This document shows positions 1-64,000 of a stretch of 64,000 nucleotides of DNA, piece after piece (the first letter of the stretch is position 1; every line of letters starts with the position of its first letter). The stretch is taken from the IMG/VR virus record IMGVR_UViG_2896003607_000008, positions 2,752 through 66,751 of that record; one strand, given 5' to 3'. The notes below the pieces were generated by a model, which made no database searches, was not told the origin of the DNA, and saw only the letters and a list, made by a program, of their open reading frames with translations. The translations under genes and the position numbers were made by a program. Source of the stretch: a virus (Duplodnaviria > Caudoviricetes).

Positions 1-369
1 GCCGACCACCGCGAATGTGTCGAGCGTGGTACCCGCATCCGTGATCACGCTGTCGGCCGCACCGTCGTTTTCGAAAGTGGGGGTATTCACCCACGGGTTG
101 AACATGGTCGAGCGGATCAGCTCCGACAGCGGGCTATTGTCCTCGGGATAGGACAGCTCGAAGTTGATGCCGCCGCCGGACGACTGCATCGTCTTGATCG
201 GATCTCCCAACATCCGATCGTCCCGCATCTCCTCGGAGTCGACGTAAGTCGGCGAGAACGACAACGACTCACCGGTGATGCGCATCTTGCGCATGCGCGG
301 CGTGTCAGGCGGAGTGCCTGGCGTGCCCTCACGTACAAGGGCCAAGTACATCCGGTTCGACGACGTCAT
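1..369 (-). CDS. Phage tail tube (major tail) protein, N-terminal part, truncated by the window edge
   Basis: Not in the ORF track; manual translation MTSSNRMYLALVREGTPGTPPDTPRMRKMRITGESLSFSPTYVDSEEMRDDRM..., GGAGA RBS, follows the tail-terminator gene. Confidence 0.75.
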   Translation of the reverse strand, partial: MTSSNRMYLALVREGTPGTPPDTPRMRKMRITGESLSFSPTYVDSEEMRDDRMLGDPIKTMQSSGGGINFELSYPEDNSPLSELIRSTMFNPWVNTPTFENDGAADSVITDAGTTLDTFAVVG

Positions 370-386
370 CTCGATGTCTCCCAATG

Positions 387-407
387 AAAAAGGCGCCTCG
401 CGGCGCC
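387..407 (-). terminator. GC hairpin (GCGA loop) plus U-tract directly upstream of the tail tube RBS
   Basis: Minus strand GGCGCC-GCGA-GGCGCC-TTTTT. Confidence 0.55.
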
Positions 408-441
408 CTGCTCGAAACCCTGATCTTGCAAGCTTGAACTA

Positions 442-672
442 CTACTCGGCACCGCTCTGCGGCCGGCGCGCCTTCTGCGGCAGCACTCGAGCTGGCTCTT
501 CATCGATTGGCTGAGAGACCGGCTCAGGTGCAGCAGACTTCCTGATGAACCCGTTCTTCTCACGCTCTTCGCGCGTGAACGGCGAGATATCCTCGCCATC
601 GCCGATCGTGGAACCTTCGACCAGCCGGCGGTTCACAGTCTTGAATGGCTTCACAACCTTGAATTCGGACAT
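442..672 (-). CDS. Small hypothetical virion-module protein (76 aa, MSEFKVVKPF...)
   Basis: Internal ATG of ORF 442..810 with GAGGG RBS; fits the gap between flanking genes. Confidence 0.65.
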   Translation of the reverse strand: MSEFKVVKPFKTVNRRLVEGSTIGDGEDISPFTREEREKNGFIRKSAAPEPVSQPIDEEPARVLPQKARRPQSGAE

Positions 673-682
673 CGGCTTTCCC

Positions 683-1123
683 TCATTGTGCTTCGGGGCG
701 ACGCCAATCAATTGAGACGGCCGTCGCATAAACGTTGGCAGTTCCTCGTGCGGCGCGGCTCCCGAGATCTGCGTCGAGGAACTCGAGTTCACCGTCCAGA
801 AGCTTGACACCGCGAAACAGGTTCGCCAGAGCCTTCGCTATACGCCGAGACTCGCGCGAACCGATGCCGCGCGGCACGAACACATGGAACCACAACGTTC
901 CATCCTCATCCCAGCGATTATCAGCGGCGTCGTCTCCGCCGCCGATCGACTGCTGCGCGTAGAGGTTTGTGTCGAGCACGACGAGGACCCAAACATCAGG
1001 CGCGTCGTCCGGTTCGTCGTTTTTGTAGTCGTTCTCGAAATAGATCGACGCGAGCGTCGAATCCCAGTTGTTGTCCAGATGCTCTTTGATCGCGTCATAG
1101 ACGTCGTCGTAGGGCGCATCCAT
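683..1123 (-). CDS. Tail terminator-like protein
   Basis: 146 aa acidic protein, G-x-L-x-x-x-V-F-V-P-x-G-x-G motif typical of DUF4128-like terminators, located before the tail tube. Confidence 0.7.
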   Translation of the reverse strand: MDAPYDDVYDAIKEHLDNNWDSTLASIYFENDYKNDEPDDAPDVWVLVVLDTNLYAQQSIGGGDDAADNRWDEDGTLWFHVFVPRGIGSRESRRIAKALANLFRGVKLLDGELEFLDADLGSRAARGTANVYATAVSIDWRRPEAQ

Positions 1124-1782
1124 CAGCTAACCTTCATCGACAGAACGAGCGCCGGATACGTCATCTGCGCGCCTGCCTGGGTGTCTTTACGGAGCTTCTT
1201 CCGCGCGTATGTGCGATACCCGCGACGAAACCGCCCCTTGAGGACATACCCATTTGGAAGCGGAATCATTGTGCGCTTGGCCGTCACGATATTACCGTAC
1301 CTGGACAAGACGGCCTTACGGCCATCTTCAACTACTCCAGGAGGCACCGACATTCGCATGTGCCCCACGTCGATCTTCCGCGAGTACGGTTGGTCGTTGC
1401 AGATGATCACGGTCGCATTGATTGGGATCGCGTCAATGTCTTGCACGCGACCACCGCCGGGCAGCATCACGAACCACGATTGCTTGTAGCGCCCCGACTT
1501 TTCTGGCGATCGCTCAATGAGCGTATCCAGCGCGAATTCTACGATCTCGCGCCAATACTTGAACACATAGAGGATCGGCCCGGGCGGCTGTACGCTTTCC
1601 TCTGGCGCACCTAACCTTCCATTGACGTACCGATCGTACTGATCTGACGCCTCACCTTCATGGATTGCCTTGAGCAGCTCGCGCTTCGCGAACGCTGCAA
1701 GCTCTCGCGCGATGTTCTCCGGCGCGATGCCGGCGGTCGCCAGCTGCAGATCGCGGGCGAAGGTCGAAATCCTCGCCATCAC
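1123..1782 (-). CDS. Neck / tail completion protein (HK97 gp10-like position)
   Basis: Basic 219 aa, SPEKSGRYKQSW and NDQPYSRKID motifs, coupled to neighbours. Confidence 0.6.
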   Translation of the reverse strand: MMARISTFARDLQLATAGIAPENIARELAAFAKRELLKAIHEGEASDQYDRYVNGRLGAPEESVQPPGPILYVFKYWREIVEFALDTLIERSPEKSGRYKQSWFVMLPGGGRVQDIDAIPINATVIICNDQPYSRKIDVGHMRMSVPPGVVEDGRKAVLSRYGNIVTAKRTMIPLPNGYVLKGRFRRGYRTYARKKLRKDTQAGAQMTYPALVLSMKVS

Positions 1783-2123
1783 TGACCCTCGGTGACGATC
1801 TCAAGGCATCCTTGGTACTCTCGATGGTCTGGGTCGATCGTGTTGATCGTCGTCTTCAGACCGCCGATGTAGACGTTGTCGAGTTTGGTGAGCGGGAGTG
1901 GAAACCCTGCGTCCCGAAGATCAAGGATCGAGACGATGATCTTGCGAGTCCCGGCCGTGATACCAGGTGCAAACTCATCCGGCGAATACCCCTCGACGAT
2001 CGCCTTGACGTCAGCCTGGCTCTGAATCGCGAGCGGCAACGTCTTCGTCATCCGCCGGAAGCTTATGAGGTGGCCCCGACGGTTGATCCCGCGCCTTGCG
2101 CGCGCCGCAGCGGCATCGTCCAT
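1779..2123 (-). CDS. Putative head-closure / head-tail joining protein
   Basis: 114 aa, synteny, overlapping start/stop codons. Confidence 0.55.
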   Translation of the reverse strand: MDDAAAARARRGINRRGHLISFRRMTKTLPLAIQSQADVKAIVEGYSPDEFAPGITAGTRKIIVSILDLRDAGFPLPLTKLDNVYIGGLKTTINTIDPDHREYQGCLEIVTEGQ

Positions 2124-2782
2124 TATCCCACCGACTCATAGCAGAACGGGTCAAGAGTAGCGGCAATATCCGGCGGAAATGCCCCGTTCTCGCCGATCTG
2201 GCCAACCCAGTAGTCGACCCGCTCGATATCAGTTGTCCATTCCGACTTCACAGCAGGATCGCGTGTCGCGGCGAACCGCGCTCCGCGGATCAGCCCAATC
2301 GTTGCCCCCTCAATCGGAAGCGGCAACGTGAAGTCCGCCGTTCCCGGCAGCGTCCATCCGGCCTTGTAAGTCACCACCGTTCTCCGGCGGCCGCATTCAG
2401 CTGCGCGTAAACTGCTGCCGCGGACCCGACGTAGAATCCCGGCGGCTCCGTCGATTTCGATGTCATCGAGGTCGATCGGTTCGCCAGCGGCGACAACGGA
2501 CACGACCTCTGTCACCGGCATCCTGGCCAGCATCAGCGTGTTGTAACGCGATCCTGTCCAAGGGCTTTGCCAGAAGGTCTCGGCGATTGTTTCAAGGCCA
2601 AGCGTGACCGATCCGTCATTCGCCGCAGGAACGCGGAGGTATGAGCAGACAGCCGCAGAAGCGCGGTCGATCAGTCGCTGCAGCTTTTCGTCCTGCGCCG
2701 TTCCCGAGATGTCGAGCTCAAGCTTAAGGTTGTCGAGCGTCGTGAGCTGCCGGCTCGTGGCTCGGGTGATCACGGTGAACAT
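2123..2782 (-). CDS. Head-tail connector (adaptor) protein
   Basis: LTTLDNLKLEL...DEKLQRLIDRAS N-terminus and VVTYKAGW motif typical of gp6-like adaptors. Confidence 0.75.
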   Translation of the reverse strand: MFTVITRATSRQLTTLDNLKLELDISGTAQDEKLQRLIDRASAAVCSYLRVPAANDGSVTLGLETIAETFWQSPWTGSRYNTLMLARMPVTEVVSVVAAGEPIDLDDIEIDGAAGILRRVRGSSLRAAECGRRRTVVTYKAGWTLPGTADFTLPLPIEGATIGLIRGARFAATRDPAVKSEWTTDIERVDYWVGQIGENGAFPPDIAATLDPFCYESVG

Positions 2783-2845
2783 CGGCAGCTACTCCAGAAG
2801 GCATTGGCTGCGGGGACGTATCCCCGCCCGCCAGCGTTGCCGACA

Positions 2846-3445
2846 TCAGCTCTTCGCGTGCGCTTTGATCGCGTCGACGATTTCAGCCTTGGTCGTGAGG
2901 CCGGTGATGTCGATGAAGTCCTGCTCGGCAAGCGACTTCAGCTCGTCGACATGCAGAGCATCGTAATCGCCAGAAGCGATCGCAGCCTTCACAACGTCGT
3001 CACGCTCCAACAGCTTGACGGCGTCGGCCTTGGTCTTGACGTCGCCGCCCGGGATGCCGCGCGTCTCGAGCAGCGCCTTCAGCTCGGCGACCTTGAGATC
3101 ATTGTAGTCTGTCTTGAGGACAGATTTGTCGCCGCCGCCGTCGAGCTCGAGATCCTGCTGACCGTCCTTGTTCGGCAAGGACGCCGTTCCGAGTTGGCGG
3201 CGATTGAGATCGGAGATGACGAGATTGACGTCAGCCGATGCTCCCGCCGCCTTGGTGCGGTCGTCATCGCTCGCCCATTCCGCGACGCCGCGCTTGACCC
3301 ACCGATCGGCCGATCGCGCCGACATCTCATAGGTTTTGCCAGCGACGAAGCGCTGCTCTTCCGGTGTTCCCTTGCGGTGATCGTCGACCACTCGCGTTTC
3401 GGTGAACTTGATGCTGACGTTCTCGTCCATTTCGCTCTCTCCCAT
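2846..3445 (-). CDS. Head-module protein with two HeH/LEM/SAP-like repeats
   Basis: YNDLKVAELKALLETRGI...TKADAVKLL and YDALHVDELKSLAEQDFI...TKAEIVDAI repeats. Confidence 0.65.
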   Translation of the reverse strand: MGESEMDENVSIKFTETRVVDDHRKGTPEEQRFVAGKTYEMSARSADRWVKRGVAEWASDDDRTKAAGASADVNLVISDLNRRQLGTASLPNKDGQQDLELDGGGDKSVLKTDYNDLKVAELKALLETRGIPGGDVKTKADAVKLLERDDVVKAAIASGDYDALHVDELKSLAEQDFIDITGLTTKAEIVDAIKAHAKS

Positions 3446-3513
3446 GTGTTGAGCTGCACAGCTTCAGGGCGCCCCGTCGCCGGAGCGCCCTTTGCTCAGT
3501 GTGCGGCTACGGA

Positions 3514-3966
3514 CTAGACCGCGGCCGCGACGCTGGTCAGGTTGCTGTCGCTCGCCGGCGAGTAGCGCGGATTGATGCCGAGCACGACCGCATCGGCGAG
3601 GCTCGCCGCCGTCGCCACGGTGATCCGCAGCTGCACGAAGGTGAACCCGTTCTGCTTGTCGAGATCGCCGGTATTGAGATCGAGGATCGCCTGCTTGTTG
3701 TCCGAGGCGGCCTTGGTCATCTGGACGATCGCCTTCCCGCTCACATCCTTGGCGCCGGTGCCGGAGCTGTCCTGAGCCTGGCGGAACTTGGCATCGATCG
3801 TCGCACTCGCGCCGAGCACTCCGGCCTTGATGATGGCCATGAGGCAGGGAACCTTCGCGGTGTCGATCCACGCGGTGTCGGCGGTGCCGGCCGCAATCGA
3901 GGCCGGGCTGATCACTCCGAGCACTGCGATCTGCTCGCTCGCTTTCGCGTTCAACATTGACTTCAC
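3514..3966 (-). CDS. Putative capsid decoration / cement protein
   Basis: 150 aa Ala/Thr-rich beta-type protein directly after the major capsid gene. Confidence 0.6.
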   Translation of the reverse strand: MKSMLNAKASEQIAVLGVISPASIAAGTADTAWIDTAKVPCLMAIIKAGVLGASATIDAKFRQAQDSSGTGAKDVSGKAIVQMTKAASDNKQAILDLNTGDLDKQNGFTFVQLRITVATAASLADAVVLGINPRYSPASDSNLTSVAAAV

Positions 3967-4041
3967 TCCCGTGTCCGGATTTCCCGGCGGTGAACTGGTG
4001 GAAACGAGCGGCGCCGACCTCGCCGGCGCCGCCGAGGTGGG

Positions 4042-5334
4042 TTACGCGCGCTCGCCGAGCGTCACGAACGGGCTGAGCGTGTCGGAGCCCTTGAACGGCT
4101 CCAGCGGGGTGTCCCAGATCGGCTGGCCGTCCATCCGCACGACGAAGCGGAACGTGGTCTCGTCGTTGATGAAGCGGGCGTGGATCGAGATGTCCTGCTT
4201 GATGCCGCCCTTCTGGATCGTCAGGTACTGCTGGAGATCCATGGCGACGATGTCGCCCTTGTCGCCGAGCTGGGAATTGAACTCGGTCGGCACAACCGGG
4301 CGGCCGAGCAGACGCGAGAACGGTTCGCCTTCGATGGTGCCCTGCGGCAGGTAGATCGGCGTGTTGCCGATCTTCATCGTCATGAGCTGCGGCTCGATCT
4401 GCTGGTTGATCGTCCAGATCATCGAACCGCGGCTACGCAGCCACATGCGGGCCCACATCTTGACGATGTTCTCGACCACCACGGTGTCGGCGCCCTGCCC
4501 GCTTTCCGGCGCGACGGTGACCAGCGCGCCCGACTTCATCACGCCGAGCGGCATGCCGCTGCCGACGCCTTCGAAGATCGCGTCGTCGATCTTGAACGCG
4601 AACTCGTCGCCGAAGATCTCGGGGATCAGAGCGCCGAGCAGCGCCGAGTCATCGAGCATCTCGTCCGTCGCGTACAGCAGGCCGGTCAGCTTGTGCAGCC
4701 GCATGTCCATCTGCCGGAACTTCAGGTCCGTACCGATCTTCTGCTGGCCTTCACCGGTCCAGAACGCCTGGGCACCGCCGAACCGCGTGCCGTTCTTGCG
4801 GCTCGAGTCCCTCAGCGCATTGATCTTGACGCCGTTGGAGTTCGGGCCGACCGGCAGCTGACGGGTACGCGCCAGCAGATCGCTGCGCTCATAGGCGCGG
4901 CGCATCAGCTCGGGCACGAAGTCCTGCTGCACGAGATAGCCGCCATCCGCGCCGCCGCCCTCGTTCATGCCGCTCGCAGCGTTCCACTGCAGGCGATCAT
5001 CGACGCCCAGCTTGCGGCCAGCAGCGACGATTGCCTGCATCTGCTCGCCGAGCGAACCGAACTTCTTCGTCGGCTCGGCCGGCACAGTCGAGGCGTGTTC
5101 CTCTTCGGTCTGACCGTTGAGGTTCGACGCCGACTCCATGGAGCGGCGCTCGTCCATCAGCGTTTCCTCGCGGGCGATCTGCGAGTTCACGGCCGGCAGC
5201 TCGGTGTCGACGATCGCCGCCAACCGCGCGGTCTCTTCCGTGGTAATCGTGTTGGCGTCTTCCTTCGCGGTCAGTTCGCCGGCCTCCTTCAGGAGCGCCG
5301 CCTTCTTGTCCCGCAGGGTCTTGATACGCATCAC
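4042..5334 (-). CDS. Major capsid protein (HK97 fold) with N-terminal coiled-coil delta-like domain
   Basis: DGGYLV, hallmark LLGRPVVPTE and RFVVRMDGQP motifs; 430 aa; GGAGA RBS. Confidence 0.93.
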   Translation of the reverse strand: MMRIKTLRDKKAALLKEAGELTAKEDANTITTEETARLAAIVDTELPAVNSQIAREETLMDERRSMESASNLNGQTEEEHASTVPAEPTKKFGSLGEQMQAIVAAGRKLGVDDRLQWNAASGMNEGGGADGGYLVQQDFVPELMRRAYERSDLLARTRQLPVGPNSNGVKINALRDSSRKNGTRFGGAQAFWTGEGQQKIGTDLKFRQMDMRLHKLTGLLYATDEMLDDSALLGALIPEIFGDEFAFKIDDAIFEGVGSGMPLGVMKSGALVTVAPESGQGADTVVVENIVKMWARMWLRSRGSMIWTINQQIEPQLMTMKIGNTPIYLPQGTIEGEPFSRLLGRPVVPTEFNSQLGDKGDIVAMDLQQYLTIQKGGIKQDISIHARFINDETTFRFVVRMDGQPIWDTPLEPFKGSDTLSPFVTLGERA

Positions 5335-5349
5335 ATTGTCTCCAAACGC

Positions 5350-5376
5350 AAAAAGCGCCCGGCGAGGGGGCGCTTT
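5350..5376 (-). terminator. Hairpin plus U-tract between the two capsid genes, just upstream of the MCP RBS
   Basis: Minus strand AAAGCGCCC-cctcgcc-GGGCGCTTT-TT. Confidence 0.55.
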
Positions 5377-5486
5377 GATCGTCAGTTTCGGGTGTTAGTT
5401 CAATCGGGGCTCAAATGAGCCCGCCTAGACACGCGGAGATCACGGTCTCAACAGAGCCGCTACTCCACGAATTCGGTGCGCTGTTG

Positions 5487-6506
5487 CTACTTGCGTTCGC
5501 CGAGCGCGATGAAAGGCGACTGGGTGTTGTCAGAGTTCTTCGGCGTGATCGGCGTTGCCCAGGCCGGCTGCCCGTCGACGCGATACCGCGTCTTGAACGC
5601 CGTTTCGTCAGTGTCGAAGGATACGTGGATCGAACTCAGCATCTGCGGGTCGTTCTTGATCAGCAGGTACTGGCTGAAGTCGCACAGCATCAGGTCACCG
5701 GATGAACCGATCGGCGACGTGTATTCGCAGAGCTCGACGGGCATCTGGAGCAGCAGGCGCGAGCCAGGCTCCGCACCTTCAGTGAAGAGCTCGAGGCCGA
5801 GCTCCTCTTCAAGCTCCACGATCTTCGCGAAGATGTCGTTGCCCATGAGCCAGATCGCTTCGCGATGCGACGGCCCCCACAACCGGCTCGCCATATCGAC
5901 GAGATTCTTCCTGGTGACGGAGCCGGCGGCTTGGCCCGCCTCTGGCGCAACCACGATCAGCGCACCACTCTTCATGATCCCAAGCGGCTTGCCGACGCCG
6001 TCTCCGTTCACGATCCCGTCTTCGATCGCGAATGCAGCCTCCAGGGCGAACAGCCGCTCGACCAGTGATTGCAGAGCGGGTCCGTCCTCGAGCAGCTCGT
6101 CGGACGCATAGATCAAGCCCAACAGCTTCTTCAGTTCGAGCTTGAGCAGCTCGACATCGATCCCAGACGGATCGCCGGTGCCACCCTCATCCGTCCAGAG
6201 CATCCTGGCGCCGCCGAAGCGGCTGCCTTCAGCGCGCGACCCTTCCTTGATCGCCGGGATGCGGAACGCCTTCCTCCCGGAGGTCATCTGCTCATCGCAC
6301 CGCGCCAAGATCCGACCGGTGTCGTAGACCCGCGACCACAGCCCCAACGCGATGTCGTCAGGGACAAGGTAGCCGCCGGCCGATCCGCCCCCCTCATACT
6401 GACCGGTCGCCACCGACTTAACCTGCAGCCGACGATCCGAGACTTCGCCGCCGGCGCCGAGCACGGCGACAAGGAATTCAGCAAGGCTCACGAACTGCTT
6501 GTTCAT
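5487..6506 (-). CDS. Second major-capsid paralogue (339 aa) lacking the N-terminal coiled coil
   Basis: Colinear with 4042..5334 (AGGYLVP, SRFGG, GKPLGIMKSGAL, RYRVDGQP, SPFIALGER); start MNKQF chosen from GGAG RBS (alternative coupled ATG at 6521). Confidence 0.85.
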   Translation of the reverse strand: MNKQFVSLAEFLVAVLGAGGEVSDRRLQVKSVATGQYEGGGSAGGYLVPDDIALGLWSRVYDTGRILARCDEQMTSGRKAFRIPAIKEGSRAEGSRFGGARMLWTDEGGTGDPSGIDVELLKLELKKLLGLIYASDELLEDGPALQSLVERLFALEAAFAIEDGIVNGDGVGKPLGIMKSGALIVVAPEAGQAAGSVTRKNLVDMASRLWGPSHREAIWLMGNDIFAKIVELEEELGLELFTEGAEPGSRLLLQMPVELCEYTSPIGSSGDLMLCDFSQYLLIKNDPQMLSSIHVSFDTDETAFKTRYRVDGQPAWATPITPKNSDNTQSPFIALGERK

Positions 6507-6520
6507 GTTCGCTCCGATCA

Positions 6521-8014
6521 TCAGGAGAGGCTGGCGAGCGCGAGACGGCGGCGGCGCGCAGCGCGCTCGGCGCTGGCGCGCTCTTCCGCCGTCGGCGGCG
6601 GCGAAGAGAACGACGCATTCGGCTCCAGTACGCAGAGCCATTCGCCAGCCGCGTTCTCGCCAAGCTTCGTGTAGACAGCTGCGCCGTTCGCGACCGCGAC
6701 GGTCACAGTGTTTCCGACACAACTCGCGAGACCGCGCTCTAGGATTGCAGGGTCGAGCTTCGCTTGCTTCGGCCAGTCTTCGACAACGAAGACCTTCTTC
6801 TGATCTCCGTCCGAGTCCTGCCTGAACACGATCGCCCGCGCGTCCCCGAAGAGCGCTACAACATCAACGACAAGCTCTCCGACGTTGGCCGCGACCGCGG
6901 AAAGACTCGCGACGGCGGAAAGGCTGACGCCGCTAATGTCTCCGTCGACCGTCGTGACCACCTGATACAGCGCGGGCTCTTCACTCACCGTGGTGGCCGA
7001 ATTCGCGGCCTTGTCCTGCTCAGCCGCCGGCTCTTCTCCGCCGGCAGCGGACGTCGGCGGAGTGCCATCCTCACAACCGCGGCGCCTTCGTGCGTCAGCG
7101 GGCTGCAGCTGTACTCCGCACCCGAGAAGAGCGGTGCGCATCGACTGGATGTCGTCGATCATGCCGACGCTTTTTGCCATCTGAGCCGACATGCACCGGC
7201 CCTTGCCGAACGTATTGATCACGGCGTCGGCCTTCATCCTGCGTCCGCGCGCAACACCGCCGATGAAATCGCGATAAGTCTGATCGACTTCGGTCTGGTA
7301 GTAGTTACGCGCCTCATCCGACAGCGGCTCGTACGCGTTTCCCTCGGTCTTGTACTCGCCGGCATAGATGAACGTCGGCTTGATACCGGCGTCCTTGAGC
7401 ATCGCTGAGCAGTCGGTGTGCATCATGAACACGCCAACCGATCCGACGTCCGCAGACGGAACAGCGATGATGGTGGTCGCTTGCGAAGCGATCCAGTAAC
7501 CAGCCGATGCGCACAACGGGTCAATGACCGCCGTAACCTTCTTCGCCTTGCGGGCATTGAACACCGCATCGGCAGCTTCCGGCGTTCCGGTCACCCGACC
7601 GCCAGGCGTGTCGATGATCAGAACGATCTGATCAATCGCCGGGTCCGCGGCCATCTCGTTCATGGTCTCTGCCAGCAGCTTCGTGCTGAAGCAATACGGC
7701 TGGTACTCGAGATCGTAGAGAGCAATTCCCTGCACCGGGACTACCGCGGTGAACTTCCCCTGCTTCGCGCTCGGGACGAGCTGCTGACCTGAGAACGCGG
7801 TGATGTGTTCCGGCTCAATGCCGTCCTCAGCATCGGCGCGGCGATCCGAGAAGAACTCCTTGATCTCGCCGTCGTGCACGCGCTCTCCACGCGCGATGCG
7901 TTCCAACAATACCGATAGAGATGCGCCGAACCCGTGCCGCATCTCGTAGGCAAGCGGAGCCCCGATGCTGTTTCGGATCTCACGCTTGAACCGCTGCATT
8001 GCGCCCATCTGCAA
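6521..8014 (-). CDS. S49 (SppA-like) prohead protease with long C-terminal extension
   Basis: IDTPGG, CASAGYWIASQA, VGSVGV, AGEYKTEG motifs; between portal and capsid. Confidence 0.9.
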   Translation of the reverse strand: MQMGAMQRFKREIRNSIGAPLAYEMRHGFGASLSVLLERIARGERVHDGEIKEFFSDRRADAEDGIEPEHITAFSGQQLVPSAKQGKFTAVVPVQGIALYDLEYQPYCFSTKLLAETMNEMAADPAIDQIVLIIDTPGGRVTGTPEAADAVFNARKAKKVTAVIDPLCASAGYWIASQATTIIAVPSADVGSVGVFMMHTDCSAMLKDAGIKPTFIYAGEYKTEGNAYEPLSDEARNYYQTEVDQTYRDFIGGVARGRRMKADAVINTFGKGRCMSAQMAKSVGMIDDIQSMRTALLGCGVQLQPADARRRRGCEDGTPPTSAAGGEEPAAEQDKAANSATTVSEEPALYQVVTTVDGDISGVSLSAVASLSAVAANVGELVVDVVALFGDARAIVFRQDSDGDQKKVFVVEDWPKQAKLDPAILERGLASCVGNTVTVAVANGAAVYTKLGENAAGEWLCVLEPNASFSSPPPTAEERASAERAARRRRLALASLS

Positions 8015-9617
8015 CTCCCTGCACCTTGACGGCCGCGCTGAGCACCTTGGCGAGCTCCTGCTCGCGCCGATCCACCACGGCCTCGATATCGTTCGCGGCG
8101 ATCAGCTCGTCGCGCTGAAACGCGCAGTATCGGCGCGCCTTTGTCCTGTCGAAGCCGAGCGTCTCCATGACGAAGCTAACGTGGCCGCCGTAGAATGCGG
8201 CCACCCACTCCCGGAATTCGTCCGGCTTTGCCGCCAGGCGCATCAGCGCCTTGCGAACCGCCTTATTTTCCTTCTGCGCCACCCGCAGAGCGCCGCCATC
8301 GATCCGCTGATCCTCGATCGCCTTCGGCGGCTCAGGTTCGACCAGTGCGGAATTCGCAGGCGGATCTGATGGAGGCTGCGTGTTGTCGGAGCGCTGCGCC
8401 ATCGATCCCTGCGGCAGCACATCAGCCCACGGCTCCGGACGGCGGTTCCAGCCCTCGATGAGGCGAACCTCGTTCTGTGTCAGCCAGGCCGGAGCGCCGC
8501 CGGCGCCGAGAGCCTTGGAGAAGTATTCAGCCCGCGCGGTCAGGTTGCCGCGCTCCAGGGCATCGAGGTTGAACTTCGCTTCGTACAGGTTCGTCGCGGT
8601 GATCAGGTCGCGCCTGATGGCTTGCTCAATTCTGCGCGCCCACGGCCGGATCGTGTACTTGACGAAGTTGATCGACTGCTCTTCCACCGTCGACCGATTG
8701 GTTTGGTCGTCGATACCGAGCATGTGCAGCGGAATCCGCCAGAACCGCGCAACTTCGGCGATCTGCCACTTCCGCGCCTCAAGCAGCTGGGCTTCGCTGG
8801 CGTCCATCGACGCCTTTTCGAACTTGATGCCGTCCTGCAACAGCATCGGCCGGCCGGAGTTGTTGCCGCCGGCGTAGAGCTCCATCAGCTTTGAGATCAG
8901 GCGACGCTGCGCCTGGACCGACATGCGCTTTTGCGCGGAGAGAAAGCCGCCGATGTTCAGGCTGTTCGAAAATACCCGCGACGCGTACTCGTCGGCCGAC
9001 ATGCCGAGGCCGATCGCATCCGCGGCGAGGTCGACAGCTCGCAACCCGTTGACGCCGTCGCTCGAAAGACCCGGGATCCGGAAGACCTCTTCCTGCAGCA
9101 GCACTCGCGTCCGTCCGGTGAACGGATCGGTTACCCGAAACCTCAGAGTTCCGTCTGGCAGAAGCTCCTGTACGACGCGATCTGCATGCAGCGATCGCAG
9201 CTGGTCGACAGCCCCTCGCGGACCTGAGACGATCTCCGCATACCCAGTGCCGCGCAGAGCGGCATGCAGGATCGTGGTCTCCCAGAACTCGACCGCCGTC
9301 TGAATCTTGTTCGGCTGGTATCGGATCAGATCACCAACCGGATGATCGTTCGCCGGCTCGAGGCTTCCGTCCGGCAGCTTCCGGTAGACCTGCAACGGCA
9401 GGCTTCCCATCGTCTCTGCCAAGACCTTGATGCAGGCGAAGACCGCCGACGCCTTCAAGGCGAGATCTGCGGTCACCCTCTTTCCGGATGGCGTCTTCCG
9501 GCCGGGCGCGGCGAACCAGAAGTCGGCGTCGTCGCCGTAACGCTCCTGATCTTCCGAGTCGTCGGCCCTCCGCCCCAGCGACCAGATCGCCGCGACGGTG
9601 TTATTGATCCAACCCAT
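7980..9617 (-). CDS. Portal protein, HK97 family
   Basis: SAVFACIKVLAETMGSLPL, QPNKIQT, QLLEARKWQIAEVARFWRIP, NEVRLIEG motifs. Confidence 0.95.
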   Translation of the reverse strand: MGWINNTVAAIWSLGRRADDSEDQERYGDDADFWFAAPGRKTPSGKRVTADLALKASAVFACIKVLAETMGSLPLQVYRKLPDGSLEPANDHPVGDLIRYQPNKIQTAVEFWETTILHAALRGTGYAEIVSGPRGAVDQLRSLHADRVVQELLPDGTLRFRVTDPFTGRTRVLLQEEVFRIPGLSSDGVNGLRAVDLAADAIGLGMSADEYASRVFSNSLNIGGFLSAQKRMSVQAQRRLISKLMELYAGGNNSGRPMLLQDGIKFEKASMDASEAQLLEARKWQIAEVARFWRIPLHMLGIDDQTNRSTVEEQSINFVKYTIRPWARRIEQAIRRDLITATNLYEAKFNLDALERGNLTARAEYFSKALGAGGAPAWLTQNEVRLIEGWNRRPEPWADVLPQGSMAQRSDNTQPPSDPPANSALVEPEPPKAIEDQRIDGGALRVAQKENKAVRKALMRLAAKPDEFREWVAAFYGGHVSFVMETLGFDRTKARRYCAFQRDELIAANDIEAVVDRREQELAKVLSAAVKVQGVADGRNAAVQA

Positions 9618-9756
9618 TGGCTGACCGTCCTGATGATCATGCGTGCGTCGGCGGTCGGCCTCCGCGGGGCCGCGGGCGTCACACCAGAACGTCTACGAGG
9701 AGCCGATTACTTCCGCGGGTGCGCCGGCCACATCATTCGGCCGGCCGCGCATGGCA

Positions 9757-10095
9757 TCAACCGCGAAGGCGCTTGCGCGATGCCACCACCGTGTTCACGC
9801 TGCGCGCCATGGAGGCGGCAAACTCTGCGGCATCCTTCGGCGCGTTCGCGACGAACGCTTCGTGCAGAAACACCGGAACGCGAACACCAACAAGAGCATC
9901 AGCGATCTGCTCACGGCTCACGCCGACGATCACTTTCGTCTTGCCGGTCACTTCTGAACCGAACTCATCGTTGATCTCGCGCCGAACGTGAGACCGGATT
10001 TCGGGGCTCGAAACAATCACTATCGCCCCATCGGCCGGCAGACGATCAAGTGCGAACAACTCTCGCTCGGCGAGCTCGGGCATAACTAACTCCAC
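9757..10095 (-). CDS. Hypothetical protein between terL and portal
   Basis: 112 aa ORF starting 1 nt after the terL stop. Confidence 0.5.
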   Translation of the reverse strand: MELVMPELAERELFALDRLPADGAIVIVSSPEIRSHVRREINDEFGSEVTGKTKVIVGVSREQIADALVGVRVPVFLHEAFVANAPKDAAEFAASMARSVNTVVASRKRLRG

Positions 10096-10096
10096 T

Positions 10097-11824
10097 TCAA
10101 ACCAGAACGTCTTCGTCTTCGTACGCGGATCCGGCCGGCTGCGGGTTGAGCGCCATGAGCGACACCGCGTTGAAAACCGCCATCAACGGGTCGATCTTCG
10201 CCGACCCGCTGGCGGCTTTGTTGATTGCCGTCGCGTTTCCCTTGGCTTCGGCCTTGGCGTTGCCAACACACCATCTCATCAACTCGGAGTGCTCGTGGAC
10301 CAGCATGTTTCCAGCGACACGGCGCTCTGTAGTCTTGATAGCTCCGTTCAGCTTCCAGCCTTGCGAGATACCAACGATCCGGCTGGCATTGATCCCGCGT
10401 TCTTCCGAAGTAAGCTCGTCGACGATATCGCCAATTCCGACGCTATCTACCGCGATGGCATGCTCATCCGCGAGAAGCCCCTCTTCCTCGACCTGCATGA
10501 CGATATCGGCAACCGCGGCGACGTCGTCGCCAGGCACTTTGACAATCGTGAGTGTCTCTTCCTGCTCGAACTTCTTCAGATCGCTGACGATCTTCTTTCG
10601 CCGTTCAAGCACAATCTCGTGCGCCCATGCGCGGCACCACAGCAGCCATCTACCGGTCTTGCGTTCGCGCCCGAGCACAGCAAGACCGAGAAGATCGTCC
10701 AGTCCGCCGCCGTCGATTCCGATGACGACGACTTCGCTACGACGGAGCAAATCGCCGAGGCTAAGCACCCTTCCCTTCCCAAGATCCCAGAAATCTGCGC
10801 CGGCCCAGCGGTCAGCGCGCAGTTTCGTTCCGATCTGGACATTGAGGTGTTTCGCTAGAAAGACGTTGAGCCCTGACTTATCACCACGCTTTGCCTCAGC
10901 AAGCTTATCGGCGATCCAACTCGAGAAGACTGAGATATCGAGGTTCGGATTAGTAACGTAGAAATACGCCGGATCGAGATATGCCTCTGCGTCAAGCAGT
11001 TCCTGCGGATACTCGTAGAGCATCCCGAACTTCTTCGGGTCGACGATTTTGCCGTCGCGAATGTCGCGATACAGGTTCAGCTTCTCAAGAAAGATCCCTG
11101 TCGGTGCTTCGTCGGAATGTGTCGATAGGTAGATGACGAAGCCTTCTGGGCGCGAGACCAGACCTCCTGTCGCTTCGCGAAACATCGCCTCCGCGTTGGG
11201 TTGTCTCCCGAACAGCCAGAGCTCGTCGATCAGAACGAATGATGCTTTTTTGCCACCTACCGTTTTTGCGTCAGCAGAGACAACTCGGAGCACCGCGTTC
11301 GTGATCCGGTGCGTAATCTGCCGTAAGTTCTCCTGAACGTGGAGAAGATCGATCAGCTCCGGGTCGCGATAGACCATATCGCGCGCAGGGTCGAACGAGT
11401 TCTTCGCGATCTCGATCGTTGGCGCCAAGATCAGCAGTTGGGCAGACGGCCGCCAGTTGCGGATCAGCGCTGTGATCATGATGCCGGCGGCGATGGTCGA
11501 CTTGCCGTTCTTCTTGCTGATCAGCAGGAAGAACTCGTCGATCAGCCGCTTCGCCGTCGAGTGGTCGTACGCGCCGAAGATGGCGAGCACAAAATCGAAG
11601 ACCCATTGCTCGCCGGCCTCGCCGAACGTCGGCGGCCGCATCTCGCCGGTGACGGGATCCTCGATCGGCGTCGCGTCCACGATATGGAGCGACTTGAAGA
11701 CCTCGAGCGCCGCGTACGCTTCGTCGGGGAACAGCGGCTGGAAGGGGACCAGGCTTTCCCGATTAACGATCCTGCGTTCCCAATCCGGGCACGCGGTCGA
11801 CCAGATCCGGGCCGCTCCAGCCAT
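10097..11824 (-). CDS. terL: Terminase large subunit
   Basis: ISKKNGKST Walker A, VLIDELW Walker B, GIDGGGLDDL nuclease motif, KIDPLMA. Confidence 0.95.
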   Translation of the reverse strand: MAGAARIWSTACPDWERRIVNRESLVPFQPLFPDEAYAALEVFKSLHIVDATPIEDPVTGEMRPPTFGEAGEQWVFDFVLAIFGAYDHSTAKRLIDEFFLLISKKNGKSTIAAGIMITALIRNWRPSAQLLILAPTIEIAKNSFDPARDMVYRDPELIDLLHVQENLRQITHRITNAVLRVVSADAKTVGGKKASFVLIDELWLFGRQPNAEAMFREATGGLVSRPEGFVIYLSTHSDEAPTGIFLEKLNLYRDIRDGKIVDPKKFGMLYEYPQELLDAEAYLDPAYFYVTNPNLDISVFSSWIADKLAEAKRGDKSGLNVFLAKHLNVQIGTKLRADRWAGADFWDLGKGRVLSLGDLLRRSEVVVIGIDGGGLDDLLGLAVLGRERKTGRWLLWCRAWAHEIVLERRKKIVSDLKKFEQEETLTIVKVPGDDVAAVADIVMQVEEEGLLADEHAIAVDSVGIGDIVDELTSEERGINASRIVGISQGWKLNGAIKTTERRVAGNMLVHEHSELMRWCVGNAKAEAKGNATAINKAASGSAKIDPLMAVFNAVSLMALNPQPAGSAYEDEDVLV

Positions 11825-12384
11825 CAGGCCTTGCTGCCATTGTTCACGACCAGCTTCGGCGGCTCAGGCGCCTTGAACTTGCCGCCAACGTTCTCTGCCG
11901 CGGCCTGACGCTCCTCCTTCTTGCCGAGCTTCGGCGGCTTCGGCGGCGACTGCGGCTGCGCCTTGCCGCGATCGCCGACAGCGGCCGCCGCGCGCGACAC
12001 CTTTCCGATTTCGTCCAGCCGCTTGATCGCCCATCCGGCGCCTTTGCTGGCCTGCTCGAACATCAGCCTCGTCACCTCGCGGCGCCGATTGGCGTAGCCG
12101 TTCTCGAGCTCATACGCGCAGTGCTTGCGCAGCGTATCGACATCGACTTTCAACGACCGCGCGATCATCGCATCGGATTCACCGGCGTACTTCAGCTGCT
12201 CGACGGTCATCCGGTCCTCGACCGAGGGCTGCCAGGGCGGTCGGCCCGGGGAAGTTTTGCGCGCCGCCTTCTTCGCTGGCCGTGACGATTTTTTCGGCTT
12301 CACCTTCCGAGCGGGTTTGGCATTGCGCTCAGAAGTTTCGCCCATTTTTTCGGCAGAACCGACATCGTCGGTATTTTCGGTCAT
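11824..12384 (-). CDS. terS: Terminase small subunit
   Basis: GRPP followed by HTH (IARSLKVDVDTLRKH), LGKKE C-terminal motif, coupled to terL. Confidence 0.85.
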   Translation of the reverse strand: MTENTDDVGSAEKMGETSERNAKPARKVKPKKSSRPAKKAARKTSPGRPPWQPSVEDRMTVEQLKYAGESDAMIARSLKVDVDTLRKHCAYELENGYANRRREVTRLMFEQASKGAGWAIKRLDEIGKVSRAAAAVGDRGKAQPQSPPKPPKLGKKEERQAAAENVGGKFKAPEPPKLVVNNGSKA

Positions 12385-12414
12385 TTTCTGCTCACGGCCC
12401 CAAAATTCCGGCCG

Positions 12415-12660
12415 CCCCAAAAAAATCGTGCGCGTGAGACCCCGAGCGGTGGCGGCCCGTCGGTTCGTCGGGAAGTTGCCCCCGGGGGGTGCGGTACCGG
12501 AATGCGTCCGAGAGCGACCGCGCCGAAGGGTTTGCGGCCTGGCTGCATCGAAGGCTTCGAGGCGCGTTGATCTGGCGCGGCGATGGCTGGCCGCGGTGGT
12601 GCGCGGCTTCCGGGGAAGCCCCCCGCAATGCCCGGGGATGCCCGGGCAACTTCCCTGCTC
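12415..12660. other. Candidate cos / packaging-initiation region
   Basis: Non-coding region upstream of terS with CCCCCGGGGGG, a T7 run on the minus strand and a 12-bp inverted repeat (12470-12481 / 12644-12655). Confidence 0.45.
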
Positions 12661-12977
12661 TGATCAGAGACCACGGGTTGCCCGTGGTGAGGGGTGGTGA
12701 CTGGTGGCGGCGTTCGGTGCGTCGCTTGGCGGCGCCGTGGCCATGGCCCGGAAACGCGAAACCCGCCGACGGGTTGAACCGCGGCGGGTTAGCGGTGGCG
12801 CAATCGCCGACCGTGCCGCTTGTGAATCACCGATTGAGTCGGCTGTCAAATCGCTCGGGGATCGCAAAGCGTTGACGGATGGTTGCCAAAGGCGGCCGCC
12901 GCTTGCCCGGTTTCACAATCCAGCGATACTCGTTCGGGACACTTCCACAAACCGAATATGCACAGCGCAGGGGAAGC

Positions 12978-13247
12978 ATGGCCGCGAAGAAAGAAACAGC
13001 GATGACTGCAGAGGCCTTCCGAGACTGGCAGGAGGGCTTACGCATTCCGAATCACATGGCCGCAAGGCAACTCGGTGTCTCAACGAACGGCCCGACCAAC
13101 TACCGCCAGAACGGCGCCGGGCGGACCGTTGCTCTCGCCTGCTCCGCGATCGAAGTCGGGCTTGATCCTTGGACGCCAGAGGGGCGCGCCGAAATGCGGG
13201 CGCTACGCCATGTTTTGGAGGCAATCCGGGCGGTGGCCCACAAATGA
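12978..13247 (+). CDS. Small XRE-like HTH protein
   Basis: MTAEAFRDWQ...AARQLGVS...NYRQNG...VALACSA pattern; GGGGA RBS. Confidence 0.7.
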   Translation: MAAKKETAMTAEAFRDWQEGLRIPNHMAARQLGVSTNGPTNYRQNGAGRTVALACSAIEVGLDPWTPEGRAEMRALRHVLEAIRAVAHK

Positions 13248-13279
13248 CACCACTGCAGAACTAACTTTATGGCAGCGCC

Positions 13280-13330
13280 AGCCGCTTCCCGATCCGGGAA
13301 GCGGCGGTAAATCTCAATGAGGTTGGTCAT
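13280..13330 (-). pseudogene. Possible N-terminal stub of an IS1595-family transposase
   Basis: MTNLIEIYRRFPDREAA resembles IS1595 transposase N-termini, but similarity stops before the Zn ribbon. Confidence 0.35.
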
Positions 13331-13333
13331 GGA

Positions 13334-13600
13334 TTACTTGATCGCGATGTAGCGACCATCGACGGTCGGTAGGTAGCTCGTGTCGCCGTTGCGGTCGGCG
13401 AGCTTAAGGGCCTGCGCCTTGGTCAAGGGCTTAACCGCAAGGTTGATTTCGGAATTTTCCGCCACGTATGCGTCCCGCGCCGCGCGGCTCTCGAAAACAA
13501 TCGCCGAAAAGGTGTTGTCGAAGCCGACCGACGTATCGCTGCCATAGGAATTGGTGCGGGCGAAAAACTGCGTCTGCTGGCGGTTCGGGTGGTTGGTCAT
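13334..13600 (-). CDS. Hypothetical protein (MTNHPNR..., 88 aa)
   Basis: GGAGA RBS before the internal ATG; protein-like composition. Confidence 0.7.
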   Translation of the reverse strand: MTNHPNRQQTQFFARTNSYGSDTSVGFDNTFSAIVFESRAARDAYVAENSEINLAVKPLTKAQALKLADRNGDTSYLPTVDGRYIAIK

Positions 13601-13759
13601 TTTCGGTCTCCGCCCCTGATCCCCGAGGCGCGGGCGCCAGCCCTTGCTGACAATCACAACCCTAACAGCTAGCCATATGGGCGCCAAGCCTAAAAGCGTG
13701 CGCCGCCGACCTGATTTGTGATATTTTCGGCGTTTTCTGATTTATTTTGTGTTTTCCGC

Positions 13760-13787
13760 TTGACGCCGCGCCCGGCTTCTGTATGGT
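13760..13787 (+). promoter_or_regulatory. Sigma70-like promoter heading the accessory cluster
   Basis: TTGACG-N16-TATGGT with AT-rich upstream tract; predicted start ~13793-13794. Confidence 0.65.
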
Positions 13788-13832
13788 GCGGACACCGGCC
13801 GAATGTGGCCACCGAATGAGGACCCGGACAAA

Positions 13833-13973
13833 ATGTCCGCAATTCTTTCCCTCTGCATTGAACAGCCGATCCTGCCGGCCACCGTCCTAAGCATGGCCGT
13901 TGGCGTCCTGATTATGTGGTTGGAAGCGCCGGCCACGCCGCGGCGCCACCGTCGGAAGGTCCGCCGCACCTAA
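13833..13973 (+). CDS. 46-aa membrane microprotein with basic tail
   Basis: Manual translation MSAILSLCIEQPILPATVLSMAVGVLIMWLEAPATPRRHRRKVRRT; behind leader repeat 1. Confidence 0.6.
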   Translation: MSAILSLCIEQPILPATVLSMAVGVLIMWLEAPATPRRHRRKVRRT

Positions 13974-14015
13974 CTCCCCGCAACCGGTCAACTGTGACCA
14001 CCGAACGAGGACAAC

Positions 14016-14228
14016 ATGCACAGCAACACAATCAAAGGTCTCATGCTAGACGCCGCTGCGGCGCTGACCTCCGGCCACGCCGCGGCCGCGCATCGCCTGA
14101 TGTGCTCCGCCGACCGCCTGGCCGTAGCCGATCCGAGCATATCGGCCACGCGCCGCGACTTGATCGCTACCGCGCGCGTCGCCGTTGCCTCTGTGATGAA
14201 CTCGAGCCGTTACCATGAACTCGCATAA
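14016..14228 (+). CDS. Hypothetical protein (70 aa)
   Basis: Behind leader repeat 2 with GAGGA RBS. Confidence 0.7.
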   Translation: MHSNTIKGLMLDAAAALTSGHAAAAHRLMCSADRLAVADPSISATRRDLIATARVAVASVMNSSRYHELA

Positions 14229-14421
14229 GATCGCCAAGGGCGCGCCCGTCTCTTACAAATGCGGACACGGGGACCGAGTTAGCGCCATCGTCAAGCGCCG
14301 CCACCGTGACGGCACCGCGACAGTTGAAGCGCGCTTCGTGATGAACCAGGACGGCACGGAACGCGGTTGTTATCTCGGTTTCCGCTATCGGCTGAGCGTT
14401 TCAATTCTGGCAATGCGCTAA
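14215..14421 (+). CDS. Hypothetical protein (68 aa)
   Basis: Overlaps the previous stop; small beta-rich protein. Confidence 0.55.
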   Translation: MNSHKIAKGAPVSYKCGHGDRVSAIVKRRHRDGTATVEARFVMNQDGTERGCYLGFRYRLSVSILAMR

Positions 14422-14515
14422 CTATGAACGCTTCCGCCTTGCGCCGGTTTGGCCGGCGCAATGGGAAGCGCTCCTGCTTCAAACCGCCAACTGTGGCACC
14501 CAATGAGGACAGACT

Positions 14516-15379
14516 ATGCGAATTTACACCGCCACCGCTCGCTTTGACACCGGCCGCCCGCTGACGAATGAGGAACTGTTCAAGGTCGCGCCTTCAATCT
14601 TCGCGACCACGGCGCATCATTCGCGCTCCGATCGTTTCCAGCCGATCCCGACGATTGCCGTACTCGACCAGCTGCGAAAGGAAGGTTTCGAGCCGGTAGG
14701 CGCGAAGCAAGCGATGGCGCGCGAGGGTGACCGCCGCGACTATGCAAAACACCTGATCCGGCTTCGCCGCTTCGATAACGTCAAGGCGTATCAGGTTGGC
14801 GACACGATTTGCGAAATCCTTCTGAAGAACGCGAACGACGGCACGTCCGCTTATGATCTGCTGGCGGGTTTGTTCCGTATCCGGTGCATGAATTCGCTGG
14901 TTTCGCAGGAATCGACCATCGAAACCGTCAAGGTCCGCCATTCCGGTGACGTTGCGAGCAAAGTAATCGAGGGGACCTATTCCGTGCTGAGCGAAGCCCA
15001 GAAGTCGCTTGCCGCACCGGATCAGTGGTCGCGGATTACTTTGACCGAACGCGAACGGGAAGCGTTCGGCGCCTCGGCTCGGCTCCTGCGGTTCGGCGAT
15101 GCCGACGGCAACACTGACACGCCGATCACTCCCGCGCAGATGGTCCGACCGCGCCGCCGCGACGATATGGCGAATGATCTCTGGACGACGTTTAACGTTG
15201 CACAGGAAAACGCAATTCGCGGCGGGCTCCGGGCAATTGGTCGGGATGCTAACAACCGTCCGCGTCGTGTCACCACCCGCGGCGTCAATGGCATCGATCA
15301 AGACGTCAAGTTGAACCGGGCGCTGTTCACCTTGGCGGCCGAAATGGCGAAGCTGAAAGGCGTCCCCCTCGCCGCCTGA
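14516..15379 (+). CDS. DUF932 (DUF945) family protein
   Basis: APSIFA..HHSRSDRFQPIPT, KHLIRLR, LKNANDGTSAY, FRIRCMNSLV, DLWTTFNVAQEN, DVKLNRALF motifs. Confidence 0.9.
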   Translation: MRIYTATARFDTGRPLTNEELFKVAPSIFATTAHHSRSDRFQPIPTIAVLDQLRKEGFEPVGAKQAMAREGDRRDYAKHLIRLRRFDNVKAYQVGDTICEILLKNANDGTSAYDLLAGLFRIRCMNSLVSQESTIETVKVRHSGDVASKVIEGTYSVLSEAQKSLAAPDQWSRITLTEREREAFGASARLLRFGDADGNTDTPITPAQMVRPRRRDDMANDLWTTFNVAQENAIRGGLRAIGRDANNRPRRVTTRGVNGIDQDVKLNRALFTLAAEMAKLKGVPLAA

Positions 15380-15519
15380 TCCGCGGCGGCGCGGCCGAGC
15401 TCTACCGGCGGCGCCGTCTCACCCTCGCGATTGCAGCCCATGCCGCGACGATGTGCGCGGCATGATCGGCAAGCGCCGAACCGGCCAAATGTGGCCACAA
15501 ACCTAGAGGAGCCCGGACA

Positions 15520-15618
15520 ATGTCGACGAAACGCATCCCGATCAAATTCGACCGCAAGCGTATCCGCCGCCAAGTCGAGCGCACCGGCAAACGAGCGTTT
15601 CTGAATTCGTGCCTTTGA
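15520..15618 (+). CDS. 32-aa Arg/Lys-rich microprotein
   Basis: Manual translation MSTKRIPIKFDRKRIRRQVERTGKRAFLNSCL; behind leader repeat 4. Confidence 0.6.
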   Translation: MSTKRIPIKFDRKRIRRQVERTGKRAFLNSCL

Positions 15619-15704
15619 CGTTTCGACACTGCGGCGCGCCGCAGCGCCGCAGCACGAAACGCCACCGCAACCGCGCAACTGTGCGCACCTTAGGAGGAGT
15701 CACC

Positions 15705-16880
15705 ATGCAACCCGTCAACCCGGCATCGGTCCGCGCGGCCAAGGCATCGGACCGCAAGGCGCTGGCGATCATCGCTTACGACACCGCGACCGCCGATCCG
15801 CAGAACGCGAATTGGCGCGCGGTCGCCGATATGCTGCGTCTCGCATTGCCGGCTTCCAGGACTGCTAAGACGGCGGCGCAGGCTGCCGAGCCGAGTCGCT
15901 TTGCGCCGTGGTCGGATTATTCCGTCAACTCGGTTTCATCCAAGCGCCTCGGGAAATCTCCCGTGGTGGTGGTGACATTCGCCGATGGCGAAACGGTCCG
16001 CGCGCCGGCGGTTTCGCTCTCGGGTAAACCGATCAATATCGGTCGAGCGCTCCGCGTCGCTTCGGCGTTCTATCAAGCCCGCATCGCTATCCGCTACGGA
16101 CGGACATCCGACGACTCGCAATGCGTCGACGTTCCCGCGATCGTTTCCGCGGTGTGCGAAACCACGGGCGCCGAATTCGATCCTGCAGAGTGTTCGGCGC
16201 GAACCGCAGAGCTCCGCCGCGGCGCGTTCAACGTCGCCGCAACGCTGGCGGAATTCGACGCCACCGCTGGCGATGGCGCCGACCACCTGCAACGCGAGGC
16301 GCACCTGCAAGCCGCTTACAGGACCGCGCTGCGAGCGCACCGCGCCGCCGGGCTCGGCGACATGGCGCCGACGGAATACACCGACGCGGACCGCGTTGAC
16401 GCCACCGAATGGCTGCAGGATCGGCCGGCAATGGTCGCGGCGATCAAGGCGGCGACGCGCGCCGGCCGCCGATCATTCACCGATGCGGCCATGCGGCTGA
16501 CCTGGGCCGTAATGACGTTCTGGCCGGGCGCGGCGGATTCCGAGCTCGGCGGCGCTGGCCACGGCGCGCCGGCCAGCGATGCGGCGGCGGCTGCCGAGAC
16601 GGAAAGCGCCGCCGTGGCGGATACGGCGCCGCCGGTGGCGCCGCTGGCTGCCGACATGGTTTCGCCCGCGGCTGCCGAGACCCGCGACCACGCGCCGCCG
16701 GAGACGGCTGCAGCAGTTGCCAAGACGGCGCGCAACGATGCCGAGCCGAGCCCAGCCGCACCGCGGGCCCGCGCGGCGCGGTTCAAGATCCCGCCGCGGC
16801 TTCTGGCGACGTCTTGGCTTGCTCCGGTTGACCGGTTGCGACCTTCGGCGCCGCCTTGCGTTCTGCGGGTTGCGGCATAG
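15705..16880 (+). CDS. Hypothetical protein with Ala/Pro-rich C-terminus
   Basis: Start behind leader repeat 5 (GGAGGA); 391 aa. Confidence 0.75.
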   Translation: MQPVNPASVRAAKASDRKALAIIAYDTATADPQNANWRAVADMLRLALPASRTAKTAAQAAEPSRFAPWSDYSVNSVSSKRLGKSPVVVVTFADGETVRAPAVSLSGKPINIGRALRVASAFYQARIAIRYGRTSDDSQCVDVPAIVSAVCETTGAEFDPAECSARTAELRRGAFNVAATLAEFDATAGDGADHLQREAHLQAAYRTALRAHRAAGLGDMAPTEYTDADRVDATEWLQDRPAMVAAIKAATRAGRRSFTDAAMRLTWAVMTFWPGAADSELGGAGHGAPASDAAAAAETESAAVADTAPPVAPLAADMVSPAAAETRDHAPPETAAAVAKTARNDAEPSPAAPRARAARFKIPPRLLATSWLAPVDRLRPSAPPCVLRVAA

Positions 16881-16892
16881 GAGCGGCGCGCC

Positions 16893-17252
16893 ATGAAACG
16901 CAACCCGCCGACCTTTGCCGAGCTCTGCGACGCGGTGGCACGCCGCGCGCCGCCGACCACGCAAACCGAATGGCGCGCCGCTTCACGCGCTATCCGAGAG
17001 GCGCGCCGCGCATCTGGCGGGCGCGTCGGCCGAACTATCATCCTCCCGTGCGGGACGTCGCACCGGTACATCTACGCCGAAGCTTCGTTCGGCGGGATGC
17101 GCTGCTACAACGGGCCCGGCCACCTTGCCGCGGTCGACATGATCGCGCACCACCGCCGCCGCCTGCAGGAAGGCTGCCGAGCCAGCCGGGTTGAATTCGC
17201 CCGACAGTTTGCCGCAGCTGCGCGGCGAGATGGCAGGGTGCCGCTACCATGA
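16893..17252 (+). CDS. Hypothetical protein (119 aa)
   Basis: AGGAG RBS; follows previous gene. Confidence 0.6.
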   Translation: MKRNPPTFAELCDAVARRAPPTTQTEWRAASRAIREARRASGGRVGRTIILPCGTSHRYIYAEASFGGMRCYNGPGHLAAVDMIAHHRRRLQEGCRASRVEFARQFAAAARRDGRVPLP

Positions 17253-17359
17253 AGCAGCGCCGCCAAGCGGTCCGCAAATCGCGCTGCCCGCACTGCCGGC
17301 AACTGCGGCCGTTCTACATGATCGAACGCCACATCACGCAATGCGAGGAGCTGCGCTAA
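17249..17359 (+). CDS. 36-aa C2HC zinc-finger microprotein
   Basis: ATGA overlap; MKQRRQAVRKSRCPHCRQLRPFYMIERHITQCEELR. Confidence 0.5.
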   Translation: MKQRRQAVRKSRCPHCRQLRPFYMIERHITQCEELR

Positions 17360-17446
17360 CCCCCTCGGCTACGGCCGATTCCCCCTCCCGGCTACGTCTG
17401 ATTTTTGAACCGCGCGACTGTGCGCACAATCGAGGAGACCGAGCAG

Positions 17447-17998
17447 ATGCACGCATTTATCAACGTCGAAACCTGCGGCCACATTTACGGGCCTGGCGGC
17501 CGTGGCGAGATCGAGCTCGACCCGGCGGCGAAAATCTGCGGATCAGAAACGATCGTCCACAGCCGCGAGTTGCCCGGCTTTGTCGAGGACCGCGCCAACG
17601 GTAGCGCCGGCGTCACCTATGAGTCGCATCGCTTCTCGGTGCACTTCCTGGCGTTCGCCCGCGGCGGCGCGGCCGTCGGCGATTTCTGTGGCGTGCTGGT
17701 CCGCGTTCACCACGGCGCCGGCTGGGAACTGTGGCGCGGCGACGACATGCTCGCGGATGCGCTGTGGCGCTACGGCGATGATGACCGCGGGCTATTCAAA
17801 CTCTGCTGGTACATGATCGATGCCGCGCGGGCGGCGCGCGGCGGCGGCGCGCACATGGAGGGCGAGAGATACCGCCGCGCGTTCGTTGATGGGCGCCTCC
17901 GCAAGCGCAAGCTCCCGTCGCGCGGCGCTTATCGAGTCTGGATCGACCCAGAACGTCCCGCCCCTACGGCCGATTCCGTTATCCCCGCGTTCGGCTGA
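17447..17998 (+). CDS. Hypothetical protein
   Basis: Behind leader repeat 6; AFVDGRLRKRK C-terminal motif. Confidence 0.75.
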   Translation: MHAFINVETCGHIYGPGGRGEIELDPAAKICGSETIVHSRELPGFVEDRANGSAGVTYESHRFSVHFLAFARGGAAVGDFCGVLVRVHHGAGWELWRGDDMLADALWRYGDDDRGLFKLCWYMIDAARAARGGGAHMEGERYRRAFVDGRLRKRKLPSRGAYRVWIDPERPAPTADSVIPAFG

Positions 17999-18014
17999 TT
18001 TGGAGGATCGAGAA

Positions 18015-18293
18015 ATGAAAGCAATACAGAACGCCAATGGTTTCCGCGTCGGGCAAGCCGTTCGTGTACTTGTGCCGTGCATCGGTGACGACCACGAAGG
18101 GACTGAGCACCACTTGCCGGCCGGTCGCCATGGAACGGTCGAGCAAATCGACGAATACCCATTACCGCAAGGGCTGGCATTCACCGTTTATGTGCCTGTC
18201 GATGGCGAGCGCGGCATAACAAACGTGTTCGATGAGTCCGACGGACACATCCGCGACTTTATCGAGCCTGAGACCGTCGCCGGCAGCAATTGA
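18015..18293 (+). CDS. Small hypothetical protein, SH3/KOW-like pattern
   Basis: GGAGGA RBS; FRVGQAVRV...GRHGTVEQI pattern. Confidence 0.7.
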   Translation: MKAIQNANGFRVGQAVRVLVPCIGDDHEGTEHHLPAGRHGTVEQIDEYPLPQGLAFTVYVPVDGERGITNVFDESDGHIRDFIEPETVAGSN

Positions 18294-18370
18294 ACCGTTG
18301 ACCATCGCAGCATAGCCGCTGCGTATTTTCTCAAAACCGCCAATAGTGGCACCCGATGAGGAGACCAGAA

Positions 18371-19270
18371 ATGTCCGGCACTGCAACCACCGCAAAGCTC
18401 ACACCTTGCCCGAACTGCTCGGAGCCCGTCGACATCGACAGCTTGGACGAGTTCGAATGCACTTACGAGCAGTGGAAGTGCCACGCCTGCGGCTCCTGGA
18501 ACAATCGCAGTGACGGCGCGGAACAGGCCGAGAGGGTGACCGGTCTTGACGATCAGGAGACCGCAATCATTCTCGCCGGGCTCCGCATGATCCAACGCAT
18601 GGGCGTTCAGAATGAGGAGGACGACATCGCCAGCGGAGGCGGCGAGTTCGACCCGCTCGGAGATGATGAAATCGAGGCTCTTTGCGAGCGGCTTTGCCGC
18701 CCAGTTGCGGATATCACGGCGGGTCGGAACGCACTTTCCGTGCTGCGCGCCATTCGTTCCGACAACCCGGAGTTTGAGACCGGCGCCGCCGTCGACCACG
18801 CGGACGTGACGGCACGTCTTGCCAAGCGCTGGCCGGAGATTTGTGCCGAGCTCGACGCCCACCCGGTTGCGCCTTCCCCGGACTGGCGCCGCATCGCCCA
18901 TGAACTCGACGGCGCGCTCGACGCCTGCACCCACCAAATCAGCCAGATGCGCGGCATGTTCGACGATGCCGACGGCACGATTCAGGAAGCTGTCGACGCT
19001 GCCGACGAAGCGGCGGCATCCTATCGCGCCGCCGTCGCCGGCAGCCCCACACCTGTGACGGTGACTATCTGGAGCGTCTACACCGACGGCGACAACCTCA
19101 CGCCTCGCGTGACGCTGCATGCGAGCCGGCCGGATGCCGAGCAACGCGTGCGTGACGTGCTGGACAACGACACTGCCGAGGATGTGGCGGAGCAATGGGC
19201 GGCGGAAACCGACGGCGGCATGTGCTGCATTGAGGAGCACGCATTCCCGCTCCCCCCCGCCGCCATCTGA
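18371..19270 (+). CDS. Acidic multi-domain hypothetical protein with N-terminal Zn ribbon
   Basis: CPNC...CHAC; behind leader repeat 7. Confidence 0.75.
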   Translation: MSGTATTAKLTPCPNCSEPVDIDSLDEFECTYEQWKCHACGSWNNRSDGAEQAERVTGLDDQETAIILAGLRMIQRMGVQNEEDDIASGGGEFDPLGDDEIEALCERLCRPVADITAGRNALSVLRAIRSDNPEFETGAAVDHADVTARLAKRWPEICAELDAHPVAPSPDWRRIAHELDGALDACTHQISQMRGMFDDADGTIQEAVDAADEAAASYRAAVAGSPTPVTVTIWSVYTDGDNLTPRVTLHASRPDAEQRVRDVLDNDTAEDVAEQWAAETDGGMCCIEEHAFPLPPAAI

Positions 19271-19306
19271 TTCCCCCGACTACGGCTAATTTCGGAGACA
19301 GAAATC

Positions 19307-19819
19307 ATGACCCAGGAACATGATCCGGCCGACCGCGAGACCTGCAGTTACTGCGGCATCGCCGAAGATATCCATCTTCTAGACGGCGTTCTCGATGCCG
19401 ACGGGAACGACACAGGGAAACTCGCATGTATCGCTTGTTACCCAGTCCCGGACACCTGGGAGCCGTGCGGTGTTGAGCATATCGAGATCAGCATCGCACC
19501 GTCTCTAATGCCTCGTTATGCTGCATGGAACCATCTTCGGCTGCTTCGCAAACACGCTTACAAACTATCTTCCGTCGTCTTGAGAAGTGCTATCGAAACA
19601 CTCGATAGCTTGACCTATTACGACAAAGATCAGAATTCACACATCCTGGCGTCGCCAAGGTACATGAAGGCGCTTCGCAAAGCTCGCCGGCAATCGGGGC
19701 GACTGCGGGCCGCGATCCTCGGAAATTCTGACGCCATCACCGAGGCGCTGCGCAAATACGAAGCCCCGCTTCTTGACGCGGCGTCCCTGTTCGAGGATGG
19801 CGCGGCACTGAACTACTGA
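19307..19819 (+). CDS. Hypothetical protein with CxxC...CxxC motif
   Basis: CSYC, CIAC; GGAGA RBS. Confidence 0.65.
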   Translation: MTQEHDPADRETCSYCGIAEDIHLLDGVLDADGNDTGKLACIACYPVPDTWEPCGVEHIEISIAPSLMPRYAAWNHLRLLRKHAYKLSSVVLRSAIETLDSLTYYDKDQNSHILASPRYMKALRKARRQSGRLRAAILGNSDAITEALRKYEAPLLDAASLFEDGAALNY

Positions 19820-19872
19820 ACTACTGAACTGCAACCGCGCGATTGTGCGCACCGCATGAGGAGCCCAGACAA

Positions 19873-22308
19873 ATGACTATGACCGCAACCTATTCGCCCG
19901 ATGACAACAAGCTGCGCCTGTACGCTTCGCGGCGACTTGACGCCGAGACCTTTGCACGCGTGAAAGCCGCTGGCTTCAAGTACGCACCGAAACAGGACCT
20001 TTTTGTTGCGCCGTGCTGGTCGCCGGAACGCGAGGATTTGCTCCTCGAGCTCTGCGGAGAGATCGGCGACGAGGATACATCGCTGGCCGACCGCGCCGAG
20101 CAACGCGCCGACCGCTTCGAGATTTACGGCGAGAAGCGCCTAGCCGAAGCGGAGGCGGCGCGCGAAGCCGTGGCGGAAATTGCAGACGGAATCCCGCTTG
20201 GCCAGCCGATCCTGGTCGGCCACCACTCCGAACGTCACGCCCGCCGCGACGCGGAGCGGATCGAGTCGGGCATGCGTCGCGCGGTGAAGCTGTGGCGCAC
20301 ATCGGAATACTGGGCGCGGCGCGCGGCGGGCGCGATCCGTCACGCCAAATACAAGGAACTGCCGGCGGTGCGTCACCGGCGGATCAAGGGTATCGAGGCG
20401 GACCGCCGCAAGGTGGAGCGCAGCAAAGCCGAGTCCGAAAAGTGGCTGAAGCTCTGGGCGGCTGCCAGTGCAGAAACCGACCCGCCGCGCCAACTCGCGT
20501 TTGCTAGGAAGCTCGCAAACGTCGGTTACATGACGCTGCCGAAGAAGGAAGGCGACCGCGAGGACATGCCGAACGGCCCGAGCGCGTGGACGGCACTCAG
20601 TGACGAACCGTCGCCGGGTGTTTTCGCGCCGCGGACCGTCGCCGAGGTGATTGCGTACGCGTTGAGCATCTATCCGCGATCGATCGAGCGCGCCGCCCGT
20701 TGGTTGGAGCACTATGACAACCGCCTGGTCTATGAGCGCGCCATGCTCGCCGAGCAGATCGGCGGCGGCGATGAAGGCGCGGCGGCGACAATGGGCGACC
20801 GATTTCCGTTCACCGTCGGCGGCAAGGTGCAAGTGTCGCGCAGCCACGCCCGCAGCGAGTGGCTGACCATCCTGCGCGTCAACCGCACCGGCGGGACGGT
20901 CAACAGCATCACCACCGAGGCGCCGGCCGGCGTGCATTGGCAGAAGACTTGGAAATTCAGCGTTGAAGAGGTGACGGCCTACGAGGCGCCCAGCGCCGCC
21001 GCGGTCGAGCAGGCGAAGGAAGCGGCGAAGCTGCCGCCGCTCTGCAACTATCCCGGTGACGGCTTCGTGCACATGACGAAGGACGAATACGAAAAGGTGC
21101 CGAAGTCATACCGCGGCTATCGCGAGCTGCGAAAGCTGCCCGACGGGCTCGGCCGGCATCGCACACGTGTTGCGATCGGCGCCTATGCGTTCCGCGGCAA
21201 GTGCGAAGACAACAAGCGGCATAGCTACTTCCCCGTCTTCATCACCGACGCTAAGCGCGTTGACCCTCCCGCGGCGCCGGCGCCGACCGAGCCGACCACA
21301 CCGGCGGAATTCGTCGCCGAGATCGTCGCGCCTCCGAGCGCGGCGAAGGCGGAACGCGCCGCCTCGCCGGAGATCGACGCCGCAGCGGGTGAGAGCCCCG
21401 CCGAAGCGACAACCGGCGCCACCCCCTCGGCTGCGCCTTCCTGTGCCGCCGAAGCGCAGCGCGTGCTGGGATCCGCTCAGGACGAAGCGGAGCGGGCCGG
21501 CGCCGAGATCATCATGGGCCTTGGCCAATATCGTGTCGGCCGCGGCGCGGTCGTTACTGGCTGGCACGACGCTGCCGCGGATGCCTGGCGCGAGTTCTGC
21601 GACCTTGCAGGCCTTGCGTTCTCCGAAGATCTGACACCACCGGCGCGGCCGCGCGCCGCCCCCGCGGCTACGGCTGATTCTGCAGCCCCCTCGCGCGCGG
21701 CTGATTTCGAAGCAATGGCGGCGGCGATCCGTTCCGGCCAAGCGGTGCAGGTGGTGGCGGCGCCGCAGTTGTTCGCGACGCCGCGCGACCTTGCTGCGGA
21801 GGTGGTCGAACTCGCCGAGCTGGAGACCGGGCACCGCGTCCTAGAGCCATCCGCCGGCACCGGCGCGCTGGTCTGGCCTGCAATTGAGCGTGGTGCCCGC
21901 GTGACCACCGTCGAGATTAACGAGGTTCTATCCAAAGGGCTCGGCTGCAGCCAACGGATCGAGCACGGCGTCACCTTGGATTTCCTTACTCTTCGGCCGT
22001 CCGAAGAATGGTTATTCGACCGCGTGTTGATGAATCCACCCTTCGAGAACGGCGCCGATATCAAACACATCGAGCACGCGCTGCGCTTCCTGAAACCCGG
22101 CGGTCGTCTGGTCGCGATCTGCGCGAATGGTCCGCGCCAACGCGCCCGGCTTATGCCGATCGCCTCGACGTGGCGCGACCTTCCGCCGGGCTCGTTCAAG
22201 TCGTCGGGCACCATGGTGAACGCCGCGCTGCTGGTGATCGAGGCTCCGAATGCACCCGCGGCTACGGCCGATTCCGCCGGGCCCGTCGCCTCAGCCGGCG
22301 CGGAATAG
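19873..22308 (+). CDS. DUF3560-domain protein fused to a C-terminal amino (N6A-type) methyltransferase
   Basis: ATYSPDDNKLRLY, IPLGQPILVGHHSERHAR (DUF3560); VLEPSAGTG and VLMNPPF MTase motifs; behind leader repeat 8. Confidence 0.9.
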   Translation: MTMTATYSPDDNKLRLYASRRLDAETFARVKAAGFKYAPKQDLFVAPCWSPEREDLLLELCGEIGDEDTSLADRAEQRADRFEIYGEKRLAEAEAAREAVAEIADGIPLGQPILVGHHSERHARRDAERIESGMRRAVKLWRTSEYWARRAAGAIRHAKYKELPAVRHRRIKGIEADRRKVERSKAESEKWLKLWAAASAETDPPRQLAFARKLANVGYMTLPKKEGDREDMPNGPSAWTALSDEPSPGVFAPRTVAEVIAYALSIYPRSIERAARWLEHYDNRLVYERAMLAEQIGGGDEGAAATMGDRFPFTVGGKVQVSRSHARSEWLTILRVNRTGGTVNSITTEAPAGVHWQKTWKFSVEEVTAYEAPSAAAVEQAKEAAKLPPLCNYPGDGFVHMTKDEYEKVPKSYRGYRELRKLPDGLGRHRTRVAIGAYAFRGKCEDNKRHSYFPVFITDAKRVDPPAAPAPTEPTTPAEFVAEIVAPPSAAKAERAASPEIDAAAGESPAEATTGATPSAAPSCAAEAQRVLGSAQDEAERAGAEIIMGLGQYRVGRGAVVTGWHDAAADAWREFCDLAGLAFSEDLTPPARPRAAPAATADSAAPSRAADFEAMAAAIRSGQAVQVVAAPQLFATPRDLAAEVVELAELETGHRVLEPSAGTGALVWPAIERGARVTTVEINEVLSKGLGCSQRIEHGVTLDFLTLRPSEEWLFDRVLMNPPFENGADIKHIEHALRFLKPGGRLVAICANGPRQRARLMPIASTWRDLPPGSFKSSGTMVNAALLVIEAPNAPAATADSAGPVASAGAE

Positions 22309-22371
22309 CCCCCCTCGCCTACGATTGATTCCCCTATCCCCGGCTGCGGCCGATTTGAGAGGAAACGAACG

Positions 22372-22743
22372 ATGCCAATGATTGAACTAGCCACTGAGGA
22401 GAAAGACCTGCTGCGGCGGCTCGCCGCGAGCAAGGTGGAGGACAGCGACACAACGGCCGAGCGCCTGGTGGTGAATTGCGGGCTGGCACGCCGCGTCGAC
22501 CCCGGCATGCTGGAAATCACCGAGGCAGGCCGACTGGCGGCGCGCACCGGCAAGGTCGAACGTCACCCGTTCCACTACGACGTGTTCTGCGACCTCTCAG
22601 CCCGCATCGAAGACGTCGCCAAGTCGCGTGATCCGCGGCTTGAGAGTGCTGTTCGCCGGAAGCTTGAGGAAGCGGCCCATGCGATCTGGGAGGCGTGGAA
22701 TCTTCAATCCGAACTTGAGCGGGCTGCTGGCCTACGCGCGTGA
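22372..22743 (+). CDS. Hypothetical protein (possible wHTH-like N-terminus)
   Basis: GAGAGGA RBS; LEITEAGRLA motif. Confidence 0.65.
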   Translation: MPMIELATEEKDLLRRLAASKVEDSDTTAERLVVNCGLARRVDPGMLEITEAGRLAARTGKVERHPFHYDVFCDLSARIEDVAKSRDPRLESAVRRKLEEAAHAIWEAWNLQSELERAAGLRA

Positions 22744-22790
22744 CCAAGACCTGAACCCGGCAACTGTGCCGACCGAGAGAGGAGCACGAC

Positions 22791-23240
22791 ATGATCCACC
22801 GAACCCTTGAAATTTCAACTCGCCACCTGTCGCCGAACGCGAAGGCCTGGCTGTCCGCGTGCACGATGATCGCGCCGATCTCTCGCGCCGCAACCACCGT
22901 CTTGGCGGCGACTGGCGCCGGCTGGCTTGTCCAGGTGCTCGGGCAGCCTTGTCGCGCTGTGGCGCGTCTGCAGGTCCTGCTGGAGCGTCGTGAAATGCTG
23001 CTCCGAACTCCCGGGCTCGGCCGGCACGGCGCCGAGCTGGTCAAACGCTTCGATCGCGCTATCGACGACACCGTGACCACGCCGCCAGAAGGCATGCCGA
23101 CCGACCTCTGGAGGTGCTTGGCGCGCGCCGCCGCCGAGGACTGCAGACTGGTGCTGTTCGACGACGAGGCGCCTACCCTCGACTGGCCGGAGATCCCAGA
23201 CGCAGGCGACGCGCTGCGCCGCTGCGAGGCGGCGTCGTGA
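22791..23240 (+). CDS. DUF5983-like protein
   Basis: LEISTRHL...GWLV...PTDLWRCL..A...CRLVLFDDEAP pattern; behind leader repeat 9. Confidence 0.6.
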   Translation: MIHRTLEISTRHLSPNAKAWLSACTMIAPISRAATTVLAATGAGWLVQVLGQPCRAVARLQVLLERREMLLRTPGLGRHGAELVKRFDRAIDDTVTTPPEGMPTDLWRCLARAAAEDCRLVLFDDEAPTLDWPEIPDAGDALRRCEAAS

Positions 23241-23806
23241 GCCGCGAGGTTCGGCGCGTGCCGGCGACTTGGGCGCATCCTCGGGACCGGCAAGGCCGCT
23301 TCATCCCGCTGCGCGGCGGAAACTACGCCGCTGCGGCGGCCGCCTGGGACGAAGGCGCAGCCCAGTGGGATGCCGGCATGGTGGCAACCAACGACAGCCG
23401 CCCGGGCGCGCCGGCGTGGCGCCCTCGCGATGGCTTCACGGTCTCGCGCAGCTACGAAGACTTTGCTGGGATGCGTCCGGTCGCGGCGACCTTCATGCCG
23501 AACTGGCCGCCGGAGGAAAGGACGCATTGGCAGATGTACGAGACCTCGAGCCACGGCACCCCGCTCTCTCCGCCTTTGCCGTCCGCCGCCGAGCTCGCCT
23601 CCTGGCTGGCCGACCACCACGCAAGCATAGGCCCCGGTTTGACGGCTTCGGCCACTGAATGGCTGAAGCTGATCGAGCAAGGCCGCGGCACGACCTTCAG
23701 CTTCGACGAACGCGCGAACCCGGTCTCGCTTCTGGCCCCACCCCCGGACTACGGCCGATTTCCCAGGATTCGCCGGCTCATTCGCCGTTGGACCGGCCGA
23801 CGATAG
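23237..23806 (+). CDS. Conserved phage hypothetical protein (SREVRRVP..W.HP type)
   Basis: GTGA overlap; MPNWP.EERTHWQMYET.S.GTPLSP motif. Confidence 0.7.
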   Translation: MSREVRRVPATWAHPRDRQGRFIPLRGGNYAAAAAAWDEGAAQWDAGMVATNDSRPGAPAWRPRDGFTVSRSYEDFAGMRPVAATFMPNWPPEERTHWQMYETSSHGTPLSPPLPSAAELASWLADHHASIGPGLTASATEWLKLIEQGRGTTFSFDERANPVSLLAPPPDYGRFPRIRRLIRRWTGRR

Positions 23807-23896
23807 CCGCCCCCCACGGCTACGGCCGATTTCCCATGAACAGATTCGAGCCGCGGTCTTCCACAGGCCGCATGGCAGAGCTTGCGGAGGATGGAT

Positions 23897-24430
23897 ATGC
23901 TAAACCTAGAGACGAGGACTGCTGAAGTGTCACTAAAACCGATATGCGACCTCAACGTCGCCAAGCGCTATATCGCCCAGGCGGTGCCGCTTGGTGAGGA
24001 TCCTTGCCAGTTCAACGCGATCTGGGCAGCCCCCGGGCAAGTCCCCAATTTCGTCTATGAGGGCGACGATCCCGAGGTCTTCTCGACCGCCGATGACGCC
24101 GAAGCAAAGGCTCGCAAGGTTCTTTTCGAGGCTCTCAACGCCCGCCGGCCGGCAAGGCAAGCCTATGTTCCGAACCAGCCTGGCCTGCGCCGCGCGGTGA
24201 AATTCCTGAAGATGACCGGCGAGGAGTTCGCGGTCGCCCAAGCTGCGGCCGATCTGACCGACGCTGAGATTGCCTTTGCATGGGGGACGACCCCCGATCG
24301 GGTGGTCCGCTGGAAATCTGGCGCGGACGCAGTGCCCTTTGCGATGCACTGGGTGCTTCCGCTCCTGAAGGACGAGAAAAACTACGAGTTCGTGCTCGAC
24401 GTGGCTGAACAGAAGACCGTCGACAAATAG
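23897..24430 (+). CDS. Protein with C-terminal XRE-like HTH
   Basis: MTGEEF...LTDAEIAFAWGTTPDRVVRWKSG..VP; GGAGG RBS. Confidence 0.7.
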   Translation: MLNLETRTAEVSLKPICDLNVAKRYIAQAVPLGEDPCQFNAIWAAPGQVPNFVYEGDDPEVFSTADDAEAKARKVLFEALNARRPARQAYVPNQPGLRRAVKFLKMTGEEFAVAQAAADLTDAEIAFAWGTTPDRVVRWKSGADAVPFAMHWVLPLLKDEKNYEFVLDVAEQKTVDK

Positions 24431-24443
24431 GCGGAGGTTCGCA

Positions 24444-24857
24444 ATGGCAAGCGGCTTGGGCATGGATCATGGGGCGATGACGAGCCAACCCGTCCGCATG
24501 GTCGGCCGCGTCGCGATCCGGCCCGGACCGATCGCCATCCTCACCGAGCGCGGAACCATCAGAACGCGGCGCCGGGTGCCGAGCGCCACCCCGAAATATC
24601 CGATCAGCTCGCCGGGTGCCTGGATCGCGGACGGACACCGCACGGCCTATGTGCGCTGCACCTGGTGTGGACATGAGGTGAGCAGCCTGAGGCTTGACCA
24701 GCTCCCGCCGGATTGGCCGTGGCGGCGCGTGTGCCGAGCGATGCTTTGCACCGAATGCGGAACGCCGGGGTGCGTCCACGTCGTGCCGAACTGGCACGAC
24801 AACAAGCTCCATAAAACGCCGTTCACCTCGGCCTGGCGAGCGGACCCGCCAGCATGA
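24444..24857 (+). CDS. Hypothetical Zn-ribbon protein
   Basis: CTWC and CTECG motifs, VVPNW. Confidence 0.55.
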   Translation: MASGLGMDHGAMTSQPVRMVGRVAIRPGPIAILTERGTIRTRRRVPSATPKYPISSPGAWIADGHRTAYVRCTWCGHEVSSLRLDQLPPDWPWRRVCRAMLCTECGTPGCVHVVPNWHDNKLHKTPFTSAWRADPPA

Positions 24858-24901
24858 AGATCATCTCGACGACAGACCGCCACGCGCGGCCGGTGTGAGC
24901 G

Positions 24902-25165
24902 GTGTCCTGGACGCTGCGCTTTGATCCGCCGATTCCGCTACCCGATGGCGGCGAGATCGCCACGCTGCGCGAGGCCGGCGACTACATCGCCGCCCTGCCG
25001 CCGGCCGAGCAGCGCCACCCGGAGGTGCAGGTCGCCATCCATGTCCTGCTCCAGGCGGCTGACCACGGCGGGCCGATGATCTTTGCCCGCATGGGCGTCC
25101 TGCGAATGCTGGCGCGCCACGATCCACCGCCGACACCACGGCCGGCACGGCGCCGCCGCTGGTAG
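24902..25165 (+). CDS. Conserved rhizobial hypothetical protein
   Basis: W..RFDPPIPLPDG..IATLREAG.YI..LP...GGPMIFARMG pattern. Confidence 0.65.
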   Translation: MSWTLRFDPPIPLPDGGEIATLREAGDYIAALPPAEQRHPEVQVAIHVLLQAADHGGPMIFARMGVLRMLARHDPPPTPRPARRRRW

Positions 25166-25226
25166 CCGCGGCGCTTACCGCCGCCGCAATCACGTCTCAC
25201 CGGCGGGGCGCCGCCGACATATGTGG

Positions 25227-25583
25227 CTAGGTCGCGCCGCCGCCAGAGCTGCGGTCCATCCTGGCAGCGCGGGCTTCAATGCCCTTCTTGACGTTGTGGG
25301 CAGCGCATTTGCATGCGCCATTGCTTAGGTCGAACCTGAGTTCCGGACGGTCTTTCACCTCGAGGATGTGATCAGCGTACATCCTGTCGCCGCGCGCCCG
25401 GCTCCGTTCGCACCGATGGCCGTTTTCAACGTGCTCGCACCGCCATCCGGCCCGGCTCTTCACCTCGAACGCCCATGTTTTGTGTGCGGTTGACCCATAG
25501 TCGCTGTCTGCCGTCTTCGGTAGCGGCTTGGCCTTCCGCGCATCAAGCACAGCGACTCGAGAGCCGAGCATCTTCACCATCAT
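25227..25583 (-). CDS. HNH endonuclease (terminase-associated type)
   Basis: YGS..HK.W...VKSRAGWRCE, YADHILEVKD, SNGACKC..HN. Confidence 0.85.
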   Translation of the reverse strand: MMVKMLGSRVAVLDARKAKPLPKTADSDYGSTAHKTWAFEVKSRAGWRCEHVENGHRCERSRARGDRMYADHILEVKDRPELRFDLSNGACKCAAHNVKKGIEARAARMDRSSGGGAT

Positions 25584-25768
25584 CCCACCTTCGGCTGGTG
25601 TCGCGCCCCAAACCTTCTGGTCATGTAGCGGACCAGTTGCTCTCTGAGATCCCATGGCATGTTTGGGTCATCAATCGACAAACAGACAAACCCGTGCATC
25701 CGCCACACCCGCACCTTCGTCTCTTCTGCGGTCTCTCTGGAGTTCGGCGCGAATCTACCAAGAGACAT
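25580..25768 (-). CDS. Small hypothetical protein
   Basis: Fits between csp and HNH with overlapping stop/start. Confidence 0.55.
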   Translation of the reverse strand: MSLGRFAPNSRETAEETKVRVWRMHGFVCLSIDDPNMPWDLREQLVRYMTRRFGARHQPKVG

Positions 25769-25770
25769 CG

Positions 25771-25974
25771 TCACTCGACCTTCTTGATGTTCGCGGCGAA
25801 CCGGCCACGATCGCCGTGTTGAACATCGAACGACCACTTCTCACCGAGGCCAGGCTCGGCCCGGATGCCGTTCTTTCGAAGCTCGCTCATGTGGAAGAAC
25901 ACGCGGGATCCATCCTCGGCTGCGATGAATCCGTAGCCCTTCGTCTTATCGAACGACGTCACAGTCCCGTTCAC
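25771..25974 (-). CDS. csp: Cold-shock domain protein
   Basis: GTV..F...KGYGFI (RNP1), VFFH.S (RNP2), G..AANI. Confidence 0.9.
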   Translation of the reverse strand: MNGTVTSFDKTKGYGFIAAEDGSRVFFHMSELRKNGIRAEPGLGEKWSFDVQHGDRGRFAANIKKVE

Positions 25975-26825
25975 CTGGTCTCCTCCTCACCCTGACCAAT
26001 AACCTTGGCTCCTGCCTCGATCACCTTCTTGAAAGCGCGCCATGTCGGGTCGCGCGCGAGCCTGGCCGGGTCGTAGAATTCGGTCAGCGCATTGAGGGCT
26101 ACATCGATGTCGTGGTTCACCGATCGATGGTCCCTGCCGCCCAGCGCATGAATCTTTGCAGCCGTCTGCGCCATAATCAGCACGCCCACGCAGATGTCGT
26201 AGTTCCGTTCCCCGATGTAACGCTGAACTGAATTGAGGCGCTTCTGAGCCTCTACGGCTCGAAGATGGCCAGCGTGCGCCTTCGCCGACGCATCGACCCG
26301 CGGATCGAATCCGGGAGACCGAAGACCAGAGTAGAACGCCGCCTCCCAGTCTCTCACGAAACGCTCGGCGGCCGGCTGATGAGGTACGCGCAGTTGCTTG
26401 ACCCGTCGGAAAGAGTGCTGAAGCGTGGTGACCAGCACGTTCTGATTAGGATGATCCGGATCCGGGATAACGTCGTGGCGTTCACCCCTATTCAGACGGT
26501 CTTTCTCCGCCTGTCGCTTCTTCTGCTTCTTCGACGGCGCCGGTGTATGGCCGGTGATGTTGAGCGGATCAGATGCCGCCGCATGTGATCTCGCCGAAGC
26601 GCGGATCGCGGCCTTGTTACTTTCGATGTAAGCCTCGACCAACTTCGCCTGAGGAGTGTCGTATCCCATTGACCAAGCAACACCAGCTTCCTGAATCAAC
26701 CGCTCCTGCGCGCGTCGCTTCTCATGATCAAGCTGTGCCTGATATGCATCTGCCGGAGCTTGGCCTGCATTGTCCGCTTGATTTTTCTTCGCAGACTTCG
26801 CTCTGCGCCGCTTATCCGCTCCCAT
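25971..26825 (-). CDS. Hypothetical protein, candidate late-gene regulator (Q-like position)
   Basis: Between replication and late genes; AAERF..DWE and C-terminal helical/HTH-like segment. Confidence 0.5.
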   Translation of the reverse strand: MGADKRRRAKSAKKNQADNAGQAPADAYQAQLDHEKRRAQERLIQEAGVAWSMGYDTPQAKLVEAYIESNKAAIRASARSHAAASDPLNITGHTPAPSKKQKKRQAEKDRLNRGERHDVIPDPDHPNQNVLVTTLQHSFRRVKQLRVPHQPAAERFVRDWEAAFYSGLRSPGFDPRVDASAKAHAGHLRAVEAQKRLNSVQRYIGERNYDICVGVLIMAQTAAKIHALGGRDHRSVNHDIDVALNALTEFYDPARLARDPTWRAFKKVIEAGAKVIGQGEEETR

Positions 26826-26920
26826 CGTTCCCTCACGCGCGAGATCCCAGCAGAACGAGTAGGACGGCCGGCGTTGGTTGTCACTAAAGCAACCCTTTCA
26901 GAAGGCCCTCCGTCAACGCC

Positions 26921-28324
26921 TCAAAACGGGACGTCCGCCTGATCGACATCGCCAAAGAGCATACGAGAGCCGTTAAACCCGACCGTCTTCCAGCTTCCGC
27001 TCGATCCGTCACGTACCTTAAGCGGTGCGATCTCAGCTCTATCGCGCCAGTTTTCCATGTTCTTGCACCACTCATCGAACGGTTCACGACCTCGAGGATT
27101 TGCCTCTGATGGCGGCTCCGGCTGATTCTGCTTCAACCACTCGGTCGGCACGCTGACCCCAAGGATTACGTCGCTTGCTTCCTTCAAGCCGCCGCCGCCG
27201 TAGATGTCGCTATCTTTGAACCGCCAGTTCCCTGCAGACTTCTGTCCCTCCTTGGTAATCTGCGCGAGCTGAATGAATACGGCGTCGAGCTCCTTCGCGA
27301 GGTCTTTATTCGTCATCGACGCATGTTCGATCGTCTTGATGTCGTTCCAACCATCCCGCTCCGGCTGCACAATCCGAAGGTGGTCCAGAACGAACAAACG
27401 AACGCCATACCGTCGGTGCGCGGCCCGGCACTCGGCTGCATATTGCTTCGCAGTCATTGCGCCGCGGTCAAGAATATGGATCGGCATCGCATCGAGCTGC
27501 CGCCGAGCCTGAAGCAGCGCCTCGTAATCCTTCTCGGTGAAATCGCCGGTGCGCTGCCGGCGGACCGAGATCCCCGTCATTGAAGCCAGGTCTCGATATC
27601 CGATTTGCTCGCGCGACATCTCGAAGCTAAGGAACAGCGAGGCATGGACCTGGGACGGGTCAAGCGATGGCGATGCCGCATGACGCAGGATCTGGGACGT
27701 CAGCGCAGATTTTCCGTGTCCAGATCTCGCCGCTATGGTCACCAGCGTCCCCCCTGTAAGAGGACCAATGGCCTTGTCGATCTCGGCGATTCCCGTAGTG
27801 ATCCCGATCGCCCGGCGGCCGCGGGATTGGTAGGCCTCCCCAGCTTTCCTCAGTGCTGTGTCGGCAGCCTCGCCGATCGAAACAGCGTGCTTGGCGCGGT
27901 CCGCATCGTCGACTGCGCGAAGCCGATCTTCGATCGCCACGCGCGTCTCTTCGAACGATTTACCCTGCTGGTTGGCGATGCGCCCAATCGCGACGCGCTC
28001 CCGCTCCCGCCATGCCGTCAGCAGCGCATCGACGAAATCCGTTGCGCTGCTGACGTCCTGTGCCTTCTCGACCAACACGAGAAGCACAGCCTCTCTCGAG
28101 CCGACCCCTTCCCATTCCTCCGGCAACGTCGCTTCAAGAAGAGACAGGCTCAGGTTGCGCCCGCTTTGACAGCAGTTCGCCACCGCCGAGAAGATGTCGC
28201 GAAAATGGGGGACCGTGAAGTGCTCGGCCGAGAGGATGCCGGCGATCTCCCAGTACGCATCCGCCGACCCGATGATCTTTCCGATCACCGCCTCCTCGGC
28301 ACGAACGTTCGCCAGCGGATTCAC
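26921..28324 (-). CDS. dnaB: DnaB-like replicative helicase
   Basis: AEEAVIG N-domain, GITTGI..ID, AARSGHGKS, FLSFEMS, VLDHL; GTG start overlapping primase stop. Confidence 0.9.
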   Translation of the reverse strand: MNPLANVRAEEAVIGKIIGSADAYWEIAGILSAEHFTVPHFRDIFSAVANCCQSGRNLSLSLLEATLPEEWEGVGSREAVLLVLVEKAQDVSSATDFVDALLTAWRERERVAIGRIANQQGKSFEETRVAIEDRLRAVDDADRAKHAVSIGEAADTALRKAGEAYQSRGRRAIGITTGIAEIDKAIGPLTGGTLVTIAARSGHGKSALTSQILRHAASPSLDPSQVHASLFLSFEMSREQIGYRDLASMTGISVRRQRTGDFTEKDYEALLQARRQLDAMPIHILDRGAMTAKQYAAECRAAHRRYGVRLFVLDHLRIVQPERDGWNDIKTIEHASMTNKDLAKELDAVFIQLAQITKEGQKSAGNWRFKDSDIYGGGGLKEASDVILGVSVPTEWLKQNQPEPPSEANPRGREPFDEWCKNMENWRDRAEIAPLKVRDGSSGSWKTVGFNGSRMLFGDVDQADVPF

Positions 28325-29421
28325 GCGCCCTCCTCCATGCGGCGGCGCGCATTCCAAATGTCCAGATAGTCCTGCCGCATCTTGGGCTCAGGCTGTGTAT
28401 CGGCGCGGAGGCCGATGGCCTGAACACGTTCCCGGAGCTTCCGAGCCGCCGCCCGCCCGGCCGGCTCGGCGATGAGCAAGTCGTCCTGTTGTTTCCGCCA
28501 GGGCTTGTCGCCATCGGGGAAGGTCGTGATGTGGTTCACGCCTAGAGGGGGCTCAAAGCCGATCAGCCCCGACGTCGACAAGCACGGCCAGACCGGGTAG
28601 CGGTGCCTGATCAGCGCCGCCGCTCCGCCGGCGGTCTCCAACCCCTCGCATACACCGATATGGTCGGCCATTCCGCCAAGACGCACAGCGCCGCCGCCGG
28701 CCGGCCCGAGGCCAAGTTTAGCGTTTTCCACGGGCGCTTTCGTCGGCTTCTTCGGGTCGAGAAAGATTCTCCAGACCGCCGTAAGATCGCCGACGACATC
28801 ATCAACGCGGGCTACCACTGCGCCAAACCAAAGCCGTGGGTCCAGGTCGTAGCAAAGCCGCGGGTGATACCTCACGACATCCCACCATCCGCCAGGCGGC
28901 TCCGGCACGCCACGTTCCATGAAATAGGCTTCGGCCTGCGTCCCTTTGATTGGGATCGACTCCTGCCAAACGACGCTGGCGATCGCCAGCCGCTTTCGTT
29001 CTTCCTCGATCGACCGCCGCTCCGCTTCCGCCCTCTCGTCGGCGCATTTAGCAAGCCACTCCTCTCGACGCCGTCGTTCTTCCGGCGTCTCCTGCCTTCG
29101 TTCTTCCATGCCAACAAACTCGCGAGCTGCCCGAAACACGTCGGCATCCGCGCGATGTCCCTTTCCCCCATTGAACCCGTAGGCAAAGAGGTTCAGCTCG
29201 TCGCCGCCAACCCCCTCTGACTTCCTGGCCCACGCTCCTCGAGGGCACTTTGGAGACGGCGCGAGATACACCATGAACGACCCGAGATCGCGCTTATTAG
29301 CGGGGGCACAATACGCAAGCCGGCCACGCTTCACCCATCCAGGCCAGAAGTGGTCGAGCAGCCGCTCAAGATCTTTGTTCAGCCGCGTCTTGATTTCCTC
29401 AGCGTCGTTCTGCGGGCTCAT
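28321..29421 (-). CDS. Toprim-domain primase (P4 alpha/DUF7146-like)
   Basis: W..S.PI.GT.AEAYF..RG, GGAVRLG, VCEGLET, FPDGD, DYLD. Confidence 0.85.
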   Translation of the reverse strand: MSPQNDAEEIKTRLNKDLERLLDHFWPGWVKRGRLAYCAPANKRDLGSFMVYLAPSPKCPRGAWARKSEGVGGDELNLFAYGFNGGKGHRADADVFRAAREFVGMEERRQETPEERRRREEWLAKCADERAEAERRSIEEERKRLAIASVVWQESIPIKGTQAEAYFMERGVPEPPGGWWDVVRYHPRLCYDLDPRLWFGAVVARVDDVVGDLTAVWRIFLDPKKPTKAPVENAKLGLGPAGGGAVRLGGMADHIGVCEGLETAGGAAALIRHRYPVWPCLSTSGLIGFEPPLGVNHITTFPDGDKPWRKQQDDLLIAEPAGRAAARKLRERVQAIGLRADTQPEPKMRQDYLDIWNARRRMEEGA

Positions 29422-29717
29422 ATTCCACCTGCCCGCTCAATCGCTTCACGCTTGCATCGCTGCCAAAGCGCGTCAGCGATACGCATCGCCGCAAGCGTGC
29501 GATCGAGTTGCGAGTCGAGAAACCGATTCCCCTGCGCTGTATATTCGGCCTCGAAGCGTAAGTTGGCCCGCTTCGCCGCGCGATCGGCCAAGCGTCGCCG
29601 GCGCTTTGTGAGTTTGCTAACAGCAGCCCAATGCTTGCCGCAGATCCATTCCTGGTACAGGCCGCGCTTAATCGTCCGCCGGCAATAAGGAACGCAGCAG
29701 GATAGCCGGTCACTCAC
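29418..29717 (-). CDS. Hypothetical protein with Cys/His motif
   Basis: CCVPYCRRT...WICGKHW; coupled on both sides. Confidence 0.65.
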   Translation of the reverse strand: MSDRLSCCVPYCRRTIKRGLYQEWICGKHWAAVSKLTKRRRRLADRAAKRANLRFEAEYTAQGNRFLDSQLDRTLAAMRIADALWQRCKREAIERAGGI

Positions 29718-30517
29718 AGCATGCTCTCCTGCACGGCTGAGGTGACGGATTCCGCGGGCTCTGTCGGCTTCCATTTCTCGTAGTCAGCCTCAATTTCAGC
29801 ATAGACCCGCGGATGCTGCGCTCTGAAGTCTGGCAATCCCGGCGCCGGCCGATAGGTTTTGTCCTCGCCGAGCAGCAACCAGCCGTTGGCAGACGGCAGC
29901 CACCGGCGGTGATCGATGTTGATATGCTTGAAGTCAGACCGGCGCAGATAGCCGCGCTTTTCCAGAATGATCGAGATCTTGATCGCTCGGATCTTCCAAT
30001 CGGTAAGTTGCACCGGCGCTGACCGGCCCGCTTCAACATCGGGGACGTACTCAGGGAGCTTGATCCTCGACCTCGGCGCCCACTCGTACCAGTCATCACT
30101 GTTTCCGTAGCGATCGCCAGGAAGCAGTGGAGAGAGCGGCTTCATCCTGTTCGGACGATACTTCCGAAAATAATCAGCAACCTCCGCCTCTGATGGGCAG
30201 TAGATGACGGTCACGCCGATATACTTACAGATCCGGTGGAATCCACGCGGCTCGGTCGATGGCACCAGTACCGCTCTGCAGTCCGGGCCAGGCAGATCTG
30301 CCGCCCACGAGCCGTATTCTTCGAGCGCTTGGGATATCACTTCGGCGTTCAGCCGAAGCTTTGCCTCAATGCCGATCTGGAAACCGTCGGAGTTACGCAC
30401 GAGCAGGATGTCCCAACCTCCCCACTCGTTGTATGGCGTCCATTCCGGCGGTAGCACGCTGATGAAGCGCGCGCAGAGTTCGGACTCCGACGCGAACGGT
30501 TTCGACGATTTCGGCAT
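29714..30517 (-). CDS. Conserved phage hypothetical protein, PD-(D/E)XK-like motif
   Basis: WDILLV...IGIEAKL; LPEYVPDV.AG..P..LT.WK. Confidence 0.7.
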   Translation of the reverse strand: MPKSSKPFASESELCARFISVLPPEWTPYNEWGGWDILLVRNSDGFQIGIEAKLRLNAEVISQALEEYGSWAADLPGPDCRAVLVPSTEPRGFHRICKYIGVTVIYCPSEAEVADYFRKYRPNRMKPLSPLLPGDRYGNSDDWYEWAPRSRIKLPEYVPDVEAGRSAPVQLTDWKIRAIKISIILEKRGYLRRSDFKHINIDHRRWLPSANGWLLLGEDKTYRPAPGLPDFRAQHPRVYAEIEADYEKWKPTEPAESVTSAVQESML

Positions 30518-30541
30518 CTCAGATCCTAGGCAAACCGAACG

Positions 30542-30847
30542 TCAGTGATCGAGCGCCGCGGCGCCCATCCGGTACGCATCGGAACACGAGCAAAATACCT
30601 CTTGATCGTCGATGCTGCCTGCGAGGCTCTGGTTCTTCTGTTCGACGTGGAGCCGGTCCAACTGAGACATCATCGCCCTGACACTTGCTTCGATGGTGTC
30701 CCCTTGCTCGGGAACGGCGTCGAACTCACTGATCTGCTCTCTCAACGCCAGAGCAGCACGCTCCAAACGCTCCTGCCGATTGGTGCAGCCCCATTCAGCG
30801 AGCAGCTGCTCTCCCGTTCTGAAGTCGTCGTCGCAATCGTTGAGCAT
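30542..30847 (-). CDS. Hypothetical protein (101 aa)
   Basis: Internal ATG of the track ORF. Confidence 0.5.
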   Translation of the reverse strand: MLNDCDDDFRTGEQLLAEWGCTNRQERLERAALALREQISEFDAVPEQGDTIEASVRAMMSQLDRLHVEQKNQSLAGSIDDQEVFCSCSDAYRMGAAALDH

Positions 30848-30867
30848 GGTCTTCTCTTTCTTCTGCT

Positions 30868-30987
30868 TCAAAAGAACTCGCGGCCGAGCGGCCGACGGCG
30901 GCGCGCCAATACGGGCACTCCCAGCACCGAGCCGACAACCACGACCGCAACCGCGCCGGCGATGACGATGAGGTTCAACCCGCTCAT
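30868..30987 (-). CDS. 39-aa single-pass membrane peptide
   Basis: Manual translation MSGLNLIVIAGAVAVVVVGSVLGVPVLARRRRPLGREFF; ATGA overlap with MTase stop. Confidence 0.5.
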   Translation of the reverse strand: MSGLNLIVIAGAVAVVVVGSVLGVPVLARRRRPLGREFF

Positions 30988-32780
30988 GCCGATGCTCTCT
31001 TCTGGCGCCGTTCAGTGGCTGAGGTATCAAGGTCAGCCGCATCCGCCATGATGGCCTTGACCTCGGCCTTCATCATCGCCACCGAGACCGCGTTTCCGAT
31101 CTGCTTGATCTGCTCAGTCTTGGTTCCCGCGAATTCGTACTTGGTCTCTTCGTCGGTGAAGCCCATCGCGGCCGCGAGCTCGTGAGGTTCGAGCATCCGG
31201 AACAGGATGTCGTACTGCGGCGTCGCCGAGTGCGGCGCGCCTTCAGCATGCCGCGACAATACGAATGGCTCCACGACATAGCCGGCCCCTCGGCAGTCCG
31301 CTGTCGGCAGCGGGTCATGAACGGCATGTGCGCGGCCTGAACCGTTCTCTCCGTGTCGGTTAAGAACGAATGGTTCAACGAGCATGGGCCGTGCGCAGCC
31401 AGGATCATCTGATCCGGCGCCGCCTGTCGTGATGGTCGGCAGCGGGTCCGCCGCCGCCCGAGGTGCACCGGTGCTGCCAGGCGCCATAACGAAGGGCTCG
31501 GCGAGAAATAGATGACCAGCGTGCGCCGTCTGTGTCGGCGCCGGCGCCCCGACATCCGAGGCGGTCGACCTGCCCTTCATGTTGACAAGGAGAGGCTCGG
31601 CAAGACCAAGACGAGCCTGCGTCATAACGGTCGGCGCTGGCTGGTCGACGCCTTGCGCATCGCGACGGAAGTTCTGCTTTACCAAAAACGGTTCAGCCAA
31701 CCCGATATGGGTGCCGCCGGCCGCCACCGTCGGAAGCGGCAAGGCCAACGAACGCCCGTTTGCGTTCCTGCGAAGCGTCACCAGCATCGGCGCGGCTCCG
31801 CGATGATTGCCGGCCACCTGCCCGATATCGCCGTTCCGGAGCGATCTCATCCACTTCAAATAGGCTTGCGCCCGAAACCTATATCGCTGGCGGTCCTCAG
31901 TGCGGCGCGAGTGCCGCTTAGCGTAGCAATCGGCAATGGAGCGGCTCAGCGACCGCTGCAGTTCATCAGCCAGCATCTCGAGCAAGATGTCTGGCCATTT
32001 GAATTTGATCGCACCGGCAAGGATCCGCGCCAGCGTTTTCGGCGCAAGCGGCACCTGGCGGCCGAAGATGGATCGTCCTTTGATGCTCCAGTCGATGATC
32101 TCGCGCGCCGGGCGCCAGGGCTTCAGATCACCGAAGGGCAGTACACTGCCGTCGGCCGGCATCTTCATGTGCGTCAGCGGAGCCCAACCCAGAGTGCGGC
32201 GATCGTTCCGCGCCTTCAGGATGAAGCGCTGTCGCGTTTGGGCTTCGCCATAGTTTGCGGAGTTCAACTTCCGCCATTCGGGGTTGAACCCGAGCCCTCG
32301 GATCACGTTGATCCATGCGTTGAAGTATTCGCCCTTCCGCGACTTCACCGGCTTCCCGGTGCGCGCGTCGACAGGCCCCCAGCTGATGAACTCCCACACG
32401 TTCTCGATGATCAGACGCTTGACCCGCAATTCGGTCAGCCACGTGATGATGTGCCAGGGGTCAGAGCGCTGCTGGTCAGATGTTGGCTTCCCGCCGCGGG
32501 CGACAGAGTGATGCGTGCAGGTCGGCGACGCCATCAGCAGATCTAGGTAACCTTCCGGCACAATCAGGTGCGGCCGCACCGTCGCGATGTCCTGGCAGTA
32601 ATGCCTCGCCTGAGGATGATTCTTTGCGTGTGTTTCGATGGCCGTCGGCCAGTGATTTAGACAGACCAGGTCCATCTCCAAACCCAGCTCGTGGAGCGCT
32701 CGCGCGCAACCTGTCGAACTTCCCCCGGCCCCGCACAGCAGGTCTGCAACCAAGATCTTTCGGCGCGCCATGCTGCTCAC
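30984..32780 (-). CDS. Orphan DNA (cytosine-5) methyltransferase
   Basis: DLLCGAGG (I), ASPTC (IV), ENV (VI), QTRQR (VIII), QIGNAV (X). Confidence 0.92.
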   Translation of the reverse strand: MSSMARRKILVADLLCGAGGSSTGCARALHELGLEMDLVCLNHWPTAIETHAKNHPQARHYCQDIATVRPHLIVPEGYLDLLMASPTCTHHSVARGGKPTSDQQRSDPWHIITWLTELRVKRLIIENVWEFISWGPVDARTGKPVKSRKGEYFNAWINVIRGLGFNPEWRKLNSANYGEAQTRQRFILKARNDRRTLGWAPLTHMKMPADGSVLPFGDLKPWRPAREIIDWSIKGRSIFGRQVPLAPKTLARILAGAIKFKWPDILLEMLADELQRSLSRSIADCYAKRHSRRTEDRQRYRFRAQAYLKWMRSLRNGDIGQVAGNHRGAAPMLVTLRRNANGRSLALPLPTVAAGGTHIGLAEPFLVKQNFRRDAQGVDQPAPTVMTQARLGLAEPLLVNMKGRSTASDVGAPAPTQTAHAGHLFLAEPFVMAPGSTGAPRAAADPLPTITTGGAGSDDPGCARPMLVEPFVLNRHGENGSGRAHAVHDPLPTADCRGAGYVVEPFVLSRHAEGAPHSATPQYDILFRMLEPHELAAAMGFTDEETKYEFAGTKTEQIKQIGNAVSVAMMKAEVKAIMADAADLDTSATERRQKRASA

Positions 32781-33913
32781 ACCCGCATCGGCATGAGCAC
32801 GTAGAGCGCATCCGGATCGCTGCCAGAGAAGAGCGTCGGGGAACCGGGGTCAGCCAGCTTCACCGTGATCTTGTCGCCCGACAGCCGGCGAAGCATGTCT
32901 CCGAGGTACTGGCTGTTGAAGCCGATCTGCATCGGCTCGCCACTGAATTCGACCTCGAGCTCTTCGACCGCGCTGCCGGAATCCGGGTTGGTCACCGACA
33001 GCACCAGCTTGCCGGGCTCGATCGCGAGCCTGACCGCACGGCCCTTCTCCGTCGACACCACCGCCACGCGGCCCGTCGCCTCTTCGAAGTCGACCCGGTT
33101 GACCGACAACGTCTTGCTGTTGTTGATCGGCACCACTCGATTGTAGTCGGGGAATGTGCCGTCGATCAGCTTCGAGACCAGCACGAGCTCGCCGCTCGAT
33201 AGTGCGATCTTGCTCGCCGACACCGAGACGGAAATATCATCCTCGGCGTCGAAGAGACGAGCGATCTCGCCAACCGTCTTTCGGGGAACGATGACGCCCC
33301 TCATTCCCCTGGCGCCATCCGGAACCGGAAAATCAGCTTGGGCCAAACGATGGCCGTCCGTAGCTACCGCACGAAGCGTCTGCGAATTGTCTCCACCATG
33401 AGTGTGGAGGTAAATACCGTTGAGGTAGTATCTCGTCTCTTCGCTCGAGATCGCGAACTCCGTCCGTCCGATCAGCCGTTGGAGATCGGCCCCACGCATC
33501 GCGAAGCAACTCGCGTCATCACTCCCTGGCTCCGACAGGTTGGGGAAGTCCGTCACCGGCAGGGTCGGCAACGTAAAGCGCGAGCGCCCGCTCTTCACAA
33601 CGATGGTCCCGCCGGATCCGCCCTCGGGTTGCTCGATGGCGATCTCAGCGCCGGCCGGCATCTTCCGAACGATGTCGTGCAACAACTGCGCAGGCACCGT
33701 CGTCTCGCCGGAACGCTCGACCCGCGCTGCGAGAGAGTCACTGAGCTTGATGTCGAGGTCAGTACCGGTGACCCACAGTCGATCGACGTCAAAGCGTAGC
33801 AAGACGTTTGCGAGGATCGGCACCGTATTCCGCTTTTCGATGACCCGCGTCATGCGAGTGAGGCACCGCAGCAGCGGTACTTGCTCAACTGAGGCCTTGA
33901 GATTGTTCGTCAA
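32777..33913 (-). CDS. dnaN: DNA polymerase III beta sliding clamp
   Basis: RNTVPILANV, EETRYYLNG, AVATDGHRLA, LIDGTFPDY, VLMPMRV; TTG start overlapping upstream stop. Confidence 0.95.
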   Translation of the reverse strand: MTNNLKASVEQVPLLRCLTRMTRVIEKRNTVPILANVLLRFDVDRLWVTGTDLDIKLSDSLAARVERSGETTVPAQLLHDIVRKMPAGAEIAIEQPEGGSGGTIVVKSGRSRFTLPTLPVTDFPNLSEPGSDDASCFAMRGADLQRLIGRTEFAISSEETRYYLNGIYLHTHGGDNSQTLRAVATDGHRLAQADFPVPDGARGMRGVIVPRKTVGEIARLFDAEDDISVSVSASKIALSSGELVLVSKLIDGTFPDYNRVVPINNSKTLSVNRVDFEEATGRVAVVSTEKGRAVRLAIEPGKLVLSVTNPDSGSAVEELEVEFSGEPMQIGFNSQYLGDMLRRLSGDKITVKLADPGSPTLFSGSDPDALYVLMPMRV

Positions 33914-34479
33914 AACGGCGTCCTTTCTGTCTGTTGACTCTGAGGGTCGAAAAGATCGCCGCGCGGCACTGCATAACGTGGGTCCAGCAATCCGCGCAGA
34001 CACCACGCAACGCCGAGCGCCTCCGCGGCGTCCAACGACGTGATATTTCGGTCGACCAACTGCGCGTATGCGAGCGAGTCCTGTTTGGTCGCATGCCCGT
34101 TGCCAGTGAACGCCTTCCGCCACGTGCCCTGATTGATGTAACGGTGATCAACGTTCTGAGCCGCGCACACCTCCTCAACCACGGCACAGAGTCCGTAGAT
34201 CCTTTGGAATGTCTTCATCGGCGGGCGCGTCGTCGGGCCCGTAGAGCCGTCTTCGAGTGCTCTTCCAGGAAGATCAATGTCTGTGCGGAGCGGCTGCTCA
34301 ACGCCAACGTGCGTGATCTGATACTTGTCGATCATCTTGTAGATGATGCGCCTGCAGTGGCGGAACACCTCTCCGGAGGTCTTGCCTTGCCAATGAAACG
34401 CGCCGGCCGTGACATAGCTGTCGCCCTTTAGGATCGCGAATCCCGTTACGGTTGCTACGTCAAGGCCGGCGAGGATCAT
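33910..34479 (-). CDS. RuvC-like Holliday junction resolvase
   Basis: MILAGLD.A..TGFA, VGVEQP, WRKAFTGNGHATK, DAAEAL. Confidence 0.8.
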   Translation of the reverse strand: MILAGLDVATVTGFAILKGDSYVTAGAFHWQGKTSGEVFRHCRRIIYKMIDKYQITHVGVEQPLRTDIDLPGRALEDGSTGPTTRPPMKTFQRIYGLCAVVEEVCAAQNVDHRYINQGTWRKAFTGNGHATKQDSLAYAQLVDRNITSLDAAEALGVAWCLRGLLDPRYAVPRGDLFDPQSQQTERTPF

Positions 34480-34482
34480 CGG

Positions 34483-34710
34483 TCAGCCTTCCGCCTGCAG
34501 CAGCGCGTCGCTCAGTTTGAACATCAGGGCTGCGCACGATCGACCGTAGTCGGGTTCGCGACCATCCGCCTTGTCGGCTACGAAGCGCTGCACGGTCTGG
34601 AATTCCGCTTCGAACGCCGCCGGGTCTTCGGTGTACTGCCGCATCCATTCATCAAAGGCCGCGGCCATCTCTTGCTGAGACATCATGCGAGTCGCGTTCA
34701 TCGCGATCAC
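34483..34710 (-). CDS. Hypothetical protein (75 aa)
   Basis: Coupled ORF in operon. Confidence 0.65.
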   Translation of the reverse strand: MIAMNATRMMSQQEMAAAFDEWMRQYTEDPAAFEAEFQTVQRFVADKADGREPDYGRSCAALMFKLSDALLQAEG

Positions 34711-35249
34711 TCCTCGCCTTCATCGTCCGCGCCGCCCTCGGTCTCGGCTTCGCCGTCCGAGCCCTTGCTCTCGGGCATCTTCATCGAGAGCACGGAATTG
34801 CGCTCCGACCGCGCCTGTCGGAATGCCGTCAGCCAGTGATTGCCCTTCACAGAGCCCGGGTACGGGTTGTCGCTCTCCTGGGAGCCTGGCTCACCATCGA
34901 GCGAGAAGCCGGCCGCGCGGCCTTCGATCTCGGCCCGCTCGGTCTCCGGGGTCGGACCTTGCCTGAGGCCGAACATCTCGTACTGCGCCGGCGACAGCTC
35001 CTTGCCCATAAGCTTGAGGTAGTGGGCCGTTCGTTCGAACGTCTTGAAATGCTCGTCGATAGCTTCCTGCCCCTGATCGCGAAGCTTGATCGCGATCTTC
35101 GCAGCATCGGTGTTCAGTCCGCGCAGGTCAGCGGTGCTGTACGCTGCACGAAGCTCGCCTTGCTTCTTGTCCTTCGCTCCCTTCGCGGCTCTGATGATGC
35201 CCAGACTGGTTGCATCAATCGCGTCTTGGGATGGTTCATTCGTTGCCAT
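34707..35249 (-). CDS. GapR/DUF2312-like protein with RMF-like C-terminal motif
   Basis: ELRAAY..A...G.....KIAIKLR...YLKLMG; EGRAAG...NPY......WL. Confidence 0.5.
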   Translation of the reverse strand: MATNEPSQDAIDATSLGIIRAAKGAKDKKQGELRAAYSTADLRGLNTDAAKIAIKLRDQGQEAIDEHFKTFERTAHYLKLMGKELSPAQYEMFGLRQGPTPETERAEIEGRAAGFSLDGEPGSQESDNPYPGSVKGNHWLTAFRQARSERNSVLSMKMPESKGSDGEAETEGGADDEGEE

Positions 35250-35277
35250 GCTGGTACTCCGTCCTCTCCGGTAGTTG

Positions 35278-35943
35278 TTAGGCGCGCTCGATCTGAGCGC
35301 TTACGATGCTGGGAGCTTGCAATTCGTCGAAGAGCGGCAGAGCGCTCGGCGCAATGATCTTCTGTCGCTTTGGGCGGACAATTCCGTGTTTGTTAAAGAG
35401 CCCTAGCTCATCGCCCCAGCCGTCGAAGCCTTCACGGATCTCGCGCGAGAACAAATCGGCGCGAAATGCACGAGGCGTGCATTTGATCACTTGCTGGTAG
35501 AATTCGTCCGGCTTGCGCGAATGCTCGCGCGCAATCCCATCGAACGATCGAAACGGCTTATGGTCGGGGTTGCCCATCGTGCAGAGCAGGATGTGCTCAT
35601 CAGTAGTACGCACCCGGTAACCTGGCCCCATGCGGACCTTCCCGCGGGCTGTGACCTTCCGCCATGTAAAGGTGGTGATCGGCGTGAAGCCCCACGCTTT
35701 AACGATCCTGTGCGCCTGACACGTGGCGAGCGCCCACCCCCACGACCAAAACAGCAGAAGACTGTCCGCTCTGGCCAACCTATCGACTGGGAGGGCCATG
35801 ATGTCTTCCAACGGCATGCAGTCGTAATGAGCCTGCGCCGATTTGAGCTGTCCTCGCTCGCTATACGTCTCAAAATAGGCCGGGACGTCGGCAACGATGA
35901 CATCGTAGAAGAGCGGGCGGAGACTCCCGAACGGCCACAGCAT
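35278..35943 (-). CDS. MT-A70 family methyltransferase
   Basis: YDVIVADVP (DPPW variant), HYDCM, AWGF, REHSRKPDEFY, DLFSRE...WGDE. Confidence 0.88.
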   Translation of the reverse strand: MLWPFGSLRPLFYDVIVADVPAYFETYSERGQLKSAQAHYDCMPLEDIMALPVDRLARADSLLLFWSWGWALATCQAHRIVKAWGFTPITTFTWRKVTARGKVRMGPGYRVRTTDEHILLCTMGNPDHKPFRSFDGIAREHSRKPDEFYQQVIKCTPRAFRADLFSREIREGFDGWGDELGLFNKHGIVRPKRQKIIAPSALPLFDELQAPSIVSAQIERA

Positions 35944-36314
35944 TACCTGCTACCTCCAAAGTACGCCCTGGTCGCCTCAGCGATCACGACGCCGAACGTA
36001 GCTCCCGTTTCAGCTGCATAGCGGCGCGCCGCAGATACGACCTCCGGATGCAACGACACAAAACAGGCTACGGATTCCGCGACCAGGCTCTCGACTGTGG
36101 TCCGGCGGGCTTGGGCATGCTTCTCCAACAGCGCAAGGTTTTCGCGGCTGAGCTTTAGGCCGCGATCGGCCGATATCGGCGCAACCTCGATGCAGGCTCT
36201 CCGATGCCCGCTGGCTGCTCGGTCGGCGACCTCCCTTGTTGGGAACACTGAGCCGAGAGAGCCCCCGATTCCGGGTGCGTAGAGGTTGACGAAGTACCGA
36301 TCAGCGGGCTCCAT
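35943..36314 (-). CDS. Hypothetical protein with RHH-like segments
   Basis: GGAGGA RBS before MEPADR. Confidence 0.55.
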   Translation of the reverse strand: MEPADRYFVNLYAPGIGGSLGSVFPTREVADRAASGHRRACIEVAPISADRGLKLSRENLALLEKHAQARRTTVESLVAESVACFVSLHPEVVSAARRYAAETGATFGVVIAEATRAYFGGSR

Positions 36315-36516
36315 CGCGGCTCCTCCGATCAGCCCGGTGTCGCGCTTCACGGTCTTCCCGAATGCGGGAGAACGGCCGCGCCCGGCCGCCGAGCAACCAC
36401 CTCTGCACGTCGAGCCACCATCGTGACCACTCCGTCATCCTCTCGGAAACGGAGATACATGCCTTGCTGATCCAAAAGGCGGCATCGGCGAGATATCGGT
36501 CCACGGCGCATTCCAT
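36301..36516 (-). CDS. Small hypothetical protein
   Basis: Fills the operon gap. Confidence 0.4.
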   Translation of the reverse strand: MECAVDRYLADAAFWISKACISVSERMTEWSRWWLDVQRWLLGGRARPFSRIREDREARHRADRRSRDGAR

Positions 36517-36555
36517 GATCAGCTGATATTCACCGCGGGACGCGCGGCGCGTGAC

Positions 36556-36987
36556 TTACTTCCGGTTCAGATCAAGGCTGATTTGGCGCTCCGCGACCTC
36601 ATTGCGCACGCGGCGGACCTCGGCCTCGGCCTCGGCAAGGCGGCGCTCCAGGTTTTCACGCGCGATCCAGCGCTCACGAAGGTCCTCCGGTACGTGAGCA
36701 AGGAACGCTTCGAAGCACTCCATGCCTTCGGGGCCTTCGAGGAGGTTCAGAAGACGGTCGACGTCGATCGACCGCTTACTCGCGATCCAATTGTCGATCG
36801 TGCTGAGCGAGCAACGGGCTCGCTTCGCCATCGACTTGCGGAAGCTATTTCCGCCGATCGCGGAACGACAAATACGAATGATTTCAGAGGTTATTTTCGC
36901 GGCTCTTACGTTCGTACGAACCGACTCACACGAACGTAAGAGGGGTGAATTTGCCTGAACTCCACTCGCGAGCGATGCTGACTGCAT
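36556..36987 (-). CDS. CII-like HTH regulator
   Basis: MAKRARCSLSTIDNWI HTH; downstream of cro; GAGGGGG RBS. Confidence 0.6.
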   Translation of the reverse strand: MQSASLASGVQANSPLLRSCESVRTNVRAAKITSEIIRICRSAIGGNSFRKSMAKRARCSLSTIDNWIASKRSIDVDRLLNLLEGPEGMECFEAFLAHVPEDLRERWIARENLERRLAEAEAEVRRVRNEVAERQISLDLNRK

Positions 36988-37321
36988 GACGAACACCCCC
37001 TCTGCACAGAATGAATTTGAGCCCGCGAGACGCCGCGCTCCGGCGGGCGATGAAAGCAAGATCCGCGAGGTCGACGACGCGCGCACGCTCATCGCGGAAG
37101 AGAGTTTCGACGCGCTGATCGTGTTGCTCGTCGAGACAGAATTGGTGCCGCGATCTTCGATCGCAGGAATGCTCGACAAGCTGTCAGCGCGGTTGATGCT
37201 GCATGCCAGCTGCCGAACGAATTCGAGACGGGCGCACCGGGAGCGTGAGCTGATTGAGCGAGCCGGAAGGATCGCGGCCCTCGCAGCATCGTACCGTGAT
37301 GCAAGGACATGGCTCGCATGA
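36986..37321 (+). CDS. Antisense hypothetical protein between cro and cII-like gene
   Basis: 111 aa helical ORF exactly filling the gap; no clear RBS. Confidence 0.45.
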   Translation: MTNTPSAQNEFEPARRRAPAGDESKIREVDDARTLIAEESFDALIVLLVETELVPRSSIAGMLDKLSARLMLHASCRTNSRRAHRERELIERAGRIAALAASYRDARTWLA

Positions 37322-37323
37322 CG

Positions 37324-37626
37324 TCACACCCCGTCGGCCGCCTCGACTTCGTTGAAGACGGTCTCGATGACTGCGCTGCTCGGCCGGCCGTAGATGTCCG
37401 GACGCAGCAGGTTGCGCGAGATCTTGGTCACCTCCTCGACCGCAAGCACTCTCTCAGCCGGAATCTGCTTCCACTGGGAGATGGCCTGAGGCGTCGGAGG
37501 CCGCGCCGCGGCTACCAGCCCGGCCAAAGCAGTCGACAGTCCGGTATTGCCGCCGCAGACCTGCTTCGCGCGCTCAAGAGCGGCGGTCTTGATCTGATCA
37601 TTCGTGCGGTTCGGTTCGGTGCTCAT
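37324..37626 (-). CDS. cro: Cro-like repressor (YdaS family)
   Basis: TPQAISQWKQIPAERVLAVEEVTKISRNLLRPDIY; divergent from cI. Confidence 0.9.
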   Translation of the reverse strand: MSTEPNRTNDQIKTAALERAKQVCGGNTGLSTALAGLVAAARPPTPQAISQWKQIPAERVLAVEEVTKISRNLLRPDIYGRPSSAVIETVFNEVEAADGV

Positions 37627-37634
37627 ACCGAAAT

Positions 37635-37651
37635 TGAAAGCACGGCTTTCA
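37635..37651. promoter_or_regulatory. 17-bp palindromic operator in the cro promoter (degenerate site at 37658-37674, half-site at 37676)
   Basis: TGAAAGC-ACG-GCTTTCA inside minus-strand TTGCAA-N17-TTTCAA, which ends 7 nt before the cro ATG (leaderless). Confidence 0.75.
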
Positions 37652-37719
37652 TCTGATTGCAAGCGTCTCTGTCGATGAAAGCCGTTGACGGAGAAGGTAT
37701 CAAACGCCTTTGTCTGGGG

Positions 37720-38475
37720 ATGCCGATGGAAGATTTAGCAAGCCGCATCAAGCACGTAAGGAAGACCGCAAAGCTCTCTCAGGAGCGTTTCGCGGAGGCC
37801 TTAGGCAAGGTCGATGGCCAGAAGATCACCCGCGGCGCTGTCGGGAATTGGGAGCTCGGCGGCGGTATCAGCCGGGAAAATCTCCGGGCGATCGCGTCGA
37901 CGTTCAAGGTCCGTCTGGACTGGCTCGAGCTTGGAATTGGTTCGCCGGCGGACACCGGCGCGGGCGACGCCACCGAGTTAACCACCGTTACTGCCCCGTT
38001 AATCCCAGAATCAAATCCTGCTGGAACATCCGAGAAACTCGCGAACAATGCTCGGATAGGTGAACTGGTTGATGGATTTACGAGGGTTCCAGTGCGTGGT
38101 CAGGGAATGGGTGGCAATTACGGTGCATTGCTTTTCGACTCCGAACAGAACATGGGCGACGTACTCGCGCCCCCGGTACTTCATGGCGTTCCCGGCGCCT
38201 ACGCTGTTTATGTCGTCGGCGATTCCATGCTGGAACGTTTCCGAGATGGGGAGGTCGTTTTCGTTCATCCCTACCTCCGACCGCGCAAAGACGACGACTG
38301 TGTCATCCAGATCCGCACCAGCGAACACGGCGAGCGGACCGGATGGATCAAACGCTTCGTGTCCTGGGATGAGAAGACCCTCAAGGTCCGGCAGCTCAAC
38401 CCGAAGAAGGTGATTACCTTCAAGTCAAAAGACGTAGTTTCCGTACACCGAATTGTCATGAGCGGGCCGATATGA
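37720..38475 (+). CDS. cI: CI-like repressor (XRE HTH + S24 peptidase)
   Basis: LSQERFAEAL...TRGAVGNWE; VVGDSM and WIKRF catalytic Ser/Lys motifs. Confidence 0.92.
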   Translation: MPMEDLASRIKHVRKTAKLSQERFAEALGKVDGQKITRGAVGNWELGGGISRENLRAIASTFKVRLDWLELGIGSPADTGAGDATELTTVTAPLIPESNPAGTSEKLANNARIGELVDGFTRVPVRGQGMGGNYGALLFDSEQNMGDVLAPPVLHGVPGAYAVYVVGDSMLERFRDGEVVFVHPYLRPRKDDDCVIQIRTSEHGERTGWIKRFVSWDEKTLKVRQLNPKKVITFKSKDVVSVHRIVMSGPI

Positions 38476-38774
38476 CACGCGCAATACTCGCAGCGCTACT
38501 GATCGCTGCTTCAACTACCCAGGCAATTACAGCTGATTTTGAGAACAACTGCTCGATTACTGCGGCATCACATTTGCCCCGGATTCCGGGTATCGAGATC
38601 GTCGGACAGCCACGGGTCAAACCGCTTCCGCCGGAATTGGCAGCGAAGGTTCAGCCAGGCGCCGACTACCGATTGATCGAGATCGACGCTATTTCCGCCG
38701 GGCAGACCCCCACGTTTCGGTTCTTCTGCGTCCATGTCGCCGGCGCTCCGGTAATGGTCGGCCGAGTACCTTAG
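38472..38774 (+). CDS. Exported small protein co-transcribed with cI (possible immunity/exclusion factor)
   Basis: Signal-peptide-like N-terminus, two Cys, ATGA overlap with cI. Confidence 0.6.
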   Translation: MTRAILAALLIAASTTQAITADFENNCSITAASHLPRIPGIEIVGQPRVKPLPPELAAKVQPGADYRLIEIDAISAGQTPTFRFFCVHVAGAPVMVGRVP

Positions 38775-39265
38775 CGATCCGCGGCCAGTCGATCTCGCTC
38801 AGCACGAATCCTACCTGCAAACTCCAAAGCGCTGGTCACCAAGCTGATGGTCCCGCGCAGCTCGGTCACGACCTCGGCTATCGATGGCATGAAATTGTGC
38901 TTCAGCCGGCAGCGGCGGCAAGCGATGGCAACTGCAGCCGACTGCGGCTCCAGCGCCATGACGTCGTCGATGAGCAGCCGCCCGAACACCTTCGCATCCT
39001 GGACCCCGACGGGGTAGCATTTGACCAGCAAACCGAGATGGATCATCGCCTCGGCTCGTTCCGCGCGTGCGCCCGCGATCTCCAGTTCGGCCATCGGCAG
39101 CCGGGCGGCCACCGCATCCAGCCGTTCGATCAGCTTTTCAGGCGACGAAGCCTGGTTGAGGCAGGAAACGCGAAGCGCCAAGAGATCTTGGGCAAGCACC
39201 TCGAAGTCGCGATACTCGGGCGGCGGCGCAGGGTCTCCGCGCCTCGATGGCACCGGCGTCGTCAT
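38771..39265 (-). CDS. Replication accessory protein (helicase loader/inhibitor-like, lambda P position)
   Basis: Coupled behind the initiator; ACRRC....FMPSIAEV motif. Confidence 0.55.
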   Translation of the reverse strand: MTTPVPSRRGDPAPPPEYRDFEVLAQDLLALRVSCLNQASSPEKLIERLDAVAARLPMAELEIAGARAERAEAMIHLGLLVKCYPVGVQDAKVFGRLLIDDVMALEPQSAAVAIACRRCRLKHNFMPSIAEVVTELRGTISLVTSALEFAGRIRAERDRLAADR

Positions 39266-40146
39266 CAGAAATCCTCTCTCGGCATGCTGGATAGCATTCC
39301 CTCAATGGCCGAATCCGCTCTGCTCTGCGGCGGCCGGCCGGCACCACCGCCGGGGCTTCGAGGCCCAAAACCATTTCCGATCCATGTCTTCCAAGCTGCC
39401 GGCCAATCGGCCATCAGGTTCCCCCTGCTGACGTGGTGGTTTCTGAAGCGCTCAGCTTGGAACGGGATCTCGCGATCCGAATACCCCATCGACCTGGCAT
39501 ATTTCCAATCAGCTTCCGATGGCTGCCAATCGTCCGGGATCGCTGTTCGTGGCCTGGCGCGCTTAGGCTTCCTCACTGGTGCAGGCGCCAGCACCTCCTG
39601 CGTCCCCAAGGCCATGGGGAGCTGTGGAGAGCGGTCGTCCGCTCGGACGACCGGTGGATCGAAGCCAGGTAGACACCCCTCCCCTTCTTCTCTTTCTTCA
39701 GTTCTTAATGGTTTAGTTTCTTTTCTATTGTCTCGGCCCTGTCTCGGCCCTGTCTCGGCCCTGTCTCGGGCTTGTCCCGAATCGCTGACCGTTGTTGTCC
39801 CGCCTGACGAGTCATCGCCCTGATAATCGCTGTAGTTTCTGATAGTTATGACGGTTACGCCTGTCCCGGTTCGTGTCTCGATCATTTCCTCATTTTTGAG
39901 CCTACTAATGAACCTCTCGACCTTACCTCGAGTCCACTGCCACTCGGCGGCGAGATACCGAACAGCGCCAACGACTTCCCCCCGATCCAGGTCAACGACA
40001 TGGTCGCCGGCACGTTGTCGGACCGGCTTCCATGCCGCCTTTGCGCAGAGCCAGACCCACGCCTCTCGCTCGGTGAACGCCTCTTTCCGAAACGCGGGGT
40101 GGGTAAAGATCGAGCGATAGAACCGGATGTACCCTCGCTCGCTCAT
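39265..40146 (-). CDS. Phage replication initiator with DnaT-like C-terminal domain
   Basis: GYIRFYRSI..HP, AW.WL, LDRG, ITIRNYSDYQ; IPDDWQPS...ERFRNH...DWPAAWKTW; internal iterons. Confidence 0.85.
   Translation of the reverse strand: MSERGYIRFYRSIFTHPAFRKEAFTEREAWVWLCAKAAWKPVRQRAGDHVVDLDRGEVVGAVRYLAAEWQWTRGKVERFISRLKNEEMIETRTGTGVTVITIRNYSDYQGDDSSGGTTTVSDSGQARDRAETGPRQGRDNRKETKPLRTEEREEGEGCLPGFDPPVVRADDRSPQLPMALGTQEVLAPAPVRKPKRARPRTAIPDDWQPSEADWKYARSMGYSDREIPFQAERFRNHHVSRGNLMADWPAAWKTWIGNGFGPRSPGGGAGRPPQSRADSAIEGMLSSMPREDF
39681..39783. repeat. Probable phage replication origin: 11-bp iterons (TGTCTCGGCCC x3 plus degenerate copies) beside an AT-rich tract
   Basis: Perfect copies at 39729, 39740, 39751; variants at 39762, 39773; T-rich 39681-39728. 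Confidence 0.8.
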
Positions 40147-40871
40147 TCCGCCCTCCGCTCGCTCATCGCTGGCTTTCCAGAGATCGCCAGCGCCGCGTTG
40201 ACTGCGGTCATCACCGAGTTCTTCTCACAGACGAGCCATTCGCCTTTAGCGCGGTGAGAAGCCAGTGCCGCAAGGGCGGCGGATTCGATCGCTCGCGCTT
40301 CGTTCACCGACAACGGAACGGATTCCGCCAGCACTCGAATTGGATTGGGGTTTCCGGTTTGCAATGCACCCAGCCGCCGGCTCAAGTTCCGGGAAATTCC
40401 GACCTTCAGGCATCCATCGCTGGACGCCATCACATAGACCAAGCACTGTGCTGCATCTGTTCGACGCGGCTTTGAATTACCTGGTCTCAAGCAGGCGGCC
40501 GGTGGAAGAACCGGCTCTTGGAGCTCGCCGTCAGTCGGAATATCGAGTTGATATTTCTCGTAATTCAGAACCGTGATGATGTTGACACCCATCTCGGCTC
40601 GAGACCGGGCCATCTCCTGACGCTCCAGCCGGACTAGAAAACTGCGAACGGCACCGACCTTCCAACCCCAGACGCCGGCCAAATGCCGCAATGACGCAGC
40701 GACCTCTCCTCGGGAGAGGGCGACCAGAAACTGACCGACGCGGCGTTGCCGCGGCCGCCATGCCGCCTCGCAGATCAGCCACATGAACGCCTCGCGGTCG
40801 CTGAACGGCGGCCGGAAGAATTCGTGCGCGAAGATTGAACGGTAGAGCCTGACGTACCCCCGGGAGCTCAT
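40143..40871 (-). CDS. Initiator-paralogous N-domain fused to GIY-YIG (T5orf172-like) domain
   Basis: N-terminal ~110 aa colinear with the initiator; VYVM....LKVGISRN..RRL..LQTGNP...GEW. Confidence 0.8.
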   Translation of the reverse strand: MSSRGYVRLYRSIFAHEFFRPPFSDREAFMWLICEAAWRPRQRRVGQFLVALSRGEVAASLRHLAGVWGWKVGAVRSFLVRLERQEMARSRAEMGVNIITVLNYEKYQLDIPTDGELQEPVLPPAACLRPGNSKPRRTDAAQCLVYVMASSDGCLKVGISRNLSRRLGALQTGNPNPIRVLAESVPLSVNEARAIESAALAALASHRAKGEWLVCEKNSVMTAVNAALAISGKPAMSERRAE

Positions 40872-41045
40872 GCGTTCCCCTGGAAAGCGCGCGATGGGCG
40901 CGTTGCCGTCAAAACGCGCAGGCAACGCGGAGTTGGCGGAGGCTTCTGGCCGGGCGTTTCCCGGTCATCCTGCCGGGCGAATGGGTCTGACATCGCACCA
41001 ATTTGCTGAGATTCGGGATCGGCCGAGCTATACCGGTGGCAAAAT

Positions 41046-41097
41046 TGAAAGCCAAGCTTTCTTTTCGCTTGCAGCCGACTGAAAGCCATGCTTTCAT
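41046..41097 (+). promoter_or_regulatory. Two operator copies with promoter of the long early operon
   Basis: TGAAAGCCAAGCTTTCT (41046), TGAAAGCCATGCTTTCA (41080); TTGCAG-N17-TTTCAT. Confidence 0.75.
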
Positions 41098-41135
41098 TTC
41101 GACACCTGACGCATCAACCAACAGGTGCTTTCGAG

Positions 41136-41585
41136 ATGACCAGCGAATGTAATACGAGCCGCGGCGGCGCCTCTATCGGCGATGCGAAAGCGAAAATCCA
41201 ACGCGCGAACGAGTACGCCGGAACGCGGCTGAGGGCCGCCCGGCTTCAGCGCGGCCTGTCCCAGGAGGCTCTGGCCGCGGCGGTCGGCCTCACCTTCCAG
41301 CAGGTCCAGAAGTACGAGAAGGGCAAGAACCGGATGTCGGCCGGGTTGCTGGCGTTCTTCGCCGAGCATCTCAAGGTACCCATGACCTGGTTCTTCGACG
41401 GGCTCCCGCAGGCGACCGGGGATGATCTGGTCGGCGCCTCCGCCATCAACTCCATGATCGCCACTCCTGGCGGAATCGATGTCGCAAGATCCTTCACCAG
41501 GATCGGCGTTGGTGATCGGCAGGTGGTGGTCCGCGTGATGAACGCGCTCGCGCAGAACGGCGCATCGGCGCCTCATGGTGACTGA
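41136..41585 (+). CDS. XRE-family HTH regulator
   Basis: GLSQEALAAAVGLTFQQVQKYEKGKNR. Confidence 0.9.
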   Translation: MTSECNTSRGGASIGDAKAKIQRANEYAGTRLRAARLQRGLSQEALAAAVGLTFQQVQKYEKGKNRMSAGLLAFFAEHLKVPMTWFFDGLPQATGDDLVGASAINSMIATPGGIDVARSFTRIGVGDRQVVVRVMNALAQNGASAPHGD

Positions 41586-41844
41586 AATGTCCCTCGACCC
41601 TGCGGATCTCGACAACGTGGATGACCTGACGCTGTCGCTCGCCACCATCTCGCGGATTGGTGTCAAGGACGTCGGTGGTCAGCCGGCCGAGGTTGAAGAC
41701 CGCATCATTGAATTCCTGATGATGCGGCCACGCCGTGACCGCGAGCCCGCATACTCGTGGAACGACCTCAAGCCCCGCCTTGGCGTGATCACAACGTTGG
41801 TGCGCCATCTCGGTCCGATATCGACAGACATGGTGCTCGAATGA
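41575..41844 (+). CDS. Hypothetical protein
   Basis: Operon position. Confidence 0.55.
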   Translation: MVTEMSLDPADLDNVDDLTLSLATISRIGVKDVGGQPAEVEDRIIEFLMMRPRRDREPAYSWNDLKPRLGVITTLVRHLGPISTDMVLE

Positions 41845-41979
41845 GTGCGTCGGCGGCAATTGATGCTGCGCGGTTTGTCCAACTGGGCAGCAACGACAGC
41901 AGCGACGATTGCGATCGCGGGCCTGGTGTTCGCGATCGTCGTGCAAGTCCAGTCCGTTCTTCCTTTCTAGAGGTGACCG

Positions 41980-42531
41980 TTGACTCAGCATCGCCCTCTC
42001 CTAGCCCCTGACGTGTTGGACCGTTTCCTGGGATCGGTTCATTCCATTCGTGAGGCGTGGATTGCCGACGTGGACGCGCTGCATGCGGCTCAAGACGAGC
42101 TCGTCAGTACCAGACGTCTGCTCGACCATGTGAGCGAGCGAGCCGACCTTCTTGAGGCTGATCTCGCAAAGGCGCGCACTGAAAATGATCAGCTTCGGTC
42201 GCGGTTGGCAAAGCTTGAAGCTGGTCTTGACGTTATCCGCTTCGCCTCCGCCGGGGCGCGCGGCGAGACGAACGCTTCACCTGCTCCGCCGGCCACCGCC
42301 AGCGTGAACACCGAAGCGGAGACGGCGCTTCTCGAGGATCCCGACACCACGGCCACGATCGCCGACGCCGACAACGAAGTAGCTCCGATCGACGGCAAAG
42401 AAGATGCCATCCCAGCGTTTCTTCACCAGGGGCCGGCCCCATTTGATCGCGCTGGTGACGATCTTCTACCGACCCGGTCGCGTCTGCCCCCGATCCAGTT
42501 CTTAGCAGCCACTCTCACTCACAACCGTTAA
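41980..42531 (+). CDS. Coiled-coil hypothetical protein
   Basis: Heptad-rich N-half; GAGG RBS, TTG start. Confidence 0.65.
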   Translation: MTQHRPLLAPDVLDRFLGSVHSIREAWIADVDALHAAQDELVSTRRLLDHVSERADLLEADLAKARTENDQLRSRLAKLEAGLDVIRFASAGARGETNASPAPPATASVNTEAETALLEDPDTTATIADADNEVAPIDGKEDAIPAFLHQGPAPFDRAGDDLLPTRSRLPPIQFLAATLTHNR

Positions 42532-42549
42532 CCCTCACCAACCCATCCA

Positions 42550-43917
42550 ATGCGAGTCCAACAGATGACCTCCGGCAAAGACGAGAAACAGCAATCGCCT
42601 CTTCGAATTCTCTCGCTGGAGGTCGAAAACATCCTTCGGGTGGTAGCTGTTCGGCTCCAGCCAAACGGCCAAGTGCTCGAGCTCACTGGAAAGAACAGAG
42701 CCGGTAAGAGCTCTGTGATCGACGCTCTCTGGATTGCCTTGGGCGGCAAGATTCCTCCCGATCCGATCCATGATGGCGCCGAGATGGGACAGGTCCTGGT
42801 GGAGATCGGCGACGACACCGGCCTCAAGTATTCGGTGCAGAAGCGGATCAAACAGAAAGAGAACGGTGAGATCGCCCCCAGTCTCATTATCGAGAACGCC
42901 GACGGCGCGAAGATCAGCAACGCGCAGACCATCCTCAATGCGCTGATCGGCTCGCTGAGCTGCGATCCTCTCGACTTCATCGCCATGAAGCCGAAGGACC
43001 AATTCGACCTGCTCAAACGCTTCGTCCCTGGAGTGGATTTCGAGGCAATCGAAAAGGCGAACGCTGACGACTTCAGCATTCGCACGGACGTAAACCGCGA
43101 CATCAAGAACCGCCGAGCTCAACTCGATGCTATCAAGGTCGACGAGGCGTCCGAACAGATCGATGTTGACGCCCTCCTCGAGGAACTGACGAAGGCTGCG
43201 GATCACAATGCGGCCATCGAGCGCCAGAAGCTCGAAATCCAAACGAACGAAAACCGTGCGATCGAAACGCTTCGCCGTGCTCAGCAGCTCGTTGATGAGG
43301 CCCAAGATCTCCGTCGGCGGGCCGATGATCTCGATCAGAATGCCGCAACGCTGCGCGATGAGGCCACCCAACTTGCTGAGTCCGTCAACAGCGCGCCGGA
43401 TCTGCCCGACCCGATTGATCCGACCGCGCTGAGAACGAAGATCAACGAGGCCCGCGCGCACAACACCCGCGTGCAAGAGAACGAGCGGGCGATCGCTCAA
43501 CGGTCGCGGCTGGAGGCGGATCTCAAGATCCTCGAGGAACAGTCTTCCGCGCTCACTGCCGCGATCGAGAGCCGCAAGGCCGCCAAGGAGAAGGCAATCT
43601 CAGAAGCCGAGATGCCGGTTCCTGGGATCTCCTTCGGAGACGGGATCATCCTCTACGAGGGGCACCCACTCCAGAACGCCAGCCAGGCGCAGAAGCTTCA
43701 GATCGCAATCGCTGTCGCCGAAGCGATGCAGCCCCGGCTTCGCTTCATCACCACGAAGAATGCCGCGTTGCTCGACGATGAGTCATGGGCGGCGATGACG
43801 AAGCTCGCCGAGGAGAAAGATCTGCTGATCATCGCAGAGACGGTGAACAGCAGCCGGCCCACAGCGGTCGTCATCGAGGATGGCCATGTGCGCGGCCAGA
43901 AGCTGGCGGCCAAGTGA
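42550..43917 (+). CDS. SMC/RecN-like AAA ATPase
   Basis: GKNRAGKSS Walker A, long coiled coil, ASQAQKL signature, LLD. Confidence 0.85.
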   Translation: MRVQQMTSGKDEKQQSPLRILSLEVENILRVVAVRLQPNGQVLELTGKNRAGKSSVIDALWIALGGKIPPDPIHDGAEMGQVLVEIGDDTGLKYSVQKRIKQKENGEIAPSLIIENADGAKISNAQTILNALIGSLSCDPLDFIAMKPKDQFDLLKRFVPGVDFEAIEKANADDFSIRTDVNRDIKNRRAQLDAIKVDEASEQIDVDALLEELTKAADHNAAIERQKLEIQTNENRAIETLRRAQQLVDEAQDLRRRADDLDQNAATLRDEATQLAESVNSAPDLPDPIDPTALRTKINEARAHNTRVQENERAIAQRSRLEADLKILEEQSSALTAAIESRKAAKEKAISEAEMPVPGISFGDGIILYEGHPLQNASQAQKLQIAIAVAEAMQPRLRFITTKNAALLDDESWAAMTKLAEEKDLLIIAETVNSSRPTAVVIEDGHVRGQKLAAK

Positions 43918-45014
43918 TGCCCGTTTCCTCAATGGAAAACGTCCTCTTTGAGCCTGGAATCTATTTCGGGCTGCCCGAGAAGGACTATCACGCGGACTCG
44001 TCACTCGGCTCCCACGACCTCAAGGACATCGTCCTCGATCCGGTCGAGTTTCAGCACGCGCGGCTGCATGGGAGTGAACCGAAGGAAACAATGGCCCTGA
44101 AGTGGGGCTCGGCAATTCACTGCCGGGCTCTTGAAGGTCGAGCGTCGTTCGAAGAACGATTCCCGATAGCTCCGGTGATGGCCGATTACGGCGACGATTT
44201 GTTGGTTACGATGGACCAACTCCGCGCCTACGCCAATCTGATCGGCGTTAAGGCCGGCAAGACCAAGGATCTGACTATCAAAGCGATCCGCGACTTCGAT
44301 ACCGACGTTCCGATCTGGGACGAAATCATCGCGAAGTTCGAGGCCGACAACATCGGCAAAACGATTATCCCGCGCGAGGCTCTCCGGCAGATTGAGCAAG
44401 CGTGCGCGTGGATGCAGCGGGATCGCTTGCTTGCGCCGGTGATGGAGGACGGCACAATCACCGCCGGCGCCAGCGAAGTCAGCATCTTCTACGAGGACAA
44501 TGGGGTTCGGCTTAAGGCGAGGATAGACCATCTCCTTTCCCACGCCGTGATCGACCTCAAGTCGTTCAGGCCCATCATGGCCGAGCGCAAGAACGGAGCC
44601 GCTAAGCGTGCAATCTCACGCATGCGCTACGACTTGCAGGCTGCGGCCTACCTCCGCGCGCTCCGGGCCGCTGCTGATCTCTTTTCCAGCGGTCGCGTTT
44701 TCAACAACCCGTATGACTCCAGTTTCCTCGAGGCTGTCTTCCGCGCCCTCGATGTCGCCAAGACGTCGCCCGAGAGCGAAGACGCCTTGAAGTGGGTTTG
44801 GGTCATGATCAAGGCGGCCGGCGCTCCGCAGCCCGTCGTCGCTGAATTCGACCTTTGCAGCAACATCTTCCGCCACGCCGGCGCGGAGATCGAAGACGCG
44901 GTCAACATCTACCGGGCGAACGTCGAGACGTTCGGTTTGGACCAAGACTGGGCGCCGGCCTCCGTCGTTCAACGTTGGGGCGACGGCGATTTCAATCCAT
45001 GGAGCTTTGAGTAG
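43917..45014 (+). CDS. RecE / exonuclease VIII-like PD-(D/E)XK nuclease
   Basis: PGIYFGL...YHAD, GSAIHC..LE, EVSIF, LKARID...IDLKS, YDLQAA.Y. Confidence 0.85.
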   Translation: MPVSSMENVLFEPGIYFGLPEKDYHADSSLGSHDLKDIVLDPVEFQHARLHGSEPKETMALKWGSAIHCRALEGRASFEERFPIAPVMADYGDDLLVTMDQLRAYANLIGVKAGKTKDLTIKAIRDFDTDVPIWDEIIAKFEADNIGKTIIPREALRQIEQACAWMQRDRLLAPVMEDGTITAGASEVSIFYEDNGVRLKARIDHLLSHAVIDLKSFRPIMAERKNGAAKRAISRMRYDLQAAAYLRALRAAADLFSSGRVFNNPYDSSFLEAVFRALDVAKTSPESEDALKWVWVMIKAAGAPQPVVAEFDLCSNIFRHAGAEIEDAVNIYRANVETFGLDQDWAPASVVQRWGDGDFNPWSFE

Positions 45015-45017
45015 CAA

Positions 45018-46292
45018 ATGACCGACATCATTAAGCGCGAAACCGATGGCATTCTCGACAGCCTGGCGAATGGTTCCATCGCCGACGCGTCATCATCTTC
45101 CGTGTTGATCACGGGGGATGCCTCGCTTAGCTCGCGCCTGACCTTACAATACGATATCGCGGTACGTCGCCCGCGAAGTCCTACGCGTGTGCGTACTAAT
45201 CTTCTTCAACTTGTGACCCTCGATCCGGCATCCGCCGTTGAATCGATGTATGCGATCCCGCGTGGTGGCAAGCCGGTCACTGGACCTTCTATTCGCTTTG
45301 CTGAAGCGCTCAAGCAAGCGTGGGGGAATTGCTGGGCCTCGTCCGAAGTGCGTCGAGTCAATCGTGAAGAAAAATTCGTCGAGTCGGTCGGCCTGTTTAT
45401 CGACTTCGAGACGAATGCCGTCACCGAGGCCAGCCACCAGAGGAGCATTTCCGATCGGCACGGAAAGATCTTCAAAGACGACATGATCCGCGCCACCGCG
45501 AACGCTGCATCGTCGATCGCGATGCGAGAGGCTATCCTCAAGGGGGTGCCGAAGCCGGTGTGGCGCGAGGCGTATGACGCCGTAGTTCGGATCATCGCCG
45601 GTGATATCAAGACCCTGGCACAAAGTCGGGAGTCCGCGCTTCAGGCGTTTGCGATCTACGGCGTGAAGCCGGAGCAGGTCTTTGGCGCGCTGGGCGTCAT
45701 CGGAGCCGAAGACATCCTTCTCGACCACATCCCAGTGATGCGCGGGATGTTCGCTGCGTTGAAGAATGGCGAGGCAACCGTCGAAGAGATGTTCGGCCGG
45801 CCCGAAAAGCAGTCCGCCGACCCGACTTACAATCCGCTGGTCCGGAACGGCGGCGCGCCGAAGGCGCAGGCGACCGATGCTGCCGCATCGGCAGCGGCAT
45901 CGGGTTCTGATGCGACCGAGGCCGGCCCGGCAAAGAACCATTCCGCAGGAAACGGTTCGGCGACGCGGAGCGAGCCGACCGGAGATCAATCCGCCGCCGG
46001 CGGCGAGACTGGTGAGCCCTCGACCACGGGGCGCGCCGCGGGGACGGACGGTGTTGGTGATGCGTCGCCGTCCGTCCCCGATCGCCTGCGCGGCTACAGC
46101 GGGGCTCTGCTTCGCGTTGGCTCCCCTCAAAAGCTGGGCCAGCAATCGGATGCCTGGCTTCAACAGAACGGACCGTTCTCCGGGGCTGGTGAGACCAAGA
46201 GGGCCAAGATCTACGCGGAGCACCTTCGCCGGGTCACCGGCGAGGCCGACGTGGAGGCTTGCAAGGCTGCAGTCGAGAGGATCATCGGATGA
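45018..46292 (+). CDS. Putative ssDNA-annealing recombinase (RecT position)
   Basis: Follows RecE-like gene; YAIPRGGKPVTGPSIRFAE conserved phage motif; function inferred from synteny. Confidence 0.55.
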   Translation: MTDIIKRETDGILDSLANGSIADASSSSVLITGDASLSSRLTLQYDIAVRRPRSPTRVRTNLLQLVTLDPASAVESMYAIPRGGKPVTGPSIRFAEALKQAWGNCWASSEVRRVNREEKFVESVGLFIDFETNAVTEASHQRSISDRHGKIFKDDMIRATANAASSIAMREAILKGVPKPVWREAYDAVVRIIAGDIKTLAQSRESALQAFAIYGVKPEQVFGALGVIGAEDILLDHIPVMRGMFAALKNGEATVEEMFGRPEKQSADPTYNPLVRNGGAPKAQATDAAASAAASGSDATEAGPAKNHSAGNGSATRSEPTGDQSAAGGETGEPSTTGRAAGTDGVGDASPSVPDRLRGYSGALLRVGSPQKLGQQSDAWLQQNGPFSGAGETKRAKIYAEHLRRVTGEADVEACKAAVERIIG

Positions 46293-46846
46293 CGGCAGCG
46301 CGGGCGGAGCTTCATCGATCGAATCCGGCGTCTGGCGGCGTGGTGCTGCCGATGGCGGCGGCACTCCCCAATAATCGAAGCGCCTTTGCTGCGCGCCGGT
46401 TCGGCGCCAGCATGTTTGCCCGCGCGCCGAAGATCGAGCGCAGCGTAGTCAGCGACATAGTCACCGATCAGCGGCGTCGCGATGCGCGAGATGTTCGCCG
46501 GCTTCCGCTCGACGTTGAGGCCGTCGCGATCCGGCGAGCTCTGGCGGGGTTCGCCAGGGCTCGTGTAATCCGCCCAACGGATAATGCCCTTCTCCAGCTC
46601 CGCCGCGCCGTATCCGGAGCTTTCAAAGTCGATGAGGACGCGATCTTCGGGCCCAGCCGAGCTCTCGGCGTCACTCGAATTCGCCAAATCGCGATGATGC
46701 TCGGATGCGTAGTCACGTCAGCGACGAGGGGGGAAGTCGGCCGAAAGATGTGCCGCGACCGCTCGACGGTTTGGAATGCGGAGAAACGGCTCCAACACCT
46801 GATCATCGGGATGGCCTCCACCGTCAGCCCACGGGGAGATCGGTGA
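46289..46846 (+). CDS. DnaA C-terminal HTH domain protein
   Basis: AVS..F.V....I.GPSR...V...RQIAM.L...EVGR...RDRSTV.NA. Confidence 0.75.
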   Translation: MTAARAELHRSNPASGGVVLPMAAALPNNRSAFAARRFGASMFARAPKIERSVVSDIVTDQRRRDARDVRRLPLDVEAVAIRRALAGFARARVIRPTDNALLQLRRAVSGAFKVDEDAIFGPSRALGVTRIRQIAMMLGCVVTSATRGEVGRKMCRDRSTVWNAEKRLQHLIIGMASTVSPRGDR

Positions 46847-47751
46847 TGGCTGCGAGGACTGGGATTTCTTACGCCTGCGCGACCGTCAACTTCGTGATCG
46901 GGTGTACTCCGGTTGGGCCTGGCTGCGACGGCTGCTACGCCTCCGCCTTTGCATTTCAGAAGTGGAGGATTGTCTTCGAAGCCGGCGGCGAGCGCCGCCC
47001 GACCAAAGTCGCCTTCCAAGACCCTCTGCGATGGCACGCCGCGCGCATGGCTGGCAAGTCGACCATGACGATCGCCGGCGAGCAGGTCTTGCTGCCGCTT
47101 TGGATCTTCGCGTGCTCGCTAAGCGATTTCTTCGACAACGAGTGGCCGGATGGGCTGCGCGACCGCGCCTGGGCCATCATCCGAAACACCCCCTCGCTAC
47201 GCTGGATGCTGTTCACCAAGCGCATCGGCAACGTTCCGAAAATGCTGCCGGCGGACTGGGGCGACGGCAGCGATTACCAGCATGTCGGCATCGTCGCCAC
47301 CACCGTGAACCAGGCCGAACTTGACCGTGACGCCGACAAGATCCGCCGCGTTAAGTATGACTTCGGCGTGAAATGGACCGGCCTGTCGATCGAGCCGCAA
47401 CTCGAAATGATCGACATCAATGGCATCTTGCCGGACGTCGACTTGGTGATCAGCGGCGGCGAGTCCAAACAGACAGGACATCTGCCGCGGCCATACGACT
47501 TGGCCTGGCCACGCTCGCTTCTACGGCAATGTCGCTCTGCTTCGCGACCGGTACCGTTTTGGCAGAAGCAGATGGGCGATGCGCCTTTTGACTTCGGCAA
47601 GCCGCTCTCGTTTCCTGGCAAGGGCGACGATCCGCAGTATTGGCCGCTTGACCTCCGCGTTCAGGAGCGCCCGCGCATCTACGATGAGCAAGCGCAGCCT
47701 GCACCTTACCGTTGCGCTGAAACATCGGACCTGTTCGGGGGCGCCGCATGA
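46846..47751 (+). CDS. Phage Gp37/Gp68 (DUF5131) radical-SAM-like protein
   Basis: GCT.VGPGCDGCYA, IFACSLSDFFD, LFTKR, LSIEP.L, VISGGES, FWQKQMG. Confidence 0.9.
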   Translation: MAARTGISYACATVNFVIGCTPVGPGCDGCYASAFAFQKWRIVFEAGGERRPTKVAFQDPLRWHAARMAGKSTMTIAGEQVLLPLWIFACSLSDFFDNEWPDGLRDRAWAIIRNTPSLRWMLFTKRIGNVPKMLPADWGDGSDYQHVGIVATTVNQAELDRDADKIRRVKYDFGVKWTGLSIEPQLEMIDINGILPDVDLVISGGESKQTGHLPRPYDLAWPRSLLRQCRSASRPVPFWQKQMGDAPFDFGKPLSFPGKGDDPQYWPLDLRVQERPRIYDEQAQPAPYRCAETSDLFGGAA

Positions 47752-48122
47752 ACAGGAAAGACCGTCGCCGCTCCGAAAAGCTGGCACGAGATGCTCGGCC
47801 GGAAGACATCCTCCCCGGATCGTTCGCGCCAGTACGCGGGCTCGAAACGCTCGGCAAGCGGGACGTGATGACCGAGCTACTCAACTCTTTGCAGAAGATC
47901 ATGCCGGGCTGGCAATTCACACTCTTCATGTTTGAGCCGCCGGAGGCTGCAGCGGCGGAGAACCGACTCCCCGCGATGAACTACGGCTCGACGGTCGATC
48001 GCGCCGACATGCTCGCGGTGATGAAGGCCTTCATCATGAAGAACGAAGATCCCGCCGAGTACGAACGCTTGGCAAAACTCGACGATTTTCATTTGCGGCA
48101 GTCCACCAAAGGCACCGCCTGA
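47748..48122 (+). CDS. Hypothetical protein
   Basis: ATGA overlap; MNY.S..DR.DM motif. Confidence 0.65.
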   Translation: MNRKDRRRSEKLARDARPEDILPGSFAPVRGLETLGKRDVMTELLNSLQKIMPGWQFTLFMFEPPEAAAAENRLPAMNYGSTVDRADMLAVMKAFIMKNEDPAEYERLAKLDDFHLRQSTKGTA

Positions 48123-48163
48123 TCAACTAATTCGCCATCACCACAACCCAAAGGGAGATTTGC

Positions 48164-48766
48164 ATGACCATCACGAACAGACGTATTGCCGTCTTCATCG
48201 ACGGTGCGAACCTGTACGCCACCGGAAAGACCCTCGGCTTCGACATCGACTACAAGCGGCTGCTGTCCGAATTCCAGTCGCGCGGGAATCTGATACGCGC
48301 CTTCTACTACACTGCCGTGATCGAAGATCAGGAGTACACATCGATCCGGCCGCTGATCGATTGGCTCGATTACAACGGCTACAGCGTGGTGACCAAGGCG
48401 ACGAAGGAATTCGTCGACGCCTCCGGCCGCCGCAAGGTCAAGGGAAACATGGACATCGAACTCGCTGTCGATGCCATGGAGCTGGCCGACCGCATCGACG
48501 AGATGGTGCTGTTCTCGGGCGACGGGGATTTCCGTTCGCTGGTCGAAGCTGTGCAACGCCGCGGCGTGCGCGTCACCGTGGTGTCGACCATCTCCAGCCA
48601 GCCGCCGATGATCGCCGATGAACTGCGGCGTCAGGCCGACACCTTCACCGATCTTGTCGAACTGCAATCGAAGATCGGCCGTGATCCGGCTGACCGGTCG
48701 ATCCCGCGGGAAATCCGCGAGACGCGGTTTCGGGCGCCACGCCCGATAGCGGGTCCTGTCGGCTGA
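48164..48766 (+). CDS. NYN (LabA/DUF88) PIN-fold protein, host-like
   Basis: FIDGANLY, KGNMDIELAVDAM, LFSGDGDF, ADELRRQAD. Confidence 0.92.
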   Translation: MTITNRRIAVFIDGANLYATGKTLGFDIDYKRLLSEFQSRGNLIRAFYYTAVIEDQEYTSIRPLIDWLDYNGYSVVTKATKEFVDASGRRKVKGNMDIELAVDAMELADRIDEMVLFSGDGDFRSLVEAVQRRGVRVTVVSTISSQPPMIADELRRQADTFTDLVELQSKIGRDPADRSIPREIRETRFRAPRPIAGPVG

Positions 48767-48788
48767 ACGCCGACGCCACGGTCAAACA

Positions 48789-48986
48789 ATGACTCAGCGG
48801 ACAACTGACATGCACTTCGCACAAGTCGAGGCAGCGCGGATGTACGACACAATCGAGCTGCTCATCCTCACCTTCGTTCTCTTGTTCGCCCTCGTGACGC
48901 TGATCCTCAAGCGGCCGTGGCGATGCAAAGAGCACGACGTCGTGCTGGTGCAGAGCGACGTCGACGATCAGACCAAGGTTTTGTAG
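48789..48986 (+). CDS. Small membrane protein
   Basis: One hydrophobic helix. Confidence 0.4.
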   Translation: MTQRTTDMHFAQVEAARMYDTIELLILTFVLLFALVTLILKRPWRCKEHDVVLVQSDVDDQTKVL

Positions 48987-48989
48987 TTC

Positions 48990-50108
48990 ATGACGTGGTC
49001 TGCTCAACAAGAGCGAGCGCTCAGGGCAGCTCGGGCCTGGTACCGGAAGAAGAACGGCCCGCAGATCTTCCGGCTGTTCGGCTTCGCCGGTACCGGGAAG
49101 ACGACCCTATCTCGTGAGATCGAGACGATCGTGCGCGAGCGCGGCGCCGACCGGAAGGGAGACGTGCTGTATGGCGCCTTCACCGGGAAGGCGTCGCTGG
49201 TGATGCGGAAAAAGGGCTGCCGCGGCGCCTCGACCATCCACAGCATGATCTACCGGATCGACGAGGAGACGGCCGGGATCCCGCAGTTCGTTCTCAACGA
49301 GCACAGCGACGTCCGGGACGCGAAACTCGTAATCATCGACGAGTGCTCGATGGTCGGCGCCGAGCTGGCCCATGACCTCCTTAGCTTCGGCACCAAGGTG
49401 CTGGTCCTGGGCGACCCGGCTCAGCTCCCCCCGGTGAAGGATGCCGGCTTCTTCACGAACGCTCCTCCTGATTTCATGCTCACCGAGGTGCACCGCCAGG
49501 CGCGCGATAATCCGATCATCCGCATTTCGATGGACATTCGGGAAGGCCGCGCGCTCGAGATCGGCGACCACGGCGCTTGCAAGGTCATCCCCCGTGGTCA
49601 GCTGGATCCGCAGAAGGCTATCTCGACCGACATGATTCTGGTCGGGAAGAACCAGACTAGAACCAGCTGCAACCGACGACATCGTGAGCTCAACAAGATC
49701 GACAGCCTGATCCCGGTTCCTGGCGAGCGCCTCGTTTGCCTGAAGAACGATCGACAGCTCCATCTCTTCAACGGCGGCATCTGGAACGCCGTCGAGATCA
49801 GGAAGGCGAACGCAGCGTCGGTCCGGATGATCGTTGCGCCGGAGGACGCCGGCGACACAGCGCGACCGGCCGAAGTCAACGTTCATCCCTACTTTTTCGA
49901 AGGCCGCGAAGGCGAACTCAATCATGACGACCTGATCGGATTCCAGCAGTTCACGTTCGGCTACGCGCTCACCGTCCATAAATCCCAGGGCTCACAGTGG
50001 AATGACGTCGTGCTGTTCGACGAGAGTTCGGTCTTTCGGCAAGAGCGCAGCCGATGGCTCTACACCGGCGTGACCCGCGCCGCAGAAACACTGACCGTGG
50101 TGATCTAG
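48990..50108 (+). CDS. RecD/Dda-like SF1B helicase
   Basis: GFAGTGKTT, IIDECSM, GDPAQLPPV, HRQA, YALTVHKSQGS, YTGVTRA. Confidence 0.93.
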   Translation: MTWSAQQERALRAARAWYRKKNGPQIFRLFGFAGTGKTTLSREIETIVRERGADRKGDVLYGAFTGKASLVMRKKGCRGASTIHSMIYRIDEETAGIPQFVLNEHSDVRDAKLVIIDECSMVGAELAHDLLSFGTKVLVLGDPAQLPPVKDAGFFTNAPPDFMLTEVHRQARDNPIIRISMDIREGRALEIGDHGACKVIPRGQLDPQKAISTDMILVGKNQTRTSCNRRHRELNKIDSLIPVPGERLVCLKNDRQLHLFNGGIWNAVEIRKANAASVRMIVAPEDAGDTARPAEVNVHPYFFEGREGELNHDDLIGFQQFTFGYALTVHKSQGSQWNDVVLFDESSVFRQERSRWLYTGVTRAAETLTVVI

Positions 50109-50387
50109 ATGACCGATACCAGCTATCCATTTCTCCGGGTCGCGCGAGAGCAGCGCATTCCGTACCGCGATGTGCTCGCCTATCGCGATGCCGTCCTGAA
50201 GCTTTCTGGGATGGCGGAAAAGCCATCCGCCAACGTCGTCGACGATTATCGTTGGGACTACTGGGAAGCTGCAGCCGTTAGGTCTCTCCGTACTAACGAA
50301 CCTGCTCGCGCTGCCATCATCGACGCGATCATGGCGGAGTCCGCGCGCCGCGCACGAGTAATGTTCAACGACGGATTGGAGGGTTGA
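50109..50387 (+). CDS. Hypothetical protein
   Basis: Abuts helicase stop. Confidence 0.6.
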   Translation: MTDTSYPFLRVAREQRIPYRDVLAYRDAVLKLSGMAEKPSANVVDDYRWDYWEAAAVRSLRTNEPARAAIIDAIMAESARRARVMFNDGLEG

Positions 50388-51220
50388 ACGTGGCCGATCG
50401 TCCAATCCTCTTCAGCGCTCCGATGATCGCCGCCCTGCTTGCCGGCCACAAGACGATGACCCGCCGGATTCTGAGCCCAGAGAATCTACGTATCTGGACC
50501 GGGGGGCTCGATCACGGCGGAAGGCACGTGAAGCCGGACGCGGGCCTATTCGCCGCGGCGATGAACAATGCTCGTAGCTTCCGCCTGTGCGACGGCGTCC
50601 TGGCATGGGTCACAGATCCGGCTCCGCATCAGCGCGGTGCGGCTTTGGCACAGTGGCAGGGGCGCATCCCCTACAATATCGGCGACCGCCTGTGGGTGCG
50701 CGAGACCTATTACCAGATCGGCCATTGGGAACCGATCGAGGGCGCAGTGACGCGCAAGGGCCGCCGACAGAAGTGGGGCTTCGTTGCCGATAGCGACGAG
50801 ATCACCTTCAATCCGCCGGCGGAATATCGGAAGGGCCGACACGCCGCCGATCCATCGACGTCGTGTTGGCATCAGCGGCTCGGCCGGTTCATGCCGCGCA
50901 AATACTCTCGCCTTACGCTGATCGTCAGCGGTACGAAGATCGAGCGGCTGCAGGATATCAGCGAAGCTGATGCGATCTCTGAAGGTATCCAGCAAAAGAT
51001 CATCGGCGTGCACCACGGCTCGGATGACCGCGCCGTGAGCCAGGTAGCCTATTCGGCCGACTTCACCTCCGGCGCCTGCCCGACAGCGATCTGGGCTTTC
51101 CGGATTCTGTGGTGCGATCTTCACGGTGGCGAAAGCTGGCGGGCAAACCCCGAGGTCGTTGCGCTGAGCTTCCGCGTGATCCGCGCCAACATCGACAGCG
51201 ATGAGGTGCAAGCAGCATGA
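50384..51220 (+). CDS. ASCH/PUA-like phage protein
   Basis: RPILFSAPMI.ALL.G.KT.TRR, GDRLWVRET, FMPR..SRLTL, ERLQDISE.DAI.EG. Confidence 0.75.
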   Translation: MNVADRPILFSAPMIAALLAGHKTMTRRILSPENLRIWTGGLDHGGRHVKPDAGLFAAAMNNARSFRLCDGVLAWVTDPAPHQRGAALAQWQGRIPYNIGDRLWVRETYYQIGHWEPIEGAVTRKGRRQKWGFVADSDEITFNPPAEYRKGRHAADPSTSCWHQRLGRFMPRKYSRLTLIVSGTKIERLQDISEADAISEGIQQKIIGVHHGSDDRAVSQVAYSADFTSGACPTAIWAFRILWCDLHGGESWRANPEVVALSFRVIRANIDSDEVQAA

Positions 51221-51537
51221 CCCAGAACGCAATGACGCCGGCGCAATGTCGAGCGGCGCGCGCAATCCTCAAGTGGTCAATGGCTCGTCTGGCGAAGAAG
51301 TCCGGGATCAGCAGCCGCACGATCTACTTGTTTGAAGGAAGCGTCGACGGTTCGACCGGTATCCGGGACACCACCATCTCGATCTTGATCGAGACGTTTC
51401 GCATTGCCGGAGTGACTTTCGTCCGGGATGACGATTCAGTCTCCGTCAGGTTGGCAGCTAATCCTGCCCATGAAGATCCCGCACGCCAGGCTTCGTTCGT
51501 ATTCACAGCGGCAATTGGCGGGGTCTCTGCAGCATGA
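51217..51537 (+). CDS. XRE HTH protein
   Basis: TPAQCRAARAIL.WS...LA..SGIS..TI..FE. Confidence 0.85.
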   Translation: MTQNAMTPAQCRAARAILKWSMARLAKKSGISSRTIYLFEGSVDGSTGIRDTTISILIETFRIAGVTFVRDDDSVSVRLAANPAHEDPARQASFVFTAAIGGVSAA

Positions 51538-52040
51538 CCAAGGCCACCCCCACCTCACACATCACGTCCCTTGGCGATTCAGCCAGCGATCGCGCTTGGC
51601 AAGCAGCGTTTGACGAGATGCGGGCTGCCGACACGAAGCCGACGGTGTTCACGCAGCAGAACACCCCTCGCAACCGCGAGGTGTTCCTTCTGACCGTCCT
51701 GCATCACGCCGGGCCCAACAGCGTCCAAATCTCGACCGACGGAGACCCGGCAAACGCGAAGTGGGTGCCGCTGTTCTCGAGGCAGGGCAAGAGCATCGCA
51801 AAGCTGATCCATACCGAGGTCGAGCGGTCGGCTGACCGACCCGGCATCCAGATCTACCGGATTCCCGGATGGCTCGCTGTGGATCGCGGGTTCGCGCAAG
51901 CTCGCCGGCCGGAGCTCTCCGATGCGTGCACCTGGACTGTTGAACAACGCCAGGCGTGGAGCGAGGCGAGAAAGCGCTGGGAACGCGCCGCTGGATTGCT
52001 ACCAAAGAAGCTCATGCCAACCCGGAATTCGGTCGCTTGA
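51534..52040 (+). CDS. Hypothetical protein
   Basis: Coupled ORF. Confidence 0.6.
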   Translation: MTKATPTSHITSLGDSASDRAWQAAFDEMRAADTKPTVFTQQNTPRNREVFLLTVLHHAGPNSVQISTDGDPANAKWVPLFSRQGKSIAKLIHTEVERSADRPGIQIYRIPGWLAVDRGFAQARRPELSDACTWTVEQRQAWSEARKRWERAAGLLPKKLMPTRNSVA

Positions 52041-52097
52041 ACATGGCAAAGGCGCCTCGCGGAGGGGTGGCGAAGACAACTAACAGTTTAGCCAGGA

Positions 52098-52430
52098 GTG
52101 AAGATGGCCTTTCTTGATCAAGTTATTTGGTGGCTTGGGGTCGCTGCGCTTGTGGCGATCTCATTCGCCGCGGTTATCGCAATATCGTTCTTCCTGTTGT
52201 GGCTGATGCTGAAATTCATCCCGCGTTGGCACGTTGGCGTTCCCCACAACGACGGGGAGCTCTGCTTCTACGATCGGAGCCGCATCATTTCCGGGAAAGG
52301 CGGGGTCCGCATTGAAGGAGACCGCCGCATGGTCAACGCGCCACTTCGTATTAAGTGGTGGTTTGGCTGCAGCTACCGACATTCGCCGAAATGGTTCTTC
52401 GGCCTGATCCGCTGGGAGCCGCGACAGTGA
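52098..52430 (+). CDS. Membrane-anchored hypothetical protein
   Basis: N-terminal TM helix, AGGAG RBS. Confidence 0.55.
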   Translation: MKMAFLDQVIWWLGVAALVAISFAAVIAISFFLLWLMLKFIPRWHVGVPHNDGELCFYDRSRIISGKGGVRIEGDRRMVNAPLRIKWWFGCSYRHSPKWFFGLIRWEPRQ

Positions 52431-52464
52431 CGTCGCTTACGCCCCCTACGCAGGAAATAGAACA

Positions 52465-52788
52465 ATGAGCCTTGAAGACGTCGCCAGAGAGTATTTCGAG
52501 AAGTTCGGTGAGGCTGAATACCGCTACGATAAACGGCATGTTACCTGGACCAAGTTTCGTCGGGAACCAGGGTACCATTGCTCGCCGACCGGCCCTGGAA
52601 CCGAAGTTAGCAAAGAAGAATACGACGCGAACATCGCTCAATCCGATCGCTGCCGCAGTGAAGCGTTCATGGGTCGCTTCCAACAGTCGTATTGGCTGTA
52701 CGGAAGGACAATGAGCAAACCGGGGTGGCGGGAACGTCTAATCGATGACGTGAAATCACTCTCGCTCCTCCAGCAGCAGAGCGACTGA
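52465..52788 (+). CDS. Hypothetical protein
   Basis: AGGA RBS; coupled to next gene. Confidence 0.6.
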   Translation: MSLEDVAREYFEKFGEAEYRYDKRHVTWTKFRREPGYHCSPTGPGTEVSKEEYDANIAQSDRCRSEAFMGRFQQSYWLYGRTMSKPGWRERLIDDVKSLSLLQQQSD

Positions 52789-53297
52789 TGCCCATCCTCC
52801 CAGCCGGAAGCTTTCGCGTTAGCGATTACCGCAAGACAATCCCGGAGCGGGTTAAGCGCGAGGTGATCGCGCGCGACCATGATTTCGATCACCGGCCGCC
52901 GTTGTGCGACAGAGACTACGACACCGAGGCCGGCGACTTCATACCGCCGCAGCATGACCCGGCGCACATCTTCGCCACGCCGAAGCCGGAGCACCGCGAG
53001 TTGACGACTGGCCGGAAGGAAGGCGCCGAGAAGACGGTGACGACGCGAGGCAGCGACGTCGGCGAGCGGGCACGGATACGCGACATTCGCACCAGCGAGA
53101 TGATTCATCAGGCCAAGCTGGCATCACGAGCCGGAGACTCCGCTCGAGCTGCCGAGCTGCTGTCCTCAGTACCGAAGAAATCACGGCTGAAGCCTAAGCG
53201 AAAAATCAGGAGCCGGCCGCTCGACAGCAGAAAGACCAACCGATTTGGCAAGCGTCAGCGCACCGCCAATAGCAACCTGGAGAAAGTCGATGAATGA
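52788..53297 (+). CDS. Degenerate HNH-like protein
   Basis: DFDHRPPL..R...HIFA....EH...T, basic tail. Confidence 0.5.
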   Translation: MPILPAGSFRVSDYRKTIPERVKREVIARDHDFDHRPPLCDRDYDTEAGDFIPPQHDPAHIFATPKPEHRELTTGRKEGAEKTVTTRGSDVGERARIRDIRTSEMIHQAKLASRAGDSARAAELLSSVPKKSRLKPKRKIRSRPLDSRKTNRFGKRQRTANSNLEKVDE

Positions 53298-53799
53298 GAC
53301 TGCGATCGGCGGTGATCCGAGCGTCAATTGCCATCCGGACGTGATCGAGCAGCTCCGACAGGAGAACAAACTGCTCTCTCTGGTCCTCTCCGACATCTAC
53401 ACCGAACTGAAGTCCGACCACGACAATGAGGCCGCTTTGACCGAGATCCGGCGGCTCCACGATGTCGAGGAGCGGGAGGCGGAGTCGCACCAGGTTATGC
53501 TCCGTCTCTTCGATTGGGTGCACATCTGGGGGGCCGATGTCGGCACCTGGGCCGACCCGAGCACGGCAGAGAAGCTGATCTCGCTCGCCAGGATCCGTGG
53601 ACCGCAGAAATCGGATGCCGACTACTTCCTCAACAATGAGGGAACGTTGGATGCTCTGCTCGAGAAGATCTTGGCTGAACCACACCCGCTCACTTCTTTG
53701 ACACAGGTTCCCCCCGATTCAGCCGAGACCGAGCGCCCTTCAATCACGAGCATGATCCTCGCGCATTACGGCGAGTCAGAATTGAACGGAGTGGTGTGA
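53290..53799 (+). CDS. Hypothetical protein
   Basis: GGAGA RBS before MNETAIG. Confidence 0.6.
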   Translation: MNETAIGGDPSVNCHPDVIEQLRQENKLLSLVLSDIYTELKSDHDNEAALTEIRRLHDVEEREAESHQVMLRLFDWVHIWGADVGTWADPSTAEKLISLARIRGPQKSDADYFLNNEGTLDALLEKILAEPHPLTSLTQVPPDSAETERPSITSMILAHYGESELNGVV

Positions 53800-55343
53800 T
53801 GCCCACCTCGACACGGTCTGGAGGAAGCGGAATGAGTGACGAGGTCAAAGCGACTCCTGCCCAAGGAAAGCGCCAGATGGATGGCGACAAAGACGCCTTG
53901 GTCCAGTTGATACATAAGCACGTCGGTATCCGGCAGCGGATTAATGTCGATCTCACCGGCGTCGAAGAAGCTGCGGACGCGATCCTGGACCACATCCAGT
54001 CTCCGGCAGAACGTGACCTTGCGGGACCTAATCTCACAGCGGCGCACGCAACAGACGTTGCGCATGCAGCAGCCGAAGAGATTGAGCGCCTCAGCGCGGA
54101 GGTTGCTGAATGGAAGCAAGCCGCAGCGACGGAAGCAAGCCTACGGCGCCATGAGGTTGCATCTGTCGAGCAACTGAAAGCCCGCATCGCCCTCCTCGAA
54201 GGAGCCGCTCCACCGCCCGCGAGCCTCTACGGCGAACACACGCCCATCACGGTCGATTCGTGCACAGAAGTTGAGAGCACTCTGCACAAGTGGCTTAGCG
54301 ATTACATGGAGACTGTCCCGGCACTGGGGAAGATCTCCAAGGCTGTGACGCAGTCAGTGCTGCGACATCAGGCATTGAGCCAGCTTAGCACCGGCGCAGC
54401 AAGGAAGATCGCGAACGCGCTCAACCATGCCCGCAACCACTTCGAGGTGGTGATCAGCAGGCTCATCGACAATGAGGAGCCTGGCAGCGAGCTTACAGAG
54501 GCTCACATCGGCGAACAGATGATGGTGATTGCTCTTGAGGCCCTCCAGGAAGATCAGGTGCTACCGCCACCGGACTACGATGTTCTGATCAGATCCTGCC
54601 TTGCTGAGGCATCGTATCTCGCGAGGTTGCATTCACATCATTCTCTATGGCGCGGAATCATTGAGCCGGGCTGGGATGAGCGGATCGGCACTTTCGGTGT
54701 TCTGCTCGCTCGCCGCATTTCTGATGAAGTTGCGCGGATCGATCGCGCCAGCATCACGAAGCGAGCGCATCTCGTTGCCGAGGCAGATGCCAGGCAACGT
54801 GGCTTCGTCTCGCTTCCATCGCCTGGCGATAGGCTCGTCGATCGAAGCGTCATCACGGCGCCGGCGGCGATCGCCGTCCGACTTGGGAAAACGATCGTTA
54901 ACAACTGGACCGGGGGCGCCACGCTCCAGGCTTGGCCTGATGGCGATGCAGTGGTCGTCTATGCGCGGGATGCGGCGGGAAACGCCGTCCAACTAAGCTT
55001 GCAAGATTGGGAGGCGAAGCGCCTGGCGTGGGGAGTGTCCACGTTCCCGCAGCAGCTGCACGAACAAGCACGAGCGGCCAATCAGGCCCTGTTTCAACTG
55101 AGTTACCCGGACGCGCGCGCCGACGAGCTTCGACAGATCGCCGATGAGATTGACTGCGGCGGCGGGTGCGACGGCTGCGGACCGACAAAATTGGACCGTG
55201 GAGAGTTCTGCAGCTTCGTCGCCGCCACCAACCTGCGTGACCTTGCCGCGGCGCTTGATCTCAAAGCTTCGATTGCCCAATCCACGCCGCCGGCCCCGCC
55301 GACCGACGCGGCCATTACCAAGATTGTCGGGGGGCTCGGATGA
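53796..55343 (+). CDS. Mosaic hypothetical protein (Ead/Ea22-like coiled coil plus C-terminal Cys cluster)
   Basis: AAEEIERL...QLKARIALLE; CGGGCDGC...C. Confidence 0.6.
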   Translation: MMPTSTRSGGSGMSDEVKATPAQGKRQMDGDKDALVQLIHKHVGIRQRINVDLTGVEEAADAILDHIQSPAERDLAGPNLTAAHATDVAHAAAEEIERLSAEVAEWKQAAATEASLRRHEVASVEQLKARIALLEGAAPPPASLYGEHTPITVDSCTEVESTLHKWLSDYMETVPALGKISKAVTQSVLRHQALSQLSTGAARKIANALNHARNHFEVVISRLIDNEEPGSELTEAHIGEQMMVIALEALQEDQVLPPPDYDVLIRSCLAEASYLARLHSHHSLWRGIIEPGWDERIGTFGVLLARRISDEVARIDRASITKRAHLVAEADARQRGFVSLPSPGDRLVDRSVITAPAAIAVRLGKTIVNNWTGGATLQAWPDGDAVVVYARDAAGNAVQLSLQDWEAKRLAWGVSTFPQQLHEQARAANQALFQLSYPDARADELRQIADEIDCGGGCDGCGPTKLDRGEFCSFVAATNLRDLAAALDLKASIAQSTPPAPPTDAAITKIVGGLG

Positions 55344-55444
55344 ACTCGATCAGGGAGATCTTCGCCGTATGCGTCGGCGTCGGCTGCTGCCTCGGAATCC
55401 TCGCGATCGCGATCGTCGACTATCCAGACGTTGGGGACAACTGA
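55340..55444 (+). CDS. 34-aa hydrophobic peptide
   Basis: Manual translation MNSIREIFAVCVGVGCCLGILAIAIVDYPDVGDN; start and stop both overlap neighbours. Confidence 0.45.
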   Translation: MNSIREIFAVCVGVGCCLGILAIAIVDYPDVGDN

Positions 55445-56124
55445 TGACCGACACGACGAAACCGCCGGCGCCCGCTTCGGCTGTTCCATGGCAACGCCCC
55501 GATCACGATCAAATCGCGCTCGCCACGATTGAGGCAATCGAGGCTTTGCCGCAGAGCGATCATCCGGCACAGCGCAAGGCGAAGGGGCAATGCTTGATCC
55601 TCGAGGCGTTGAACCGAGCCAGATTGCCGGCGCCCGGACCGCGCCCGATATTCGCCCCGGACGGGCGATATCTCGGCGAAATGCCGGAGATGGTCGCCTA
55701 CCCGAAGGGAGGCCATCCAGACGCCATCGCCCATTGGGATGCGATCCGCGCGAAGATGGCTGAGGCGCGGGAAAGTGGCGAGTCCCTCGCTGATTGGAAG
55801 GGGCCGGCCGCTCTCCCCGAACAGGCCGATCGGCAAATCGCGCGCCTTGAACGCGACATCGCGGAATGGCGCGCGATTAAGGCTGGAGCCGGCGCGGCCT
55901 CCCCGAGGATTCAGGGGCAGCAAATCGACGACACAAGCCTCAACCGTTTCAAGGTTACCCTCAGCGAACTGGTCGCCGCCCTGTCGCCGCTTCCAGTCGA
56001 GGCATTCCAAGCCGACACGAAACGTCTCGCCGCGGCCATCGGGGCTTTGCACCGAGCGAAGCTGCTTCTTGACGACCACGCCACTGCGACATCTCGGAAC
56101 TCTGCGGACGGGGATGTTGCATGA
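55444..56124 (+). CDS. Hypothetical protein
   Basis: Start MTDTTK coupled by TGATG. Confidence 0.6.
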   Translation: MTDTTKPPAPASAVPWQRPDHDQIALATIEAIEALPQSDHPAQRKAKGQCLILEALNRARLPAPGPRPIFAPDGRYLGEMPEMVAYPKGGHPDAIAHWDAIRAKMAEARESGESLADWKGPAALPEQADRQIARLERDIAEWRAIKAGAGAASPRIQGQQIDDTSLNRFKVTLSELVAALSPLPVEAFQADTKRLAAAIGALHRAKLLLDDHATATSRNSADGDVA

Positions 56125-56873
56125 CGAATGCCCCCCTCTTCGCCGGCATGGGCGGCCATCAAACGCCCCGCAAGACTCGCACCGACGAGTGGCTCACTCC
56201 GCCGGCGGTGATGAACGCGCTCGGCGAATTTGATCTCGACCCGTGCGCGCCCGTTATCCGTCCGTGGCCGACGGCCCGGCATCACTACACGATCCAGGAC
56301 AATGGGCTGCTTCGCCGCTGGTTCGGCCGCGTCTTTCTCAATCCGCCTTACCTCACCTCGGTGATCGGCCGTTGGCTCGGCCGGATGGCGGACCATAACC
56401 GCGGCATCGCGCTGATCTTCGCGCGCACAGAGACGCGCGCCTTTCATCGTTTCGTCTGGCAACGAGCATCGGCCCTGCTCTTCTTGCGCGGCCGGCTCGA
56501 CTTCTGCGGCGTCGACGGCAATCCGCTGCCGCGGCCATCTGGATCGTCGTCGAACGCCGGCGCGCCGTCGGTGCTCTGCGCATACGGCGAAGCCGACGCC
56601 GAGGTGCTGGCCTTCTGCGGTCTCGAAGGCCAGTTCGTGGCATTGCGGATCTCGAGGTCGATTGTCGTCGCCGCGCTCGAGCAGACTTGGCTTCAGGTCG
56701 TGGCGGACTGGATGCGGGAGCAGCACGGCCCCGTCGAGCTCGCCGAGATCTATCGCGCCTTCGCGACCCACCAGAAGGCGACCCGCAATCCGAACTATCG
56801 CGCAAAGATCCGGCAGGTGCTGCAGCTAGGCGCCGGCCGGCGGGTGGCGCGCGGACAATGGAGCGCGGCGTGA
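56121..56873 (+). CDS. Phage DNA N6-adenine methyltransferase (phage Dam family) with C-terminal wHTH-like extension
   Basis: DEWLTP, FDLDPCA, DNGL, VFLNPPY, ARTET. Confidence 0.88.
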   Translation: MTNAPLFAGMGGHQTPRKTRTDEWLTPPAVMNALGEFDLDPCAPVIRPWPTARHHYTIQDNGLLRRWFGRVFLNPPYLTSVIGRWLGRMADHNRGIALIFARTETRAFHRFVWQRASALLFLRGRLDFCGVDGNPLPRPSGSSSNAGAPSVLCAYGEADAEVLAFCGLEGQFVALRISRSIVVAALEQTWLQVVADWMREQHGPVELAEIYRAFATHQKATRNPNYRAKIRQVLQLGAGRRVARGQWSAA

Positions 56874-57085
56874 GTGCAAGAGCGAAAGCCGTCACGGGGG
56901 CGACAATCCCCGATCGTTGGATGGCAGATATCAACTACGTTGGCGGCGAGACGAGGATTGTGGTTTTCGAAGAGTTGGAAGACCTCGATGAAATCGTCGA
57001 GCGCGGACCAGATTGGAACACGATCGAAGAGATCGTCATCCGGCTGAACCGCCCGTCATGCCTTCCCAACAAGAGCGCGAGTTGA
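56870..57085 (+). CDS. Small conserved hypothetical protein
   Basis: GTGA overlap; FEELEDL..IVERGPDWNTI..I.I.LNR. Confidence 0.6.
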   Translation: MSARAKAVTGATIPDRWMADINYVGGETRIVVFEELEDLDEIVERGPDWNTIEEIVIRLNRPSCLPNKSAS

Positions 57086-57141
57086 GCGAATGACCGTCTC
57101 GTGCGCGCCGTTCATCGCTAGCGCAACATAGGGAGAGCAGC

Positions 57142-57399
57142 ATGGGACTAATGAGACGCGCACTTGATTGTCTCAGAGGTGCTGATCCGACAAATTGCGC
57201 CCAGACTTCCACCACTCCAGAGACTTTAGATCGGCGCAGTAAGTACCAACTCGGCGATGTCGTTCAGCCCGGCATCTGCCTAATGATCACCCAGGATCAG
57301 TGCGTCGTGGCCGATCGTGGCGTGGTCATTTGGGTCGGAAACAGAGAGAGATTTTCTGATCTCGTTCGCAGAGCAGCACGAAGGGAAGATGCGCAATGA
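57142..57399 (+). CDS. Hypothetical protein
   Basis: GGAG RBS, ATGA overlap with next gene. Confidence 0.5.
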   Translation: MGLMRRALDCLRGADPTNCAQTSTTPETLDRRSKYQLGDVVQPGICLMITQDQCVVADRGVVIWVGNRERFSDLVRRAARREDAQ

Positions 57400-58346
57400 T
57401 CATCCGTCCTTGCGACCTCGAGACCACCGGGAAAGATACCTCCACTGCCGAGGTGGTAGAGGTAGCCTGCTGTGATATCGACATGCGGTTCCTGCCGCTG
57501 TCCGTTGTCAGCCCTGGCCGCAGCACGCTCGTCAAACCGGCGCAGCCAATACCTGCATCAGCCAGCGCTGTTCACCACATCACGAACGCTGACGTCAAGA
57601 ACGCGCCTGCGTGGGTTGATGCTTGGCCGATCCTGCTCGATAGCGATGGCTCTCTGGGCGACGTTATCTTCGCTGCCCACGTCGCGTCCTATGAACAGCA
57701 CTGGATTGGACGTGTACTCAAGGCAGCTCGCTGGATCTGCACATGGAAATGCGCGCTACGGCAGTGGCCAGGGTTGGACTCATATTCGCTTCAGGCTTTG
57801 CGCTACGAGCTCCGATTGCAGGTGGATCCCGAAAGAGCTTCGCCTCCACACCGCGCCCTGCCAGACTCTTATGTCTGCGGCTTACTGCTGATCGAATTGC
57901 TCGGCCATCAAACGGTCGAGACGCTCCTATCCTGGAGCGCCGAGCCGGCGGTCTTCCACACGTTCGACTTTGGCCAATTCAAGGGGAAGCCCTGGTCTGC
58001 TGCAGATGACGGCTATCTCGACTGGATCGCCAACAAGGAGCACACGCTCGGCGAGGATTGGCGCTGGAATGCGCGGCGGGAGATCAATCGGCGCGCCGCC
58101 GGGAAAGAGGCCGTGGCCGCGGCCGCTCGCCGGGAGTTCGTCAGTCGGGCAACGTCGGCGCTGGCGCGCGCCGCCACCGTTCGGGATCTCGAGAACTGGT
58201 ATCACGGCCAGAGCAGCGCGATGGCGGAGATCGGCATCGTCGTGACGACTGACGAATACGACGAAATCATTCGCGCCTGCGCGGCGCGGAAGGCCGAGCT
58301 TCTGGCCGGCGGCGGACCCGACTTCGGCGAGGCTCCGGTCTCATGA
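57396..58346 (+). CDS. DEDDh 3'-5' exonuclease (ExoX-like)
   Basis: DLETTG, SAVHHIT, AH.A.YE, WICTWKCA, HRALPD, FG.FKG.PW....GYL.W. Confidence 0.88.
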   Translation: MIIRPCDLETTGKDTSTAEVVEVACCDIDMRFLPLSVVSPGRSTLVKPAQPIPASASAVHHITNADVKNAPAWVDAWPILLDSDGSLGDVIFAAHVASYEQHWIGRVLKAARWICTWKCALRQWPGLDSYSLQALRYELRLQVDPERASPPHRALPDSYVCGLLLIELLGHQTVETLLSWSAEPAVFHTFDFGQFKGKPWSAADDGYLDWIANKEHTLGEDWRWNARREINRRAAGKEAVAAAARREFVSRATSALARAATVRDLENWYHGQSSAMAEIGIVVTTDEYDEIIRACAARKAELLAGGGPDFGEAPVS

Positions 58347-58960
58347 AGATGCCTCGACAAGCAGACCTTCCGCTCTACGATGTCCCGGCGGCGACGCATG
58401 ATCCAGGAGGCAAGGTCCGTATCCGGCTGCAGGAGAACGTTTACGGGACAGCCTTCTTCCATGGCCCTGGCGATTGCTACCGCACCTGGCTGACGCGCGT
58501 CTGGGGGCGCCGCAAGCCCGCTGCGGGGGAGCCTCCGGACAACTACATCCTCTGGATCGGCCTCAACCCTTCAACGGCAGATGCCAGTTTCAACGATCCG
58601 ACCATTGAGCGCGAGATCGACTTCTCGATGTCGTGGGACGCCGACGCGCTCGTGAAGGTGAACATCTGCGACTACCGGGCGACGAAGCCGCAGATGCTGC
58701 TGCAAGAAGGCGTGGTCCCGCGCAGCAAGACGAATCTGCCGATGATCCGAGACTTCGCGAAGCGGGCCGATCGCATCGTCTGCGCGTGGGGTGCGCCGCA
58801 TCGCAATCTGAAGACCTTCGCCCTCGACGTCGAGGAAGCGCTCCGGGCCGACGGGCACGATCTCTGGTGCCTCGGTCTCACGAAACATGGCGGGCCGCGG
58901 CACCCGCTCTATGTCCCCGGCGGGACGCCGCTGATCCGCTTTAAGGAGATCCCATTGTGA
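58343..58960 (+). CDS. DUF1643 family protein
   Basis: YR.WLTR.W, WIGLNPSTAD...DPTI.R, VCAWG, CLG.TK.G.PRHPLY. Confidence 0.9.
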   Translation: MKMPRQADLPLYDVPAATHDPGGKVRIRLQENVYGTAFFHGPGDCYRTWLTRVWGRRKPAAGEPPDNYILWIGLNPSTADASFNDPTIEREIDFSMSWDADALVKVNICDYRATKPQMLLQEGVVPRSKTNLPMIRDFAKRADRIVCAWGAPHRNLKTFALDVEEALRADGHDLWCLGLTKHGGPRHPLYVPGGTPLIRFKEIPL

Positions 58961-60684
58961 AGCCCGCAATCCCCCCGCAGGTGCTGACCCAGCACGTCGC
59001 CTTCCTCGGCAAAACCGGAAGCGGCAAGACCTCGACCGCCAAACTCGCAATCGAGCAGATCGTCCGCGACGATGCAGGGTCTCGAGTCTGTGTGCTCGAC
59101 ACCGTGAAATCGGATTGGTGGGGGCTGACGTCGAGCGCCGACGGTCGCCGGCCAGGTCTGCCCTTCTACATTCTGGGCGGCCCCCGCGGTCATGTCCCGC
59201 TGCACGACTCCGCCGGCAAGGCGATCGGCGAGCTGGTGGCAACGGGCGCGCTCCCGCTCTCGATCATCGACATGGCGGACTTCGCGCCAGGCGGCGTCCA
59301 GAAGTTCTTCAACGAATTTGCCCCAGTGCTGCTGCGGAAGATGCGCGGCGTCCTGCATCTGGTCATCGAGGAGGCGCACGAGATCGCGCCGAAAGAGCGC
59401 GCCGGCTTCAGCGCCGAGAACATGGCGATCCACTGGGCGAAGAAGCTGGCCACCGCCGGCCGCTCAAAGGGCCTCCGCATCATGGTTCTGACCCAGCGGA
59501 CGCAGGCTCTGCACAACGCGGTGCTCGGCAGCTGCGACACCATCATTGCACATCGCCTCACCGCGCCGGCCGACCAGGGCCCGGTCAAGCAGTGGCTGAA
59601 GGCGAACGTCAGCAAGTCGGTGTTCGGACAGGTCTCCGACTCGTTGGCCTCACTCAAGACCGGCACCGGCTGGATCTGCTCCGGCGAGGCACAGGTGGCG
59701 GAGCTCGTTCAATTCCCGAAGATCGCCACCTTCGACAATTCGGCGACGCCGACAGGCGACGCCGCCGCCCGCGAGATCAAGACGGCGCCGGTCGACGCGG
59801 AAAAACTGCGCGTGATCATCGGCGATGCGGTGAAAGAAGCGGACGCCAACGATCCCGATAAGCTGCGCGCGCAGATCGCGACTCTTGCCGCGGCGAAGGC
59901 CAACCTCGAGAGCAAGGTGCACGCTGCCGTGCAAGCTGCACCGGATACTGCAGCGATCGCCGCGGCGGAGCGGCGGGGCTTCGAGCGCGGCCAGACGATG
60001 GGGCTCAAAGCCGGCTTCGGCAGAGCAATGGTCGCGGTGCAATCGGCAATCGCCGGCATCGAGGAGGACATCGAGCAGATCCCCTACAGCATCATCACTT
60101 CGGGCTCGCCAACGGCTTCGGCAAACGCCGTGGCCCCCCCGAAGCGTGCGACGGCGTCCGCGTCGCTGGCTGCACGCACACCATCGCCGGCGGCGAGCGG
60201 CGATGGCGCCATTCCCAATCTCAGGGCGGAGAAGCGTCCGCTGGCGGCGTTGGCGGCCGTCTTTCCGGCTGGCATGACCGAGGCGCAATGGGCGGTTGCC
60301 GCCGAGCTGAAGCGCTCCGGGGGCACATGGGCCACCTATCTCTCGCGGCTGCGCACCGCGATGTGCATCGAGAAACGCGGCAACGAATACTTCGCCACGC
60401 CGATAGGCATCTCAGCCGCCGGTGAAAGCGTCACCCCTATGCCGCCGCCGGGACCAGACCTCGTCGCGTTCTGGAAATCGAAGATCGGTGGCGTCGGACC
60501 GATGCTCGACGCTTTGGCAGAGCGCTATCCGCGATGGACTACACGAGCCGACTTGGCTGAGGCGATAGGGCTGGCCGTCACCGGCGGCACCTTTGCCACA
60601 TACGTCTCCCGCCTAAAATCGCCGGGGCTCATCGAAACGGACGGCAATCAGATCCGGTGCGCGCCGGCGCTCATGGGGCACTAG
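58957..60684 (+). CDS. HerA/DUF87-like ATPase with two C-terminal wHTH repeats
   Basis: GKTGSGKT, LVIEEAH, GRSKG, TQR; repeated GGT(W/F)ATY.SRL. Confidence 0.85.
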   Translation: MKPAIPPQVLTQHVAFLGKTGSGKTSTAKLAIEQIVRDDAGSRVCVLDTVKSDWWGLTSSADGRRPGLPFYILGGPRGHVPLHDSAGKAIGELVATGALPLSIIDMADFAPGGVQKFFNEFAPVLLRKMRGVLHLVIEEAHEIAPKERAGFSAENMAIHWAKKLATAGRSKGLRIMVLTQRTQALHNAVLGSCDTIIAHRLTAPADQGPVKQWLKANVSKSVFGQVSDSLASLKTGTGWICSGEAQVAELVQFPKIATFDNSATPTGDAAAREIKTAPVDAEKLRVIIGDAVKEADANDPDKLRAQIATLAAAKANLESKVHAAVQAAPDTAAIAAAERRGFERGQTMGLKAGFGRAMVAVQSAIAGIEEDIEQIPYSIITSGSPTASANAVAPPKRATASASLAARTPSPAASGDGAIPNLRAEKRPLAALAAVFPAGMTEAQWAVAAELKRSGGTWATYLSRLRTAMCIEKRGNEYFATPIGISAAGESVTPMPPPGPDLVAFWKSKIGGVGPMLDALAERYPRWTTRADLAEAIGLAVTGGTFATYVSRLKSPGLIETDGNQIRCAPALMGH

Positions 60685-60708
60685 CTGCTCGATCCGAGCA
60701 GCGCAAAT

Positions 60709-60758
60709 TGAAAGTTGCCCTTTCCGATCTTGCCTTGAATTGAAAGCTGTGCTTTCAT
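60709..60758 (+). promoter_or_regulatory. Two operator copies with promoter for the integrase-proximal operon
   Basis: TGAAAGTTGCCCTTTCC (60709), TGAAAGCTGTGCTTTCA (60741); TTGCCT-N17-TTTCAT; hairpin at 60684-60702 upstream. Confidence 0.75.
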
Positions 60759-60790
60759 CTGCCCGTCAAATATGGACTGGGAGCGGATGA

Positions 60791-61216
60791 ATGTCGGAAA
60801 CGACCGTTGCTGCGATTGGCGGTGCTCTACTGACTCGATGCGCTCCGACGCGCGCGCTCACCATCCTCAACCTTTCCGGCGATGTCACGATCGTCTGGGA
60901 GCCGGAAAACGACGAGAAAATGCTCCCGCTCATCGAGGCGAAGATGAAGCAGGGCTTCACCTTCTTCTTGATCGAGCCACGGCTCGGCGGCCTGGCGCCA
61001 CCTGACACCAGCAAGCCTCTTGAGAATGCTGCGGATGCGCTGAAGCACCGCGCCCTGGCAATCCGCGACGGAGACTTTGAGGCGCTTGTGTCGGCCGGCG
61101 GCGCCGCGCTGGTGCCGACGCCATCAAAGCCGGCGCGAACGGTGCGCAAGGCGAAAACCCCAGCAGACGTCGTAAAGGCGGAGTCGGTTGCCGTGCAGCC
61201 GATGCGTGGTGGCTGA
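60791..61216 (+). CDS. Hypothetical protein ending in Gly-Gly
   Basis: 141 aa, ...GDVTIVW...KQGFTFF...QPMRGG-stop; GGAG RBS. Confidence 0.75.
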   Translation: MSETTVAAIGGALLTRCAPTRALTILNLSGDVTIVWEPENDEKMLPLIEAKMKQGFTFFLIEPRLGGLAPPDTSKPLENAADALKHRALAIRDGDFEALVSAGGAALVPTPSKPARTVRKAKTPADVVKAESVAVQPMRGG

Positions 61217-62496
61217 TGCTCTACCAGCGATCTCCCTTGCCGGGACGGCACGAATACTTCCTCGACGGCGCGCTCGAAGCCGATGAGATCAATTCGTTAG
61301 CCCACGCGGCGCTTACCCTGCTCGGCGATCGCCAGACGATCAGCGAGATCGTGGATGTCCCTGGCGCCGGTCTGCGGCCGCTGAGGGAGAGATGGGCAAT
61401 TTGCGACCGACTGGACGCATACGCGCATCAACTCGTCGGAGATCTCACGCGTGAAGAGCAGCAATCGTTCGCTGCGTTTGGCCTTCTCCGCGAGCCGCAC
61501 AAACTGCTCGGCCTCGCCGAGGTGCTCGCAAATTTCAACTTTGAGGACGAAACCCGTGGCGGCGCGCTGCAGCCCTACCGCCGCTGGATCCGCTGCAAGC
61601 CCGACTACAGCCCCACGCCACGGGCACGGCGGCGGCTTTATGCGCCGGCGGCGATCAGACGCTACGTCCGCCTAGAGGAACAGTCTGTCCCGCGCGCGTG
61701 CGCATTGGCGGCCGGGTTGCGGCGGCTCCCGGCGGCCGGGCCGGCAGACGCCCACCTCGTTTCAGCCCTGCTCCACGAGCAGCGCGAGCAGCACCGCGAT
61801 GCGTATCTCGAGGAGCGGCTCAGCTTTGAGAACGAGCAGCGGGGGCGATGGCATTCGTTGCTCACCGGCGGGCGCGGCATCGGCCGGCAGGATCGCAAGG
61901 CAGTTCAGCGTGCCGCGCGCTTCGCAGCCGGGGTGGTCGGAGCCGACCAGGTCAGCACGTTCGCGCGCGGCGGCGCGGTGCGGCTCTGCGGCCGAGAGAT
62001 TGACCTCCAGGTGGCACGAAGCCGTTCGATCGCGTCCGTCGGTCATGGTGCGCTGAACGTCCAGGTGCTCGATCCCAAGGGCACCCGCCTGGCCAATCTT
62101 TGCGTGTACTTCGAAAAAACGCCGGCGATCGATCAGCTTGCAGCGATCGCGCTACACGTCCAGGCCGGCTCCGAAATGGAGATCATACAGACCGGGAATC
62201 TCTTCGACGTCACGGCCGATGGCGCAAATCACCCGTTGACGGCTGGGAAGTTGGCCACGCGCTCAGCGGACGATCGCGCAATAGTCGATGTGGAGGCTGC
62301 TGCACGATGGCACCGAGCCACTGACCATGAGCGGAGATGGATCGCGCTGGAGACCTATTGGAACCAGACTTCGCCGATCTACTACGACGCGGTCGAGGCG
62401 CAGGTCTGGGGGCGCGACGCGCGGCGGCTAATTCCATTCAAGGAATCCTTGAAGGGCGTCGGCAGGTTCGCGACGACGGGAGGCTTCAGACAGTGA
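61216..62496 (+). CDS. Hypothetical protein coupled to the Gly-Gly protein
   Basis: TGATG coupling; 426 aa. Confidence 0.75.
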   Translation: MLYQRSPLPGRHEYFLDGALEADEINSLAHAALTLLGDRQTISEIVDVPGAGLRPLRERWAICDRLDAYAHQLVGDLTREEQQSFAAFGLLREPHKLLGLAEVLANFNFEDETRGGALQPYRRWIRCKPDYSPTPRARRRLYAPAAIRRYVRLEEQSVPRACALAAGLRRLPAAGPADAHLVSALLHEQREQHRDAYLEERLSFENEQRGRWHSLLTGGRGIGRQDRKAVQRAARFAAGVVGADQVSTFARGGAVRLCGREIDLQVARSRSIASVGHGALNVQVLDPKGTRLANLCVYFEKTPAIDQLAAIALHVQAGSEMEIIQTGNLFDVTADGANHPLTAGKLATRSADDRAIVDVEAAARWHRATDHERRWIALETYWNQTSPIYYDAVEAQVWGRDARRLIPFKESLKGVGRFATTGGFRQ

Positions 62497-62714
62497 GAGC
62501 GACCGACCGGCAGGATGTGACCGAGGAGCGCATTGAGCGCGGTTTGGTGCTGCTCGCGCACGTCATCGAGATCGATGGAGAAGCCTACGTGCCGCTGTTC
62601 GATCGCCTCGAGGAGGAGCTTCGAGCGCGGCGCCGCCGCCGGGACAGCATGAGCCGAGCTCGTCAGATCGTCGAGAGCTACACGCTTGGTGGCGGGGTGA
62701 AGGCAATCCGCTGA
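62493..62714 (+). CDS. Small protein convergent on and overlapping the integrase 3' end
   Basis: GTGA overlap, GGAGG RBS; 73 aa. Confidence 0.6.
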   Translation: MRATDRQDVTEERIERGLVLLAHVIEIDGEAYVPLFDRLEEELRARRRRRDSMSRARQIVESYTLGGGVKAIR

Positions 62715-64000
62715 AGCCAGTCGAGCTTGAGCTTCAGGCTTGGGCCTGCCCCGTATTTGGAGCCCGTTTCCTTGTGACCCATGAGCGCATCAATCATAGA
62801 GTCCTGCGCGCCGACGGCGACCAGCTGGTCTTTGAAGGTGTGCCGAAGGGAGTAGAGCGTTCGGTCGCCACCTTGCCGCAGATTGTTCTCTTTCAGGAAC
62901 TTGTTCACCGTCGCGGACAGCTCGCCGGCGCTGTCATGGTAGCGCGGGAATCCGCGCGGCTGCTCTCGCATCGCCGCAAGAGCGACTCCGACCAGAGGAA
63001 TGTCGCGGAGCGACTGCGGCGTCTTCATCCGGCGCCCGTCCGGCCGGACCTGGACGTGCGGGATCTCCGCTCCGAGCACAATCGTGCTCTCGTTGAGGTT
63101 CACTGCCTCGCTCGTGCGCAAGCCCGCACCAGCGACCAGGAAGAGAACGCGGCGCGCCTCGTCATTGAGACCGCGCAGTGCGTCCGGAGCCAGCAGCTTG
63201 CGTTGAACGTAGTCGGGGTCGAAAGGTGGCCGGGTCTTTTCGATGCCCCCCTCCAGCCGCATCCCTTCGAAGATCTTCGGAATCCCGAGGCGCAGCCGCT
63301 TGTTGATGACGAACAGCATGCGGTTGATGTGGCCCATGTCCTTGTTCGCGGTGTCGGGATCGAGCCCCTCGTCCTTCACACGGTCCTGCCACCATTCGGA
63401 ATAATCGAGGCCATCGGTGTGGGTGAGATTGGTGACAGCCTTGTCGCCGACCACGCTGATCAGGTTTTTCACCGCGCGGATCTTGGGGTTGCGCCATTTG
63501 CGCAGCTGGTCCGGCGACATATCGGTCAGTTCGGCGCTGACCTGCCGCTCGAACCGCTCGAACAACTCGGACAGCAGAATGACGGGGTGCCCCTCGCCGC
63601 CCAGGATGGCCGTGCGCGTGGATCGATCGCGCTCGGACGGACCTGTCGCCTTCTCCGCGACGACGCGATCCAGACGCTCCAGGATCTCGGCGAGCGGCTG
63701 CTGCGCAAGTTCGTCGGCCGGCATGTAGGCGAGCCCCATGGACCTGGCCCGGCGGCGAGCCGCGGCGTATCGGGTCTGCGCCTCTTCAGCTTTGCCCTCA
63801 ATGAGGTCGCGCCAGAACAGCTCGAGCACCTTGTTCTTCTGCTCGGCAACAATGCTCGCCTTGGCGCCGTTTCGGTCGTCGGCGATCGCGATCATGGTCG
63901 ATTCCTTGATCACGCCTCTCGGGTCCAGCCCTGCGAACTCGGCGGGGACGCGGCGAACGAAATGCCACACCCCGTGTCGGCGAGTCAGGTATCGGGTCAT
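62678..64000 (-). CDS. int: Tyrosine recombinase / integrase with DUF6538-like N-domain
   Basis: YL.RR.GVW.FVRRVP N-terminus; GLRTSEA (R), MKT (K), YSLRHTF, LMGH, KYG (Y). Confidence 0.92.
   Translation of the reverse strand: MTRYLTRRHGVWHFVRRVPAEFAGLDPRGVIKESTMIAIADDRNGAKASIVAEQKNKVLELFWRDLIEGKAEEAQTRYAAARRRARSMGLAYMPADELAQQPLAEILERLDRVVAEKATGPSERDRSTRTAILGGEGHPVILLSELFERFERQVSAELTDMSPDQLRKWRNPKIRAVKNLISVVGDKAVTNLTHTDGLDYSEWWQDRVKDEGLDPDTANKDMGHINRMLFVINKRLRLGIPKIFEGMRLEGGIEKTRPPFDPDYVQRKLLAPDALRGLNDEARRVLFLVAGAGLRTSEAVNLNESTIVLGAEIPHVQVRPDGRRMKTPQSLRDIPLVGVALAAMREQPRGFPRYHDSAGELSATVNKFLKENNLRQGGDRTLYSLRHTFKDQLVAVGAQDSMIDALMGHKETGSKYGAGPSLKLKLDWLQRIAFTPPPSV

Follow-up and report, generated by a model that had tools for sequence, protein, structure and literature searches.

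The locus described here raises the question of why the packaging genes of a temperate phage are split by a long run of genes facing the other way. In the window, that is, the whole 64,000-nucleotide (nt) stretch of DNA that was analyzed, 12.8 kb lies between terS (11824-12384, − strand) and an HNH endonuclease gene (25227-25655, − strand). The ORF count for this interval was 18 on the + strand and one on the − strand (13334-13600), in line with the about 20 mostly opposite-strand genes described in the initial annotation, whose start coordinate for the block, 12978, is the exact ATG of the first + strand gene. The GC content of the block is 0.653, against 0.61-0.62 in the rest of the phage. 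TerL (10097-11824, − strand) was recognized by Pfam (PF03354, 1.9e-12; PF20441, 2.6e-8) and by phrog_9 (9.6e-114), and the ORF directly upstream of it, which starts with the ATG at 12384 and encodes 186 aa, is terS, called by its position. It matched phrog_12540 (function unnamed) at 7.3e-16, a family also touched by the bona fide terS of L008, and gave a weak HTH_38 match in the Pfam search; homologues with 39-63% identity occupy the equivalent place in relatives, and their starts align with its ATG. The HNH gene is the last of a − strand replication/early operon and was identified by phrog_589 (1.9e-8) and phrog_144 (1.5e-6). No match was obtained for it in Pfam, nor by tblastn in 50,697 phage records, and its homologues in relatives, 52-63% identical, are again found at the equivalent place. 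The convergent junction between block and HNH gene (25166-25226) measures 61 nt and contains a partial GC hairpin.

HNH and terS had been taken to be neighbors normally, and this was true of all five outgroups examined (Bcep176, phiBt-TXDOH, L003, L004 and L008), where HNH lies 84-216 nt from terS or overlaps it. The split architecture of the window was found in six other genomes (L058, L059, L066, L024, L023 and L002), the first three being prophages in Bradyrhizobium genomes, and the terS-HNH distance was 10.9-11.2 kb in the four relatives with a locus that reaches from one gene to the other. The packaging genes of this temperate phage family, whose hosts are Bradyrhizobium-type bacteria, are separated by a conserved block of 11-13 kb on the opposite strand. 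The comparison of cassette content with related prophages, which the initial annotation had proposed as a check, gave a common backbone in the seven blocks, with 7 of the 17 window genes compared being private. The order of this backbone, HTH - DUF932 - b8 - (acidic b11) - DUF3560-methyltransferase - b14 - b16, is kept even across phages whose TerL proteins are only 56% identical. The comparison supports a conserved module and not a private insertion.

The first gene, b2 (12978-13247, + strand; 89 aa), is present in 6 of the 7 blocks with 44-48% identity. Its protein appears HTH-like when read by eye, and the searches returned phrog_6962 at 5.4e-4 only and no Pfam match; b2 could regulate the block, a caveat to the earlier failure to find a CI-type operator. 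In relatives, b2 is followed by a hairpin plus a T-run. The sole − strand gene, b3m (88 aa), has a good RBS and is an orphan with no homologue in the relatives. All further genes are on the + strand, beginning with b4 (13833-13973; 46 aa), a singleton with a weak LapA_dom match that is hydrophobic then basic and probably a small membrane protein, and with b5 (14016-14228; 70 aa) and b6 (14215-14421; 68 aa), both orphans according to the ORF list and the block comparison. The DUF932, or YubP-type, protein (14516-15379; 287 aa; PF06067 7.5e-37, 127.7 bits; phrog_12094 2.7e-105) is encoded in 6 of the 7 blocks; its AF2 model (pLDDT 79) showed no significant fold match in the PDB, the best Foldseek E being 0.064 and the best VIA Z of 7.0 lying within the background range. 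A basic ORF of 32 aa follows at 15520-15618. The product of b8 (15705-16880; 391 aa), found in 6 of the 7 blocks, is conserved in its N-terminal part and ends in a tail rich in Ala and Pro, and the family searches gave no match to it. It is followed by b9 (16893-17252; 119 aa; pI 11.4), a basic protein with tblastn matches in L058, L024 and L066, and by b10 (17447-17998; 183 aa), an orphan in the block comparison. The 299-aa protein of b11 (18371-19270; 4 of 7 blocks), with an N-terminal Cys4 motif, is very acidic (pI 4.2, net charge −36) and, judged from its sequence, is a candidate DNA mimic; a search of 5.8 billion clusters gave only 14 homologues, from Rhodopseudomonas and Bradyrhizobium, and its structure model (pLDDT 56) is too poor to use. 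Cys motifs are also found in b12 (19307-19819; 170 aa), by sequence and block comparison. The largest protein (19873-22308; 811 aa; 6 of 7 blocks) combines DUF3560 (PF12083, 3.5e-35) with a C-terminal amino-methyltransferase (MTase) part matching phrog_9133 (1.9e-35), phrog_15406 (7.8e-29) and the PADLOC mad2 MTase model (1.7e-16), in which the motifs LEPSAGTG and NPPF can be read. After b14 (22372-22743; 123 aa; 4 of 7 blocks) come the DUF5983 protein (22791-23240; 149 aa; PF19419 8e-14), present in only 2 of the 7 blocks with a counterpart in L023 (5.4e-21), and b16 (23237-23806; 189 aa; 5 of 7 blocks), whose start overlaps the DUF5983 stop and whose nearest Atlas clusters are viral hypothetical proteins. 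The block comparison classed the last three, b17 (23891-24430), the zinc-ribbon-like b18 (24444-24857) and b19 (24902-25165), as orphans, and orphans make up the majority of the block proteins.

The recognizable families were then considered together. The initial annotation had regarded them as typical of leading regions, and all three Pfam-recognizable block proteins are indeed listed in Supplementary Table 1 of Samuel et al. 2024 (PMC11541004), which gives the plasmid families enriched in leading regions: YubP/PF06067 is family 3, which has 4661 members and lies on the transcribable strand at a median gene position of 1 counted from oriT; a DUF3560/methyltransferase family with 1913 members is number 28, and a DUF5983 family with 618 members (FDR p 6.6e-199) is number 72. 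The DUF932, DUF3560 and DUF5983 families are thus common to the block and to the leading regions of conjugative plasmids. In an unrelated family of 42-44 kb phages, at least seven independent contigs (L027, L030-L033, L040 and L042) have DUF932 as their first gene, at a distance of 389-515 nt from a contig end. Family searches found no known anti-restriction, anti-CRISPR, SSB or PsiB family in the window block or among the 71 ORFs of the six relatives' blocks, which yielded only five DUF3560-MTases, one DUF5983 and one sub-threshold MazE. When the block proteins were compared with 5027 defense models, the MTase domain alone matched; the defense-like genes of this phage are located elsewhere, at 42.5-60.7 kb.

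The block has its own near-consensus sigma70 promoter (13760-13787, + strand), TTGACG-N16-TATGGT with a T-rich upstream tract. The consensus match alone is unremarkable, since four such sites occurred in the region versus 1.9 ± 1.6 in shuffles. A sigma70-like promoter had been predicted earlier, and its sequence and place were conserved in all five relatives inspected (L058, L059, L066, L024 and L023), as TTGAC(A/G)-N16/17-TATGGT or a near variant; in all six genomes, window included, the first hairpin described below begins 8-12 nt after the −10 hexamer. Genes expressed from a prophage would fit equally well with a strong promoter that is not repressed.

A covarying RNA hairpin of 4-5 bp before nine block genes is newly described here. 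These B hairpins were first detected as plain direct repeats in nine copies, all on the + strand: B1 (13797-13810; 46.8 bits), which starts 10 nt after the −10 hexamer and so at about the 5′ end of the transcript, B2 (13986-13999; 41.6 bits), B3 (14486-14497; 36.1 bits), B4 (15483-15496; 37.3 bits), which precedes the 32-aa ORF, B5 (15673-15686; 40.6 bits), B6 (17412-17425; 41.0 bits), B7 (18339-18350; 38.0 bits), B8 (19837-19850; 43.4 bits) and B9 (22758-22771; 42.4 bits). In 9 of 9 an ATG lies 16-23 nt downstream. Across 14 copies, 95.7% of the cells were paired and 13 cells carried double changes; none of 500 shuffles reached this, and slid controls collapsed. Because the folding energies were no better than those of shuffles (z from −1.6 to +0.7), the structure is deduced solely from this covariation. 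In 893 kb, 68 of the 70 covariance-model matches at E ≤ 1, which include the model's own 14 training copies, fell inside blocks, all on the block strand, and the 64-kb window gave no such match outside the block. The hairpin is also block-specific at the scale of whole host genomes, since the three that were scanned (8.4-9.5 Mb each) gave 17 matches at E ≤ 0.01, of which 16 were in the prophage block. The block contains a second, UACG-loop family of hairpins (A-type) on the + strand: two before B6 (17366-17403; CGGC-UACG-GCCG and a variant), one before b12 (19277-19291), one directly before the SD of b14 (22341-22355) and two before b17 (23746-23831), and in-frame copies of the motif at the C-terminus of b10 (17961-17975), in the linker before the MTase domain of the 811-aa protein (21665-21679) and at the C-terminus of that protein (22259-22273).

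The position of cos determines when the block would enter the cell. Between terS and the block lies a non-coding, GC-rich, structured stretch of 590 nt (12385-12977), a candidate for cos and for late-operon control, in which no ORF has homologues in the relatives. The aligned terS-block intergenic regions of six genomes (590-1200 nt) share conserved islands. One of them, with invariant columns just upstream of terS (12395-12450, − strand), holds CTCACGCGCA (12429-12438) and CGCTCGGGGT (12439-12448). The cohesive-end 10-mer given in the Bcep176 record itself, about 50 nt upstream of its terS, sits at the place equivalent to this island, and one 10-mer at that place is common to the window and the Bcep176 cos. 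By local alignment the likeness was not significant (score 20 versus 18.9 ± 2.3 in shuffles), and a 9-mer of this comparison occurred twice in the window versus about three times expected. A conserved hairpin, ACCCGCCG...CGGCGGGT, followed by a T-rich run on the − strand (12757-12789), adjoins the invariant TGAGTCGGCTGTCAAATCG (12843-12861), which contains TTGACA on the − strand; together they may form a late promoter plus attenuator. TerL is of the type found in cos phages, and the phiBt-TXDOH record's own note puts the joined cohesive ends inside terS. A search for reads that could map the virion termini gave only two contig-level runs, each with 7% of the words, and no usable reads. The initial annotation had taken a cos at about 12.5 kb as its premise, and the long conserved non-coding DNA on the terS side, with none on the HNH side, agrees with this; the 590-nt stretch is the most likely site.

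HNH proteins work with terminase at cos, and the weak statistical likeness to the Bcep176 cos also leaves room for an ordinary early/establishment operon with cos on the HNH side, or with headful packaging, so that the block would be packaged first and enter last. Near HNH, at 26826-26840, a stretch of 15 nt does match part of the Bcep176 cos core exactly (score 31, shuffle maximum 28), but this match is oriented the other way and falls on the RBS of the following gene. Moreover, the HNH side consists of tightly packed variable ORFs: the window has only its 61-nt junction, and in relatives this junction is unconserved and occupied by extra variable − strand ORFs. Given also the type of TerL and the ends recorded for Bcep176 and phiBt-TXDOH, this arrangement is improbable. 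For the hairpins, recognition by a regulator (a translational repressor or activator, e.g., one of the block's zinc-ribbon proteins) or by an endoribonuclease was considered. All 14 copies have the same A and G in the loop, the same C-G pair beside the loop-closing pair and the same CC and AC flanks, whereas the other stem positions vary, as expected for a sequence-specific binder, and the distance of 16-23 nt from hairpin end to ATG puts the hairpins at the margin of the ribosome footprint. RNase III, however, needs stems longer than these 4-5 bp. We regard such recognition as quite improbable, and it is compatible with an establishment role of the block, not opposed to it.

An accessory (moron-type) cluster beside cos, expressed constitutively in the lysogen to serve the host or to exclude other elements, would account for the near-consensus host promoter, insulated by the terminator-like hairpin after b2, as well as for the mosaic content, the higher GC and the fact that the close relatives are all integrated prophages. 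Accessory and defense hotspots are known beside cos in P2-like phages, which supports the same idea. Nevertheless, the recognizable families are those of plasmid entry regions and not of defense islands, the MTase domain is the only defense-model match, the defense-like genes lie elsewhere, and typical morons do not keep a backbone order over such TerL divergence; we therefore consider this rather unlikely. The opposite orientation, different GC and plasmid-type families could also mean that an independent mobile element, be it a satellite, an ICE or a fragment of a plasmid, was inserted between HNH and terS. In family searches, none of the block genes was an integrase, transposase, relaxase or replication gene, and a repeat search found no flanking direct repeats. 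The insertion point and backbone are the same in seven genomes with diverged terminases; any capture must therefore be ancient and the block is now part of the phage, which makes a mobile element highly improbable.

Taken as a whole, the initial interpretation is partly supported, and we give about an even chance to the reading that the block is a self-contained operon of HK97/Bcep176-type temperate Nitrobacteraceae cos phages, serving establishment and counter-defense as the first DNA in. The block would lie between cos and the HNH gene, oriented opposite to all its neighbors. In lambda, the terminase end is the first in and the last out; by analogy, with cos beside terS, the block would be packaged last and ejected first. 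The strong host-type promoter would then fire inward as the DNA enters, early in infection, and one transcript would yield about 16 genes, with the short hairpins possibly acting on the RNA as portable 5′ stabilizers or translation insulators for each cistron. By analogy with plasmid leading regions, the block is probably an establishment or counter-defense operon; in a new host, the orphan MTase may, for example, methylate the phage's own DNA, and b11 may possibly act as a DNA mimic.

The element is a tailed phage, with genes for TerL, portal, S49 protease and an HK97-type capsid. The source record is a single record of 66,751 bp, which is regarded as a genome fragment because it has no terminal repeat and both of its ends lie inside genes. 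Read from left to right, the left arm carries on the minus strand the HK97-type capsid, the S49 protease, the portal, TerL (10097-11824) and terS (11824-12384). A second minus strand arm, from 25227 to approximately 40.9 kb, carries HNH, a DUF6456-like gene, DnaB, primase, a C5 methyltransferase, a beta-clamp, an MT-A70 methyltransferase and small genes, and is followed by a CI-type HTH gene (41088-41585, plus strand) and then a long plus strand arm. TerL was assigned to phrog_9 at 9.6e-114 with terS directly upstream, which places it in the clade of the HK97/Bcep176-type cos module. Its identity to Bcep176, phiBt-TXDOH, Xanthomonas DMF5-T1 and similar cos phages was 54-57%, and all 753 phage records matched by TerL stayed below 60% identity.

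The block under study (12978-25165) lies between terS and the HNH gene (25227-25655, minus strand). The initial annotation had described these two genes as usual neighbours that are here widely separated by genes almost all on the opposite strand, and each part of this description held. The distance from the HNH stop to the terS start is 12,842 nt, and the interval contains 18 plus strand ORFs and one minus strand ORF, the former all directed away from the candidate cos. In the outgroup set, which consists of the five phages or loci with DNA upstream of terS visible (Bcep176, phiBt-TXDOH, L003, L004 with a 216-nt gap and L008 with an 84-nt gap), HNH adjoins terS in all five, either 84-216 nt apart or overlapping. 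In L008, an antiterminator is located just before the gap. The packaging region resembles HK97/Bcep176-type modules in that HNH ends the preceding operon and a conserved site is found just upstream of terS, and differs from the canonical HNH-cos-terS-TerL order in that HNH is displaced from terS by 12.8 kb of opposite-strand genes.

G+C content was 0.653 at 13800-25165, compared with 0.621 in the structural arm, 0.609 in the replication arm and 0.622 in the right arm. The window encodes four proteins of DNA-methyltransferase type, namely the DUF3560-methyltransferase of the block (19873-22308), the C5 methyltransferase (30984-32780), the MT-A70 protein (35278-35943) and a Dam-like protein (56121-56873), and four such genes in one phage are a heavy investment against restriction. 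The beta clamp of DNA polymerase III (32777-34123, minus strand) has an N-terminal extension of about 75 aa; its gene and the C5 methyltransferase gene upstream, both minus strand, overlap by 4 nt at the stop of the latter. Several defence-like genes lie on the plus strand arm after the CI-like gene, at 42550-60684: an LmuB/SMC-like ATPase (42550-43917), a DUF5131 gene that matches PDC-M41B/M30B (46705-47751), an NYN nuclease (48164-48766), a RecD-like helicase that matches PDC-M16A (48990-50108) and a HerA-like ATPase (58957-60684), all plus strand. This arm may be a prophage-borne defence island.

Relatives were gathered from viral and genome collections with TerL and DUF932 as queries, and the window proteins were then mapped onto the loci. 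A common layout was observed, consisting of terS on the minus strand, then HTH, DUF932 and the DUF3560-methyltransferase in this order among other plus strand genes, and finally HNH and DUF6456 on the minus strand, either whole or as far as the locus reaches. It is present in the prophages of Bradyrhizobium sp. Ai1a-2 (L058, the same site as L017), Leo170 (L059, also L050 and L001) and C9 (L066, also L026), and further in L024, L023 and L002, the last two of which stop short of HNH. In the four relatives whose locus includes both ends, the terS-HNH interval is 10.9-11.2 kb. The loci are embedded in bacterial contigs of 83-480 kb, indicating that the phages are temperate.

When the block ORFs were clustered across seven genomes (the window and six relatives), the order of the backbone was constant. 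The HTH-like gene b2 (12978-13247), DUF932 and b8 (15705-16880) were each present in six of the seven, b16 (23237-23806) in five, and b11 (18371-19270) and b14 (22372-22743) in four; the methyltransferase was present in six, the locus of L023 ending early. The variable cassette content that the initial annotation proposed to look for in related prophages was also found, since seven of 17 window genes are private and interspersed in the backbone. L066 and L024 carry the block with a TerL only 56% identical to that of the window. The kept layout and backbone in relatives, together with outgroups that have no block, show that the block is neither a chance arrangement nor a recent private insertion. 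Neither megablast of the block nor tblastn of HNH against phage records gave a match. In Mesorhizobium sp. LSJC280B00 (L067/L028, 8770-10950), three matches to the leader hairpin described below flank a DUF932 gene. Within 10 kb, the terS, TerL, portal and capsid of the window were unmatched and the S49 protease gave no more than a weak match, indicating that the hairpin-plus-DUF932 unit exists in a different neighbourhood as well.

The position of cos was approached comparatively, as the two metagenome runs that matched (word share 0.07 for each) were contig-level, and contigs do not reveal the ends of molecules. The interval from terS to the first block gene measures 590 nt in the window and reaches about 1200 nt in relatives; it contains conserved islands and no conserved ORFs. 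One island lies just upstream of terS (12395-12450), and another is a conserved hairpin whose tail is T-rich (12757-12789). A 19-mer at 12843-12861 is invariant and has TTGACA on the minus strand, about 60 nt before the hairpin. The candidate cos region itself contains a perfect 12-nt inverted repeat, GGGAAGTTGCCC at 12470-12481 and GGGCAACTTCCC at 12644-12655. Together, the 19-mer and the hairpin possibly form a late promoter and its attenuator. On the other side, the junction between the block and HNH is only 61 nt in the window and is taken up in relatives by variable minus strand ORFs that overlap the HNH stop with their starts, leaving no room for a conserved site.

The two ends of the Bcep176 record carry an identical 10-mer, which is the pattern of a cohesive end written twice; it is located 120 nt after HNH and about 50 nt before the ATG of terS. 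The DMF5-T1 record begins at the equivalent position, and the annotation of phiBt-TXDOH puts the joined cohesive ends inside terS. The 10-mer next after the cohesive end of Bcep176 recurs in the window at an equivalent distance from terS, a weak likeness: local alignment of the window with the Bcep176 cos did not rise above shuffles, and the 9-mer of the likeness occurs in the window as often as expected by chance. An exact 15-nt match to the Bcep176 cos core at 26826-26840 (plus strand; score 31 against a shuffle maximum of 28) is probably due to chance, as it overlaps the RBS in the 5′ leader of the DUF6456-like gene and its orientation is opposite to that of terS. The contig ends of the distant TerL relatives L006, L009 and L010 were uninformative because coding sequence reaches them. 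The combined comparative evidence favours a putative cos next to terS, the ends being most plausibly at or beside 12439-12448. In lambda, the terminase end is packaged first and the other end is ejected first. With cos beside terS, the same rule would make the block the first DNA to enter the cell, and it would be transcribed along the direction of entry.

The three recognizable families of the block, of which the initial annotation had named DUF932 and the DUF3560-methyltransferase, all gave solid Pfam matches. DUF932 (PF06067; 14516-15379) matched at 7.5e-37 with 127.7 bits against a cut-off of 23, covering profile positions 1-226 of 227. DUF3560 (PF12083), in the 811-aa protein encoded at 19873-22308, matched at 3.5e-35 with 121.2 bits against a cut-off of 27.2, and DUF5983 (22791-23240) at 8e-14. 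The translation of the DUF3560-methyltransferase contains LEPSAGTG and NPPF, which we take to be the SAM-binding motif I and the catalytic (D/N)PP(Y/F) motif IV of amino (N6-A/N4-C) methyltransferases. Its methyltransferase domain scored 20.3 bits with Pfam MTS, under the cut-off of 23, and matched the PADLOC mad2 methyltransferase at 1.7e-16 and PHROG DNA methyltransferase families at 7.8e-29 and 9.7e-25. The other block proteins had no match in Pfam, NCBIfam or PADLOC, and PHROGs added among them only a weak match of b2 to phrog_6962, a family of unknown function (5.4e-4). We found no ardA, klcA/ardB, psiB, ssb or acr in the block of the window with Pfam, NCBIfam and PHROGs, and none in 71 ORFs of the six relatives with Pfam. 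The protein b11 is very acidic, with a net charge of -36, and is a candidate DNA mimic.

Structure prediction, which had been suggested for the block ORFs, was of no help. The DUF932 model was fair (pLDDT 79.4), and Foldseek against PDB gave no match at E≤0.001. In a wide VIA comparison its best Z was 7.0, to alpha+beta folds of T3SS-chaperone, FP-domain and TnsE-C-like type, which is inside the background range, as were PsiB (Z 4.3) and AcrIIA11 (Z 4.6), and in BFVD the model matched only other DUF932/DUF945/TIGR03299 proteins. The b11 model (pLDDT 56) was too poor for a fold search, and the ESM Atlas gave no usable lead for b8 or b16. A literature search found no function assigned to DUF932 or its synonyms, and the text of Iyer et al. 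2017 does not name them.

The sigma70-like promoter at 13760-13787, predicted in the initial annotation, is kept in position and sequence in all five relatives inspected. In six of six genomes the predicted promoter reads TTGAC(A/G)-N16/17-TATGGT or nearly so and has a T-rich tract upstream. A hairpin plus T-run, which ends the transcript of the HTH gene, lies before it in the relatives. Downstream, nine hairpin leaders (motif B) were found as plain direct repeats (families D5, D8, D14 and D20), all on the plus strand and each with an ATG 16-23 nt downstream. The motif consists of aaCC, a stem of 4-5 bp around a loop A-N-N-G, AC, 5-7 nt, GAGGAG, 5-9 nt and ATG. With its start 8-12 nt past the -10 hexamer, the first copy lies at the 5′ end of the predicted transcript.

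Across 14 copies taken from three genomes, stem pairing was 95.7% and 13 cells showed double changes; no shuffle out of 500 reached this, and every slid register collapsed. The loop is closed by A-U in some copies and by G-U in others, a pattern that fits RNA of the block strand only. A covariance model gave 70 matches at E≤1 in the 893 kb of the window and loci, 14 of them being its training copies, and 68 of the 70 were in blocks (window, L023, L058, L059, L066, L024, L002 and L067/L028), always on the block strand; the model found none elsewhere in the window. In three whole host genomes, where 150 of about 1500 first-look candidates were scored per genome, 16 of 17 matches at E≤0.01 fell within the prophage block. 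Rfam has no family for these hairpins, the search of 14 kb on both strands at E≤1 returning one irrelevant match (bxd_2 lncRNA, E 0.066). Folding energies of the hairpin regions were no better than those of shuffles, as expected with such short stems. Three other identities of the hairpins were rejected: N4-type hairpin promoters, because there is no gene for a giant virion RNA polymerase (the largest ORF of the window is 821 aa) and nine promoters in one operon are implausible; RNase III sites, for which such stems lack the length; and a palindromic operator, because the arms covary with G-U pairs on one strand only.

A second hairpin family with a UACG loop (motif A; C-rich, CGGC-UACG-GCCG, AUU) has 16 copies in the window at ≤3 mismatches, compared with 3.25 ± 1.74 expected. 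Nine of them are in the block on the plus strand, and exact copies occur in the blocks of relatives. The motif precedes the SD of b10 (17447-17998), b12 (19307-19819), b14 and b17 (23891-24430). It also occurs in frame, encoding ...ATADS..., at 21665-21679 in the linker before the methyltransferase domain, at 22259-22273 at the methyltransferase C-terminus and at 17961-17975 at the b10 C-terminus, which suggests a trace of gene fusion or exchange at the motif.

The block resembles the T7 class I early and T5 first-step-transfer regions, which lie at the first-entering end, are transcribed inward by the host RNA polymerase and serve take-over and anti-restriction, in that its predicted promoter is host-type, conserved and near the candidate genome end. 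Unlike these virulent phages with terminal repeats, it belongs to a temperate cos genome of siphophage type, encodes unrelated proteins, and its order of entry is inferred. The separation of the early cistrons by RNA processing structures in T7 is a further likeness; the hairpins here are shorter than RNase III would need. Cluster K mycobacteriophages reportedly have conserved SAS/ESAS motifs of unknown function directly upstream of the starts of a subset of non-structural genes. The present motif is similarly conserved upstream of start codons in one phage group and differs in being a covarying hairpin restricted to one operon, with unrelated sequence and a host of another phylum. In the PeSL cassettes of T4-type phages, which the titles of PMC2839356 and PMC4122927 present as composite promoter-terminator motifs, a short repeated stem-loop regulatory motif likewise flanks variable small genes in a plastic region. 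The block motif may double as a recombination joint, as the in-frame copies at the linker and C-termini hint. Unlike PeSL so described, where each repeat has its own early promoter and stem-loop, only the first block hairpin follows a promoter and the other eight are inside the operon, directly before Shine-Dalgarno sequences.

The view that the block families are typical of plasmid leading regions agrees with Supplementary Table 1 of Samuel et al. 2024 (PMC11541004), which lists the 100 largest leading-region-enriched families and contains all three recognizable ones, the block proteins being linked to them by family name, without alignment to the table representatives. Family 3 (YubP/UPF0380/YafZ-like/'PF06067 domain') has 4661 members at a median gene position of 1 from oriT on the transcribable strand, family 28 ('DUF3560; Methyltransferase domain protein') has 1913 members and family 72 ('DUF5983') 618, with an FDR p of 6.6e-199, and orphan methyltransferases form one main functional group (PMC11541004). 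The block thus shares YubP/DUF932, DUF3560-methyltransferase and DUF5983 with the leading regions tabulated there, and an orphan methyltransferase is present. As in plasmid and ICE leading regions, its small genes are co-oriented and lie at the putative first-entering end, with an HTH regulator near the start and G+C above the rest of the element, plasmid leading regions being GC-rich according to PMC13478746. In the plasmid literature consulted, we found no account of repeated leader hairpins. Unlike leading regions, the block belongs to a tailed phage with double-stranded DNA entry via the tail, so single-stranded DNA promoters are not expected; it has no ardA, klcA, psiB or ssb, and no oriT or relaxase that would transfer it first as a single strand. 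Relaxase and T4SS families were absent by Pfam from the 72 window ORFs scanned.

DUF932 is also the first gene in a separate, unrelated phage family of 42-44 kb (L031, L032, L040, L042, L027, L030, L033 and others; records G001-G005), for which CheckV gave 99-100% completeness in four of five records checked. It lies 389-515 nt from the contig end in at least seven independent contigs. Some ten small genes, a phrog_2-type TerL and structural genes come after it on the same strand; it is thus co-oriented with TerL, which is of another type than that of the window. G005 has a 127-bp terminal repeat, with DUF932 3 kb in. The terminal position of DUF932 is therefore not peculiar to one lineage.

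Other explanations of the block were weighed against early entry. A prophage-expressed accessory cluster would agree with the promoter of its own and the mosaic content, but the backbone is conserved, the families are those of plasmid entry and no defence model matched in the block apart from that of the methyltransferase domain, and we consider this reading unlikely. The position of the block would have no meaning for entry if cos were on the HNH side or packaging were headful; we see a small chance of this, the comparative evidence pointing to the terS side. That the block is an independent mobile insertion is highly improbable, as it has neither mobility genes nor boundaries and occupies the same site in diverged phages. 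As for the hairpins, their invariant loop and flank bases would suit a binding or cleavage site for a regulator, to which we give a slim chance.

Under the reading that we prefer, a first-entering block, the host RNA polymerase would start at the conserved promoter once the block DNA is in the cell and would make one long transcript of about 16 cistrons. The leader hairpins would shield 5′ ends and keep each Shine-Dalgarno free in a message of 65% GC, so that cassettes would work wherever they land. The block products would prepare the host: the orphan amino-methyltransferase (LEPSAGTG, NPPF) would protect the phage DNA, the very acidic b11 may mimic DNA, DUF932 would play whatever part it has as the first gene of plasmid leading regions, and the HTH protein b2 may shut the block promoter down later.

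The arrangement reported in the initial annotation is real and wider than the window, and its interpretation, in which termini, timing and function are inferred steps, is reasonable. The block would be a new form of a known first-entry strategy, and it comes with a new small RNA motif. Counter-defence genes on first-entering DNA are established for T7, T5 and conjugative plasmids, and our literature search found no such account for temperate cos phages, and no paper that places DUF932 or DUF3560 in the entry region of a phage or describes a gene block that splits HNH from terS. DUF932/YubP is the first gene behind oriT in plasmids and, judged from sequence, would be the first large gene behind the candidate cos here. 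We tentatively raise the possibility that conjugative plasmids and a temperate cos phage lineage share one DUF932/YubP-led 'first-in' establishment tool-kit, the phage version having a portable RNA leader hairpin that lets cassettes swap while expression is kept. If this is true, DUF932, the DUF3560-methyltransferase, b8, b16 and the acidic b11 would be unrecognized counter-defence or establishment factors acting on double- and single-stranded incoming DNA. Should the first-entry reading hold, about ten of the conserved orphans could be ranked for screening against defence systems, and the commonest uncharacterized leading-region families, YubP/DUF932 and DUF3560, would gain a second, genetically tractable setting with measurable entry polarity. 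Being compact, covarying and specific to one operon, the leader hairpin is an RNA element whose action as an expression insulator is directly testable.

What the first reader, a model, noticed from the sequence alone, without database searches (positions are those of the whole stretch)
13793..22793. Nine genes share a covarying hairpin-plus-RBS leader: candidate undescribed RNA (or ssDNA) control system
Seen: nine gene starts carry (A/C)ACC-stem-RAHWGT-stem'-AC-N4-7-GAGGA-N4-10-ATG. Stem/loop/stem: 13793 GGCC/GAATGT/GGCC; 13982 GGTC/AACTGT/GACC; 14482 GCC/AACTGT/GGC; 15479 GGCC/AAATGT/GGCC; 15669 GCGC/AACTGT/GCGC; 17408 GCGC/GACTGT/GCGC; 18335 GCC/AATAGT/GGC; 19833 GCGC/GATTGT/GCGC; 22754 CGGC/AACTGT/GCCG. 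Stem sequence changes but pairing is always kept, including non-self-palindromic stems, while loop and flanks are conserved: the signature of a folded single-stranded element rather than a dsDNA operator. Copy 1 starts about where the TTGACG/TATGGT promoter would initiate. I saw no copies outside this cluster. Established analogues: lambda boxB/nut hairpins, coat-protein translational operators, CUP repeats before ard genes of IncN plasmids. Inference: a protein-recognised leader coordinating translation, processing or antitermination of the cluster.
Basis: partly seen in the sequence, partly recalled or inferred. Interest (0 to 1): 0.88.

Follow-up and report, generated by a model that had tools for sequence, protein, structure and literature searches.

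The report
Repeated hairpin leaders in a Bradyrhizobium-type phage
Nine genes of an early accessory operon in a temperate phage each start with the same small RNA hairpin set a fixed distance before the ribosome-binding site; related phages share this undescribed signal and always also encode a tiny arginine-rich peptide that may read it.

Summary
Exactly nine copies of AACC-stem-RAHWGT-stem'-AC-SD-ATG lie on the + strand at 13793-22793 and nowhere else in the 66.7-kb phage contig.

- **Pairing:** it covaries in 3 of 4 stem pairs, and 0 of 500 shuffles reach the observed score.
- **Rfam:** no match.
- **Distribution:** the same leader occurs in 13 more phage records, 94 canonical-loop matches in the 13 records aligned. 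In each it is confined to the homologous one-strand cluster. Three named Bradyrhizobium genomes also carry it.
- **Spacing:** the hairpin sits 8-10 nt before the SD in 87 of 92 copies.
- **Transcript start:** the first copy follows a sigma-70-like promoter in 11 of the 12 phages examined; L012 is unclear.
- **Strand:** loop position 1 is A or G and position 6 is always U. A fifth pair is therefore possible only on the mRNA strand.
- **Peptide:** a conserved 32-34-aa arginine-rich peptide gene, with its own hairpin, is in all 14 leader-bearing records and in no control locus.

Best reading: an mRNA hairpin operator coupled to the SD, probably read by a phage factor. Function is untested. The scan noted analogous repeated leaders in other phages. 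The closest published analogue is SAS/ESAS of Cluster K mycobacteriophages.

The parts
13760..13787 (+). Sigma-70-like promoter of the operon (TTGACG-16-TATGGT). The predicted start falls 2-4 nt before hairpin 1.
   Evidence: The same promoter-then-hairpin layout is seen in 11 of the 12 phages examined; L012 shows no clear hexamers.
13793..13835 (+). Leader 1: stem GGCC/GGCC (13797-13810), loop GAATGT, SD, ATG 13833 (46-aa ORF).
   Evidence: hairpin -7.6 kcal/mol.
13982..14018 (+). Leader 2: stem GGTC/GACC (13986-13999), loop AACTGT, ATG 14016 (70 aa).
14482..14518 (+). Leader 3: stem GCC/GGC (14486-14497), loop AACTGT, ATG 14516 (DUF932, 287 aa).
15479..15522 (+). Leader 4: stem GGCC/GGCC (15483-15496), loop AAATGT, ATG 15520 (the peptide gene).
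15520..15618 (+). 32-aa arginine-rich peptide gene (MSTKRIPIKFDRKRIRRQVERTGKRAFLNSCL), the candidate reader of the hairpins.
   Evidence: Conserved in all 14 leader-bearing records. Coding signature. No Pfam or PHROG family. Helix 12-31 in a modest AF2 model.
15669..15707 (+). Leader 5: stem GCGC/GCGC (15673-15686), loop AACTGT, ATG 15705 (391 aa).
17408..17449 (+). Leader 6: stem GCGC/GCGC (17412-17425), loop GACTGT, ATG 17447 (183 aa).
18335..18373 (+). Leader 7: stem GCC/GGC (18339-18350), loop AATAGT, ATG 18371 (299 aa).
   Evidence: It is preceded by a terminator-like hairpin at 18306-18323.
19833..19875 (+). Leader 8: stem GCGC/GCGC (19837-19850), loop GATTGT, ATG 19873 (DUF3560 + methyltransferase, 811 aa).
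22754..22793 (+). Leader 9: stem CGGC/GCCG (22758-22771), loop AACTGT, ATG 22791 (DUF5983, 149 aa).
13760..25165 (+). The one-strand accessory operon that holds all copies. It is divergent from the capsid/portal/TerL module on the minus strand.
   Evidence: synteny with relatives.

Best explanation
**What it is.** The motif is a short hairpin in the mRNA of a single early accessory operon of a temperate phage. The stem is 3-5 bp with a closing C-G pair, and the loop is R-A-N-W-G-U. It lies about 9 nt before the Shine-Dalgarno GG of each independently translated cistron. Hairpin and SD together form one portable translation-start leader.

**How it most likely works.**
- The first copy sits at the 5' end of the primary transcript, where it would also protect the RNA.
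- The loop and closing pair are kept while stems and flanks drift. I infer a sequence-specific reader that sets translation (and perhaps stability) of all these cistrons together.
- The leading candidate is the phage's own 32-34-aa arginine-rich helical peptide. It is made from the same operon behind its own hairpin, which would give a self-limiting pulse of expression.

**Shown:** the motif, its pairing, its spacing, its restriction to one strand and one cluster, the promoter context, and the peptide's conservation and co-occurrence.

**Inferred:** that it acts as RNA, that it acts on translation, and that the peptide reads it.
For: **Pairing covaries**
- Window copies: 3 of 4 pairs covary, 0 of 500 shuffles reach the score.
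- 98 matches in 13 records: 97.6% of cells paired against 79.6% shuffled, 36 double-changed cells against 6.4.
- Orthologous leaders differ by compensatory changes. DUF932 leader: GCC/GGC (window), GCGC (L002), GGCC (L005), GCCC/GGGC (L012). DUF5983 leader: CGGC/GCCG (window) against TGGC/GCCA (L005).

**Loop is conserved**
- In 94 of 98 matches the loop is a 6-mer with A2, G5 and U6 invariant. The closing C-G is invariant (92 of 92 counted cells).

**Sense strand is favoured**
- Position 1 is G in 59 and A in 35 loops, and position 6 is U in 94. A fifth pair (A-U or G.U) is therefore possible only on the mRNA strand.

**Spacing is locked to the SD**
- From the hairpin 3' end to the SD GG: 9 nt in 62 of 92 copies and 8-10 nt in 87 of 92. 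From the GG to the start codon: 5-14 nt.
- The SD is not sequestered.

**One operon**
- One sigma-70-like promoter heads the + strand cluster.
- The first hairpin begins 8-13 nt after the -10 hexamer where one is recognisable, in 11 of 12 phages.

**Specific to the phage cluster**
- 96 of 98 model matches are on the cluster strand.
- In whole provirus records and three 8.4-9.5-Mb Bradyrhizobium genomes, the good matches lie in the cluster.
- No match at E<=1 in 37 other DUF932 loci, 40 chance loci and 36 metagenome loci.

**Peptide**
- Found in 14 of 14 leader-bearing records.
- Found by its own DNA pattern in 7 further records, all with at least 3 hairpins.
- A hairpin-first search found one more multi-copy record, and it also has the peptide.
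- Third-codon-position changes number 586 against 244 and 248 at the first two positions.
- Predicted helix over the Arg-rich part, pLDDT 72.
Against: - No expression or binding data exist. No RNA run was listed, and this is not counted either way.
- All 14 records belong to one related set of phages, so peptide-hairpin co-occurrence could be shared ancestry rather than function.
- In most relatives the stem is GCGC (71 of 98 matches). Most of the covariation therefore comes from the window, L005 and L012.
- No G.U pair occurs inside the 4-bp stem, so the strand call rests on one loop-closing pair that may not form.
- The peptide could instead be a regulatory leader or arrest peptide. A conserved C-terminus at the stop codon, with a GC hairpin after it in the window, fits that too. 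It could also have an unrelated role.
- The AF2 model is of modest confidence, and any short basic peptide tends to be modelled as a helix.
Confidence: 0.5

Rival explanations
1. Reader-less structural leader. The hairpin is a cis-acting module that protects the 5' end (primary for copy 1, processed for the others). It also insulates the SD from upstream coding sequence. It spreads with gene cassettes, so its uniformity reflects common descent, recombination and concerted evolution rather than a binding partner.
For: - The first copy lies at the predicted transcript 5' end in 11 of 12 phages examined.
- The hairpins are stable on their own, -5.0 to -8.3 kcal/mol.
- The SD is left free.
- Gene content between leaders is mosaic. 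Homology breakpoints lie within 40 nt of a hairpin in 18% of cases against 7.6% at random, with HSP starts at 26%.
- Other DUF932-carrying viral contigs have their own, different hairpin+SD leaders.
Against: - A purely structural hairpin does not need an invariant A2, G5, U6 and closing C-G across phages whose proteins are only 50-73% identical.
- The breakpoint enrichment is expected at any gene boundary, so it is weak evidence.
- It does not explain the strict 8-10-nt spacing to the SD.
Confidence: 0.27
2. nut/boxB-like antitermination. The arginine-rich peptide binds the hairpins on the nascent RNA and makes RNA polymerase read through terminators in the operon.
For: - An arginine-rich small protein occurs together with an RNA hairpin near the transcript start.
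- A terminator-like hairpin lies at 18306-18323 just before copy 7.
Against: - One or two sites per transcript would suffice, yet there are 9, each locked to an SD.
- 0 of 92 copies has a boxA-like GCTCTT within 40 nt upstream (the motif is recalled).
- Terminator-like sites are not enriched: 7 found against 10.2 in shuffles.
- The peptide is 32-34 aa, far shorter than N-type proteins, which also need regions that bind NusA and the polymerase (recalled).
- The loop is a 6-mer, not a GNRA-like pentaloop.
Confidence: 0.1
3. Double-stranded DNA site. The inverted repeat is an operator or promoter element for a dimeric DNA-binding protein or a phage-specific sigma or polymerase.
For: - In most relatives the site is a nearly fixed 17-mer, with a GCGC stem in 71 of 98 matches.
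- Inverted repeats are typical operators.
Against: - Within one genome (the window, L005) five or more different arm sequences all keep complementarity, while the asymmetric centre is conserved. This is the reverse of an operator.
- The orientation is strictly one strand, and the spacing to the SD is fixed.
- Only copy 1 has promoter hexamers upstream.
- The GT-arm-AC palindrome seen with self-complementary arms is lost with GACC, GCCG and GGC arms.
Confidence: 0.06
4. Single-stranded DNA hairpin, as in plasmid leading-region or N4-type hairpin signals, acting while the DNA is single-stranded.
For: - The cluster carries genes typical of plasmid leading regions: DUF932, DUF3560-methyltransferase and DUF5983. 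The DUF932 homologue alone matched at least 5000 plasmid records.
- Stem covariation alone cannot tell RNA from DNA.
Against: - The element is a tailed dsDNA phage with capsid, portal and TerL genes.
- The two Agrobacterium/Rhizobium plasmids examined carry the DUF932 homologue but lack the motif.
- A sigma-70-like promoter already drives copy 1.
- If the strand used as template were the folded one, the fifth pair would be A.C in 59 of 94 copies.
Confidence: 0.03

Closest known systems
[quoted passage not shown]
   Same: - Many copies per genome (11-19 there, 9 here).
- One orientation.
- Restricted to the non-structural part of the genome.
- Placed just before start codons and including the SD.
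- About half carry an upstream inverted repeat.
- Conserved gene by gene among relatives.
- Function still unverified in 2025.
   Different: - Unrelated sequence and host (actinobacterial phages).
- The ESAS arms are 17-bp imperfect repeats with a conserved arm sequence and a variable 4-13-bp spacer.
- Here the arms are 3-5 bp and vary, while the 6-nt loop is the conserved part.
- No associated micropeptide is reported there, at least in the passages I read.
Lambda-type N protein with boxB/nut hairpins (recalled, not tested by a call)
   Same: A short arginine-rich helix paired with a small RNA hairpin whose loop is conserved. One site lies near the start of the early transcript.
   Different: - There are 9 sites, each fixed to an SD.
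- No boxA-like word is present.
- The loop has six bases.
- The peptide is only 32-34 aa.
- No excess of terminators.
Phage T4 RegA translational repressor and the T4 gene 43 operator hairpin (recalled)
   Same: - One phage factor acting at the ribosome-binding regions of many early messages including its own (RegA).
- A hairpin just 5' of the SD acting as a translational operator (gene 43).
   Different: - RegA sites are not a defined hairpin.
- The gene 43 operator is a single site.
- No sequence relation.
- Nothing here has been tested at the bench.
Coat-protein operator hairpins of RNA phages such as MS2 and PP7 (recalled)
   Same: A small hairpin with specific loop bases, read by a protein to control translation.
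   Different: - Those hairpins contain the start site of one gene.
- They are single-copy and are read by a coat-protein dimer.
Promoter-early stem-loop (PeSL) cassettes of T4-type phages (recalled)
   Same: Repeated short regulatory units with a stem-loop that flank swappable accessory genes.
   Different: PeSLs carry a promoter at each copy. Here only copy 1 has one.
5'-terminal stabiliser hairpins such as the ompA leader (recalled)
   Same: A hairpin within a few bases of the mRNA 5' end; this applies to copy 1.
   Different: It does not explain the conserved loop or the eight internal copies unless the RNA is processed at each.

Membership tests
Any Rfam 15 family | Match to a curated covariance model | tested here: not met
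   0 matches at gathering score over the window. At E<=10 over 13600-25500, 8 weak matches appear, none on a hairpin copy.
SAS/ESAS of Cluster K mycobacteriophages | 13-bp asymmetric consensus GGGATAGGAGCCC at start sites (as printed in PMC3203893) | tested here: not met
   The leaders here read RAHWGT-stem-AC-N-GAGGA; there is no such 13-mer.
SAS/ESAS of Cluster K mycobacteriophages | Many one-orientation copies at translation starts, limited to non-structural genes | tested here: met
   9 of 9 copies are on the + strand before SD-ATG, and all lie in the accessory operon.
SAS/ESAS of Cluster K mycobacteriophages | ESAS: 17-bp imperfect inverted repeats with conserved arms and a variable 4-13-bp spacer | tested here: not met
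   Arms are 3-5 bp and vary; the loop is a fixed 6 nt.
Lambda-type nut site (boxA + boxB) with N | boxA-like word upstream of the hairpin | tested here: not met
   0 of 92 copies have GCTCTT within 40 nt upstream (the motif is recalled).
Lambda-type nut site (boxA + boxB) with N | Pentaloop hairpin of the GNRA-like kind | tested here: not met
   94 of 98 loops are 6-mers R-A-N-W-G-U.
Lambda-type nut site (boxA + boxB) with N | Arginine-rich RNA-binding protein encoded by the phage | tested here: inconclusive
   A 32-34-aa Arg-rich peptide is conserved and co-occurs with the hairpins. It has no family match and binding is untested.
Lambda-type nut site (boxA + boxB) with N | Terminators downstream that need read-through | tested here: inconclusive
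   One terminator-like site on the + strand lies just before a hairpin copy (18306-18323). Overall 7 are found against 10.2 in shuffles. Rho-dependent sites cannot be scored.
dsDNA operator for a dimeric regulator | Conserved half-site sequence, less constrained centre | tested here: not met
   Arms vary with kept complementarity; the centre is conserved and asymmetric.
REP/BIME-type intergenic palindromes | Genome-wide, both orientations, mostly after genes | tested here: not met
   One strand and one cluster, before genes. In three Bradyrhizobium genomes the good matches lie in the prophage cluster. Only 150 of about 860-1085 candidates per genome were scored.
Plasmid leading-region ssDNA signals | Presence in conjugative plasmids that carry the same genes | tested here: not met
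   Two plasmids with the DUF932 homologue (63-67% identity), and the small record L001, give no model match better than E = 0.85 with filters off.

The most novel reading that the evidence does not exclude
This would be a minimal phage translational regulon. A 32-34-aa arginine-rich helical micropeptide binds a six-base-loop RNA hairpin placed about 9 nt before the Shine-Dalgarno of roughly ten cistrons of an early, anti-defence-like operon, its own included. That would switch the whole set on or off together. It would be the smallest known dedicated translational regulator, with a defined operator family.
Probability: 0.3. Interest if true: 0.8.

Novelty: new variant of a known kind. Interest (0 to 1): 0.62.

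Why it matters
Repeated start-site leaders in phage accessory regions have been known since 2011 (SAS/ESAS) and are still unexplained. This family is a cleaner case for four reasons:
- The hairpin is tiny and well defined, and its pairing covaries.
- Its loop is invariant and its spacing to the SD is fixed.
- It starts at a single promoter.
- It comes with a specific candidate partner small enough to synthesise.

The question "what do start-associated repeats do" therefore becomes directly testable with a peptide, an 18-nt RNA and a reporter.

The operon it controls carries genes typical of plasmid leading regions (DUF932, DUF3560-methyltransferase, DUF5983). The leader may therefore time an early anti-defence programme in phages of a nitrogen-fixing symbiont genus.

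It would also add a new motif to RNA family libraries and a portable leader for synthetic operons in alphaproteobacteria.

Tried and rejected
**Readings tested and dropped**
- *An outer helix pairing upstream bases with the SD, enclosing the hairpin.* Single-sequence folds suggested it in about 5 of 9 copies. Across 92 copies the pairing energy is no better than for random windows (mean -3.4 against -3.7 kcal/mol, p = 0.93). Rejected.
- *A GT-arm-AC DNA palindrome.* It holds only for self-complementary arms. Rejected.
- *Wobble pairs inside the stem to call the strand.* None occur, so this is uninformative. Only the loop-closing R-U pair bears on strand.
- *Plasmid origin of the motif.* It is absent from the two plasmids examined.
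- *Host-wide use of the motif.* Not seen. Two stray singleton hits were inspected and are not hairpin+SD leaders.
- *A peptide of the same kind in other hairpin lineages.* None is convincing. L007 has a weak look-alike only.

**Searches that gave nothing**
- Megablast of the cluster against GenBank phages: no match.
- ESM Atlas for the peptide: best score 0.86, unnamed clusters.
- Pfam and PHROGs for the peptide and eight other cluster proteins: nothing.
- Sequencing runs: no RNA holder is listed.
- Earlier findings by look-alike stretches: none.

**Weak result**
- Homology-breakpoint enrichment near hairpins is real but expected at any gene boundary, so I give it little weight.

**Not seen**
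- Supplementary files of the SAS/ESAS papers were not seen and may hold detail on ESAS pairing.

Full report
**Observation**

The nine copies are present exactly as described.
- A fixed-length pattern gives 9 window matches against 1.84 expected, and 0 of 100 shuffles reach 9. Seven of these are the 4-bp copies.
- A flexible scan of the whole contig held for this window (66,751 bases) required a stem of at least 3, a loop R...[T/A]GT and an SD-like word within 18 nt. It returns ten sites: the nine copies, all on the + strand, and one unrelated minus-strand site.
- Each copy is followed by an SD and an ATG that opens an ORF of 32-811 aa.
- On a structure-blind alignment (A1), 94.4% of stem cells pair against 62.7% in shuffles. 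Three of four pairs change on both sides, 0 of 500 shuffles reach the covariation score, and slid registers fall to 22-58%.
- RNAalifold finds the same helix unaided and adds a fifth pair.
- The isolated hairpins fold at -5.0 to -8.3 kcal/mol.

**Context**

The contig is a tailed phage. The minus strand upstream carries two capsid paralogues, an S49 protease, a portal and TerL.

The hairpins lie in a divergent + strand operon running from about 13.8 to 25.2 kb. Its recognisable products are DUF932, a DUF3560-methyltransferase fusion and DUF5983. The rest match no Pfam or PHROG family.

On the + strand of the operon there is one clear sigma-70-like promoter, at 13760-13787, and one more weak hexamer pair at 22355. 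There is a terminator-like hairpin at 18306-18323. Terminator-like sites are not enriched: 7 against 10.2 in shuffles.

**A family, not a private repeat**

A covariance model of the nine copies (R1) was run over the window and 43 loci (42 from IMG/VR, plus L001).
- It gave 46 matches at E<=1, all on the gene strand and all in seven sources: the window, L002, L005, L006, L009, L012 and L037. The other 37 sources gave none.
- Five of the six relatives share the capsid, portal and TerL module and the same divergent layout.
- In whole provirus records of 43-132 kb, the good matches lie in the cluster on one strand.
- With five more records added, 98 matches were aligned. Of their stem cells 97.6% pair against 79.6% in shuffles, and 36 double-changed cells compare with 6.4.
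- Of the 98, 94 have a six-base loop with A2, G5 and U6 invariant, one has a four-base loop, and three weak ones are odd. The closing C-G never varies.
- The stem is GCGC in 71 of 98. Most covariation therefore comes from the window, L005 and L012. It includes compensatory differences at orthologous leaders.

Rfam has nothing on the copies. Six full-text searches found no paper on this motif.

**Features that bear on mechanism**

1. Spacing. From the hairpin 3' end to the SD GG is 9 nt in 62 of 92 copies and 8-10 nt in 87 of 92. From the SD to the start codon varies from 5 to 14 nt. The hairpin is positioned on the SD, not on the start codon or the upstream stop.
2. Transcript start. In 11 of the 12 phages examined, the first copy begins 8-13 nt after a -10-like hexamer with a TTGACN -35. 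L012 shows no clear hexamers. The hairpin therefore sits at the extreme 5' end of the primary transcript, and the internal copies have no such hexamers.
3. Strand. Loop position 1 is G (59) or A (35) and position 6 is always U. An extra A-U or G.U pair can therefore form on the sense strand. On the antisense strand it would be A.C in most copies.
4. Free SD. A suspected anti-SD helix from single folds is no better than random across 92 copies.
5. No boxA-like word precedes any of the 92 copies.

**The peptide**

Translating the ORF behind every model match showed a 32-34-aa arginine-rich ORF in all seven leader-bearing phages. It sits at window 15520-15618, just after DUF932, and each copy has its own hairpin leader.
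- A profile of the seven finds it (E<=2e-11) only in those seven among the window and 45 loci.
- It has a coding signature: 586 third-position differences against 244 and 248 at the first two positions.
- The family is narrow, with 9 representative clusters at E<=1e-3 among 1.84 billion proteins. It has no Pfam or PHROG family.
- AlphaFold gives a helix over residues 12-31 at pLDDT 72.

Peptide-first searches used a DNA pattern for its C-terminus:
- Five new IMG/VR records were found, and 5 of 5 have 4-9 hairpins at E<=0.1 in one cluster and on one strand, apart from a single weak off-strand, out-of-cluster match in one record.
- Three named Bradyrhizobium genomes were found, all with hairpin clusters. 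The 40 chance-match loci in that model search have none.
- One of 37 metagenome loci is real. It is the only one of the 37 with hairpins, and it has 3.

A hairpin-first search gave 12 new contigs. Eleven hold a single copy with no SD and no peptide. One (L147) has multi-copy leaders, and it has the peptide.

So 14 of 14 leader-bearing records have the peptide, and no control locus has either feature. The caveat is that these phages are related, so shared descent is not excluded.

**Reading**

The best-supported account is an mRNA hairpin that, together with the SD, forms a portable translation-start leader of one early operon. Copy 1 doubles as a 5' cap-like stabiliser.

The invariant loop and closing pair, set against drifting stems, flanks and 50-73%-identical proteins, argue for a sequence-specific reader. 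The peptide is the leading candidate. If it represses, the arrangement would give a self-limiting pulse, in the manner of T4 RegA (recalled).

The rivals are:
- a reader-less structural or cassette leader;
- N/boxB-type antitermination;
- a dsDNA operator;
- an ssDNA signal.

The plasmid versions of the DUF932 neighbourhood that I examined lack the motif. Three host genomes show it essentially only in the prophage cluster, with only part of the candidates scored.

**Comparison and novelty**

The closest published analogue is the SAS/ESAS system of Cluster K mycobacteriophages (passages read). Like this motif, it has many one-orientation copies at translation starts in the non-structural half, some with an upstream inverted repeat, and its function is still unverified. 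The sequence, arm length and pattern of conservation differ, so this is not a member.

Earlier notes of this scan report analogous repeated leader hairpins in other phages. The phenomenon recurs, and this is a new, well-defined variant of it. What sets it apart is a candidate trans-acting micropeptide.

No expression or binding data could be obtained.

Noticed in passing
window 17369-24255, + strand: A second repeat (CTRCGGCYGATTT-like) has 10 copies in the same operon, all on the + strand, with 2 weak matches elsewhere. That is 12 matches against 2.44 expected. Several copies sit right before an SD-ATG (about 17985, 19280, 22344, 23820). Others lie inside the 811-aa ORF on both sides of its methyltransferase part. 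GGC-UACG-GCC could fold as a UNCG-type tetraloop hairpin; that is my reading of the sequence and is not tested.
   Followed up: partly
L011, L014, L015, L018, L019, L023, L024, L025 (upstream of the DUF932 gene and its neighbours): Other DUF932-carrying viral contigs have their own repeated hairpin+SD leaders. One type has stems that vary around an AATYMN loop before GGAGCAAC. Another is a CGCGTT...RACGCG hairpin before AGGAGAGCAA. Hairpin-plus-SD leaders may be a general habit of these accessory clusters.
   Followed up: partly
window 13833-13973; L006 9391; L009 9612: The first ORF of the operon is a small hydrophobic peptide with an arginine-rich tail. It is conserved in position among relatives. 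Function unknown.
   Followed up: no
window 18306-18323: The only good intrinsic-terminator-like hairpin inside the operon lies 12 nt before hairpin leader 7. GC hairpins without a T-run also precede leaders 4 and 5.
   Followed up: no
L007 9841 and 9966, 10925: A 31-aa basic ORF ending ...NIFLDCI lies just before the DUF932 gene. Nearby are two GCGCC-AKTGA-GGCGC hairpins before SDs. This may be a divergent counterpart of the peptide-hairpin pair. The peptide profile does not reach it.
   Followed up: no
L044 3880-3950 and 8930-9000; L001 about 2950-3020: In an Agrobacterium plasmid and a small phage-labelled record, the parB-like and DUF932 genes share a different upstream repeat (GGCTTCGCCC...GGGGCTTGCC).
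   Followed up: no
window 4042-5334 and 5487-6641, minus strand: Two tandem Phage_capsid (PF05065) paralogues. Both are also present in relatives L002, L005 and L037.
   Followed up: no
window 19873-22308: The DUF3560 and methyltransferase parts are one 811-aa ORF here. In L006, L009 and L037 they align as two separate tblastn pieces about 30-120 nt apart. Fusion or split was not resolved.
   Followed up: no
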